Source: Torpedo marmorata (Eukaryota). Taken from it: a stretch of DNA of 64,000 bases. Of this stretch, positions 1 through 64,000 are shown one piece after another. Location of the stretch: positions 23,684,001 to 23,748,000 of the forward strand of contig OZ360247.1 in assembly GCA_977017645.1 (NCBI GenBank), read 5' to 3'. Below the pieces are notes generated by a model. It made no database searches. It saw only the letters and a program-made list of their open reading frames with translations, and was not told the origin of the DNA. How positions within the stretch are numbered: the stretch's first letter is position 1; each line of letters begins with the position of its first letter. A program made the translations under genes and the position numbers.

Positions 1-325
1 ATAAATTCACCTTTTCCAGCTCATCCTCTGGTTATTCCCACCCCCATCCCCATGGATTTGTAGGACTAACTCTGCAAGTAGACACAGAAGTTTATTCTAC
101 CATTTGGTTACTTGATTCAATGTGATCAGGATGTCAAATACTTTCTGTAAAAGAGGGTTGGAATTGCACAACAGAATAAATGCAGAATGTTGATTGGGCA
201 GGAGATTTGGTGAACGGTTTAATTTTCCAGTCGTTACTATTTGATTCATTTGTGCCACCCTTCATTCATGCTTCCAAATTTCCAGCCAATATTCCACCTC
301 ATTCAATTTGGTGATGAGGTATGGA

Positions 326-570
326 GGAGAATAGGTGAGATACAAACCAGAGGTCATGGGTTAAAGGTGAAAGGGGAAACGTTTTTGGGGAACTTCTTCA
401 CACAGAGAGTGGTGGGAGTGTGGAACGAGCTGCCAGCTGAAGTGGTGAATGCGGGCTCAATTTTAACATTTAAGAAAAATTTGGACAGGTACATGGATGG
501 GGGAGGTATGGAGGGATATTGACTGGGTGCAGGTCAGTGGGACTAGTCAGAATAATAGTTCGGCACTGAC
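326..570 (+). mobile_element. CR1 LINE 3' fragment
   Basis: TRGHGLKVKGE...FFTQRVVGVWNELPAEVV (CR1 ORF2 C-terminus), followed by a 3'UTR ending in ttctatggttct-type repeats. Confidence 0.85.
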
Positions 571-736
571 TAGAAGGGCCAAAGGGCCTGTTTTCTGTGC
601 TGTAATGTTCTATGGTTCTAAGGTTCTAAAAGGAGATAATTTGCTGTATCCTCTCCATATGGCGAGCTAGCAGAAGCAGCTGATCTTCATATTGCTGATT
701 AACATTTGGGCAGCCAGTCAACATTAGAATATTAAA

Positions 737-955
737 AAACCGCAGATGGTGAAAATCTGAAATTTAAAATAAAAACAAATAATGCAGAAAACAGCAAGTC
801 AATCAGCATCTGTGGAGAGAGAAAAGTTAATGATCCAGGTCAAGGACTTTGTCCAGTTCTGATGGAAGGTTCAGAAGAATCGGAAACTTTCGATGTTCCT
901 ATTTCCACAGATGCCGTCTGACCTGCTGAAGGTTTTCAGCATTTTCTGTTTCTTT
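737..955. repeat. Old Penelope-derived inverted (hairpin) miniature element
   Basis: Self-complementary arms (cagcatctgtgga / tccacagatgccg) around a degenerate ctgatggaaggt...gaaac motif. Related pieces at ~5670-5835, 9055-9240, 48540-48655 and 48830-48950. Confidence 0.5.
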
Positions 956-1019
956 AATTTGAACTGTGTGGCTAAAGACTTTAGATTTTGGACATAAAAT
1001 ATGCATTCAAAAATATTTA

Positions 1020-1262
1020 AATTTAAATTTAGACATACAGCACGGTAACAGGCCCTTTCAACCCACGAGCCCATGCTGCCCAATTACACCCAATTGACCT
1101 ACAACCCTGGTACGTTTTGAACAGTGGGAGGAAACCGGAGCACCCAGAGGAAACCCATGCAGACACGGGAAGAACGTACAACCTCCTTACAGACAGATTG
1201 GAACCCTGGTCGCTGGCGCCGTAACAACATTGCGCTAACCACTACGCTAACCATGCTGCCCA
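1020..1262 (-). mobile_element. tRNA-derived V-SINE (HE1-like)
   Basis: tRNA-like head with A/B-box-like motifs plus the V-domain tgtacgttcttcccgtgtctgcatgggtttcctctgggtgctccggtttcctcccac; AT-rich tail. Confidence 0.8.
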
Positions 1263-2559
1263 TTTCTTGCAAGTTTTTCTTAAAACAGGAAAATATAAAG
1301 CTGGGTTTGTTTAAACTGTGGGAGTCAATTGCTGCCGATAGGAGTTGCTTGGCAGCTGCTAGAGGAATTAAAAATGCTCTCCGGGATTTGTGTAATAACA
1401 GGTAATTATGTGCATGCCATGTCAAAAGCAAGTGTTCACTTTGCAAGACATTGTCTAAAGAAGCAATGTCCCACTTCATGAGGAAGCTGTAATGCAATGG
1501 GTGAAAGAAAGCATTCCCAATTAAAGTGTGTGCGTGTAGAGCCATCCACATCCATTTTCAGAAGACCTGAAGCATTTTACATTTTTAAAATACTGTAATC
1601 GAGTAAACAAAGAATCTAATTTGCACACAAATGTTCGTTGTGAACTTGGTTAATTGGCTTTAGTGATATTGATTATGGGGTAAATGGTGTATACTCCTTG
1701 TAGTGAGAGATTTCACATTCACCCGAGAGGTTAGACAAGACCTCATTTAACATCCAAAAGGGGATACACCTAGACATCACACTATATATTTTTGTACATA
1801 AAGCTCTGGGTTGAACATTAAACTGTCAGACTCAGAGGTGAGAATATTACCAACCTAGCAGGACATTACGACTCCTCAGGTCTCAGTCTAGTAATGGAAT
1901 CCAGCGACAATTCAGCCATATTAATGATAGATACCTGTCCAAATTATCCCCCTGCTGATAGAGGTGATTGTGGGGGCAGATTTGGCACATTACTGCTCTG
2001 TATAATTTACATCCTGTGAAATGCAGCCAGAAGAGGATTACATAAACTTTTATCTTGTTTCTCTAATTGGTTCTATTATTTTTGAAGAATTTCCCAAAGA
2101 CGACACGCTCCAAGTATAGTGTTTAAGTTACTGGAATAATATCCAGAAGCCTGGATTTTTGGTTTGGAGACAGACCATAGCAGCCGGAAATTCATCCGAA
2201 AGTAAATAAATCTGGAAAAAAAACATTTGGTTCACCAGTGTCAAAGAAGAAAATATGTTGCCCAGAACTGTTCTGACCTAGAGGAGCCTACAAACCACAG
2301 CCATACTACTGACTCCCAACTGCCTACTGAAATGGCCACACTAGTCAAGGCTGAGTGAGTGTGGCTTAAGCTCCAAGATGGACACACACAAAACACCTTC
2401 TCTGCTGCCTCAGTTAGATGGGAAGATTCTTGGCAGTATTTTGGAGAACAGGGGAATTCTTCCCAGGATCCTGGTCAATATTTACCCCCTGCAACAAACA
2501 TTCTGCTGATTATCATTTCATGCTTGCATTAACTGGCTGCAACATTTTTTAAATTTAAA

Positions 2560-2815
2560 AAAAAAATTTAGACATACAGCACTGTAACAGGCCATTTCGG
2601 CCCTATGAGTTCGTGCCACCCAATTTACAACCCATTAACCTACACCCCCGGTACATTTTGAAAGGTGGGAGGAAACCGGAGCCCCCGGAGAAAACCCACG
2701 CAGACACGGGGAGAACGTACAAACTCCTTACAGACAGCGCGGGATTCGAACCCAGGTCCGGCCCCGATCGCTGGCGCTGTAAAGGCGTTGCGCTAACCGC
2801 TACGCCAACCGTGCA
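2560..2815 (-). mobile_element. V-SINE
   Basis: Same consensus, near-identical to the copies at 6712 and 39977; B box gggttcgaatccc. Confidence 0.85.
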
Positions 2816-3934
2816 AACGCATACCACACTTCAGAAGTACCTCGTTGGATGTAAAGCACATGGGAGATGGCTAGAAAAGGCAAATGTTTATTTCTTTCAT
2901 TTTTAGAACCTCTGGCTTGTTTACGCTTCAGCTAGGGAATCTAGATTCTCTCCAACCTCTCTCAATTATTTTTGTGTAAACCAAGAGCTCTGATGCAAAT
3001 GGCTTGGATAAGTACACAGCCAAATGGTGTAAAACTGGAGCACCATTAATTGGTAAGGAAAGATGAACACTGCATCTGCAAATGTTAATTTATCTCAGGG
3101 AATCTCAGACTTGTATGTGATGTCATGTATGTACTCTATCTGAAATCTACTCAAATAACACTCAGAAGATTCATCAGCATAACAGATTAGGCTAAATTTA
3201 CTTTCTTCTGCTCACAGGTTGATTAACTCCAAACAGATTTCCCTGCTTATTGTTAAATCAGTCAAATCACGTAAAAAAAAAAAAAACAGAAAAATAATGC
3301 TGAAGCTAATGATAACAAAAAAAAAAACTGTGATAAAAATGAATTTTGAAAAAAGATTTGGGGAGTGTTTTCCATGAGCAGTTTTGCCTATCCAGATGAT
3401 AGTTGAAAGCTGTGCTTTCTCATTGACAATAGAGAATCTTTGGGTGATTCCAAATGCCCGATTCTTGATACCTTAAAGACAAGTGCGCTTCGTGTATCGG
3501 AATACTACCAACTGCAAGTTCCCATCCAAGTGGCCCAACATCCTGATCTGAAAGCAGACTGGTGTCATCGTTGCTGGGTCAGGATCCTAGAATTCCCCAC
3601 ATCATTATATGACAGGAAGCCAGATCAAGTAAGCAGTTCACCAACACTGAAGTGCAGTTAAGAATGTGCAAGAAAGGCTGGCTGTAGTAGTGAGGTCCAC
3701 ATTCCATCAATGAAAAATAAAAGTCCCAAGTTAATACGGCTTCAGATCGTACAGTCTACATGAACCATTCAATCCCTAGTTCTCCATATTTTCCATCCGC
3801 TCATTATTATTTATTATAAGGTTTGGTATAAACATCTCTTTGTTGGCATTCACTGAACTAATGCTCAGTCAGTCTCGTGCTAACTAGGCATCAACATAAA
3901 GATGTTCAATAGTTTGCAAGCTGAGCAAACACAG

Positions 3935-4100
3935 ATGGTGTAACGCTATTACAGCTCCAGCAACCTGGGTTTGAATCGGTGCTGTCTGTAAGGTGTTTGC
4001 ATGCTTTCTCTGTGTCCACGTCAGTTTCCTCCCACCCTCAAAAAATGTATGGGGTTTGTAGGTCAATTGGCGTATTTTGGCGGTACGGGCTCGTGGCAGG
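3935..4100 (+). mobile_element. Diverged V-SINE
   Basis: gggtttgaatc...gctgtctgtaagg...tttcctcccaccc match the family consensus. Confidence 0.65.
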
Positions 4101-4109
4101 GTAACTCCC

Positions 4110-4770
4110 CACAAGAACATAAGCAAATAGAAGGAGGTCACCAGGTCCTCAAACTTGCCCCACCATTCAACATGATCATGGCTGATCTACACTGGCTTCA
4201 ACCTCTCCTCTGTACCATATCCCCACAGCCCTCAAAGCCTCGATATTTCAAAAATATATCTATCGCCTTGTTAAATTCTTGTAATGAGCCAGCCTCCATG
4301 TCCCTGGAGTAGAGAATTCCAGAAATGCACTATGTACCTTTGCTTTAAACATCTGACCCCTTCAAAAACTGTCCCCTTGTTTGAGACTCACTAGTGGGAA
4401 CATCTCAACATCTACCCTGTCATCTCCCCTCTAGATCTTGTATGTTCGAATAAATCTCCCTCATTCTTCTAAACTTCAAATACTGACTCAACATGTTTTG
4501 CCTCTCTTGATAGAGTTATCCTCTCATCCCTGGAATTAGCCTGGTGAATCTCTTCTGGACCTCCTCCAATGCCACTGTCTACCTTCTTGGGTAAGGGGAT
4601 CAAAACAGTGAATAGTATTCCAGGTGTGGCCTCAACAAAACAACCTGTTCAATTGTAATAAAAACTTCCCGGTTTCTAAACTCCACACCCTTCAAAATAA
4701 CGGCCAATATACCATTTGATTTCCTAGCTGCTTGCTGCACCTGTCAGCGAACTTCTTGTGATTCATGATG
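4110..4770 (-). mobile_element. Decayed CR1 LINE 3' fragment
   Basis: Reverse-strand similarity to the CR1 ORF2 C-terminus (cctggtgaatctcttctggacctcctccaa = LEEVQKRFTR) and a gaacataag tail. Confidence 0.7.
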
Positions 4771-5847
4771 TTTGCAATTTGTAATGTTTCTTTTACCCAA
4801 AGGAATTTTAAAAACGACCTTGAGATAGACCACACAACGAACCTGAACACATGTAGGAAGTGACCCCCTGGCAGGTTCCGATTTCAAGATAAACTAACAA
4901 GACGCAGAGATTGTCCACACATTGTGGTCCGCTCCTACACCTTGCAAACAGGTGTACAGGATTCATCACCTCACAACATGGCAAGAATGCAAGACTGCTT
5001 CCCAGCAGTTCTCGATGGCCATTATGCGTTCCCAATTCAGCTTCGTTCCCAATGTGAATGAAGGAACACTGCTAACAAGAGTGGCTCGGCTATAATGCCC
5101 ATCATGTTTTTATACTGTCATTGCTCAAAATGGCAACTTTAATATTGTTACACATGAATCTCTGCTATGGCAGCATTGTCTAACATAGGGAAAAAGAAAA
5201 CAAGCTGAGAAATTAGATCTACACATAGCAGAAAATAGAAACCAAAGTGTTTTCACTGCTTAGAAATCTTCCCTGCTATTGATATGATTTGACCTTCCAC
5301 TTCCATACATTGTAATAATTAATTCTGAATCTGCTGTTGGCAATAACAACCATATGGGCCTTTAGGGACAGAATTTGAGAAAAACCTGGTTCCTGGTGGA
5401 ATGGAAATCCCCAACTTTAACCCTGAGGCCTTTCCTCATTCTCCAATAGAACTTCTTGTTTTCTTCTTTTATCAATGCTACTGTGACTGTACTCTCTTTA
5501 AATGTTCCTCTCCGGATATTCCTCATCATAAGCATATTGCCCAAACTATCACTCTCCACACCTTTCCTGCTTTGAAATCAGAGTTTGATGTTAATCTTAT
5601 TCAAAACTGGAGTATACCTTACATCACCAAATCTCTCAGCCATTAATCACTACTGTCCAATTTAATTTCAGCAAGGAACAATCTGCTGGAGGAATTCAGT
5701 GGGTCAAGCAGCGTCAGTAGGTGGGGGGAGTGGGGGGAAAAGAATGTTTGACGTTTTGGGTTGGAACCCGATGAAGCGCTCCAACCCAAAATGTCGATCA
5801 TCCTTTTTCTCTTCCGACTTCCTCTAGCATACTGTTCCTTGCTGCAT

Positions 5848-6090
5848 GGCGGCACGGTTAGCGCAATGCTGTTACAGCATCAGCGACCGGGGTTCGAATC
5901 CGGCACTGTCTGTAAGGAGTTTGTACGTTCTCCCCATGTCTGCTTGGGTTTCCTCTGGGTGCTCCGGTTTCCTCCCATCATTCAGAAACGTACCAGGAGT
6001 GTAGGTCAATTGGGTGTAATTGGGCAGGATGGGTTTGTGGGCCAAAGGGCCTGTTACCTTTCTGTATGTCTACGTCTGTATGTCTATGTC
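5848..6090 (+). mobile_element. V-SINE inserted into a Penelope-derived repeat
   Basis: ggcggcacggttagcgca...ggggttcgaatcc...V-domain; Penelope-like sequence at 5670-5835 resumes at ~6090-6140. Confidence 0.8.
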
Positions 6091-6711
6091 AGATTTCCTT
6101 TTGCTCCAGATTCCAGCATTACAATCTCTCGTGTCTCCAGTCTAAGCGACTTGTCCTTTATACCATATTAGTACATATCTTTATTCTATGAAACATTTTA
6201 ATCTGAAGTTTGTTACTCAGTGCCAACTATACTCTCTCTTGAAAGCAGGGGGGGGGGGGGGATTCACCTTTGCTGGGTAACACCTCCAGATGAACTGGTT
6301 TCATCTGTGCGCTCATGTTCGGATGTAAAATTCTACTGAACCTACTTTGTCCCCCCTTCCAGTTTACACAGCAGGAGATTCCTCTGGGAAACTGGTCCAA
6401 ATTGAAGGAAAATACAGCAAAGTGGTAATTTTGAGGAAGAATAACAAACCGAAGTAGAAAGAAAACTAGCGTTAGTTACATTTCAAGACAAGATCTTGCA
6501 CAAGACAAAATTAATGGGGTAATGTTTCACACAATATAAAACTTGGTTGCTTTCTGAGGGGTGGGAGGGGGGGGAAGTAAAAACAATGCACAGGTTTAAT
6601 TCTATTGTTCTTGGCTTTGGTTTCTACACAATTAAAACTGACAGACTCTCTAGCCTTCATGGGCTTCATCAAATTGACATTGTGCCACCAGGCTAATTTA
6701 GGGAGGATGTT

Positions 6712-6968
6712 TAAATGTAGATGTAGACATACAGCACGGTAACAAGGCCATTTCGGCCCACGAGTCCGTGCCGCCAAATTTACACCCAATTAACCTACAC
6801 CCCCGGTACATTTTGAACGGTGGGAGGAAACCGGAGCCCCCGGGAAAACCCACGCAGACACGGGGAGAACATACAAACTCCTTACAGACAGCGCGGGATT
6901 CAAACCCCGGTCCCGATTGCTGGCACTGTAAAGGCGTTACGCTAACCGCTACGCCAACCGTGCCGCCC
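6712..6968 (-). mobile_element. V-SINE
   Basis: Full-length match to the family consensus. Confidence 0.85.
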
Positions 6969-8830
6969 AAGGCACAAAGACACGTTTACCAAGACACAAT
7001 CCCCAAACATTTCATTGGTTGCATCATAATAGGTGTCTGTTATTTTTGCAAATAGAATATGTTCAGATCTCTTGATCTCTGATACAGTGACAGTTTCTGG
7101 CAAAGATATTAAAGGACATGAGACTTACCAGGCATTTTGATCTTTATGAGATCTTTCTCAGAAAGAATCTGAACAACTGCAAAATGTCAATATTTGGGAA
7201 GCACATTGAACAAATGTGGACCAGAGGTTGCTTTCTCCCCTGTTCGGCAGGAAAGCAATCTTAGTTTCAATGCATCTCCAAGATTATTTTGTGGAATTAC
7301 AAATAGTAATTACAAATAGCATGCAGTTTGGTTCTCTTTTGGAAGCATTCAATCTCAATTGGAGATTGATTAACAGCTCTATCAAATACCAGGGAGTGGA
7401 TCTTCTGCCAAACCACAATACCATTATCATCTCTCACAGTGGGTGAGCTTTATTTACTGTCATTTTGCTTACCAGCTGAAGCGTTGCAAGCCTGTGAGTG
7501 CATGCAAAGCAAGAATCAACAAAACCAGTTTCTGATGAAATTAATGATCGAGGAGCTGGGAGAGCAGCTATTGTGAAACTGTTGGTGGCTTGGAAAAACA
7601 AACACCATGAATAAGTTGAGGTCACTTCGTGCTATAATGACCATTTCCCACCTCCCTCCTATCTGACTATAAACTGCCAATGATCCCAGGGACAATAGCA
7701 AACCACTTTCGAGGACTGGACTGTTTGACAAGTTAAATACAGGTGACTGAGACCATTTGCTCAAAGTTATCCAATCCTTCCACAAAAATAAACACAGGTA
7801 TCTTCCCTCCCATTATGTTATCTTATCTAATTTTGAATGAAGTCATCTCCTTTTGCCCTTTAATCAATCTACCTTCCTCAGTACAGCTTAGAGTGAAGAA
7901 AGCTACATAATTCTACTTGGGTTCAACCACCCAAGCACAAAGCTACACTGAAACAGAGACTAAAACTACATTTAAAATGTTGCAGGAAGCCAAAACTTGT
8001 ATCCAGAGCCAAAGTGCAGCCATTTTAGTATTAGAACAATGGGAAATATAGTACCAATGCCTGAGGTATTTTAATTAGACTGTGTCCTCTTGTTCACTTT
8101 GCAGAATCTTATTTCACTACATGTTAAGACAATTGTAATACAGCATCAATAGGAAGTAAAAGGTAACCAATGTTTCAGGCCTGAGCCCTTCGTCAAGGTG
8201 AATGGAAGACAATGGTAACCGATTAAGATGTCTCCCACGCTACAATTCTGATTTCTAAATGTGGATCCTGACAGAACTTTCAAAACAAATGTCAAAGTTT
8301 TATTATAGTTCATCTAATAACTACCAAGCTAATATAGAGGAAGGAGGGAGATCATGTGATGCAGACTGCCAAAAATCGGTCTACCTCATTTCCTCATAAA
8401 AGTCAATACATCTTTGACCACAGTGTCTTCTTCCTTTTTTACCAGGCGTTGTTCTTTCAAAGGGGAAATAAGCCCTTTCAGTAAAGGTCCTTTCTCATGC
8501 AGGTTATCTGCTGAGGATATTCAAGTGTTTAAATTCCCCCACCAGCTCAGATTGTGACCTCTATAGGCAAATAAAATTGAGGATAATTGTTGACCCTGAT
8601 TCAATGGCAGCAATCAAAACCAGTGGAAAAACAAATATTCAAGGCCCATTCCAGTGCTGAGTTCACCATTAGCCATGTATTTTGAGGACGAGGCATTTTT
8701 TTTTGGAATATTTTATTTAATTTTTTTTTATACATGTAATATTACCCCATCCCTTCTCCCCCTCCCCCAACCCACCCCCTTTCAAAAGTAGTGTATTTAT
8801 ATAACAAATAAGGACGAGGCATTAAAGCAG

Positions 8831-9808
8831 GATCAGAAAGCACAAGCTATAATCTTTTGGTTTGTGCGAGTTGCTTCTGCATGACCTTTATTTGCTAGAT
8901 AAGTACATGAGCTGGAATATAAATTATTAAGGTCATTGCATATTAATTCACAGATATACCTGCCAATTGTACTGAGTCAATGTTGTAAACTCAAGGACTT
9001 GCACGTTTCATTACTACAAATCCAAGATAAAAAGCAATTGCAATGATTGTTAATTTTGAAATAAAAATAGAAAATGCTGGAAACAAACAGCAAGTGAGGC
9101 TGCATCAGTGGGAAGAAATCGAGTTAAGTTCTGACAAAGGATCATTGACCTCCGTCATCAATGTTTCCCTATCCATGGATGCTGATTGGCTCGCTGATTG
9201 TTTCCATTTTAGTTTCCCAGTGTCTGCAGTTTTTGATTTTCATTTATGGCACCATTTTGTGTGCTAAATAGTTTAATTTAAAAAAAAAGTAAAAGAATAT
9301 CAGAGACCTATTGTAATGCCCATGAGTTTCCTTCCTCTGTGGACTAAGTGCACAAACACATTTTAGCAGGCAAAACTAACAGTATATCCAACAGTGTGCA
9401 AAGCCTGTACACAACCATCCATGGCCCACTGATTGCAATTGCTAGACATCACAGTGCTTGTGTGGCCTGCTTCACTGTGACTTAAAGGGGTCCTGTGTGA
9501 TTTTGGTCTACATCCAGTGCTGGGAATCCACCTTAGTGAGTGGTTTCATATTTGGCTTACTCAATAATTCATTATGCACAAATGAATTTCCGTACAGCAG
9601 TCCATGATTAAGATAGAATAATGCTGACCATTCTTAATACTGAGTGGACTGCCATGGTAGTTTCCTAGAATATAAAGTTCACAGTTAGTTATATATGTAA
9701 TTCATCTAAAAGGGTTCTATCACACAAGGAATCTATAGCAACTGTGTATTGGTTGTGTGGACTACATCCCTCTGATGTTTAACCTTCACTATTACTTCAA
9801 CAATGAAA
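8831..9808 (+). repeat. Left arm of a ~1-kb inverted duplication
   Basis: Reverse complement of 11652-12534 plus 13236-13344. The ORF track shows the same peptide MIVNFEIKIENAGNKQQVRL at 9043(+) and 12454(-). Confidence 0.95.
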
Positions 9809-10419
9809 CTGAGCCTGTGTTGCAAACTCTTGTGCTCTAGTAGATCTAAAAATATTGCTGTGCTGTTTTAATTAGGACCCAGGTACTTCCTCCTAATATT
9901 CTGGCCAAGGTACTTTTAAACCAACAGTACCCAAGAGCGTTTAATTTTATCAATCAGCTCATTGCTGTTTGTAAGATACCATTCTGTCAAAATTGGCTGC
10001 GATTTTCTACGTTATAACAGTTCAAAGCTTTTCAGCAGCTGTAAAAATTACTTGCAAAATCTTGTTTCCAAAATATATTATATAAATACACAAGAACATT
10101 AGAAAACAATAGGGTCGACCACTTGGTCCCACCAACCTGTCCCGCTGTTCAATATAATCATGGCTGGTCTGTTTCAGGTCTCATCCCGCCTTCTGTGCTT
10201 CCATGATCTTTCAACAATGTATCTGTCGTCTCTTTACTCTCCAGGGTAGAGCATTCCATATTCACCACTGTCTGCAAGAGGGTCCTATAGACCTCAGGTT
10301 TTAAATGACTGATCCCCAAACCGTGTAACTATGCCTCCTCATTTGAGTTTCTTCCACGAGTGAAAACATCACAATTTACCCTGTCCTCCCCGCACATAAT
10401 GAACCTTGTACCTTTCAGG

Positions 10420-11085
10420 AAGATCTTGGGAGTCACTATCTCAGAGGATCTTTCCTGGACCCAACACACAAATGACGTCGCGAAGAATGCACATCAGCAC
10501 CTCCACTTCCTCAGGAGTTTCCGGAGGTTTGGCATGACATTGGAAACCTTGGAAAATTTCTACAGATGTGTGGTGAAAAGTGTGCTGACCGACTGCATCA
10601 CGGTCTGGTATGGGGACACCAAATGCCCCCGAGCTAAAAGCCCTGCAAAAAGTAGTGGACACAGCCCAGGACATCACAGGTAAAACCCTCCCCACCATCG
10701 AGAACATCTACAGGGAACGCTGCCGTCGGAGAGCAACAGCAATCATCAAGGATCCACAACACCCAGCACACGCTCTGTTCTCGCTGCTACCATCAGGAAA
10801 GAGACATACCAGGTTCAGGAACAGCTGCTACCCCTCCACCATCAAACTCCTCAACAACAAACTCAATCAGGGACTCATTTAAGGACTCTTACTTTTGCAC
10901 TTCATTGATTTTTTTTTCTCTGTATTGCACAGTTTGTTTACATTTCTTTATTTGTTTACATGTGTACGTTGAGTCAGGTTTTTTTTTGCACTACCAATTA
11001 GTGGTAATTCTGCCTTGCCTGCAGGAAAAAGAATCTCAGGGTTGTATGTGATGTCATATATGTACTCTGACAATGAATCTGAATC
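10420..11085 (+). mobile_element. Rex1/Babar-type LINE 3' fragment nested in a decayed minus-strand CR1 (~10095-11395)
   Basis: LGVTISEDLSW...HLHFLRSFRRFG...FYRCVVKSVLTDCITVWYG; KDPQHPAHALFSLLPSG; aatctgaatc tail. Confidence 0.75.
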
Positions 11086-11651
11086 CGAGACCACCTGCCC
11101 TTCTTCCAGGCTGAAAAAAATATACATATCTTTCGCTGCTCAGGTAAGGGCATCACTCTCATTCTAGGAACTAGCCTAGTGAATCTCTTTTGGACTGCCT
11201 CCAATGCATTTCTTGTGCAAGAGGAACTAGAGTATGCACACTACTTCAGTTGTGACCTCACCAATACCTGGTACAATTGTAACAATACTTCCCCATTTCC
11301 AAATTCCAACCTTCTAGCAATAAAGTCCAATATGCTATTTGACTTCCTACCACTTGTTACACCTGCTTGCTAACTTTGTGCAATGCATGCACGATTACAC
11401 AATCTCCATCTTTTTTGATATGAACATAATGCGTACTCCCACATGAAATGAACTCTTGCATATTAGTCGTATGGAAGAGTTGCAAAAAGTTTCAAAGACA
11501 TGGGTCCCCCAAAAGCCCTTTTGAATGAAAAGGAAATCTCAGGAGCCCACATAACGAGATGGTGCCCATCCATCTCTTCCTAAGATTTGAATAAAAGGAA
11601 TTCAATGCACCTGTTTTCCTTTCGTAGTTGGGATTGTTTCCCTGCGTCATG

Positions 11652-13344
11652 GTTTCATTGTTGAAGTAATGGAGAAGGTTAAACATCAGAAAGATGTAGT
11701 CCACACAACCAATACACAGTCGCCACAAGTTGCTATAGATCCCTTGTGTGATAGAACCTTTTATATGAATTACATATATAAGTAACTGTGAACTTTATAT
11801 TCTAGGAAAGTACCATGGCAGTCCACTCAGTATTAAGAATGGTCAGCATTATTCTATCTTAATCATGGGCTGCTGTACGGAAATTCATTTGTGCATAATA
11901 TGCAAACCACAATGTGTTATTGAGTAAGCCAAATATGAAACCACTCACTAAGGTGGATTCCCAGCACTGGATGTAGACCAAAATCACACAGGACCCCTTT
12001 AAGTCACAGTGAAGCAGGCCACACAAGCACTGTGACGTCTAGCAATTGCAATCAGTGGGCCATGGATGGTTGTGTACAGGCTTTGCACACTGTTGGATAT
12101 ACTGTAAGTTTTGCCTGCTAAAATGTGTTTGTGCACTTAGTCCACAGAGGAAGAAAACTCATGGGCATTACAATAGGTCTCTGATATTCTTTTACTTTTT
12201 TTTTTAAATTAAACTATTTAGCACACAAAGTGGTGCCATAAATGAAAATCAAATACTGCACACTGGGAAAGTAAAATGAAAATAAAACGTTGGAAACAAT
12301 CAGCGAGCCAGTCATCATCCATGGATAGGGAAACATTGATGACGGAGGTCAATGATCCTTTGTCAGAACTTAACTCAATTTCTTTCCACTGATGCAGCCT
12401 CACTTGCTGTTTGTTTCCAGCATTTTCTATTTTTATTTCAAAATTAACAATCATTGCAATTGCTTTTTATTTTGGATTTGTAGTAATGAAACGTGCAAGT
12501 CCTTAAGTTTGCAACACTGGCTCATTACAATTGCTTATTGATATCTTTCCTGTAGTTAGGTGACCAAAACTGCACAAAATACTCCAAATTTGGCCTCACC
12601 AATGTCTAATACTACTTTACCATAACATCCCAACTCCTGTACTCAATACTTTGAATTATAAAGTTGAGTATAGGAGTTGGGATGTTATGGTAAAGTTGTA
12701 TAAGACATTGTTAAGGCCAAATTTGGAGTATTTTGTGCAGTTTTGGTCACCTAACTACAGGAAAGATATCAATAAATTTGAAAGAGTGCAGAGAAGATTT
12801 ACTAGGATGTTGTCTGGACTTCAGGAACTGAGTTACAGGGAAAGGTTAAACAGATTAGGACTTTATTCCCTGGAGCGCAGAAGAATGAGGGGAGATTTGA
12901 TAGAGGTATTTAAAATTATGAGGGGGATAGACAGAGTAAATGTAGGTAGGCTTTTCCCACAGAAGGTAGGTGAGATACAAACCAGAGGTCATGGGTTAAG
13001 GGTGAAAGGGGAAAAGTTTAGGGGAACATAAAGGGGAACTTCTTCACACAGAGAGTGGTGGGAGTGTGGAACGAGCTGCCAGCTGAAGTGGTAAATGCGG
13101 GCTCAATTTTAACATTTAAGAATTTGGACAGGAACATGGATGGGAGGGGTATGGAGGGCTATGGACAAGGCAGAAAAGTAGTTCAGCACAGACTAGAAGG
13201 GCCGGAGGGCCTGTTTCTGTGCTGTAATGTTCTATGCAATGACCTTAATAATTTATAGTCCAGCTCACTTACTTATCCAGAAAATAAAGGTCATGCAGAA
13301 GCAACTCACACAAACCAAAAGATTATAGCTTGTGATTTCTGAAC
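11652..13344 (-). repeat. Right arm of the inverted duplication, interrupted by a CR1 insertion (12535-13235)
   Basis: For example gaccttaataatttatagtccagctc (13241) pairs with gagctggaatataaattattaaggtc (~8909), and ccactcactaaggtggattcccagcactgg (11941) pairs with ~9514-9543. Confidence 0.92.
12535..13235 (+). mobile_element. 5'-truncated CR1 LINE with a fold-back (inverted duplicate) 5' end
   Basis: YRSWDVMVKLYKTLLRPNLEYFVQFWSP...LERRRMRGDLIEVFKI; 12535-12650 is the reverse complement of ~12662-12775. Confidence 0.9.
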
Positions 13345-13449
13345 TTTACCAGGTAAAACTTGTTGCATCCACAGTTGAATAGCTTGTTGACAATGAAGTC
13401 ATTCCAATACACTTCACAGTATAATAGCTTTGAGGCATATATGGTTTTC

Positions 13450-14057
13450 AGACGTAAGTACCGAGAATTTCCCGTCATCAATTTGCATACTTACCCTCCG
13501 GAGTGGCCGTTCACACAGGAAGGACGTTTACACTAACTTCCTGCGATGCGGTGATTTCGGAGGGTGGACGTGGGTCGACGTCGACTCGGACGTACAACCT
13601 ACGTCCGACGTACAGCGTCACTACGTCGACGTCGTCAATTACATAATTAACCTGCGTCCAAAAAAGCCTCCAGACAGAAGAGGAAAATGGCTCTCGATCC
13701 ACAGATCATGTCAAAGTCAGCAGCGAGTATGTATAGCATTATTCGAATGAACCTTAATTTCATGCATCATTTTTAAATGTGCATCAAATGGCTTGCTGCA
13801 CATTTAAAAATCCCGCGTTGCATGTCACGAGCTGAACACGTCATCAGGTACGTCGTATTCATTAGCCCATTGTTGCGGACCGCCTGCAGTTCAGTTTAGA
13901 CTGCAGGCAGTCCGCAAAATTGTCTAGGGCTGCTGCAGGAAAAATGTCAGGATGGAAATTACCAGTAGTTACTAATTTCCGTCCCGACCTTTTTACACAG
14001 CCAGCGTTGCAGGAATTTTGCGAGAATTTCCAGTCACACAGCGGCTGTGTAAAAGTC
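13450..14057. mobile_element. CpG-rich probable non-autonomous DNA transposon remnant (PIF/Harbinger-like, uncertain)
   Basis: Repeated ttcacacag/tttacacag motifs, a terminal mini-palindrome gacctttttacacagcc...ggctgtgtaaaagtc (13986-14057) and internal palindromes; no TSD identified. Confidence 0.35.
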
Positions 14058-15309
14058 ATAATAGTCATCACTTCACTGTAGGAATCACTATTGGCAACTT
14101 GTACACAAGGTGACACAGATAACAAAACGAGAAAGATCAGATCATCAATTGTAGAGATTAATATTGGCCAGGACACCTCCTGCACTTTATAGATTATTGG
14201 TAACAGAATTTATGCTAGTTTTACTCAGGGCATTAGAAACAACTCCAAAGTAATACTTTTGATTAGCCGAATACTCAGTTTAGAGTACTGCATGATCTTC
14301 CTTTTGCAGTAAAAAGAAACAAGTATTTTAAATAACAATTCAGGTAATGTGCAATGCAAAAAGCTGCATGTCTGCATTTGAACACTGGAAAATTAGATGG
14401 AGACTTTGGAAAATGCTGCAGCCTTTTTTAAATGGTTAGAGCAGCAACATTTTTTTTTCCCTTGAGACGAGGTGCATAAAAAAAACTCGACATTTGATCT
14501 GAAGACATGAAGCTGGAGAGACGGTGATCAGTCAGTTGAGTGAAATGTGTTTCCTGACTTGTGCAGGTGTTAGCTTTCACCCTCCAAACAAAAAAAGGCA
14601 ATGTTCACTCTGCAGCAGCAATCATTTCCTTTATGGCTATCAGCCTGCAGTGTATCAGGTATCACTGTGAATGTAGCAGCTTGTACTCTGACACTTCGCT
14701 AACAGGCCATTACTGTGCTGAAAGGCCGCCTCAAGAAAGAGCAGCTACTCGTTGCCAAGGGGGTTTCTACAATGTGGGATAATGGGTGGACTTGGGTTTG
14801 CTACATGCGGTGATCACCTTGCAGACTTCAAGATGGAAGCATACAGATGCTCTTTGAACTCTTTAAGGTCTTGAGTTCTTAAAGGAAAGCACAGTCCCAA
14901 TCTCATCCATTGTGAATGCGAGATCGTTTTTATTCTATTTTTGGGTTTGTAAAATCTGGTGATGAAGCAAGTGAGCCGACACTTGCAGTGCAGGTGAATA
15001 ACAAATTCCGTGCAAACTTCATGTACAGTCACCAGCTCACACTCCAGCAGTATGCTGCATTACTCTAAGAAACAAATCAAAACAGTCTTAGACAGTAATG
15101 AACGGAGAGAACTTCTTCATGGTAGGTGGGCTCAGGCCCGAAATGTCAGTAATATATCTTTACCTTCTATGGACGCTGCGAGACCCGTTGAATTCCTCCA
15201 GCATTTCTCTGTGTGTTTTAGACAGTAATGTCCGGTTTACCATTTGACCCTGAGCTGAGTTCTAGCTCTTCAGGATCCAAGCCTTAGCGCCCCCTGCCCA
15301 CCACCACCC

Positions 15310-16040
15310 TCCCCACCCTCCCAACTGGACCCTTGACTTCCTGTCTCACAGACTGCAATCAGTGAGAATGGTTAACGTCTCCTCCATGATCACACTCAAC
15401 ACCTCCCTCCACCCCATGATTGGAGAGCCAAATCCCATTCCAACTCCATCTTCAAATCTGCTGACAACACCACAGTAGTGTGCTGGGTATCAAATAATGC
15501 AAGACAGAATGCAGGAAAGAGACTGAAAGTCTGGTGGCACGTTGACATGATAACAACCTCTCTCTTAGCATTTACAAGAGAAAGGAGATGATCATTGACT
15601 TTAGGAGATGGGCAGAGTCCACATCCGTCCACATCAATGGCGATGAAGTGGAAAGAGTAGATAGCTTCAAAGTTCTTTAGAAGGAGCATCTCCACTGACC
15701 TGACCTAGGACAAGCACTTTGACTTGACAGTCAGGAAAGCAAACCAATGCCCACTCTTTCTTTGAAGACTAAAAAAGTTCAGCATGATCCCATTGTGCCT
15801 CAACAACTTCTAAGGTGCACCGTCAAAAGCATACTTGATGGATGCATCACTGTATGAGATCGGAACTGCTCTGCTTAAAATTAAAAGAAGCTCTCTGATC
15901 TATCTATACCGAAGGACCCATCATACCCAACCAACACTTCTCCCTCCTCCCATCGGGGTGAAGGCTCAAGAGTGTAAAAGGGTGCAGCAACATGCTTAAA
16001 GACGGTTTCCTCCCCACAACCATTAGTCTCCTGAATGAAC
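15310..16040 (+). mobile_element. Decayed Rex1/Babar-type LINE fragment
   Basis: caactggacccttgacttcctg, ttcaaatctgctgacaacaccacagtagtg (degenerate KFADDTTVV) and gatgatcattgactttaggag motifs. Confidence 0.6.
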
Positions 16041-16098
16041 CCCACAACAGTGCTATGGTACTAGATGATCATCCTTTTCTTTTCATTGTAATGCTATA

Positions 16099-16401
16099 CA
16101 GGTAGTCCTCAACTTACGACCGTGTTCCGTTCTGACCGACCGGTTGTATCTCGAAATGGATGTACATCGGAAATTCACTGTATCCATTTTATCGTTCGCT
16201 AAATACAACATGGTGGCTACCAAGGCCAGCTCTCATGAGAGGTTGGCCACCCTGCCATAGGCACTATTTTCCATAGATAGGCCCCTACTTTCACCCCAAA
16301 AGCGTAATTTTTATATTTACATATATTTTTTCTTTATTTTTTTTTCTGTCGTATGTACAGATGGCCGTAAGTCGCATAGGTTGTAAGTCAGGGAATTCCT
16401 G
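16099..16401. mobile_element. Tc1/mariner (Tigger-like) MITE
   Basis: TA|caggtagtcctcaacttacgacc ... ggttgtaagtcagggaattcctg|TA: imperfect TIRs and a TA TSD. Confidence 0.75.
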
Positions 16402-19054
16402 TATAACATTGAGCACAGAACAGTGCAGTGCAGGAACAGGTACTTCATGTCTGTGCCAAATATCATGTCCAAATCAATCTACCAAACCTGACAGATATCC
16501 CTCCATCCCCTTCATATTCGTGTCTATCTAGAAGCCTCTTAAATGTTCTGTTAACCTGTGAGACCACTCGCAGAAGAACCCTTCTCACTGGTCATAATGT
16601 GACAAATAAACTTAAACTTGCTTCACTATGTGACATTTAAGTTCTAATTTGCAAATATGAAATGAAAATGTTGAGGCATGAGGAAGTGAGGCACAGGACG
16701 TGGGCAAATTCTCAACATCTTAGCACAGGTTTCTGGAATGATGCTTGCTGAGGTGTGACACAAAACCACCGGATGCAAGTTACATATGAAACTAGAGCTT
16801 GTGCTTCAGGCTGGGTCTTACAATGAATGTCTCGGCTAACCACATTACCACACACCTCTTCGTGCAGTTGTCGTAGTTTTGCCTTTAAACGGAAGCCATC
16901 TTGTGAACTGCTGATTTGATGGGTTTTTGAATGTTAAGTTTGTTTAATTGTCAAGATGAAATGCAAGTATTTTGTGTGCTCATTATAAAGTATGGATTGA
17001 ATTCTGTGGCAGGTTAAATCCAAACTTTAGGAATGGGATCAGAAAATGTAAAATTCCAACTTAATTAAGTGAATAATAGGAAAATGCCTTTCTAAATCAA
17101 TCCTTATTTAGCAAGGCATTTCACGTTTTATAGTCAGTGTATGCCAGCATCTTCTTTGATCAAGCCAAGCCTCTGCTCTCATATTTTAATTTAGCTTTAC
17201 ACTGGGCCAGAACAATTTGACCACAAGCTTTTAATAGCTGTGCACTTGATGCAATGTTGAGATGTCTTACCTTATCCAGGGAGAATAATATCTGGACTCG
17301 AGTCAGAAACTGGATTAAAAACATCGAACAAAGACTTCAGTAACTTGGGAAACACTACAATTTACATTTTATAAACCATTTTAACTAGTGATACTAAAAA
17401 GACCATTTAACCATTAGTACAGTCCCTGAAGTGGACTTAACCATATAAACCTGTAAGGTTTTGGGTTCAGTTCCTAGTCTTTTCTGAGGGAATTAATGCT
17501 GTAGATCAAGGATGCAGATTTTAACATCAGAAGGCTACTGAGTGGTTCCTGTTAAACACTCTACTTGTTTAGGTATTGGGTGAAGGGATGGATTAGACTT
17601 GGCTGCAGTTCAACCACTAGAGGTGTTCTCTGCCAATACCCACTCTCTCAGCTCATACACTTAGAGAACCCACTTAAAAGAGGAAATGCAAGGAAACCAG
17701 GAACTCACTCCCAGAAGGAGCAGAGTAAAAAGGGAAAATCAATTGAAGCAGAAATTTAAAAAAAAAAATCATGAATACATCAACTAGCAAAAATGATAAA
17801 ATCATAAGTTTTATATTAACAGAAATTCAGTGTTAAAATAATGGCCAATTTAATTCCTAGATTTAAAGGGATGCTGATGTTTTGTTTAAAAAGTGGCTGC
17901 TCTTCCAAAAATGACTAAAATAGATGAGTTGCATCAGATCTCCCTCTCACATTTCAGAATTAAATAAAATCTTTCTTGGTTCAACTTTATTGCAGTGTAA
18001 TCAATGAACAATTGGTAAATGAGTCAACTTCACAGAGTCCCACTGGTAGCCAGTGTCCCAGAGAACCAACTTCCCTCCTTTCCCTGCATCACCTCGTCCC
18101 AACTCTGTACAGCAGTTCCTATCTTCCATTCCTTTCAGAATTACTGCTCATCTCCTTTTCCTAACATTTCTCCAGCATGGGCCAATATTAGCACCATTAT
18201 GCCTTGACTATTTTTTTTAAAAATTATCTTCAAATTTTTGCCATCATTTAAAAATGATTCTAAATAAAGTAATCACGTCCATACGCAGCCTTCCTCATTC
18301 GTGCTTTTGGCTTAGCCTACAATCAATTGCCTTGTGCCCTGCCTTTGTACGAGGAAACACAATTTTATTTTGCAAGTTTAGATCAAGGTGAATGGGAGAT
18401 GCTTGTTAAGACTGATGAATGCAGAGGTAGACATATGTCCTAACTCCAGCATTAGCACTATCCAAGCTCAACTATGATACTTTGGTGGGATAAATCACCA
18501 AGTCCCTCCCTAGTGAATCATTTATAAGCTGACAGCACAAATTCTATTGATACCATGAAGCTATAAGTGAACAAAAGCAAGCAAAAAGGAGGAAATGTGC
18601 ATCTTCACTGCCAGGCCAATAAAAATACAGTGAGTTTGATTCACTTGCACTTATTCAAGTTACTTCAAAGATTGATTCTATAAAGAAAGCACAATTCATC
18701 TCATTAGATTACTGCCCAGGTGAAGACAGAAAGGTAACCCACATGGTAAATGGATTAACAGAGCCCTCCAATGAGAACTCGCACATATCCCCAATTAGAG
18801 ACCAGCTCAGGATGCTGCAAAATATTTCACAGGAAGTAACATCCTTTGACATGTAGTCACTGCTGTGGAAACAGGACAACCAATTTGCTCACAGGAAGTT
18901 TGCATGGGTAAGAGATAATGTCCAGACAATGATTTTGTTTTCAGGACACCAAGGAAAACTTGCAAAAGACATGGGATTTTTATATTACCAATTGTAAGGA
19001 CTTTGGCTAAGATCCCCATTCAAAAGTTTTTTTAAAATTTAAATATAATTTTAT

Positions 19055-19384
19055 TTAAATTTAGACATACAGCATGGTAACAGGCCATTTCGGCCCACAG
19101 GTCCGTGCCGCCCAATTTACACCCAATTAACCTATACCCCCGGTATGTTAGCATGGTAACAGGCCATTTCGGCCCACAGGTCCGTGCCGCCCCATTTACA
19201 CCCAATTAACCTATACCCCCGGTATGTTTCGAACGGTGGGAGGAAACTGGAGCCCCCGGGGAAAACCCACGCAGACACGGGGAGAATTACAAACTTCCTT
19301 AGACAGTGCGGGATTCGAACCCAGGTCCCGATCACTGGCGCTGTAAAGGCATTGCACTAACCGCTACGGCAACTGTGCCGCCCA
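19055..19384 (-). mobile_element. V-SINE with an internal ~79-bp tandem duplication
   Basis: agcatggtaacaggccatttcggcccacaggtccgtgccgccc...ggtatgtt occurs at 19071 and again at 19150. Confidence 0.85.
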
Positions 19385-20019
19385 ATTTAATGGCTGTGCT
19401 TAAATTTTACACATTTACCATAGTTTTTTTTTTAATGCATAGCTCAACAATGGTAAAATAGTGCACAAGGTGGACAATGATGTTTCCAATTGGCCTTCTG
19501 CTTTCAAAATTACCTATTTGAACACAGACTTTGCATCATGGGGTTTAGAGCCAAGTTGAAAAATCAATCCTTGATAGGTAGACGGACAAGAAGCCGTATT
19601 AATTTCACATCACCATATATGGAGAACAGCTTCTATCATTAGGAGTGATCTGCTGATGGTTACAGCAGACAGTCTGATTTTGGTCATGCTAATCAAGTGC
19701 TGAAGGATGTGGCTTCACAAACGTCTGCTGTTATAACAGGAAGTGCGTGCAAACTACAGCTGTTTTAAGATCTTCTAAATCTGCCTCCCTTCAATACTTC
19801 AGCACCAATTAAACATCTCAGCAGTTTCTGGAGAAAAGTTCCAATTGCAAAAATTATTTAAATCTTTTGAGTCATTTTCAAAAATACCAAACTAGGTTTG
19901 CATTAATTTCAACATCTTCAGTAATGAGGATATAGAATTTACCCCACCCCCCCCCCCCTCCCTCTTCCACACCCCTCACTATCACACCCAATCTCCACAT
20001 CCTCCCAAAGAAGAGCAGG

Positions 20020-22115
20020 TTAGAAACATAGAAAATAGGTGCAGGAGTAGGCCATTCGGCCCATTCAGTCTGATCATGGCTGATCATCCAACTCAATACC
20101 CTGTACCTGCTTTCTCACCAAACCCCCTGATCCCCTTAGCCACAAGGACCACATCTAACTCCCTCTTAAATATAGCCAATGAACTGGCCTCTACTCTTTC
20201 CTGTGGCAGAGAATTCCACAGATTCTCCACTCTGTGTGAAGAAACTTTTCCTCATCTCAGTCCTAAAAGATTTCCCCCTTATCCTTAAACTGTGACCCCT
20301 GGTTCTAGACTTTCCCAACATCGGGAACAATCTTCCTGCATCTAGCTTATCTAATCCCTTAAGAATTTTATATGTTTCAATAAGATCCCCCCTCAATCTT
20401 CGAAATCCCAGTGAGTATAAGCCTAGTCGGCCAAGTCTTTCTTCATATGAAAGTCCTGCCATCCCAGGAATCAATCTGGTGAATCTTCTCTGCACACCCT
20501 CTATGGCAAGAATGTCTTTCCTCAGATTAGGAGACCAAAACTGTACACAATACTCCAAGTGTGGTCTCACCAAGGCCCTGTACAACTGCAGCAGAACCTC
20601 CCTGCTCCTGTACTCGAATCCCCTTGCTATAAATGCCAACATACCATTCGCCTTTTTCACTGCCTGCTGTACCTGCATGCCCACTTTCAAAGACTGGTGT
20701 ACAATGACACCCAGGTCTCGTTGCACCTCTCCTTTTCCTAATCGGCCACCATTCACATAATAATCTGCTTTCCTGTTCTTGCCACCAAAGTGGATAACCT
20801 CACATTTATCCACATTATACTGCATCTGCCATGCATTTGCCCACTCACCCAACCTATCTAAGTCCCCCTGCATCTGCTTAGCATCTTCCTCACAGCTAAT
20901 ACTGCTGCCCAGCTTCGTGTCATCCTCAAACTTGGAGATGTCGCTTTCAATCCCCTCGTCTAAATCATTAATATATATTGTAAATAACTGGGGTCCCAGC
21001 ACCAAGCCTTGTGGTACCCCGCTAGTAACTGCCCGCCATTCTGACAAGGACCCGTTTATTCCCACTCTCTGCCTCCTGTCTGCCAACCAATTTTCTATCC
21101 ACATCAATACCATACCCCCAATACCGTGTGCTTTAAGTTTGCACACTAATCTCTTGTGTGGGACCTTATCAAAAGCCTTTTGAAAATCCAAATATACCAC
21201 ATCCACTGGTTCTCCCTTATCTACTCTACTAGTTACATCCTCGAAAAATTCTATAAGATTCGTCAGACATGGTTTTCCTTTCATAAATCCATGCTGACTT
21301 TGTCCGATGATTTCACCGCTTTCCTAATGTGCTGCTATCACATCTTTAATAACTGACTCTAGCATTTTCCCTACTACCAACGTCAGGCTAACTGGTCTAT
21401 AATTTCCCGTTTTCTCTCTCCCTCCCTTTTTGAAAAGTGGGGTTACATTAGCTACCCTCCAATCCTCAGGAACTACTCCAGAATCTAAAGAGTTTTGAAA
21501 AATTATCACTAATGCATCCACTATTTCTGGGGCTACTTCCTTAAGCACTCTGGGATGCAGACTATCTGGCCCTGGGGATTTATCTGACTTTAATCCCTTC
21601 AATTTACCTAACACAACTTCCCAACAAACATGTATTTCCTTCAGTTCCTCCATCTTATTAGACTTTCGGTCCCCTACTATTTCCAGAATATTATTTATGT
21701 CCTCCTTAGTGAAGACAGAACCAAAGTAGTTATTCAATTGGTCTGCCATGTCCTTGTTCCCCATGATCAATTCACCTGTTTCTGTCTGTAAGGGACCTAC
21801 ATTTGTTTTAACTAATCTTTTTCTCTTCACATATCTGTAAAAGCTTTTACAGTCAGTTTTTATGTTCCCTGCCAGCTTTCTCTCATAATCTATTTTCCCT
21901 TTCCTAATTAAGCCCTTTGTCCTCCTCTGCTGGACTCTGAATTTCTCCCAGTCCTCAGGAATGGTGTTTTTTCTGGCTAATTTATATGTTACTTCTTTGG
22001 ATTTGATACTATCCCTGATTTCCCTTGTTAGCCACAGGTGCACTATTTTCCCTGGTTTATTATTTTGCCAAACTGGGGTGAACAGTTGTAGTTCATCCAT
22101 GCGATCTTTAAATTC
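20020..22115 (-). mobile_element. CR1 LINE, ~2.1 kb, near-intact RT region (5'-truncated, frameshifted)
   Basis: ORFs 21324-22133 and 20166-21284: KSPGPD, NYRPVSL, VYLDFQKAFDKVPH, GVPQG, KFEDD (FADD variant), RPHLEYCVQFWSP. Confidence 0.95.
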
Positions 22116-22519
22116 TTTAAGGTTTATCTTCACTGTCAGGCCAACAATCCAATGGATTGCATGAATGCATGATTTTCATTTCATTTATTTCAAATCCTTT
22201 ATAAATATAGATTTCATAAAGGATACAAAATTGAGCTTGTTAGATTACTGCTTAAGTGGTGAAGGCAAAAATCCAATCCACATATGCTGTGGATAAACTG
22301 AACTGTCAAGTGTATTTGCCTTTGAGAAGATGCACATTCTCCCGATTAGTGACGTCTCCTGGGTTTCTGTGGGAAGCTAATTCACATAGTCTGCTGGGTC
22401 AAACTGCAGAGAATTCATTCCAGGCTATTTGCTTACAAATCTGAATTATTGGTTCAAAGGAGCCACTACTGGATAAATGGAAACATCTGAGGGAAATAAT
22501 TTTAATTTAAATTTATTTT

Positions 22520-22757
22520 TTAAATTTAAATTTCTACATACAGCAGTAACAGGCCCTTTCGGCCCACGAGCCCGTGCCGCTCAAATACCCCAATTAACAT
22601 ACAACCCATGTATGTTTTGAAGGGTGGGAGGAAACCGGAGCACCCGGAGGAAACCCACGCAGGCACAGGGAGAACATACAAACTCCTTACAGGCAGCGCT
22701 GGATTCGAACCCAAGTCGCTGGCGCTGTAACAGTGTTGCGCTAACCATGCCGCCCCA
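22520..22757 (-). mobile_element. V-SINE
   Basis: Family consensus match. Confidence 0.8.
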
Positions 22758-23519
22758 GTAATACAATGCAAATTTAATGAAATGCTTTGTGGATGATGCA
22801 ATTTAAATTATGTGGTAATATGATCATTTTTCTGAAGTCCTTTCCCATTTGGAGTTCACCAGGAATAATTTTGTGATGAATGTTTCTGGTAATGTAATGT
22901 CCCTCTCACATTGTTGCATAGACAATGGTTTAGAAGCCTTGGTGACGTGCAAATGATCAGTAACCACCGTGATCATGGCTCTGCTCCACAGAAATTCAGC
23001 AGCACCCCAGGCATCGAGTGCGACAGGTTCAGCTCTATGGTTGGCAAGGCCATGTGCTGTGGCACTACAGAGTATGCAAATGAACACAGGTATGCCTCAG
23101 GAGAGAGGAAGGGGATGGGGTGCAGGTTAGCTGTAGACGGTTGGGAATCAAAACAGAAGTGTTGCACTAAAGATGAGTGCCCAGTCAAACTTTTGGAGTG
23201 ATGTGATTGAACTGGGAAACCATTGTAGTCAGTTTCCACTTTGGGAATCAATGGTTTTCTCTGTTGTTAGCACTGAAAAAGGAAACTTGCTTCTGGTCCT
23301 GAATACGACTTCATTCAAACATATCAGTTTTCAGGAAAAGTAGTTCTGGAAATGGGAACACTGGATAAAAATATCAATTTTTTATGTTAAAAAAATGAAC
23401 TTGTATCACACTTCTTGAGATATTTACTGGTCAGTGCATTGGGATTACTATTAAAGAAAACGGCGTGACAACTCATGAGATAATTGATCCACTAATCTAG
23501 TAATCTAGGACACTGAACC

Positions 23520-23952
23520 TCTGACCTATCGTGGACAATCAACATCTCCTCACTTGTCAGGAAGGCGCAACAGCGACTGCACTTCCTGAGAAGGCTGAAG
23601 CGGGCAAGACTACCGGCCACCATTATGTCAACCTTCTACAGGAGCTCTATCGAGAGCATCCAGGCTGGCTGCATCACAGTGTGGTATGGTTGCTGCAGAG
23701 AAATGGATTGGAGGACAATCCACAGGACCATAAGAGTGGCAGAGAGGATCACTGGAGTCTCCCTCCTCCCCACCATCGACGTGATCTACCGTTGGGAAAC
23801 AGATACAGGAGTATCAGAGCCAGCACCACCAGGCTGAGGAACAACGTCTTCCCACGTATATTGTTTATCTGAATGTGTGTTTTGTGGAGGACTGGAGAAC
23901 GCTGTTTCGTCGGGTTGTACTTGTGCAATCAGATGACAATAAACTTGACTTG
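23520..23952 (+). mobile_element. Rex1/Babar-type LINE 3' fragment
   Basis: FYRSSIESIQAGCITVWYG; tail aataaacttgacttga. Confidence 0.75.
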
Positions 23953-24638
23953 ATCATGGTGAATTCTGTTGTGTTCAATCAATAGTGCTATTAAATCGTA
24001 AACTTTCAACTACACAGGCAGCATAGTTTACTATCTCATCAAAATGACAGCACTTCTTAAAATGTAGCACCACTGAAATATAATTAGGTCAAGTGGCGAA
24101 GTGTGGAACATCAATTTGAACCCACAATTTTCGCTCTCAAATGTGACTACACCACCACTGGAAAAATGCCACTCAGAGATAGATTTTTGTCAAAAGCCTG
24201 AGAATGACGACTGAGAAAAGATCCCTGGGGTTCTGATGTCATTGCCATTTCAACCCTTCTGTTAGACTTTGCTGCTGTAAGCACTTACACATTTGTAGAA
24301 ATATCAAGGCAAAACAGGTTCTTCAAAGTCCACAGATGGCATTTCCCTCCAAAGCCTTCCAAATGTATCATTTTTCTTAGAATTTTATGTCACCTACGAG
24401 AAGTCCACAGATTACCAGTCATACAAGATCAGGTACTCATTGCTCAAAATAGGAGAGATTTAATAAAGAAACTCTTGTCACATTTTTGTACTCAGAGGCC
24501 ATACTTCATGCCCTTATATTATCCTACATAGGGATTAGCAAATGCTCAGATCCCACACCTCAAGTGAAGTTGCAGGCCACCAGGAAAGGAAATTCCCATG
24601 TTTCGTATTGACAAAGAACATCTCAAGATCCTACTCAC

Positions 24639-24851
24639 TATTCCAGCACCAGGATGATTTCCGAAGTCGTCTCATACACTTCATGCAAGTCCACCACATG
24701 GGAGTTGCTTTTCGCTATCTCAAGGATTGCAATCTCGTTGATAATGTCCATGCGGCAATCTTGACCTTTCCTTCGTTTTCTTAAGAACTTTGCTGCGTAT
24801 TCCTTTCCGGAGGCATTTTCCATGCACTTCTTGACAACTGCAAACTTTCCC
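24639..24851 (-). CDS. stk17a-like: Coding exon 2 of the DRAK/STK17A-like kinase (N-lobe)
   Basis: Acceptor tttctttctgctcacag|G and donor TA|gtgagt; 213 nt. Encodes (R)[70 protein letters not shown](Y), containing the AAK catalytic Lys and the DAPK/DRAK basic loop KRRKGQDCR. Confidence 0.95.
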
Positions 24852-25589
24852 CTGTGAGCAGAAAGAAACATCCACATCATTGGCTACTGCCTTTAGGTAA
24901 AAGAGTGGCACATCGCATGGAGTCTGCTTATTGCTGGCAGAAGGCATTCACTATGCTAGGCCGACACCCATGTCAGCTCACCATCTTTGAATGTTGAGTT
25001 GCTGTATGTAACCCATGTTAGTAAGTCCAATATGACAGTGAGGCGGCAGACTTGTACAACATGCAATGTGGAAAACAAATCAGTTGCTGAAAACTTTATG
25101 GCTTCAATCTACTGCAAAGCCAAATGGATGAGTGCAGTTCCAACAGTGTTTAAGACACTTAACATCAACCACAGCAGTAAAGTCTGCTCGTTTTACATCC
25201 ATCCACTTGAATAAACATCCATTCCCACCACTGCTAATAGATCATGGCTGCAGTGCAGACCAATGCACTGCAGCAACTCGCTAAGGCGTCCTTCGACAAC
25301 ATCCTCAAAACCTGTGACCTTCACAACTTAGAAAGACAAGGTAATATAACGCAAGCATTTTCCTATTGACCCTCACATAAGCCACTGCTCCCCATGACAT
25401 CACCTACTGTCCCATTAGAAATATATTCCTCTACTTTTATTGTCTTTGCTAAAAAATCCTGGAACTCTCCATCTAACCACACTGGGGTAAACTTGCAAAG
25501 ACTGATATTATTCGGGATAGCAGCTCAGCATTCCAATTTCGTAAGAACAATTAATGACAGGGTGTAAATGCTAACCTTGCAAATGATTT

Positions 25590-26195
25590 GTACAATTTCA
25601 AGTTTATTATCATCTGATTGCACAAGTACAACCCGATGAAACAGCGTTCTCCGGTCCTCAGTGCAAAACGTGCAGGCACAAAACCAGACATAATACACAC
25701 AAGAACATAAGAAATGGGAGCAGGAATAGACATCCGGCCCGTCGAGCCTGCTCCACTATTGAATGAGATCATGGCTGATCTGATGATTGGCTCATCTCCA
25801 CCTACCTGCCTTTTCCCCATATCCCTTAAATTCCCTTGCTATGTAAAAGTCTATCCAACCTGGTTTTAAATATATTTACTGAGATAGTCTCCACTGCTTC
25901 ATGGGCAGTGAATTCCATAGATTCACCACCCTCTGGGGAAAGCAGTTCCTCCTCATCTCCATCCTAAATCTACAACCCTGAATTTTGAGGCTATGTCTGT
26001 ATGTAGTCCCTAGTTCTACAATCAAACAAACAATACATATGCAGGACAAATATACATATAAATAAATATTGCTTAGTGATTAGAGTCTCAGATGGTTAGT
26101 GTGAGCAGTTCCTTTGGTCGTTCAGCATTCTCACTGCCAGTGGGAAGATGTTTCTCAGCCTGGTGGTGCTGGCTCTAATATTCCTGTATCTCTTT
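25590..26195 (-). mobile_element. Rex1/Babar-type 3' fragment with a nested CR1 3' fragment (~25700-26020)
   Basis: Tail matches the reverse complement of 23890-23950; the internal aagaacataagaa...ccctagttcta segment is a CR1 3'UTR. Confidence 0.65.
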
Positions 26196-27191
26196 ACTGT
26201 GAATCCTGTGAATGTAAAAAAATTGTCTAAAATTTTACCCCCTCTCTGATATTCAGCTGTTGAAGCAAGGCAAGCAATCCCAAAGTATCAGTCCTCAGAT
26301 TTATTGTGAAAAATGGTTGCATTATATTGACAATGACATGATGAATCATGATTGCAAAACAGTTGCCTGCTTCCCCTGCTAATTTTAACATAGTAAACAT
26401 CCCCCATTCACCAACCCTCCATCCCAGTTTTGAAGGCAACGTGAATGAGATAACAGGAGCTTTCAAGGTCAGACAAAATTGGCTTGATAGGAATGAGAAA
26501 CAAAACAAAAACATTTGTATCGCTCCTGGGAAAGATGCAGAAAAAAATGATACAGCTCAAATTTTCCTGGATTCCTCTCAGGGATGGAAAACAACAAAGC
26601 AGGTTTGTTTTTATTTTGTCAGAAGGTCATAAATAACTGAGTAACTACAGATAGTGTAGGAAAAACACAATCTTCTTCATATGTTAAACGCGCGGTGCAT
26701 TGGCTTCACATTTCAGTAGGGAAGTGCAACTTGTCACTGCCTGAAATTACTCGTTTCCTGCAAGCAACCATGCCCTGGTTTCTACCCAATTGTCTTTTCC
26801 TATTTATCATCATGGCTATTTGAATCAGCTGGAAATTCAATCATGTATACCAAATCCCAATTCTGGCTGTAACCCACGAATTTGAGAGGCTTGTGGTAGT
26901 TAACTTCCAAATCTATAAAGATACGTGAGAAATATCGTAATAGGAAGCCTACTGAATGCTGGTTGTGCAATTCAGAAGATTATTACAGAAGTCGTTTGAA
27001 ATCAAAATGTCTTGAGTCAGAATTATTTAACCTTTCGGCTGGTTTTCACATCTTAAAATATTGCATGCGAGCTTCACTGGAATGCAATAAATTCCACAGA
27101 GTCCCACAACTTTTCCCTTGAACTATTTTAGTATATTTTTTCGTAAGTTCACTAGAATGTGGTGGCTGGCTTCCTTTCAAGTATTCTGGAC

Positions 27192-28243
27192 CTTACAGCA
27201 CAGAGGGAGATGGAGTCACTAAACATATACCTGTATGCTTTTGCAAAGGCAATTTGCAATTGCAGACAACATTACTTATTCATTGGTCCCTCCACATCTA
27301 AACATTTTTTTCACTTCATTATGTCATCCATTCTTTCTTTATGTGGCATGGAGAGCGATGACAGGAGATTGTAGACTTCAGGAGGAAGTCAGAAGAACAT
27401 GAACCAGTCCTCATCGAGGGCTCAGCTGTAGAGAGGGTCAAGAACTTCAAATTCCTGGGTGCCAACCTCGCCGAGGATTTGCCCTGGAGCCTGCACATCG
27501 ATGCAATCATGAAGAAGGCTCGCCAGCGGCTATACTTTGTGAGAAGTTTGAGGAGATTCGGTATGTCACTGAAGACTCTCAAAACCTCTACAGGTGTACC
27601 ATGGAGAGCATTCTGGCTGGTTGCATCACTGTCTGGTATGGAGGTGCCAACGCTCAGGACAAAAAAAAACTCCAGAGGGTTGTTAACTCGGCCTGCGACA
27701 TCATGGGCACCAGTCTTCACTCCATCGAGGATATCTACAAGAGGCAGTGTCTTAAGAAAGCAGCCTCTATCCTCAAGGACCCTCACCACCCAGGCCATGC
27801 CCTCTTCACTCTGCTACCAACGGGTAAAAGGTACAGCAGCCTGAAGACGAGCACTCAGCAACACAAGGACAGCTTCTTCCCCTCTGCCATCAGATTCCTG
27901 AATAAACAATGAACCACAGACATTGTCTTACTTTGACTTTTTCTTACACTATTTTTATTTATTTTGTAAGGTGGTTTATATAAATGTTTGCACTGTGATG
28001 CTGCCACAAAACAAATTTTGTGACATGTTCATGGCAATAAATTCTGATTCTGATTCTTGCAGCACAGAGGGAGAGGGGGGTCACTAAACATGTACCTGTA
28101 TGCTTTTGCAAAGGCAATTTGCAATTGCAGACAACATTGTCTTTACTTATTCATTGATCCCTCCACATCGGAACATTATTTTTCACTTCATTAACCCATC
28201 CAACTTTCCTTTATGTGGCATGGGAGAGCAATGAGAGCAGATC
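27192..28243 (+). repeat. ~170-bp direct repeats (27192-27368 and 28056-28243) flanking the LINE fragment
   Basis: cagcacagagggaga...gtcactaaacat...cctgtatgcttttgcaaaggcaatttgcaattgcagacaacatt...tttatgtggcatgg occurs on both sides. Confidence 0.9.
27368..28056 (+). mobile_element. Rex1/Babar-type LINE 3' fragment
   Basis: KKARQRLYFVRSLRRFG; ESILAGCITVWYG...KDPHHPGHALFTLLPTG...SFFPSAIRFLN; tail aataaattctgattctgattc. Confidence 0.8.
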
Positions 28244-28859
28244 TTTCATCAAGCTTGACAGCTTCCAAAATATTTTAGTATCTAAATAATTACAATGGTC
28301 AGCAGCAAGACTGCTAGGTTTTAGTAGGCTCGGTGCTCTTTTTTTTTTTCATTTTTTGCTCAATTTATATTTTTTTTACTTGTGCAGGAAATACTGCCGC
28401 GTTTTCTAATTAGGTTAGATGTGGTAACATCAACCACAGACCCAATCTTTCATGGAACTAGACTTCAATAGTACAAGTCAGGTTTGTGGGGCCACTTGAT
28501 TAGACACAACACAGCACGCAAGAGAATAATCACTTCCTCCATTTATTGCTCCATATAAAATGGCAAACAAGGGAGGTATCCAACAGTCAATACCAACCTG
28601 AAAACTGGCAGTCTTGGCCAGAAGATCTAACCCACCAATTATGTTTACTGGGGATAACAACCACCAAGCTGACATGCTGAGCAATTAATTATTCCTACCT
28701 TATCTTCAAAGCCTTCTAGTAATAATTTCCTACTACATATTTACTAAACCACTTAATACTTAAAATAACTTTTACTAATTTAGCTGGACCTTATAATCTT
28801 CCAGCTTTAAACATTAAAACATTCCATAAAATCATCATGATGCAGCTTAAATGAATTAT

Positions 28860-29120
28860 AGACTGGATAAGGAGGAACTGCTTTTCCCCCAGAGGTTGGT
28901 GAATCTGTGGAATTCACTGGTCATTGAAGCAGTGGAGGCGACCTCAGTGAATATATTTAAGACAAGGTTGGAGAGATTTTTACATAGTAGGGGATTTCGG
29001 GATATGGGGAAAAGGCAGGTAGGTGGAGATGAGTCTATCATCAGATCAGCCATGATCTCATTGAATGGCAGAGCAGGCTCGACGGGCCGGATTGCCTACT
29101 CCTGTTCCTATTTCTTATGT
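28860..29120 (+). mobile_element. CR1 LINE 3' end
   Basis: FPQRLVNLWNSL...FKTRLERFL followed by the 3'UTR. Confidence 0.8.
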
Positions 29121-29393
29121 CATTATTGCTGCTAGCTAGTGTGGAATTCATTTGAATTTTATCCACTTAAGTTTCAGTGTTCATTAACTATTTTTTTTTG
29201 CATAGGCTCACTCCATTGCAACTAATTATCCAACAATTTCACGATTGCTAATGGATATAACAGGAGCAAGTTGAAAGAAGAAAGAGCAAGAATGTGGAGG
29301 TAAAATAACAAAGATAGGATCAAAGTAAACAAGATAGGGTCAATAAAACTTTGTGTTGCTGACAGCAAGGGGAAGGTGGTGTAATGTCTAGTG

Positions 29394-29599
29394 CAGCCAT
29401 TCTCAACCTTTTTTTGGCTATGGCCCCCTTAGGACTCTGCTCAAAGTTTATGGGCCCCCTTCCTTGTGAAGCAGTCAAGTTTAGTTGGTTTCTTCCATAC
29501 TTCTCTCCTACCGACTACATGAAAAACATAAAAAAATATTTTATTATTTCAGTCCGTAGCCCCCCTTAACTGCGCTGTGGTCCCCATTGAGAATGGCTG
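29394..29599. mobile_element. hAT-type MITE
   Basis: TIR cagccattctcaa ... ttgagaatggctg; 8-bp TSD gtctagtg/gtcttgtg. Confidence 0.85.
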
Positions 29600-29851
29600 G
29601 TCTTGTGCAATATAGCAGGACATCATTCAAAATGGTACATTAAGAATGAACCCTTCTCAGGAAGCTTGAAGAAAGTGGTGAGATATGTTCACACATTTAA
29701 TAATGGATTATTACAGGCAGGAATCGGTTAAAAATAATTCAATTGTAATTTCCAAAAGCCAAAAATCTATTTGCAACTGTGATCGTTCATTGTAATGTGA
29801 GCAGTTTGGCTGTGCTGACATCTTTAGTGGTTGTTTCTCATTACTGTAGGT

Positions 29852-30226
29852 CAGTGGTTTTCAAACTGCCCCCCTAATCTCACATTCCACCTTAAGCAAT
29901 CCCTATGCCATAAGTGCTCTGTGATTGGTAAGGGATTGCTTAAGGTGGTATGTGAGTGGGAAGGGAAGGTTGAGAACCACTGCTCTAGACCCAATTGTTT
30001 CTGAAATATTTTGCTTGAGAAAAATTGTCATTGGCCCATTTCCTTTGGAGTTATGAAACGGTGCACATAACGAGTCAATTAGGTATGATTAAAACAGTGG
30101 TTTTCAAACTTTTTCTTTCCCCTCACATACCACCTTAAGCAATCCCTTACTAATCACAGAGCACTTATGGCATAGGGATTGCTTAAGGTGGAATGTGAGT
30201 TTAGGGGGGCAGTTTGAAAATCACTG
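29852..30226. mobile_element. Composite hAT (Charlie-like) MITE: two inverted ~130-bp monomers around a ~110-bp core
   Basis: TIR cagtggttttcaaac ... gtttgaaaatcactg; perfect 8-bp TSD ctgtaggt; internal TIRs near 29968-29982 and 30095. Confidence 0.9.
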
Positions 30227-32574
30227 CTGTAGGTCAATAGCCCCAGGTTAAATGGAACTAACATGTTCCCAAATCATTTAACTGTTATTAATAAACAGTT
30301 ACATGATCTTAGAGAGAGATAGCCACTGCTTCTCAAACGTCGTCAGTTGTTTTTCATATCTCAGAAATGCTGCAGTGTTAAGAAAGAATGAAATAAAGGA
30401 ACTATCATTCTTCTTAAAAATTCTGGTCAAGTCTGGAGAGGAGATGGAGTATAATTAGTGGCTCATGACCAGGAGGTGGTAATGTAGTACATGCTGTGTA
30501 TTATGGGATCAGTAATGCACACAAGCAGATTGCCTTTTCCTCAAATACGCTGCCCATTTGAGCCTCATGACTTTTTTGTAAATTCAAAATCGTTTCAGAT
30601 GGTAAAAATATGCCCAGGGCATTTGGAGAGTTTACAATAGGAAATAATGTAATAATTCCTTCATGTGGACACATGATACTTATTCTATTACAATCCTTGT
30701 ATCCACCTGGGTTAACTTTATTGGAATATTTTTTGCACTCTTCTGACACAAGAATGCACTGCATACATGAATGTGGTTCACCTGTCCCTACTCATGGGGA
30801 AGTTCCACCAGGTCCACACGTGGGTAGACAAAGAATTGCTGGAGGAACTCATGATCTTATTGAATGGTGCAGCAGGCTCGTAGGGCCAGATGGTCGACTC
30901 CTATTACTTACGTTCTTGTTTAAGTGATGATGAATGCATCAGGCCATACCTAATTTTACTGCTCTGTTGACAGTTGCACGAATAAAAATTAAACATGGAT
31001 CTTCAAAGATGCCTTTACACATTGAGAGAACCAACTTTTTTCCTCCCCAGATAGGTTCATTGAAGATCCTTTCTCATTATAAAGATTAAATCTAAACCCA
31101 CCAGAGAGTACAGTCTCGTTGCAGATGTCTAAATGAAGCCTGAGATTTTTTTTTTTTTATGATCTTGACCAAACCTTGGAGATGTGTTGCTGGTTACAAC
31201 CCACATGTTTATCTTTTGGCTATGCGTGGGGCAAGAGTATTTCTTCAAAGTAAGTGAGTGGGCAAATTTTGAGGAAAGTGAAATAATATATTTCAAGACA
31301 ATAAGCAACTGTTGCATTGTAATTAAAACAAAGTATCGGATTAAAATGGAGGGAATTCATGTGAAATTGTTTTGAAATATAATTTCTGCTTAACCATACT
31401 TTTGAAATTTGTTTTAAAAATCAAAAATTAACAGACAATTTATCATTAAATTTTTATTCTGCATATATAGTGTTTCAGTAGCTCAATGTAACTGCACATT
31501 GGGTGACTTTAAATATAATTAACTTCAGATATACAAATGATATCTCTGATGGCATTCATTTCAAACAGAATGTAGTTTGGTCTTTCAATTGGAAGTATTT
31601 GACATGTTTGTCTCCAAACAAGACAAACATTAATTTGGCAGTATAGTGAAGGTCAAACAAGAGAATAACTACCAGACAATGAAAATACGAGTTTCATTCA
31701 CATCACTTTTATGTTCAATTGAATTGAGTTGTCATTGAAAGCTTAATTAATCCTGGAGGATGATTCAAATGAATTTTTGAACCATCAAACCCATAGCATT
31801 AACCAGCTGTTTATTTTGGGTATTTAATTTAACCCTAATCTATTTACAACTCTATATTTTGGTGTATGTCTCGAAGTATTAGATTTCACTTTTGAAGAAA
31901 CTTGGCCACACGTGCTTTGAAGAAACCTTCCTTCCCCACGCACAGTCACACACACCAAGCCAAAAGAGTAAAGGTGAGCAGTAACAATCAACTCCTATCT
32001 CGTACCTCAAAATATGGACAAGAGCACCTGTGATCAAAATCCTAAACTTCATTTAGAGATGTAAAACCAGATTATCCCCACCACCCCCTGTGGTTTCATT
32101 TACAAAAAGTGCATTTATCTGCATCCTACAACACTTCATTAAATTAGATGTTTTCTAGATGCTTTATTTGCTTGGGTTATTCCACATCACTCTGCAAATC
32201 TGAAACGTTGAGAGGTGGTGAACATGAACTTGACCAGGAATCTTTGCATTTCCTCAGAATACCACTAATTCTAATTGGTGGAGTCGTTTTTCAAAAAAAA
32301 CAGTGCTAGGTATCTAGCACCTGAAGCATTTATCAAATCGCCTGAATTAGAGTTGATGCTATTCGGGTGAAGACAAACCACACTTCTGAGGCTGCAATTA
32401 TCCAAAAGGAAGAATTTAGAACAAGCTAGTGACTTTTTATTTTAAACTGTACTTGGTCAAATACATTTTGACATTCTACTTTTCTTCACAAGTCAGTAGT
32501 TATTCACCCATGGTAACTGTAGAAGGACTGGGGATTCTCAGTAAGAATGGAAACCAGATAACAACACTATGTAA

Positions 32575-32720
32575 AAGAAGTAAAACACGAAAATCTGTAG
32601 ACACTGTGGTTGAAGTAAAAAACACAAATGCTGGAGAAACTCAGCAGGTCAAACAGTGTCTTTGATGTAGCAAAGGTAGAAATACATAACCGACGTTTCG
32701 GGCTTGAGCCCTTCATCAAA
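32575..32720 (-). repeat. Penelope-type terminal repeat with a hammerhead-like motif
   Basis: Reverse complement TTTGATGAAGGGCTCAAGCCCGAAACGTCGGTTATG..., near-identical to 60837-60945. Confidence 0.8.
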
Positions 32721-32980
32721 TGGTTGAGAACCACTGCTCTAGATCCAATTGTTACTGAAATATTTTGCTTGAGAAAAATTGTCATTGACCCATTTCCTTT
32801 GGAGTTATGAAACTGTGCACATAACGAGTCAATTAGGTACGATTAAAACAGTGGTTTTCAAACTTTTTCTTTCCACTCACATACCACCTTAAGTAATCCC
32901 TTACTAATCACAGAGCACCTATGGCATAGGGATTAGTTAAGGTGGTATGTGAGTGGAAAGAAAAAGTTTGAAAACCACTG
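32721..32980. mobile_element. Truncated copy of the composite hAT MITE
   Basis: ggttgagaaccactgctctaga, the core, and the second monomer ending gtttgaaaaccactg. Confidence 0.85.
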
Positions 32981-32984
32981 ATCT

Positions 32985-33335
32985 ATACAAATAAATAAAT
33001 ATATATTGTTTCATGAATATGAGTCTTGGATGGTTAGTGTGAGCAGTTCCTTTGGTCGTTCAGCATTCTCACTGCCCATGTGAAGAAGCTGTTCCTCAGC
33101 CTGGTGGTGCTGGCTCTGATACTCCTGTATCTCTTCCCCGATGGGAGCAGCTGAAAGATGCTGTGTGCAGGGCGGAAGGGGTCCTCAATGATTTTGCACA
33201 TCCTCTTCAGACAACGTTCCCGGTAGATCATGTCGATGGGGGGGGGGGGAGGAGGGGGGGGGAGGGAGACTCCTGTGATCCTCTCTGCCACTCTTAAGGT
33301 CCTGTGGATCGACCTCCGATCCATTTCTCTGCTGC
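32985..33335 (-). mobile_element. Rex1/Babar-type LINE fragment
   Basis: ERCLKRMCKIIEDPFRPAHSIFQLLPSGKRYRSI...RLRNSFF. Confidence 0.75.
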
Positions 33336-34164
33336 CCTCTGGCCTCAACTTCCTGTTAAAGCTTTCCCCTCAAACCTCTGGAGCTTTGCTTCCACCTTGA
33401 GCTTATTCCAAGAGGCCCTTGATAGCATCAGCTCCTGAATGATGTCCATTCCCTTTGCATCTCAGTGAGATTCTCAGGCGCACATCATACATCCGCTCAA
33501 ATCCACTATCATAAACCATCTGGTTAACACAACAGCGATATTTGTTCTGAAGGGCAGACAAATTAATAAAGCTTTGCACACAGCAGGATTCATGTGGAAT
33601 TTCTGGCTCCGAGCCAAAATACGTATTTCTTCACCTTTGGCAGTGGAATTCTACTGGTGACAAATGATGACACATAACAGTTGCTTGTTGCAATTTGCCA
33701 CCCTATAACCTGCATTCCAGTTCCAGCCATAAATACAGGTTGGGGCAGGTCATTAGGTCTCTTTTCTGTTTGCTCCACACACAAGCCACTGTTTTATGAG
33801 AAATACAAAAGCAAACACCAAAAGGAAAAGGCAGGCTTTGCGTGACTGGAATACAAAGAATTCAACGGCCTTATGGACTCCTTTAAAGTCAGCAATCATA
33901 AAGGAAGATCAGTCTGCCCAGGAAAGTTTTGAAAGGACATTTTCAAACAATAAGGTGTCAATTCAAAGAGTGCCCAGGGGACTGTCAGGAATAGTTATTT
34001 CATAGTAACTGCTGCATACATGCAGGGACAAATGCAAAGCTTCCTTAGAGCCATTGATACATACGGCACAGAAACAGGACCTTCAGCTCATTGAGTCCAT
34101 GATGGTTTATGACCTTACACACTCTCTGCATATGATATTTAGTCCATTTTGTCAGACCATTCTG

Positions 34165-34450
34165 CGAATGTAGGTAGGCTTTTTTCCATTGAGGGTAGGT
34201 GGGATACAAACCAGAGGACATGGGTTAAGGGTGAAAGGGGAAAGGTTCAGGGGAAACATCACACAGAGAGTGATGGGAGTGTGGAACGAGCTGCCAGCTG
34301 AAGTGGTGAATGCAGGCTCAATTTTAACATTTAAGAAGAATTTGGACAGGTACATGGATGGGAGGGGTATGGAGGGCTATGGGCTGGGTGCAGGTCAGTG
34401 GGACTAGGCAAAATAATAGTTCTGTGTTGCAATGTTCTATGGTTCTGTAT
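34165..34450 (+). mobile_element. CR1 LINE 3' fragment
   Basis: TRGHGLRVKGERF...WNELPAEVV, same subfamily as 326-570. Confidence 0.85.
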
Positions 34451-35380
34451 GGCACCTGTATCTCAGAGACAGACACTGCTAGGAGCTGTGCCGCTCTGTG
34501 TGAAACGTTTCTCCTTCCGCAAAGACAGACAATAAGCAGGTATGCACTTGGGTCATGAGGCAGGAAATGAATGTGGGTTGCAGGAGCTGAGGGACACAGA
34601 ATAAGGCAAATTAAAAGGGTGTTTACAATAAATAAAGTTACAAAGACCATAAAAAAAAAGAGGATCTTCCTATAATCACACACTCTTCCCCAAACAGAAG
34701 AGCTGCACAAAATAAATGATCGACCAGTCACGAGAAGATGAATGGCCTGTTCCTAGTCTAAAAATAAGGGGTCTCAGGAAATCACTGTGGCCTCTACACC
34801 TCCCAGAGACCAAAGCATTTTGTGGCCAACTGAGATTACTTGATATTTTGACACAAAACATATTTTGAGCCCTTTGTCCCCAAGGATGTAGTAAGTATCT
34901 GTTATGACAATCTCAGTGAGATATTGCAGACATGGGAAGAACCTCAACATATCTCCGGCTTCACGTTATGAAAGAATCATTTATTCCTCATGTAGAAGTG
35001 GCACTTTATAAGATGGTATACGATCAAGGCAGTGTCAATTAGTTTGTGGCCAACATGCACTCCGATTAATTAAAACAGTCTTTGAAGATGTCTGACTATA
35101 TTCCTAGGAGACACTTGAGAACCATTATCAGTTAACTCCTATAAGAGAATCCTGGGTGTAACTGCTGCAGTTAACTATTGATACTCAATGAACATTTGCA
35201 GAGCTCATGTTAGTTTCAATGTTGTGCCAGTTGAGAGAAATCTGTTATCATGGAGTCGAGCAGCCTGATGGGGAAATGCTACCTTCTCTACAGCTCTAAA
35301 ACATTGTCATTGTCCGGAGCATGCAAGAGTCACTCATCAGTGGTGATATGCATCATACCTTATTACGTTGTTCCTTACAG

Positions 35381-35622
35381 AGGCATGGTTAGCGTGGCAG
35401 TTAGCGTAATGCTATTACAGTGCCAGCAACTCGGGTTCAAATACACCGCTCTCTGTAAGAAATTTTTACATTTTCTGCACGTCTATGTGGGTTTCCTCCA
35501 GTTGTTCCAAGACCCATGTTCCAAAGATGTATGAGGATAATAATGAAAAAATAATTGGTCGCATGGGTGTAATTTGGTGGTGCAGGTTCATGGGCCAGAA
35601 TGGCCTGTTACCTTGCTGTATC
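35381..35622 (+). mobile_element. Diverged V-SINE
   Basis: ggcatggttagcgtggcagttagcg...gggttcaaat...ctgtaagaaattttt...ggcctgttacc. Confidence 0.65.
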
Positions 35623-35789
35623 TCAAAATTATTATTTTTTTTATTTTTTATTTTTTTTAAATGACCAATATCAATGCTTCTGGACAGATGAGATGAAATA
35701 CATGGGAAGAGAATCTGGTCCATCATAACTGTGCTATAATGAAACATACAATGAACCACATGGACTGCATGCTCGGGTTCTGAAAGAAG

Positions 35790-37400
35790 TCGTGGTAGAG
35801 TTTGTGGAGGGATTGGTAATGATCTTTCAGGAATTAATAGATTCTGGTATGGTCGGGAGAACTGTAAAATCGCAAATGTCACCCCACTATTCAAGAAAGG
35901 AGGAAGGCAGCTGGTTAGCCTGACGTCAGTGGTTGGGAAGATGTTGGAGTCGAGTGTCAAGGATGAGGTTACGGATTACTTGGAGGCACATGACAAGATA
36001 GGCCAAAGCCAGCATGGTTTCCTTAAGGGATAATCTTGCTTGACAAACCTATTGGAATTCTTTGAAGAAGTAACAAGCAAGCTGGATAAATGAGATGCAG
36101 TGGATGTTGTGTATTTGGATTTTCAGAAGGCCTTGGACAAGGTGCCGCACATGAGGCTACTTAACAAGGCAAGAGCCCATGGTATAACAGGAAACATACT
36201 AGCATGGGTAGATTGGCAGGAAGCAGAGTCAGAATACAGGAATCATAACTGACTGCCAGTTGCTATTGGTGTTCCACAGGGGCCGCTTCTTTTGACGTTG
36301 CATATTAATGATTTGGATTCTGGAATGAATGGCTTTCTGGCCAAGTTTGTACATGATACGAAGGTTGGTGGACGAGCAGGTAGTGTTGAGGAAACAGGGA
36401 GGCTGCAGAAGGACTTAGACAGATTAGGAGAATGGGCAGAGAAGTGGCAAATGAAATATAATGTCGGAAAATGCGGTTAATCACTTTGGTAGAAAAAAAT
36501 TAAAAGGCAGACTATTTTTTAAATGGGGAGAAAATTGAATATACCCAGATGCAAAGGGATCTGGATGTCCTCGTGTAGGATAGCTTGAATGTAAACTTGC
36601 ATGTTGAGTCGGTGGTGAAGAAGGCAAATGCCATGCTGGAATTCATTTCTAGAGGAATAGAATATAAGAGCAGGGATGTGATGTTGAGGCTTTATAAGGC
36701 ACTGGTGAGACCTCACTTGGAGTATTGTGAGCAGCTTTGGGTTCTTCATTTAAGAAAGGATGTGCTGACGTTGGAGAGGGTTCAGAAGAGGTTGACAAGG
36801 ATGATTCTGGGAATGAATGGGTTATCATATGAGGAGCGTTTGACAGCTCTTGGCCTGTACTCATTGAAATTTAAGAGAATGAGGGGGGATCTCATTGATA
36901 CATTTCAAATGTTGAAAGGCAAAAGGCATGGACAGAGTGGATGTAGAAAGGTCATTTCCCATAGTTGGAGAGTCTAGGACAGTGGTTCTCAACATTGTTT
37001 TTTAAACCCACTCACATACCACCTTAAGTGATCCCTTACTAACGACAGAGCACCTATGGCATAGGTGAGTGCAAAAAAAAGGTTGAGAACCACTGGTCTA
37101 GGACAAGAGGGCACAACTTCAGGATTGAAGGGCGTCCACTTAGAACAGAGGTGCGTGCGGAAGAATTTCTTCAGCCAGAGGGTGGTAAGACTGTGGAATT
37201 TGTTGCAACAGGCAGTTGTGGAGGCCAGGTCATTGGGTGTATTTAAGGCAGAGAAATGATAGGTTCTTGATTAGCCAGGGCATCAAAGATTATGGGGAGA
37301 AGGCGGAGTGGGAAAATGGATCAGCTCATAAATAAATGGCGGGGCAGACTCGATGGGCTGAATAGCCTATTTCTGCTCCTGTTTTATGGTCTTATGGTTG
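35790..37400 (+). mobile_element. Decayed CR1 LINE RT region
   Basis: gtgtatttggattttcagaaggcc (VYLDFQKA), LYKALVRPHLEYC, MRGDLID; multiple stops and frameshifts. Confidence 0.9.
36980..37095. mobile_element. Monomeric hAT MITE inserted in CR1
   Basis: gtctagga|cagtggttctcaac ... gttgagaaccactg|gtctagga: perfect 8-bp TSD; body homologous to the monomers of 29852-30226. Confidence 0.92.
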
Positions 37401-37789
37401 CTAGGAGATCAAGCTATAAAGTAACTAAAAGGTTTTAACAATGAACATGTTTAATGCTCTGCGTAGTTTAAATCTTAGGGAGTGAGCTGTGTCAGAAATC
37501 TGGCTTCACTCTCCACCCCCACTTCCCAATGTTGGGGAAGTCCAGAACAAGGGGTCACAGTCTATCGATAAGGGGGAAGCTATTTATGACAGAGTATCTT
37601 CCTAACTCAGAGAGTTGTGAACTTGTGGAACTCCCTGCCTCAGAAAGTTGTCGAGGCCAGTTCGTTAGATGTATTCAAAAGGGATGTGGCCCTTCTGGCT
37701 AAAGGGATCAAGGGTGATGAAGAGAAAGCAGGAATATGGTACTGAGGTGGCATGATCAGCCATGATCGTATTGAATGGCCTTTTATTTT

Positions 37790-38025
37790 AAAAAGACACA
37801 CAGCACAGTAACAGGCCCTTTTGGCCCATGAACCCGTGCCGCCCAATTACACCCAATTGACATACAGCCCCGGTACGTTTTGAACGGTGGGAAGAAACTG
37901 GAGCGCCTGGAGGACACCCACACAGAAACGGGAGAATGCACAAACTCCTTACAGACAGCGCCGGATTCGAACCCAAGTCGCTGGCGCTGTAACAGTGTTG
38001 CGCTAACCGCTACACTAACCATGCT
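37790..38025 (-). mobile_element. V-SINE inserted in a CR1 3'UTR (~37520-38050)
   Basis: Family consensus; CR1 3' sequence on both sides. Confidence 0.8.
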
Positions 38026-38271
38026 TTCTCCTGCTCCTAATCTTAATGTTTCAACATTTTCCAATTTTCAGGTTACAATTTGACATTTTTTGTGCACACT
38101 CCCATTTTTGCTGACTTTGTGAATTTTTATCCAAAACTCTCTTATGTAAACTTAACAAGATTCTGAGAAGAATAGATAAGGTGGACAGCCAGCACCTTTT
38201 TCCCAGGGCAGGAATAGCAAACACCAGAGAACAAAGTGAAGGGAGGAATGTTTAGGAGGGACATTGGTGTA

Positions 38272-38307
<36 letters not shown>

Positions 38308-39416
38308 GAGTGTTGTGGGTGCCTGGAATGCATTGCCAACGGTGGTGGTGGAGGCTGGAACATTAGGGCCATTTAAGAGACTCTTAAGCACATGAATGAA
38401 AGAAAAATAGAGGGCTACAAGGTAGGAAGGGTTTAGTACATACGGTATATATATTTTGGTAGGAATATGTAGGTCGACACAACATCGAGGGCCGAAGGGC
38501 CTGTACTGTGCTGTAATGTTCTATGTAAGCACTAAATCAGCTCAAGTCAAATGTCAAAATGTGTGCCCCTCCTTAAAGTTTGTTGCATTGTTAGGTTTTT
38601 GGACTAACTCAATGGTAATTAGCAAATATTGTACTGCAACTGTCAGAAAGCCTAAAGGACAAAAGTACTTACAAAGATGCCATTGACAGGAGATTTGTAT
38701 TCAAGAAGAATATAATGCATCTGGTTTATCAGCTGACAGAAGATCAGATAACTGAACACATTCTCTTTACCTGCTCGCAGTAGTCTGACAACTCTGTTTT
38801 CAAAAGTGACTTCAAGTTCATCCATCTGAATCTGAGTGAAACGGCTACATTTGTGTTAAACCAGTCCTGTCTGTTACTGAGATGATAATAAACTGAAACT
38901 AGGTATCTCGAGTTCCGTAGCACCATAATCATAACATTAACTCCTTCAAGGAAATGTGTGTGAAAATTGTGAGGAAATCTGGGTCTCACTGAACCACAAT
39001 GCGAAGTGAAAGATTCCAAACAATGATCATTTCTGTGTCCATCCATGAGAAATAATTCCATTCGTATATGGGCTTGGAAATCTGCATTCCAATTTAAATA
39101 GATTACAGACCAGTTCCCGTGTAAACATTCTCGTAACTTTGCACTGTGTGATAATCAAAAATAAACTTTGTGTTATTGAAATGCAAAATGATAGTGAGAA
39201 TGAAAAGTCAAGGCTTCAAATGAAGTGATCAGGCTTTGAATTAGTCCTTTGTAATACCAGCTAGATCCTGCCGTTGTCTAATGTGTCATTGTTTGAAATT
39301 GTCCTTGCGGCGAGCTCCTGGGTTTTATTAGGTTGTGGCTAATCTGTCCCTCAACTCCATTCATCCACTTTCACTAGAATTAAAACACACATAATTTAAT
39401 AATTCCATTCCAACTA

Positions 39417-39636
39417 CAGAAAAATCCCTGTTATCCGGAATTCAAGCAACCATCAACTCAAGCAACCGGCAAAAAAAATTGCAGAAAATAAATGGGTAAA
39501 AAATACGTAAGTTTAAAATTGGCGCGTCTCGCCGTTAGTTCTCCATTCACGCAACACGCAGTCTCAATCAACTAGAAAACTCGCTTATCCGTAATCTACC
39601 AATCCCTGTAGGTGCCGGATACCAGGGGTTTTACTG
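39417..39636. mobile_element. Tc1/mariner (Tigger-like) MITE
   Basis: TA|cagaaaaatccctgttatccgg ... ccggataccaggggttttactg|TA. Confidence 0.85.
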
Positions 39637-39976
39637 TATTTGTATGGTTACTGCCATTCAGAATCAATGTGTAACTATTTATCTTACATTCATCCTTAAT
39701 ATTATCCTTACAAGGGATTTCTTTGCATGAACAAAATCTTTCAGATAATTGACATGAATGCAAGTTGTTTGAAGTTGTAATTAGATGAAGTGCTCTATTA
39801 AAGAGGCATGATTTTCTAACTGCATCTGTTTAATAAACTAAGCACAACAGTTTTCATTGCAGTGGCTGTGCTTTAAGTCAGTAAATCATGTTACAGCATC
39901 AAAATTATGCTGCAAAAATGGATTGTCAGGGACACAGGGTGGAGATGCTGACAAAAAATGGAGAGAGAAAATAAAT

Positions 39977-40215
39977 GGGGCGGCACGGTTGGCGTAGCGG
40001 TTAGCGCAACACCTTTACAGCGCCAGCGATCGGGACCGGGGTTCGAATCCCGCGCTGTCTGTAAGGAGTTTGTACGTTCTCCCCGTGTCTGCGTGGGTTT
40101 TCCCCGGGGGCTCCGGTTTCCTCCCACCATTCGAAACGTACCGGGGGTGTAGGTTAATTGGGTGTAAACTGGGCGGCATGGACTCGTGGGCCGAAATGGC
40201 CTGTTACCGTGCTGT
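39977..40215 (+). mobile_element. V-SINE (young copy)
   Basis: gggcggcacggttggcgtagcggttagcgc...ggggttcgaatccc...; CpGs largely intact. Confidence 0.9.
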
Positions 40216-40262
40216 ACATTACTCTCAACACTAAGTCTGGTACAAATACCCTCAACAAAATA

Positions 40263-40463
40263 CAGTAAAATCACTGTTATCCGGAATTCAAGCAACTGGC
40301 AAAAAACTCAGAAGATAAATGGGTAAAAAATACAGAAGCTTAAAATTAGCATGCCTTGCTGTTAGTTCTCCATTCATACAACACGCAATCTCAAGCAACC
40401 AGGAAATGCACTTATCCAGCATCTACCAATCACCGTAGGTGGTGGATACCAGGGAATTTACTG
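40263..40463. mobile_element. Second copy of the Tigger-like MITE at 39417
   Basis: TA|cagtaaaatcactgttatccgg ... ggataccagggaatttactg|TA, with a homologous body. Confidence 0.85.
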
Positions 40464-40609
40464 TATACTGAGGTGATTTACACTGGGCCAGCTGCTAAAA
40501 GGCTCTTTTTACTCTTCTTGGGAGCTACAAGGAGGCCTAAGGGGTAGAAAAAATTCTGATGTTGTCTGTAATTCAATGACCTCTGGTGAAACGTGCACGG
40601 TTGAATATC

Positions 40610-40835
40610 AGTAACAACACAGAAAATCTAGAGAAACTCAGCAGGTCTCGCAGCATCCATAGGAGGTAAAGATAAATAACCGACGTTTCGGGCCAAAACC
40701 ACACCTTGAAGAAGAGCTCAGGCCCGAAATGTCGGTAATATGTCTTTACCTCTATGGACACTGCGAGACCTGCTGGGTTCCTCCATCATTTCTGTGTTTT
40801 TACTACAATCACGGCATCTGCAGACTTTCGTGTTT
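40610..40835. repeat. Inverted pair of Penelope-type terminal repeats
   Basis: actcagcaggtctcgcagcatccataggaggtaaaga...ccgacgtttcgggcc pairs with ggcccgaaatgtcgg...tctttacctctatggacactgcgagacctgctgggt. Confidence 0.8.
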
Positions 40836-42234
40836 AACAAGGTTAAACATCATGCAAAGAACTCAACTTTAATAATGGAACCTTTCATTGTCGTTGACCA
40901 ACAACTTGTCCTGACACTTCAGTTTGTACTTAAAGGATAGGCACATGGACGAGATATTCTAAGTTTGCAGGCATCATGGAACTATACCAAGGTGCACAAC
41001 TTCCTGTTAGATTAATACACAATAAGATGCTACTGCTAGAAATACAGCCTAAATAACTATTGCAGAGTTTTGAAACTTCATTTCAGCAACATCACAAGAG
41101 GACATTGCTTAATCTTTACAGCAACTGCATTGGGGCAACAACAGATATTGTGCACGTAATCTACTCAGACAAGACGAATGATTAACACAAATTAACATTG
41201 ATAAGACCTTTAATTGCTTTTGTATTCGTGGCATTTGATACCAACACTGAAACTTCTGAACATGGAAACTTTGTCTTCAAGTGGTGATGTGCTCATATAT
41301 TTAGGAATTAGTTCTTTCTGTAGATATATTATATACAAACATATACCTCTCAAATGCAGCATACCCCAGAGGACTGATCGGGAGGAGATTACAAGTTTGA
41401 AGAAGGCTACAGGCCAAATGGTGGAAAATAAGTTTGTATAGAAGGGCACACACATATGGTTGATATGGATATGGTGGGCCAAATGGTCTATTTCTTTGCT
41501 GCACAGCTCCAAGATTGAGAGAGTGGGATGTGGTGACGATTGTGCTGCAGATGACCAAGTAGGAGAGGAATTGGGAAGAAAAGGGGAACTGGGGGCAGGG
41601 TGAGAGAATTAGCACAGCTGGAAAGTAGATGTAAAGATAATGGGAAAAAAAACCAGAAACGATTAGAGGGTCTGAATGATAAAGTGTAGCTACCAGGAAA
41701 AGAATTAACTGAGAGGCCAGGGAGATATCTTGGGGTCAAGGAAGGACTTTGCCAGAGAGCAAAGAATGATCACAGTGGTGGTGGAGGAGTGAGTGTAATG
41801 TCAGAGTAATCACCAGATGAAAACAGATACAGAAGGAATTTACCTTAACCACGAGCTGCCCAATACCAGCCCAGATCAGGACCGTTCAGGTCCTATGGGC
41901 TGTATGCATGCATGTTGTTCACAAGGAGAACTAGATGGAATTTCCAGAAGTGCGCTGGGCTTTCAACAAGGCAAGAGCATTTCCAGGGCCTGATACCTTG
42001 TTGCCATAGCAATCTTAAAAGGGAATGAAGGAGCTCATGCACTTTCTTTTCACATGAATGATGTCATTCCATTGCTTTAGCTGCAGCTTGGACACTTATT
42101 TGAAATATGACCATGCAAGTTCACTTCTGACTCATAACATTACCATTAACATCAAATATCTATACTTTGAAGAGTTGCTCAATTCAGCTATACATTTCCT
42201 TGTTTACTCTTTAATACCAATAGTTATGTTGACA

Positions 42235-43610
42235 AGGTCCTACATGGGAGGCAAGTCAGGAAGGTTCAGACGCTAGGTATTCATGGTGAAGTAGTGAACT
42301 GGATTCGACAATGGCTGGACGGGAGAAGCCAGAGAGTAGTGGTGGATAATTGCTTCTCACACTGGAGGACTGTGACTTGTGGTGTGCCTCAGGGATCGGT
42401 GCTGGAACCATTGTTGTTTGTCATTGTTATGCCTTTGTGTTGCTTGGGAGTCTTCTTAAATAACTAGGATACGAGAGTTCTTAACACAATGCTTTTACTC
42501 ACTGTTGGCTGACTCCATCTTAGGAAAGAACTGTTTACACACACATATACATACGCCACACAGTGGTGCACTACAGTTACTACTATGAGAAGGGTGTATT
42601 CTTACTTGGTTACAAAATAGTCCACATTATCCTGACTATATAACAGTCATCTATGTCAATGATCTGGATGATAATGTGGTAAATTGGATCAGCAAGTTTG
42701 CAGATGACACTAAGATTGGAGGCATTGTGGACAACGAAGAAGGTTTTCAAAGCTTGCAGAGGGATCTGGACCAGCTGGAAAAATGGGCTGAAAATGGCAG
42801 ATGGAATTTAATGCAGACAAGTGTGAGGTGTTGCATTTTGGAAGGACAAACCAGGAAAGGACGTACACGGTGAATGGTAGGGCACTGAGGAGTGCGGTAG
42901 AACAGAGGGCCCTGGGAATACAGATACATAATTCCATGAAGTGGCGTCACAGGTGGATAGGGTTGTAAAGAGAGCTTTTGGCATATTGGCCTTCATAAAT
43001 CAAAGTATTGAGTATAGGAGTTGGGATGTTATGGTAAAGTTGTATAAGACATTGGAGAGGCCAAATTTGGAGTATTATGTGTAGTTTTGGTCACCTAACT
43101 GCAGGAAAGATATCAATAAGATAGAAAGAGTGTAGAAAAGATTTACTAGGATGTTGCACGGACTTCAGGAACTGAGTTACAGGGAAAGGTTAAACAGGTT
43201 AGGACTTTATTCCCTGGAGCGTAGAAGAATGAGGGGAGATTTGTTAGAGGTATTTAAAATTATGAGGGAGATAGACAGAGTAAACGTAGATAGGCTTTTT
43301 CCACTGAGGGTAGGTGAGATACAAACCAGAGGACATGGGTTAAGAGTGAAAGGGGAAAAGTTTAGGGGGAACGTGAGGGGGAACTTCTTCACACAGAGAG
43401 TGGTGGGAGTGTGGAACGAGCTGCCAGCTGAGGTGGTGAATGCGAGCTCAATTTTAACATTTAAGAAGAATTTGGACAGGTACATGGATAGGAGAGGTAT
43501 GGAGGGCTAAGGACTGGGTGCAGGTCAGTGGGACGAGGCAAAGAAATTGGTTCGGCACAGACTAGAAGGGCCGAAGGGGCCTGTTTCTGTGCTGTAGTTT
43601 TCTATGGTTG
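42235..43610 (+). mobile_element. CR1 LINE RT/3' region interrupted by a solo LTR
   Basis: ggtgtgcctcagggatcggtgctgg (GVPQGSVL), ISKFADDTKIGG, LERRRMRGDLLEVFKI. Confidence 0.9.
42425..42645. mobile_element. Solo LTR (221 bp)
   Basis: gtcat|TGTTAT ... ATAACA|gtcat: TG..CA ends, 6-bp terminal inverted repeat, 5-bp TSD; CR1 coding sequence (LFVI|YVNDLD) rejoins across it. Confidence 0.85.
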
Positions 43611-44189
43611 CAATGATATCCAATGCAATGATTTGCTTGTAATGAATTTATACATTCCCATGGTTGTTTCAATTTCTGCTTTACCCATTGGAAGTGTAGA
43701 GGCAGATGCAGTTGGAATCATCAATGGTCAATTAACTCAAACGGGAGTAAGAGTCGGGCCAGGCAGACCCATGTAACAAATTTCCAATTAAGATTTCCCT
43801 GGCCCACTTTCTTGCATTCACCTTTCTTTTATCTCGGGGTTTGATGAAGGCTGCAAATATGAGATTTACTGGAAAAGGGAAATTAAATTTAAAAATAAAA
43901 TCAGCTCTCCAGACCCCCAATGTGAGATCTATGAAATCATGAGTCCATCACACCACCAAAGCAGCAGAGATTTGTACTGTGAAGTAGCAAGTACCAGCAG
44001 CAGTGGGTACAACATCCAGACATAGAAAGCTCATTCGCAGGACACATCGTTTGCATCACCATCATATTTTGGAAAGCTCATGTAACTGGTCTTTGCACAC
44101 TTGGACAGCAGGGCTCAGCAGCACATGTACACAGTTACTCAGCCAATTCTCATTTCATAGCTCTACTTGTTTAGACAAGAGTCTGGTTA

Positions 44190-45687
44190 AAGCTGGGCAC
44201 CATGTGCAGCGGGGATGCCCACGGGCTGTCTGAGCGGCGGACGATCCGCATTTCCTCCATCTTGCGGAACTCCTCTTTGGCCAGGTGTAGCTTGTCGGGT
44301 GGGAGCCTGCGAGCTCGGGCGTGTAGAGGCGGACCTGTTGTAGAGATGTGGTGCTGCACGCCATGTTTAAGGCCGGTGGTGGAGAACTGTGGGGTAACGA
44401 TGGAGGGGAAATCTGCCAAAACCCTGGTGAATTCGTTTCCGGAGAGCTTCACGGAGTGCAAATGGAGGGCTGGAAGGTTGGCCTCACCGAGCTGGAGCGT
44501 TTGGAACGTCTCCACGTGGACCAACCTTCGGCCTTTCAGGTCGACCAGGAAACCTTTGGCCTGTAAAAAATCTGCTCCGAGTAATGGCTGTGAAACCGCC
44601 GCCACCGTAAAAGTCCAAGTGAAACGAGCAGACCCGAAATCTAGCGGAATGGTCCGTTTGCCAAAAGTGCGGATGGTTGTGCCGTTTGCGGCGGTCAGCT
44701 CCGGGCCTGGAGTTGCATTGCGTGTGTCTATGTTCGAGGACGGGAGGACGTTGATTACAGCTCCGGTATCTACTAGGAAACGCACATGGTGGACGGCAGC
44801 GGCGTGCGCCCTGGCCCCATCTTTGGTGGTAGAAACACCATAGGTCTGAACCATCATCTTTGTCCCCCGTGGCCTTTGGAGGTTTCGGGGTCGGAGTTTT
44901 GGGGGGTGCGATTGCAGCCAGGCCCAGGGAGGTGGCTCTCCATTGCCTACTCTGCCAAAGGACATCTGCTTTGGCTGTGACCTTGCGAGGGTCACTGAAA
45001 TCCTCACTTGCGAGCAGGAGGCGAATGTCCTCGGGCATCTGCTGGAGGAACAGCTGTTCGAATAGAAAACATGGCTTATGGCCGTCCATGTGCGCCAGCA
45101 TGTCGTTCATTAGCTCGGACGGTGTGCGATCGCCCGGGCCATCCATCTGGAGGAGCCGCGCGGCCCATTCACGGCGGAAGAGGCCGAAAGTTTGGAGCAG
45201 GAGCGCCTTGATCTTAATGTACCTTTCCTCTGTAGGGGGTTGATGGAGGAAGTCAACGATCCGGCCTGCTGTCTCCTGGTCGAGCGCACTGACCACGTAG
45301 CAGTACCTCGTGGCATCGGCTGTGATGTCCCTGATGTTGAACTGGGCCTCGGCCTGCTCAAACCACATGTGGGGCTGAGTGGACCAGAAAGTCGGATGCT
45401 TCAGTGAGACTGCGCTGGAACTCATGGTCGATGCTGCTTCTTTAACTCCAGGTGCCGTCTGGAGCGTCGGGGTCACCAATGTAGTTGCGCTACGGCGCAC
45501 TATCAATTAAAGACACAGAGACTGTGGAGTTCAATCATGGAGTCTTTACTGGATTCAAAACACTGAACTATTCCCGGGGCGTAAGTGACGTCAGCACACT
45601 TTCCAGAAGTCCCGCCCCGAGCGCATAATTCCGGACGCCCCGTTGTGTCCGATGGCGGTTCGAGACCCGCGAGTGCACGCCACTACA
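44190..45687 (-). mobile_element. Ty3/Gypsy LTR retrotransposon, 5' part (LTR-PBS-gag-protease-start of RT), 3'-truncated
   Basis: LTR 45480-45687 (TGTAGT...ACTACA); PBS TGGTGACCCCGACG; gag from ATG 45425 (PTFW...WFEQAEAQF...WCFYHQRWG...RCRPPC); protease FLVDTGA...LLGADFL in another frame; RT start SPWASPLHMVP. Confidence 0.92.
45465..45478 (-). promoter_or_regulatory. Primer-binding site, complementary to the tRNA-Trp 3' end
   Basis: TGGTGACCCCGACG lies one base after the LTR's CA end; vertebrate tRNA-Trp ends ...CGTCGGGGTCACCA. Confidence 0.8.
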
Positions 45688-46566
45688 ACACCATTATAGC
45701 TTTTTTTTTGCTGTTTTGTACTTGTTTTTTTAAACAAAGTGGCAGCAAGTAATAATTTTGGTGCAATGTATATGACATTAAACTGATTATCATTAAAATA
45801 CATTTCAGACCAGAAACCATAGAATGCTACAGCACAGAAAACAGGCCATTCGGCCCTTCTAGTCAGTGCTGACCATTATTCCACTTGTCCCACTGACCTG
45901 CTCCCATTACATATCCCTCCAGACCTCTCCCATCCATGTATCTATCCAATTTATTCTTAAAACTTAAGATCGAGCCCGCATTCACCACATCAGATGGCAG
46001 CTCAATTATTTAATATCCAGTTAAATGAAACCTTATTCCCACTTTTAACATGCTGTTCTTAAATTACAGTATATTTTCTTAAGCAATGAATGTGGTGCTA
46101 ACGGCTGGATAATTGCAAGACAAAAACACGAAGGGAAACAAACAAGTTCCAGCTGATTCGCTACTTGCTGGAGAAAGGTCACAAGGTTAATGAGAGAAAC
46201 TGGTCAGTGAAATTTAATTTAACTTTAGCTGCTTTTATATTAGCTTCTAAAGCTTCGGTCTCCCTCAGCAGGTAGCCTTGAGCACCCACTTTTGCACCTG
46301 TTGGGTGTTAGTGTCTGCTATCATCTTCATTATGCCTTGTAAAAACTGCTGTTTGGGTGGCAACACAACTCAGCCAGGCTCCTCGGTAACTTTATTTGGA
46401 CCGATACAAGTCTTGTCTGCTGCAATGTTATGAGTTAACATCACGAACGTGAAGAAAAGGCACGATGATCATTCCGTTACAGTTCTACTTGTGTATTTTA
46501 CTCTCCAAAAGGCAAAGAGCACAGATACACAGTTAGTTCTGATGGAGTGTTTGGGTGTGAGAATAT

Positions 46567-47660
46567 TTCAAGATTCAAGATTCAATTTATTGTCATAGTA
46601 ATAAGACAGTGTCATATTCCATGAAATTTCTTTTTGCCTGCTGCAAGGCAGACAGATTTGCCACCGGTTTTACCGTGTTGTGGTGGCCTCCGTGGTTGAA
46701 CAGGCAGCTGCCATTCATTATGCAAGGTGACATGTGAAGAATGACTGCTTTGGAAAAAATATGGAGGATTCACTTCTGCTTGGAACTGCACAAGATTGCA
46801 AGTTACCCCCCGAAGATGGCGGCGCTGCCGGAGCCGCTGTAACGGCAGCGCTGGTGCGGACCCGCGGGGAGTGTGGGAGCGGAGATACAGCGCTCCCGCG
46901 GGGTCCAACCGCCCAGTCGACTACCGTCGGTTCCGCACGGGCTTTGAACGGCCCGTTGAGGGAGCCGACGGTGGTTTTATTTACGATCCCGCAACCACGG
47001 GGTCTGCGCCCAAGATGGCAGCGCCTTTTAACCGGCAGCAGCCATGAGGGGCTGCAGACTCCGGGGAAGCAGAGGACTGGAGCAGGGCACCAGAGGACGG
47101 GAAGATCACCCCCCATCTGAGAAGGAGAAGCGGAGAAGACGACCCACAGGACGGTGACCACGGCGGCGGACCAGTAAGGGGCTCTGAGGCTGAAGGACCA
47201 GTGCATGCGGCGGGCTGCTGGCGACTTGAGGCGAAGAACCCGCGGAGGCTGTGGGCTGCTGGAGACTGCTGTCGGGGGACTCACGCCGGGCTGCGGACTG
47301 CTGGAGACTGGCTCGAACTGGCTGGAGGAGTACCAGGTATCGGAACCGGGATGCAAGGGGGTGCCGAGGGCGCCCTGACCGTGTTGGAGGTTCGGATCTG
47401 GTGCTCGGGTTGCCATGGTGTGGACTGGACTCTGTGTGGCTGCGGAGGCTGCGGAAGCGCTGGAGGCGAATCTACGGACACTCGGTGACTCTGGGGGGAC
47501 TCTCTTTTGCTTTTTTCTCTGACTGTAAGGAATGTAAGAGACGCTTAGGCAATTTCTGCCGGTGGCGAATCGGTCTGCCTTGCAGCAGGCAAAAAGAAAT
47601 TTCATGGAATATGACACTGATTTATTACTATGACAATAAATTGAATCTTGAATCTTGAAT
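46567..47660 (+). mobile_element. GC-rich non-autonomous retro-derived element bounded by ~100-bp inverted copies of its LINE-like 3' tail
   Basis: 46567-46666 is the reverse complement of ~47560-47660 (ccggtggc...gacaataaattgaatcttgaatcttgaa); the body starts near 46813 with aagatggcggcg. Confidence 0.75.
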
Positions 47661-49339
47661 TGAATGGATGAGGTTCAATTGAAAGAGCTTTCAGAAGTCG
47701 ACAGAAGAGCGGGGTTATCAGAGGACAGGCTGCTTTCTATCGACGACTATATTAGTTCAATGGCACTGACTGATCCAGGAACCAAACCTATCTGCTAAAG
47801 TCTCCGGCACCAAGTGTTCTTTTAGTTCAATACTGGACTAAAGTTTACATGGAACAGACCGATAGAATAGATTTGACAGGAGATTTCATTTTTCTCGTCC
47901 AATGCAAATACTCAGTTCAATCAACAAAATGCCTAAATCGGCTAGAGCCCTGAAGAAGATTGCACTGCATTTAAAATAAGAACACGCTGCTAAGAAAGAG
48001 GTCTGTCTCCCAGGGTACAGACATGCATCTCCCCGAATTCTGTTTGAGCAACAGGAAAGTCTGAATGGTCTGCCTGACAACTTTGAGCAGAGTTTTCTTT
48101 TCCCACAGAACGCAACAGATAATTTGCATGTGGTCTGTGTGTCAACACGGTGTAGGCATATCAATTTCAAGCCATGCAGCTCAGATGCGGTTAACAAATC
48201 CTGGTCTGAATTCACGTAATAAATGGACCACAAATTAGAGGAGATACTGTAACTCAACAATTTGGCATTCGTGTGAAATGACAGTTTGAATTATTGCTAC
48301 AGAAGGACACGATATACTTGCACCCAAGAAATTAGCTTTTGGAAATGGAAAGGAGGGGAAGTGCTTTGATGTCCCAAACACCTCCCCTCCTCCCCCCAAT
48401 CACTGCACACTTCAAAGCAACGCAGACAGGTGTGTTCTCACTGCTCACATTTTCCAAATAGTTGTTCAAGCAGAGGTACCTTGATACCCCAGTTCAGGAA
48501 GAGGAGAGGAGGGAGTGAGAGCACGTTTGAGAATCAATACAACTGCAGATGCTGGAAATCTGAAAGGAACAGAAAGTGCTAGAAATGCTCAACAGGTTAG
48601 GCAGCATCTGTGGGGAGAAAAACAATTATGATTTCAGATCTGGGATTCGTCATAAGAGCACAAGGCTGGGAAAGGAGGGCTAGCTTCAGAAGGTGCACAA
48701 GATTCAGTTGTGACACAAAACACCCTTTTACCTGTCGAAGGGCTTGAACAGCATGGATTCAGCAAAGGTCCTCCTCCCCTTGTCTGCAATCATTAAGCAT
48801 TGATATATTATCGAAAAAAAATAAAAATAAACCTGCAGATGCTGAAAACCTGAAATTTGACCAGAAAACACTGCACACACTCAGCACATCAGTCAGCATC
48901 TATGGAAAAGGAAACAAAGTTAATGCTTCAGGCCAAAGACCCTTATTGATACGTCTAACATTGCCTTCTAAAAGCAGTTAAACTTAAATTCTTGCCCTTG
49001 CCCCAGTTCCCGGCCCTTCCAACATACGCCAAACTCAGAGTTGCCACAGTAATAAAGCCCATTGGATCTGTAGAATTTGGGATTCAATCAGCATTCCAAA
49101 TGGAAGTTGGATCCAACATTGACAGCAAAGACATTCACAGAGCTTTTTCCCCCCAACACCCCACCATCCTCTCCCCTACCCAGGTCTTTTTATTCCCCAC
49201 TGCCACTTGTTTGGCCCCAGGCCCAAATAGCCAGACTTGACAAGGAGAAGGATGAAGCCGACATTGATTGAATAAATGGTAAGAGACTGTGCCATCAATC
49301 CAATACACATGTGCATGAAACAGAGACCAAATTAAAAAA

Positions 49340-49620
49340 GGAGTAAAACATGAAAGTCTGCAGACACCGTGGCTGAAGTAAAAACACAATGCTGGAGAAA
49401 CTCAGCAGGTCAAACAGTGTACTTTATAGAGCAAAGGTAAAGATACATAACCGACGTTTTGGGCTTTAGCCTTTCATCAAGGTATGAACAAACCTTGATA
49501 CCTTTTTGTTCATACCTTGATAAAGGGCTCAAGCCCAAAACGTTTGTGATGTACCTTTATCTTTGCTATATAAATACACTGTTTGACCTGCTGGGTTTCT
49601 CTGGCTTTGTGTTTTTACTA
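49340..49620. repeat. Inverted pair (long hairpin) of Penelope-type terminal repeats
   Basis: ~49378-49492 pairs with ~49505-49619; each arm carries a variant of the CATACCTTGATGA..GGGCTCAAGCCC..AAACGT motif. Confidence 0.85.
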
Positions 49621-51491
49621 AAAAAAAGAAAGACATGGCTGTCAAATTATGGGAAGTTAATCACAAAAAAACACCAGAAAATTTAATTTCCTGCAATTGA
49701 GAACTAATATAAACACATATTAGTGTACTCAATCATCAGCTACTGTAGGGATGATAATATTACAGATTATTACTCAACTTTCTAAGATACTTAGGTTTAG
49801 TCTCCATGTAGACCGAATACAAACTGCAATTCTACTTTAATTAGATTCACATCCTCAGCTGCACAGACCTGCATTGAACTCAGTGAGGATGATACAGAAG
49901 ATTTTCTAGCACAATGCCTGGGTTGGATCAAGAAATCTGCAACTGATCTCAAGCTGACAGTTGGGTGCATTGCCACACTTTCTAGGACTGGTCACAACCT
50001 CCAACACACACAACAGGACTACAGATAACACAGACTGCAGAGATGAGGCAGAATCCTGGAGCTACATAATGCAAGACTTCCCAAAGACTTGACACCGGGA
50101 AGAGGTGGTGCTCCAAAAACAACTGGATTTCCTTCTGAAGTAGCAACATTCTTTTGTAGATTACTAGACTTCTCTGAATTTGTAAATGGTACTATTCTTC
50201 TGTGGTGAGTTCTGAGATTTAGTTCAGAAGCACACTGCTTAGAATGCAGATTTAATGAGTTTATTGTCATGTACAATGTACAGTTCAGAAGCGCACATTT
50301 CCATTGACAGATTAGAACACCAAGAAAGAAAGTTACACTGAGATACACTGATAGATTTTTATTATCAGATGAATTCAACACAAGCACATCTCTCCAATTA
50401 CCGAGTACTTTGCGTACAGGAGAACTATACCCTCAGTCAAATTTGTTGCCAAATCAAACTGATCATAGCCCTTGAAGAAGGGCTCAGGCTGAAAACGTCG
50501 GTAATATATCTTTGCCTCCTATGGACACTGCGAGACCGGCTGAGTTCCTCCAGCAGTTCTGTGTGTTTTTACTTTGATCATAAATGGAATCAACCACCAC
50601 TGAATGACTACAAATAAAAATGTCACTTATTTTTCTTGCTTTAAAGTTTGCATGGGAAAGCAAATTTAGGTCAGTATTTTAATTCAAAGCTAGATTGTAT
50701 TAAACAATGCAACATCCTGCAAAAGAAATAATTGGCATCCTTGAAAATTTCCAAAAATATTGTTATAGTAGAAGGCATGAACCATCAAAAAGCACCACAC
50801 TGGACAACCCCAGCTCTGATGAACAAGAATCTTTTTGTCAGATAAACCTACATTGTTGAAAGAACTTGCATGATTGTGGGGAGGTACGGTGGATTGCTTG
50901 TACATTGAGCCAGTGCAAACATGATGGGCCAAATGGGCAACTGTTGCAGATTTTAAAAAGATCTTCATTCCTGATCTTGGCAAAAGAATCACAGCAAGTT
51001 ACAAAGGTACAGAGAAATAGGGAGGAGGGACTGGAGTGACAGGATATCTTGCAGGGGGTAGCATGCACCAGATGACTTACTATAAACAAAAGAGGGAATA
51101 AGCAATTGTTAGTACATTATTCAATGCACGGCTACCTGATAGCAGTAATCTCCACTGCAATGATTTTTGCTCTCAAATAATATTAATATTTATATACATT
51201 TAATATTTATATACATTTAATATTAATAGCATATTTTCATTAACAGTCTTATATATGAAGTATTTTCCCCCATATTACACACTAAAACACATTCCCAGAA
51301 AACCTCGAGTCTTTGAGGAACACATATAGAGTGGGTTCAGTTGAGGTCACAGCAGATGCAATTGAGGCATTCATACAGGTACATATCCAAGTTTCATAAT
51401 TGGCTAGCAAACTAATCCAGGATTAATTTGGTGTAATTTGTACAAGTCAATCATATCCTGATGAGAATTACCAGATACAACTTTCAACATA

Positions 51492-52145
51492 CACGTGCCT
51501 AACCTTTTATCCGAAAACCTTGGGACCGGACACTTTTCGGATTTCAGATTTTTTCAGATTATAGAATTATAATCCGCTGCTGCCGGAGGACGACGTCCCC
51601 GCTGCTGCTGACCCAGGAGGCCGACGTCCCCAGCCCCGTTGTGATTTGGAATGCTGGTAGAGGTCCCTGCCAGGAGGCCGACACTGGCTGTTCTCCTGAC
51701 CTGCCGGGAGGCTGACGCCGAACCTATTCCTGACCTGCCGGGACGCCGAAAGAGTCCCTGACATGCCGGGATGCCGACGTCAGCACCGCTCCTGTGTTGT
51801 GATTTGGAACACATGCGCAGATTTCCATCGCTCTCTCTCCCTCTTCAATCTCTCTCCCTCCCCAGCGATGGCAATCTGCGCATGCGTTCCAAATCAGAGG
51901 CGCTGGACAAGGGGAAGGGGGGGGGTGGTCGCAGCGGCGTCCGTACCTGTATGATGTTTTCGCTGCTGCCGGGAGGCTGACATCCCCGACGTTCCACTAA
52001 CTACCGACGTGGACTGACACGGGATTTTCAAGCGTGAACTAAGTGTAGGTCGAGTCGGGTCATGTTTGGTGAGCACATGACATCCATGAAAAAAAGTTCG
52101 GTTTTTGGAGGTTTCCAGAATTCCGGATAAAAGGTTAGGCACCTG
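51492..52145. mobile_element. CpG-rich Tc1/mariner-type non-autonomous element (654 bp)
   Basis: TA|cacgtgcctaaccttttatccgaaa ... ttccggataaaaggttaggcacctg|TA. Confidence 0.85.
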
Positions 52146-52296
52146 TACATACTTTCATTGCTGGTGTGTGGCTACAACAGGAAAGCTCCCCCCAATTTCA
52201 CAAGCATAGTATTGGAGATTTCTTGTGAAAAAAGCAAGAGGGGAAATAACTGAATGGATTGGGTGTACACACTCATCAACTTTTGTTTGTTGACAG

Positions 52297-52673
52297 CAGT
52301 AGTTTTCAAACTTTTTCTTTCCACTCACATACCACTTTAAGTAATCCCTATGCCATAGGTGCTCTGTGATTAGTAAGGGATTACTTAAGGTGGTATGTGA
52401 GTGGAGGGAAAAAGGTTGAGAACCACTTGCTCTAGACCCAATTGTTACTGAAATATTTTGCTTGAGAAAAATTGTCATTCGCCCATTTCCTTTGGAGTTA
52501 TGAAACCGTGCACATAACAAGTCAATTAGGTACGATTAAAACAGTGCTTTTCAAACCTTTTCCTTCCACTCACATACCACCTTAAATAATCCTTTACTAA
52601 TCACAGAGCACCTATGGCATAGGGATTACTTAAAGTGGTATGTGAGTGGAAAGAAAAAGTTTGAAAACCACTG
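52297..52673. mobile_element. Full-length copy of the composite hAT MITE
   Basis: cagtagttttcaaac...monomer...ctctagaccc core...monomer...gtttgaaaaccactg; no clear TSD. Confidence 0.85.
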
Positions 52674-53829
52674 GCAGGTTAACTGGCTTTCGAGGAGAGA
52701 GAGGAATTCTAAACATTAGCAGAAATAGTAAAAGAAGAAATTGGAACAATGAGATCTTGTGACTTTGCATGCCTTGCTTAAAAATAAGCCTTTTATCCCA
52801 CATTTATATATACTATGTACATCCATAAATAAAAATTCCACAACAGGATGATCCTCAACTTTCAGAAATCCACTTCGAGTTGACCATCCTTCTCAACACT
52901 GATCAGCAATCAATTTTGTCTTGAATTAACATGAATGTTGTGAATAAATCCAGAGAACTTTGATCAATCTGGATTCAGAAAAGACTTTGGCATGTACCAT
53001 TTTTGGGTTATGACAGAATCTGAATCACATAGCACATTGGTACAATATTGAAATGCACCTGAACAACTATCTACAGCAAGCTTGGATTATATCTAAACTC
53101 ATAAAGCCTTCCCAATAAATAGGAAAGACTTGCTGTGTGAGAAATAAGCATACGGTCCACTGGCAAAGAAAAACTTTAATACAAATCACTTTTTTAAATG
53201 TACAGTACAATGTTCTTAAATACCCCTGCATAACCATCTGAAAATGGGTCCTTAACAATTAAAGGAACAAGTCCTTATGCTGTTGCCTTACAAAGGCCAG
53301 ACAGGTTACATATAAACGCCTCACTGCCTTCACTCTAGGTTCCTTGGAGGTCCTTTGACCAGCAGCATATTAAGCCAGAGAATATTGTATAAAATGTGTT
53401 CAAAAATATGATGAAAAGTTAGTTGTTAGATCATGACCTAATGTGAGATTGTTTTAATCAATTATCTACATCGAAATGCAAATAACCATCAAACTATGAT
53501 TGAAATAATAGCCACGTGTGTTCATTAACAACATGATCAATAGCAATTAAGGCACTGAATTGGTAGGTAAAATCCACTGCTGCTGCAGAAACATTAAAAA
53601 CAACCCTCTCTCGACTTGGGGTACAGCGCTTTAAGGCGTTCAAAATGAAATGACAAAATAAAAATAAACAACTCTTATTTGATTTAATCATACATCTTAA
53701 GTTTTAACTTCTCCCCATGGATTCGTTCCCATTAAAACAAACCCTGTCACTTTAATTGATGCACTATAAGAAAGAGTTTCTCTCTTTAATTGGCCCCTTT
53801 CTTGCTAACACAACCCTTTACTCCTGATA

Positions 53830-54495
53830 GGATTCTCCCAGCGCCGAGTTACACAGCGATCGATAAATCACAGGGCAAAGGGGGAATTGAATGAAAAGCT
53901 TCCGACTGCAGTGTCTGACACTCACCTTCCCAGCTCCTTCCCCAACAGAGTATAATTGCTGTTGAAAGAGTCGGTCCGTATTCGGGATAAAATCTTGGCC
54001 ACCAGTCCTTTACGATTCATCATGACGGCAAAGAAGGCGAACTCAAAAGTCCAAAGAAAGTTGATAGTTGAAGGCAGTGCAAATTAAACCCAAGGCAGCC
54101 GGGGCACTGTTGAACGTGTCGGCGGCAGCAGAGCGTCCAGCAGTCGGTAACCCTGTGCAGCGAGCACTGCTGACAAGCCCTGCTGTTCCCCCACCCCCGG
54201 GGCTGAGTTGGTGTCCTTGACAGGGGCAACCCGACTGCGGAACCTCGGCGCGGTGAAAGGTTTGCACAGCAATGCTCCACACACCAGCCCGGCGTGATCA
54301 CTCTGACAACAGTGCAATTGTAGCGGGACATCAAAACACTCCGAGGAGCCGAGGTCCAAGCAACATCACGCCGCAGAGAACCAATCACAAGTCGGACGGA
54401 AGCAGCGGTGCTGGTGAGCAGAGGCGACACCGCTGTTCCCCAGGCTGAAGCCCAAACTGCGGCAGAGCAGATGCGCGCAGGTTTAGCTGGGGAAT
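53830..54495 (-). promoter_or_regulatory. CpG island / probable promoter and 5'UTR of the kinase gene
   Basis: GC- and CpG-rich, apparently non-repetitive segment around exon 1 in an AT-rich background; CCAAT motif (ccaatca) near 54381. TSS cannot be determined from sequence. Confidence 0.7.
53926..54023 (-). CDS. stk17a-like: Coding exon 1 of a DRAK/STK17A-like death-associated Ser/Thr kinase
   Basis: Reverse complement reads ATG ATG AAT CGT ... = MMNRKGLVAKILSRIRTDSFNSNYTLLGKELG + AG, then donor GTGAGT. It joins in phase 2 to exon 2 to rebuild the Gly-rich loop ELGRGKFAVV. Not in the ORF track (98 nt). STK17A versus STK17A-like paralogue cannot be resolved by eye. Confidence 0.9.
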
Positions 54496-54774
54496 TACAG
54501 CTACAGTTAAATTGTCAGGATAAAATCGAGTTTTCCTCGTCAAACTTAAACCAAAGAGGTGTCAATTTAATGCATACTGTTTGAAGATGATAAATGTTTA
54601 TTACCACTATCAAAATATAATGTGCAGATGCACAGAAAGTCTTACCTGTTGCAACCAAAAAAATACACCAACTACAAAATAGTATAAATTACCACAGTAT
54701 GCCAAGACAGAAAAAGAGAAAATCAAAATAAAGGGAGAGATAAATATTCACAGTTGCAGTTAGTGCAAGAAAGA

Positions 54775-55457
54775 TAGAACATTACAGCACACTACAGGCC
54801 TTTCGGCCCTCAATGTTGTGCCAACCTATATATTCCTACAAAAAAACTAAACCCTTCCTACCTCATAACCCTCTAATTTTTTTTCCCATCCATGTGCCTG
54901 TCTAAGATTCTCTTAAATTCCCCAAATGTTCCAGCCTCCATCTCCATTCCTGGCAAGGCATTCCAGACACCCACAACTCTCCGTGTAAAAAAAAACAAAA
55001 CAAACTTACACCCGATGTCTCCCCTAAACTTCCCTCCCTTCACTTTGTACAGACGTCCTCTGGTGTTTGCTACTCCTGCCCTGGGAAAAAGGTGCCGGCT
55101 GTCTATCTTATCTATGCCTCTCAGAATCTTGTAGACCTCTGTTCTCAGTCACCTCTCATCCTTTTACGCTCCAAAGAGAAAAGCCCTCACTCTGCTAACC
55201 TTGCCTCATAAGTTTTATTTTCCAATCTAGACAACATCCTGGTAAATCTCCTCAGTACCCTTCCATAGCTTCTACATCCTTCCTATAATGAGGTGACCAG
55301 AACTAAACACAATACTCTAAGTGTGTTCTCACCAGAGATTTGTAGAGTTGCAACATGATCTCTCAACACTTGAACTCAATCCCTTGACTAATGAAGCTCA
55401 GTATTCCATAGGCCTTCTTAACTATCCTATCATCCTATGCGGCAACCTTGAGAGATG
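54775..55457 (-). mobile_element. CR1 LINE 3' fragment
   Basis: Reverse strand encodes EYCV.FWSP and ERKRMRGD motifs; atagaacattacagcac tail. Confidence 0.8.
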
Positions 55458-58152
55458 TGTGGCGCTCTTAATCAAGGATGAGTTCAAGGCAATAGCGAGA
55501 GATTATATAAAATCTAAGCAACATAATGTTGAGTCCATCTGAGTAGAGATTAAGAATAACAAAGGGAAAAAATCACTGGTGGGAGTTGTCTATCGCCCAC
55601 CAAATAACAATAGTACAGTGGCACAGGCAATTAACAGAGAGATAAGTGAGGCATGTAAGAATGGAACGGCAGTGGTCGTGGGGGACTTTAACTACCACAT
55701 AGATTGGGAAAATCAAGTTGGTCGCGGGAGTCTGGAAGAAGACTTCATAGAATGCATCTGTGATAGCTTTCTCGAGCAGCACGTTAAGGAACCAACAATA
55801 GTGAATGCTATTTTGGATCTAGTATTGTGCAATGAGATAGGTAGAGTAAATGATGTAATAGTTAGGGACCCTCTTGGAAATAGCGATCATAGTATGATTG
55901 AATTTCTCATACTGATGAAGGGGGAAATAGTTAGATCTAAAACTAACGTATTATGCTTAAACAGGGGAGACTATCACAGGATGAGGGAGGAATTGGTCAG
56001 CGTGGACTGGGAGCACAGGCTAGTTGGTAGAACAGTTGAGGAACAGTGGAAGATTTTCAAGGAGATTTTTCACAATGCTCAACAAAAATATATTCCAGTT
56101 AAGAATAAGGGCAGCAAGAGAGGGAAGAGTCAGCCGTGGTTAACTAAGGAAATAAAGGAGAGTATAAAATTAAAAGCTCAGGTGTACAAAGTTGCAAAGA
56201 GTAGTGGGAAACTGGAAGATTGGGAAAACTTTAAAAGACAACAAGGGACAACAAAGTGGGTAATAAGAAAGGGGAGAAAGGATTATGAAGGTAAATTGGC
56301 ACAAAATATAAAAACAGATAGCAAAATTTTTTATAAATATATAAAACGGAACAGGGTGGCTAGAGCTAACATAGGACCCTTGGAAGATGAGAAGGGGAAA
56401 TTGATATTGAATAATGAGGAAATGCCGAGGCCTTGAACAAATATTTTGTGTCTGTCTTCACGGTGGAAGACACGTCCAGCATGCCAAAGAGTGGAGATAG
56501 GGATGCGAATGTTGGTGAAGGCCTTGATAAAATAGTTGTTACAAAGGAGGTAGTGATGAACAAACTAATGGGACTAAAGCCGGACAAATCCCCTGGTCCT
56601 GATGAAATGCGTCCCAGGGTTCTGAGGGAAATGTCAGAAGTTATAGTCAATGCATTGGTGGACATATACCAAAATTCTCTGGATTCTGGGCAGGTCCCGG
56701 CAGATTGGAAGACAGCAAATGTCATGCCACTTTCTAAGAAGTGATGTAGGCAGAAGACTGGGAACTATCAGCCAATTAGCTTAACGTCTGTAGTTGGGAA
56801 AATGCTTGAAGCTGTCATTAAGGATGAAATAGTGAGACATTTAGAACGAAGGGGTTCAATCAGGCAGGCGCAGCATGGGTTTAGGAAGGGCAGATCTTGT
56901 TTGACAAACTTGTTAGAGTTCTTTGAGGACATAATAGGTGCAGTAGATAGAGGGGAACAGGTTGATGGTGTATATTTGGATTTCCAGAAAGCGTTTGATA
57001 AGGTGCCGCACAAGAGACTTATCAGTAAGTTACAGGTGAATGGAGTCCAGGGAAGTATATTGGCATGGATTGAGGATTGGTTGTCTGACAGGAGGCAGAG
57101 AGTCGGGATAAATGGGTGTTTTTCTGATTGGCAGACAGTGGTAAGTGGGGTGCCGCAGGGGTCGGTGCTGGGCCCACAACTGTTCATCATTTACATTGAT
57201 GATTTGGAGGAGGGGACAAAATGTGGTGTTGCCAAGTTTGCGGATGATACTAAATTGAGTGAAAGAGCAAATTGTACTGAGGATGTGGAGAGGCTGCAGA
57301 GGGATATAGTTAAGTTAGGTGAGTGGGCAAAGGTCTGGCAGATGGAGTATAATGTTAGTAAGTGCAAGAAAAATAAAAGAGCAGAATATTATTTAAATGG
57401 TGAAAAACTGCAGCATGCTGTTGCGCAGAAGGACTTGGGAGTGCTTGTGCACGAATCGCAAAAAGTTGGGTTGAAGGTGCAGCAGATTATTAAGAAAGCA
57501 AATGGATTGTTGGCCTTCATCACTAGAGGAATTGAATTCAGGAGCAAGGAGGTAATGTTGCAACTGTACAAGGTACTGGTGAGACCGCACCTGGAGTACT
57601 GTGTGCAGTTCTGGTCTCCATATTTGAGGAAGGATATACTGGCCTTGGAGGCAGTCCAGAGGAGGTTTACTAGGTTGATCCCTGAGATGAAGGGATTGAC
57701 ATGATGAAAGATTAAATCGTCTGGGATTACACTCACTCGAGTTCAGAAGAATGAGAGGAGATCTTATAGAAACATATAGAATTATGAAGGGGATGGATAG
57801 GATAGAGGTAGGAAGGTTTTTTTCACTGGCGGGTGAGACCAAAACTAGGGGACACAGCCTCAAGATTCGGGGGAGTAGATTTAGGACAGAGATGAGGAAA
57901 AACAGTTTTTCCCAAAGAGTGGTGAATTTGTGGAATTCTCTACCCAGGGAAACAGTTGAGGCTGCTTCATTGAATATATTTAAGGTTCAGTTGGATAGAT
58001 TTTTACATAAAAAAGGAATTAGGGGATATGGGGAAAGGGCAGGTAGGTGGAGTTAGGTCATTGATCAGATCAGCCATGATCTTATTGAATGGCGGAGCAG
58101 GCTCGATGGGCCAGTTGGCCTACTCCTGTTCCTAATTTCTTATGTTCTTATG
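55458..58152 (+). mobile_element. CR1 LINE, 2.7 kb: partial AP-endonuclease, RT and 3'UTR (frameshifted)
   Basis: GVVYRPP...VVGDFN...ILDLVL...LGNSDH (APE domain); KSPGPD; YLDFQKAFDKVPH, GVPQGSVLGP, KFADD; tail ttcttatgttcttatg. Confidence 0.95.
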
Positions 58153-58344
58153 TATGGATTTGGACCCCAAGGTCCAAACAACATTTCAGTGGTACAGACC
58201 GTTTGGCGGTCCTGGAGTCATTTAGGTTAGGGTATTATGGGAATGTTTTGAGTATCTTTCATCCCTTGCTTTCCTGTTGGTGAAAAAGATTGAATATCTT
58301 TAGCCACAGGCAAGATTCCAAAGGACTGTCGTATAGTTAGTGTT

Positions 58345-58915
58345 CTCCATGGGGCCTCCATGTCGATGCAAACATGAAGAAGGCTCGTCAGTGGCTATAC
58401 TTCGTGAGGAGTTTGAGGAGATTTTGTAGGTCACTAAAGACTCTCGAAAATTTCTACAGGTGCACCGTGGAGAGAATTCTGACTGGTTGCATCACTGTCT
58501 GGTACGGAGGTGCCAATGCACAGGACAGGAAAAAACTCCAGAGGTGTGAACTCGGCCAGCGACATCATGGGTACCAGTCTTCACTCCATCGAGGACATCT
58601 ACACGAGGCGGTGTCTTAAGAAAGTAGCCTCTATCCTCAAGGACCCTCACCACCCAGGCCATGCCCTCTTCACTCTGCTACCATTGGGAAGGATGTACAG
58701 GAACCTGAAGACGATCACCCAGTGGCACAAGGACAGCTTCTTCCCCTCTGCCAGCAGATTTCTGAATGGACAATGAACCACAGACGCTACCTCACTTTCT
58801 CTTATTTTTGAACGAATTTATTTTTTTAAATGTGTTTTATAGAAATATTTGGACTGTAACGCTCCCGCAAAACAACAAATTTTGTGACATGTTCATGACA
58901 ATAAATTCTGATTCT
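58345..58915 (+). mobile_element. Rex1/Babar-type LINE fragment nested in an old CR1
   Basis: KKARQWLYFVRSLRRF...CITVWYG; same subfamily as 27368-28056. Confidence 0.8.
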
Positions 58916-60156
58916 GGTGTTGTTCCTTTGTTCAATGAGGGACATAAGGACAATCCAGCAAATAATAGGCCAGGGAGCCTTCCATCAGGGTAGGGAAGCA
59001 ATTTGAGAAGATTCTTAGGGATAGGATACACTCACATCTGGAAAAGCGTGCACTTATTATGGATATCAGCATTGTGCGGGATGCCTTATGTGGCCGATAG
59101 GAGTTTTATGAGGAGGTGACAAAGATAATAGATGAGGGGAGGGCAGTGGATATTGTCTACATGCATTTCAGTAAAGCATTCACAAAAGTACCTCAAAGTA
59201 GCCTGCTCCAGAAGCTTAAGACTCAAGATCCTTTATTGTCATGCACATAATATACAAAATTTGTTCACTTTTGTTCACTGCAAAGGCCCCTCTAGCCTGG
59301 TGCCCCCACCAGTAGGAGAAAGGGAAGCAAAACAAAAGAAAGTCCTGTCAGAAACAGTGGGTGTCCGTGGATTCGCCTCCTGCACTCCCGCAACCTCCGC
59401 AGCCACACGGCCTCATGTCCGTTCCAGCGGTGAACCCGAGCTCCTGGTTCTGAACTCCGATACAAGTAGGAAGCTGTTAACACCCGAGGTCCATTGGGAC
59501 TTGCCCACCATCAGCACCCTCACAATTCCTAACAACTGGATTATAGGGGCACTGGAGGAGCTGCTGTAATGGTGGAGCTACCACTGGTGCGGACCCGGGC
59601 GAGCGAGAAGTGGAGACACAGTGCTCCTCTGCAGGGACCTACTGCCCGGTCATCGTGCTGACAGCCCCAGACAGGCTTTAAGCAGCCTGTTAAAGGGGCT
59701 GACTGTGTTTTTTACATCTTGAAACCACAGAGGTCTGTGCCCGAGATGGCAGCACCTATGCAGCGGACCACGAGGAGTTGCGGGTTCTGGGGGATCAGCG
59801 GAATGGCGTGGTGCACCAAAAGTGGGAGAACAGACCCCCCACTGAGAAGGACAAGCCTGGGGGATGACATAACAGGGAAGGTGACCAAGGCAGCGAACCA
59901 GCGAGGCGCTCAGTGGCTGAAGGACCCACACAGGCGGCGGGCTGCTGGTGACCAGCTCATGGGAAACAGGTATGGGGACCAGAATTCATAGGGGTGCTAA
60001 TGACAAGAAGGGCTTCGGGCGCTGACAGCTTCCTGATCATATCGGAGGTTTGGATCTGGGAGCTTGGGTTTGCCAATGGAATGGACAGGAGGCCGTGTGG
60101 CTGCAGAGGTTGCGGGTCCGCTGGAGGTGAATCCACGGACATTCAGTGTCTCAGAA

Positions 60157-60945
60157 GGGACCTTCCGCAGGGACCGCTCCCTCCGCGATTCCCTCGTGCA
60201 CTCATCCCTCCCCACCCATCGCACCCCCGGCACCTTCCCCTGTGCCCACAGAAGGTGCAACACCTGCACCCACACCTCCCCCCTTACCACAGTCCGGGGC
60301 CCCAAACAGGCCTTTCAAGTGAAGCAACACTTCAGTTGTACATCCAGAGAACTTATTTACTACATCCGGTGCTCCCTTTGTGGCATTCTCTACATCGGAG
60401 AGACCGGTCATAGATTGGGAGATCGCTTTGCTGAGCACCTCCTCTCCATCCACAACAACAGTGACCTCCCAGTAGCCAACCATTTCAATTCCGAGTCACA
60501 CTCCCACACTCACATGTCTGTCCATGGCCTTATGTACTATCCCACCCAGACTACCCGCAAATTGGAGGAACAACATCTTATTTTCCGTCTGGGCACTCTC
60601 CAGCCAGGTGGCATTAATATTGACTTTTCTGCTTTCCACTAAACCTGCTCGCCTTTTCCTTCCACTCCCCCCTCACCTGTTCTTCCTGTTTTTTTCCACC
60701 CACCCAGCCATCCCTCCTCCCCCTCTTTGCTGCTGTCCCCTCCCTCCTTTCTCCACCTATCATCTCCTGCCTTTGCCACACCCACCCTTCCCCCCCTCAC
60801 TCTTTTATTCGGACGCCTGCCAGCATTTTCTCATACTTTGATGAAGGGCTCAAGCCCGAAACGTCGGTTATGTATTTCTACCTTTGCTACATAAAAGACA
60901 CTGTTTGACCTGCTGAGTTTCTCCAGCATTTGTGTTTTTTTACTT
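60157..60945 (+). mobile_element. Penelope-like retroelement 3' fragment: GIY-YIG endonuclease plus terminal repeat
   Basis: PGTFPCAHRRCNTC...LIYYIRCSLCGILYIGETGHRLGDRFAEH...RKLEEQHLIFRLGTLQPGGINIDF (Cys motif and GIY-YIG), then a pyrimidine-rich UTR and the hammerhead-like motif. Confidence 0.92.
60832..60872 (+). ncRNA. Putative minimal type I hammerhead ribozyme motif
   Basis: CATACT-TTGATGA-A-GGGC TCAA GCCC-GAAAC-GTC-GGTTATG: core boxes (C/U)UGANGA and GAAA, a 4-bp stem II, a GUC site and stem I CATA.CT/GG.TATG. Activity is untested. Confidence 0.6.
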
Positions 60946-61281
60946 ACTCTCTTTGGCTTCTTTCTCTTATTGTTGGGGGCGCGAGTTAATGCTAGTGGCG
61001 ATACTTTATGTGCCTTTATGGCAGGCAAAAGTTGATGAATTTTGTGTATTATTATATTTTGTATATTGCTACATGACAATAAAGTAATCTTGGTTCTCAT
61101 TAAGGCATATGGGAGCCATGGTAACAGGATAGATTGGATTCAAAATTTGCGTGGCCATAGAAGACAGGGGACAGTGGTGGAGTAGTGTTACCCGACTGGT
61201 GGTCTGTGACCAGTGGTGTCCTGCAATATAATAAATGATGTGGACAAAAATGTAGGGGGCTGATTAGTAAGTAGTAGATTA

Positions 61282-61844
61282 CACTGGACAACAAATTTTT
61301 TCACAAGGTTTGCTTCCTGAAACAAAATTGGGGATTATGATAGACAACTTCAAGTTGAACACAAAGATGATTTCAGATTTGCATGTTTAAAAGAATAATG
61401 ATGCTGACGCGATGTGTTAGTTCAACTGACCTCAAAATGTTTTGCTGCTGATTTTCGTTTGTACTCAGCATCTGATGCCTCTCATGTCAGTGTTCAACAA
61501 TAGTCGGCCAGCATGGATGGATTCCAGTTGCCCTGATACTGCTTTTCCACGGTCGCAATGTCCTGGTGAAACCTTTCACCATGTTCGTCACTGACTGCAC
61601 CAAGATCAGCAGGGAAGAAGTCCAAGTGCGAATGCAGAAAATGAATTTTCAATGACATGTTGCACTTCATGGTTTTGTATGCTTGAAGTAGACTTAAAAT
61701 ATAACAGGAAATCACAAAATTAGGTTATATCTAAAAAAAAGGTACGTGATGGGGAAATTGTAAGGTGATTTTCATGATCAGCAGCCCAAAATCCATAAAA
61801 TACACCCAAAAGCGTTCAGGAAGCAAAATCTTCATTGTCCAGTG
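61282..61844 (-). mobile_element. Internally deleted DNA transposon with TA TSD and a transposase C-terminal fragment
   Basis: TA|cactggacaac...tttgcttcctgaa ... ttcaggaagcaaaatcttcattgtccagtg|TA; peptide KIHFLHSHLDFFPADLGAVSDEHGERFHQDIATVEKQYQGNWNPSMLADYC. Confidence 0.8.
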
Positions 61845-62226
61845 TAATCGTTCCCCTACAAGGGCATTGACTCCTCCCGAGAGGAGCAGAAGAAATTGTC
61901 AGTTGCATTCACTGCGGAGTTTGCACAAGTTTAACAATTGCAGTATAAATGTAAGCATTTAATGGTAACAGCATTGAATTTCTTTTGCAGAATGAGTTTA
62001 CCGGTATTTATTGACAATCACTGCACAAATGTGATTTCCCAAGGTGAGGTTTTCAACACTGGTCTAATTGAAGATACTTTTGCAAGTGCAAGTATTTAAA
62101 AATTAATACACTATCTCACAACTGACAACAGTCAATATAGTCTATAAAATAGCTTGTCACATGACATGAGCTCCCAAGCTCCTGAGAATAAGGCTTCAGC
62201 CAGACAGAAATGCTGAGGTCTTGTGA

Positions 62227-63260
62227 AGTGAACAAGAAAATCTGCAGATGCCTGGGTCTAGTGTAGTGCACAAAAGTGCTGGAAAAACACCGCAGGTCAC
62301 ACAGCATCCATAGGAAGTAAAAGGCAGTCGACGTTTCTGGCCTGAGCCCTTCATCGGGATTGTTGAACATCAGGCAGATGCCTGAATAAATAGGAGGGGG
62401 AAGTTGGGGGAAGGGGAAGGGGGAGGAGCACAGGTTAACAGGGGAAGAGGTAATAGATTTCAGATTCTGATTTCAGATTTCTTGTCAGAGTACATACATG
62501 ACATCACATACAACCCTAAGATTCTTTTTTCCTGCGGGCAAGGCAGAATTACCAATCATTGGCAGTGCAAAAAAAAACGGACTCAACGTACACATGTAAA
62601 CAAATAAAGAAATGTAAACAAACTGACTATGCAATATTCGTTCAGGTGTGGTGTGGGCGATCATGTCTCTCCATCCATCATGGTCTCTGGCCCTCCGAAT
62701 TGCAGTTGTTGCAATATAGAGAGAGAGAAAAAAATTAATGAAGTGCAAAAGTAAGAGTCTTTAATTAAGTCCCTGATTGAGTTTGTTGTTGAGGAGTATG
62801 ATGGTGAAGGGGTAGTAGCTGTTCCTGAACCTGGTGGTGCGAGTCTTGTGGCACCTATACCTCTTTCCTGACGGTAGCTGTGAAAACAGAGTGTGTGCTG
62901 GGTGGTGTGGATCCTTGATGCTTGCTGCTGCTCTCTGACGGCAGAGTTCCTTGCAGATGTTCTCGATGGTGGGGAGGGTTTTGCCCGTGATGTCCTGGGC
63001 CGTAGGTGGATGCTGGTGGGAAGGTAGAAGCTGGGAAGTGATGAGGGAGAGGGCAGAGTGCAAAGAAGAATAGCTCTCCGATAGGAAAAGGAAGGTAAGG
63101 AGGTGGGGAGCTGTAGGAAGGGAGACAGAGGTGTGAGGGAAAGAGACCCCTCCCCCCCATCTTTTTATGAAGCTCAGGCCCAAAACGTCGATTGCCTTTT
63201 ACTTCCTGTGGATGCCGCGTAGCCTGCTGAGTTTCTCCAACACTTTTGCATACTGCTTAG
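62227..63260. mobile_element. Inverted Penelope-type repeat pair interrupted by a minus-strand Rex1/Babar fragment (~62456-63002)
   Basis: Minus copy with gtcgacgtttctggcctgagcccttcatcggg (62327); plus copy with ttatgaagctcaggcccaaaacgtcga (~63165); the Rex piece encodes KDPHHPAHTLFSQLPSGKRYR. Confidence 0.7.
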
Positions 63261-64000
63261 GTCTTGTGAGTCAGCTTTCTGCAGAGCACAGTGGTTCCTC
63301 CAGTGCTCTTGCTGACATGAGCAGATTAGCTGCTGCACCTCAAGAGGACGGGAATTTACCCATCACATCTGGTGGTAACAGTGCACATATCTGTAAGGAA
63401 AGAAGGTGCAGTTTCAGGGGATTATATCATTTTCTTAAACTATGATTTCTGAGTATAGGCTGCACATATGTCAAATCCATATCTGAGGTCAGGCATTCTA
63501 CTGTGTGTGCTGACCTATTCAATTACTCTTCTGGTTAACCAAGCACCTTCTTAAGAACAGTCATTTTGTCCATGACATCTCTGTGGTGATGTAGTAAATG
63601 TAATAAATGAAATTCTTGTAAATTGATGAACAATGAATTTAATTGTAGTACTTATACCTTATCCTTTTGACTACTCTAATTCCTTTGTGGCAATCATCTT
63701 TCATCAAAGTAACAAGTCAAATTCAGTATGAGAAATTGGTTAAATGAGGAGATTTTAAAATGTTGCAAAAATTATATAATTGTTCAAAGTTTCCTGTAGC
63801 GTACTGATTTACTGATCTCATTTCCTGATGCTGTAATTTTTATTCCTGCTTTTCTGTCATATACTTTTGTAAACTGTGAAATATTTTGTTGAATTATTCT
63901 ATTTCATTTGGCACAATATAATTGCAAGTTCCAGGCACTGAAGCAAGACCTAAAGCCTGTTATCCAGTATTTTATAAAATCCACATTTTATTCAAAGAAA

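Follow-up and report, generated by a model that had tools for sequence, protein, structure and literature searches.

A minimal hammerhead motif with a U3-G8 core in the terminal repeat of a highly amplified Penelope-like element of Torpedo marmorata

The window analysed here is a stretch of 64,000 nucleotides from contig OZ360247.1 of Torpedo marmorata. It contains two exons of an STK17A (DRAK1)-like gene on the minus strand and, beyond the first coding exon, the end of a Penelope-like element (PLE) on the plus strand, in which a hammerhead-type motif is located. Exon 2 of the kinase gave STK17A (7que_A) as its best phmmer match (E=2e-29), followed by STK17B; exon 3 is outside the window, about 3.5 kb ahead of its first base. 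The main features are as follows.

53926-54023, minus strand: first coding exon of the STK17A (DRAK1)-like gene; its frame ends in ELGR, followed by a GT donor
24639-24851, minus strand: exon 2 of the STK17A-like gene
60160-60944, plus strand: 5′-truncated PLE insertion, with the end of the RT-EN ORF, the 3′ UTR, a pLTR with the hammerhead motif and a short-type 3′ end
60160-60642, plus strand: C-terminal GIY-YIG endonuclease part, with a CX4CXXC linker and CCHH-type residues; stop codon at 60640-60642
60832-60872, plus strand: minimal type I hammerhead motif by its sequence, intact apart from U3
60911-60928, plus strand: short block, conserved and predicted to form a hairpin, immediately ahead of the first fixed 3′ end

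The insertion was 93-95% identical to most of the long genomic copies among those listed (L081-L100). Its GIY-YIG frame matched the Pfam GIY-YIG domain at E=0.005, below the gathering score, and gave 150 scored genomic matches at 92-95% identity, itself excluded. The long genomic copies carried a single ORF of 773-848 aa with RT motifs and, at the C-terminal end, GIY-YIG, their Pfam matches (that of the RT too) being below the gathering score, and the hammerhead motif was located 3′ of this ORF; in the window it starts 190 nt beyond the stop of the GIY-YIG frame. The linker reads CAHRRCNTC, with a C..C that precedes the YIG and two His later, and thus presents both the CX2-5CXXC pattern and the CCHH residues. 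A CX2-5CXXC linker marks Neptune and Nematis PLEs (PMC8557442). Classified on these sequence characters, the element is a Neptune/Nematis-type EN+ PLE. One copy, L085, was full-length (pLTR-ORF-pLTR), with a motif in each pLTR, the two on the same strand and 4,075 nt apart, and an ATG 152 nt past the first predicted cut. The hallmarks of PLEs found here were pLTRs, an optional 30-40-nt tail and inverted 5′-truncated copies. L085 (1-9001) is embedded in a tandem repeat of about 77 bp, and the 5′ part of its ORF, which is interrupted by a stop, has a 57-bp internal repeat.

The 41 bases at 60832-60872 on the plus strand (CATACTTTGATGAAGGGCTCAAGCCCGAAACGTCGGTTATG) were assigned to the following parts.

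60832-60837, plus strand: 5′ strand of stem I
60838-60844, plus strand: first core box, U3-U4-G5-A6-U7-G8-A9
60845, plus strand: extra A after A9
60846-60857, plus strand: stem II, 4 bp, GGGC/GCCC
60858-60861, plus strand: GAAA; the palindrome ACGT follows at 60861-60864
60865, plus strand: C of the GUC triplet, after which the cut is predicted
60866-60872, plus strand: 3′ strand of stem I, which is bulged

The anatomy that had been proposed for this motif held, since both boxes, the extra A, stem II, ACGT and GUC were all found and position 3 is U. Only the consensus CATACC given for the 5′ strand of stem I did not apply here: it reads CATACT, and pair 2.1-1.1 is consequently U-G. Helix III is absent, and the motif parses as a type I hammerhead without it. 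The published core elements YUGANGA, GAAA and NUH, from an alignment that includes U3 with G8, are present at 60838-60865. Compared with a canonical type I hammerhead active as a monomer, the motif has neither the Watson-Crick 3-8 pair nor helix III, nor a match in Rfam: a scan of the window at E≤1 gave zero hammerhead families and only miRNA-type matches on inverted repeats. Nearest-neighbour folding of the monomer favoured an inactive rod (-11.8 versus -7.7 kcal/mol). As far as its bases tell, the repeated motif is of a known kind, a small hammerhead-type motif in a PLE terminal repeat.

Eleven further sites had been listed in the window, and all 12 exist and are mutually homologous (blastn/nhmmer). 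A motif search at 8-9 mismatches gave 10-11 matches in the window and 0-0.1 in block shuffles.

5767-5796, plus strand: old decayed copy with A at G12 and a broken palindrome, with an inverted partner on the minus strand; antisense to STK17A intron 2
8163-8203, minus strand: decayed copy with a broken palindrome (ACAT) and triplet AUU; sense in STK17A intron 2
15128-15154, plus strand: 5′-truncated copy without the first core box
32685-32725, minus strand: young copy of subfamily A1, sense-oriented in intron 1, with an intact core and a truncated stem I (pairs 2 and 3 lost)
40674-40740: head-to-head inverted pair; its minus-strand copy (40674-40693) is without the first box
40700-40740, plus strand: plus copy of that pair, with a stem II mismatch and a broken palindrome
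49446-49551: head-to-head inverted pair (A2); its minus-strand copy (49446-49486) carries G12A and G10.1A
49511-49551, plus strand: plus copy of that pair, with G8A and G12A
50466-50506, plus strand: subfamily B copy with G12A
62324-62363, minus strand: older copy of subfamily C; it has C3, but also C4 and a mismatch at G10.1-A11.1, and lies upstream of the first STK17A coding exon
63162-63198, plus strand: older subfamily C copy with the first box destroyed

By homology, all 12 are remnants of the terminal-repeat motif of a Neptune/Nematis-type PLE. The original prediction that the copies have both core boxes applied to some sites and failed at 15128 and 40680, where the CUGANGA-type box is missing, and at 63165, where it is destroyed; among the 12, only the motif at 60832 is intact apart from U3.

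In the 6.22-Gb genome, the exact motif patterns matched 59,081 and 69,206 times, with 0 matches in reversed controls, and the first 100 exact motifs listed all carried U3-U4. Versions of the pattern with C3 matched 342 times, or 2,224 times with a looser pattern. A young lineage with the canonical C3 was looked for among these and rejected: each of the 12 loci fetched was either an old copy (about 80-84% alike) or a repeat of a single duplicated segment, and had no EN frame within 1.5 kb upstream. A profile search of 119 regularly spaced 10-kb stretches found 157 remnants, of which 114 include the motif; reversed sequence gave 0. Scaled to the whole genome, these counts correspond to about 820,000 remnants, about 600,000 of which include the motif; because the same sample overestimates the exact count 1.4-fold (19 matches), several hundred thousand is the safe reading. 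Close neighbours within 6 kb, among the first 100 intact motifs listed on contig C1, comprised 12 pairs in divergent, 1 in convergent and 1 in same-strand orientation. The repeat was also present in contigs assembled from RNA runs of six organisms (A-F; 12 runs, 6 studies), contigs that carry no RNA ends or strand. Some motif-bearing segments have been multiplied locally in larger duplications (G000:C30:29833765-29908453 and C2:8127001-8499500; L263, L264 and L271).

For clustering by the 3′ flank alone we used 243 near-full copies; 167 had been met by chance and 76 came from loci picked with the EN protein. Centres chosen by pattern were excluded, and a few overlapping or duplicated loci remain in the set. 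Flank divergence ordered the subfamilies by age: A1 2.7%, A2 7.6%, B 10%, C 11% and the D groups 15-20%. In the three youngest (A1, A2 and B), C3 was found in 0/170 copies and U3-G8 in 155/170, with no compensation of U3 at G8, so that the Watson-Crick core pair was lost and the core pair of the young families is likely weakened. Among the older copies, C3 was present in at least 36 of 73. A9a, G10.1-C11.1 and the palindrome ACGT prevailed in A1, A2, B, C and D5, and the older groups were eroded at CpG sites. In one old group, D8 (e.g. L142:5561, L170:7985), U3 occurred with A8, a known compensated core, in 5/13 rows, two of them identical, which suggests an old U3-A8 subfamily. Separately, the mutual similarity within the old groups D4, D5 and D8 mostly ends 25-55 nt before the cut site, reflecting either short solo elements that start at the hammerhead edge or alignment loss in a pyrimidine-rich tract.

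Both sides of four pairs changed between subfamilies: 2.2-1.2 (UA/CG), 2.3-1.3 (GC/AU), 2.4-1.4 (AU/UA, in B) and 10.4-11.4 (UA/CG). In 16 hand-picked copies, 84.8% of the cells paired, as against 17-58% with slid partners. The stem covariation that had been proposed as a check on the motif is thus found, in few independent events; the compensatory changes amount to about four events along a single lineage, part of which could be explained by insertion of a U together with a shift of the stem I register. Across the A1, A2 and B consensuses, the core and stem II varied at 0/21 columns, in comparison with 103/204 on the upstream side (p=1e-6) and 23/96 on the downstream side (p=0.006), or 126/300 for the combined flanks. 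Specifically, G5, A6, G8, A9, G12, A13, A14, A15.1, U16.1, the palindrome and H17 were fixed, and the loop and N7, the free position that differs by family, varied. A stretch around the 3′ ends was nearly as invariant as the hammerhead (35/41 versus 36/41), and conservation of the motif could therefore also reflect a promoter or protein-binding role.

Individual copies behaved differently from these master sequences. A raw difference between core and flank (A1 1.3% versus 2.7%, p=0.008; B p=0.04) disappeared once bases were matched and shared variants left out, and greater conservation of the core across copies was rejected; private core changes numbered 13, 12 and 13, with 14.3, 14.2 and 14.6 expected from base-matched flanks. 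Individual copies decay neutrally and the master subfamily sequences are constrained. The core-versus-flank conservation by which the motif was to stand or fall was therefore seen among subfamily masters and was missing across individual copies, and as a refutation test it was ill-posed. As a result of this neutral decay, 70/100 A1 copies were intact apart from U3, and only 4/34 in A2 and 2/36 in B; in the chance sample the figure was 23/107, with 0 carrying C3.

The ends of the young copies were not distributed as a footprint of cutting. Of 42 3′ ends, 12 fell at +70 to +79 and 26 at +109 to +118 from the predicted cut. These positions represent the PLE tail, by which two internal RT start sites are marked in the anole element, PAc (PMC11167929). 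No young 5′ end lay within 5 nt of the predicted cut (0/79; 0/42 and 0/37), and 3/161 3′ ends did so, two of which are one duplicated locus, leaving 2 independent ends within 2 nt. Enrichment of copy ends at the cleavage site was thus rejected, and because copies do not end at the cut, their templates carried an uncut or re-ligated site. The A1 5′ ends gathered modestly further upstream, at the 5′ edge of stem I, at -29 to -34 (8/66 by extension, or 6 after dropping two that continue upstream; 4, or 4/6, in the next 31 nt). The block at 60911-60928, conserved across subfamilies, is a candidate reverse-transcription start signal; its predicted hairpin was not significant (z=-1.1).

We consider it probable that the motif is a minimal hammerhead in the pLTR of a hyper-amplified Neptune/Nematis-type PLE, that it works only in the RNA of the element and that the copies in the window are inert leftovers. 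Two same-strand units in the element's own RNA would pair as a dimer, and this dimer would be cut weakly, with the help of the element protein. The U3-G8 core would confer low activity. The C3U change strongly slows minimal hammerheads, and a literature search found no kinetic data for a U3-G8 core. Insertion would use uncut or re-ligated RNA, so that the hammerhead would not be required for each insertion. As the copy ends show, reverse transcription starts at two fixed sites, some 75 nt and 114 nt on the 3′ side of the GUC, and reads through it. Minimal PLE hammerheads have been described with no monomer activity and low dimer activity (PMC4209133), the anole hammerhead needs the element protein in order to cleave and its core mutants still insert (PMC11167929), and natural core variants of reduced activity are on record (PMC3088659). 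Residual cleavage in the element RNA is about as likely as its absence.

Attribution of the motif to Penelope-derived minimal hammerheads of the kind reported by Cervera and De la Peña agreed with the pLTR position, the type I motif and the subfamily covariation. The likeness to the min-HHRs that Cervera 2014 describes in metazoan PLEs, including fish Xena, Poseidon and Neptune (PMC4209133), extends to the pLTR position, the extra nucleotide after A9, G10.1-C11.1, the palindromic 15.2-16.2, the lack of helix III, mostly solitary copies and inverted neighbours. Here, however, stem II is short (4 bp), U3-G8 is the state of the dominant lineages, and the genome has about 69,000 exact copies besides several hundred thousand decayed ones, whereas 2,000-9,000 per genome are given there. 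U3 opposite G8 is already present in their Fig. S3, in the core UUGAAGAA of the Saccoglossus kowalevskii(1) PLE, and the class is known. The supplement file of Cervera 2014 that was searched named no shark, skate or chimaera, and our literature search returned no paper on hammerheads in cartilaginous-fish PLEs; retrozymes are reported in one chondrichthyan genome (Li et al. 2026, bioRxiv 10.64898/2026.07.22.740005). The Anolis carolinensis Poseidon element (PAc; Frangieh et al. 2024, PMC11167929) resembles the present one in its pLTR hammerhead just before the ORF region, in two internal RT start sites that give a 30-40-nt tail and in the lack of ends at the cut site. It differs in having a C3-G8 core and an ORF that begins within the motif; in the present element the ATG lies past the cut, and Neptune/Nematis is indicated by the CX4CXXC linker. 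The element lends itself as a natural system in which to ask why hammerheads are retained by PLEs, with a dated subfamily series in which C3-G8 gave way to U3-G8 with the other catalytic positions fixed, followed by tens of thousands of near-perfect copies.

A lesser possibility is that the motif of the young families is catalytically dead and kept as a structural or DNA element, be it an RT stop or jump boundary, a protein-binding site, or an internal promoter with an RNA 5′ end at about -33. U3 without A8 in 170/170 young copies, joined in the youngest by the U-G at 2.1-1.1, speaks for this reading, and the absence of copy ends from the cut site, the A1 5′ ends upstream of it and the enriched tandems of the hammerhead unit all fit as well. 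Penelope has an internal promoter (PMC2377424), and Naiads thrive without canonical hammerheads (PMC8557442). On the other hand, the fixation of every other catalytic position, the palindrome and H17 while N7 and the loop vary is a catalytic pattern, the U3/G8 core recurs in the Saccoglossus PLE, and an old group carries U3-A8.

The tandems came from a genome-wide pattern search, which found head-to-tail 40-46-nt repeats spanning the motif at 90 junctions (about 82 loci) and shorter-period repeats of the unit at 41 junctions (about 28 loci). At the 40-46-nt period, control frames shifted by +20 nt gave 20 junctions (11 loci), by +45 nt 0 and by -25 nt 2. Overall, tandem units of 37-46 nt were present at about 110 loci, including L250-L262 and L275-L279 and one array of 13 units. 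Because the junctions mostly differ, these loci are independent births and no amplified family. As judged by eye, the inner unit nearly always restarts at -31 to -34, and the stop of the unit before it varies between -1 and +13. The outermost unit started at -29 to -38 in 12 of the 17 tandem loci inspected. One explanation, which we regard as unlikely, is that in this genome's most successful PLE lineage the hammerhead, which with its U3-G8 core would cleave rarely, has turned from a cutter into a template boundary, at which the telomerase-related RT, made to stop at about -33 by the fold or by an RNA 5′ end at the motif edge, would jump back to about +7 to +13 and re-copy the 40-46-nt unit, so that retrozyme-like arrays would be born at insertion. 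A literature search by title or abstract found no link between PLE hammerheads and template jumps, and since some of the junctions are explained by short stretches of direct microhomology at a distance of 45-46 nt, the junction pattern is a lead and not a mechanism. A double hammerhead can be drawn for natural tandems, but by prediction an inactive rod has much the greater stability (-31 versus -14 kcal/mol). The two consecutive units typical of retrozymes are found at these roughly 110 loci and nowhere in the window. Non-LTR retrozymes (Cervera and de la Peña 2020, PMC7229834; Li et al. 2026) likewise consist of hammerhead units derived from PLE pLTRs, whereas the window copies are solitary truncated PLE ends. 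The tandem signature may show how non-LTR retrozymes originate from PLE ends.

Quite unlikely, in our estimate, is the cut-and-circularise model of Cervera, in which both pLTR motifs would cut the precursor, the unit would be ligated into a circle and the RT would copy it for more than one round. L085 shows the more-than-unit layout that it predicts, and a re-ligated junction would read through the GUC as all copies do; against it, merely 2 independent 3′ ends of 161 lay within 2 nt of the cut, the tandem junctions are spread from -1 to +13 and not placed at the cut, and for the anole element uncut RNA is described as the main template in vitro, with no reads ending at the site (PMC11167929).

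Most of the copies had been placed in the kinase introns, which is correct for 9/12; those at 60832, 62327 and 63165 lie outside them, barring an unseen non-coding exon, because the first coding exon of STK17A is at 54023-53926. We give almost no credence to the original prediction that sense-strand intronic copies pair and cleave the kinase pre-mRNA: the four minus-strand copies invoked (8172, 32685, 40680 and 49447) are sense-oriented in STK17A introns, and same-strand intact pairs 0.4-4.3 kb apart do exist elsewhere in the genome (3 in 119 sampled 10-kb stretches), but each of the four is broken by a missing box, G12A, a broken palindrome or a truncated stem I, they are 8-24 kb apart, the copies show no selection and close neighbours are mostly inverted. 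No copy transcribed in sense with STK17A being intact, cutting of its RNA is unlikely and an effect of the motif on the gene has no support; the copy at 60832 lies outside the coding gene, on the strand opposite to STK17A. The amniote intronic hammerheads of RECK and C10orf118 (PMC3088659) share with the present copies a location inside host introns, but they are described as single-copy, conserved and active alone, whereas these are neutrally decaying repeat remnants: the single copy under purifying selection that marks a domesticated intronic hammerhead is replaced here by repeats whose sense intronic members are broken.

Other repeats were recognised in the window. A Gypsy-type LTR retrotransposon remnant with DUF7041 and aspartyl protease frames lies at 44171-45506 on the minus strand, in STK17A intron 1. 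Four long inverted repeats (12588-12722, 29838-29991, 32858-33002 and 52286-52440), with miRNA-family Rfam matches below the gathering score, are probably inverted repeat insertions. LINE RT and endonuclease fragments (Pfam RVT_1, Exo_endo_phos_2) are present at 20166-22175 and 55543-58056.
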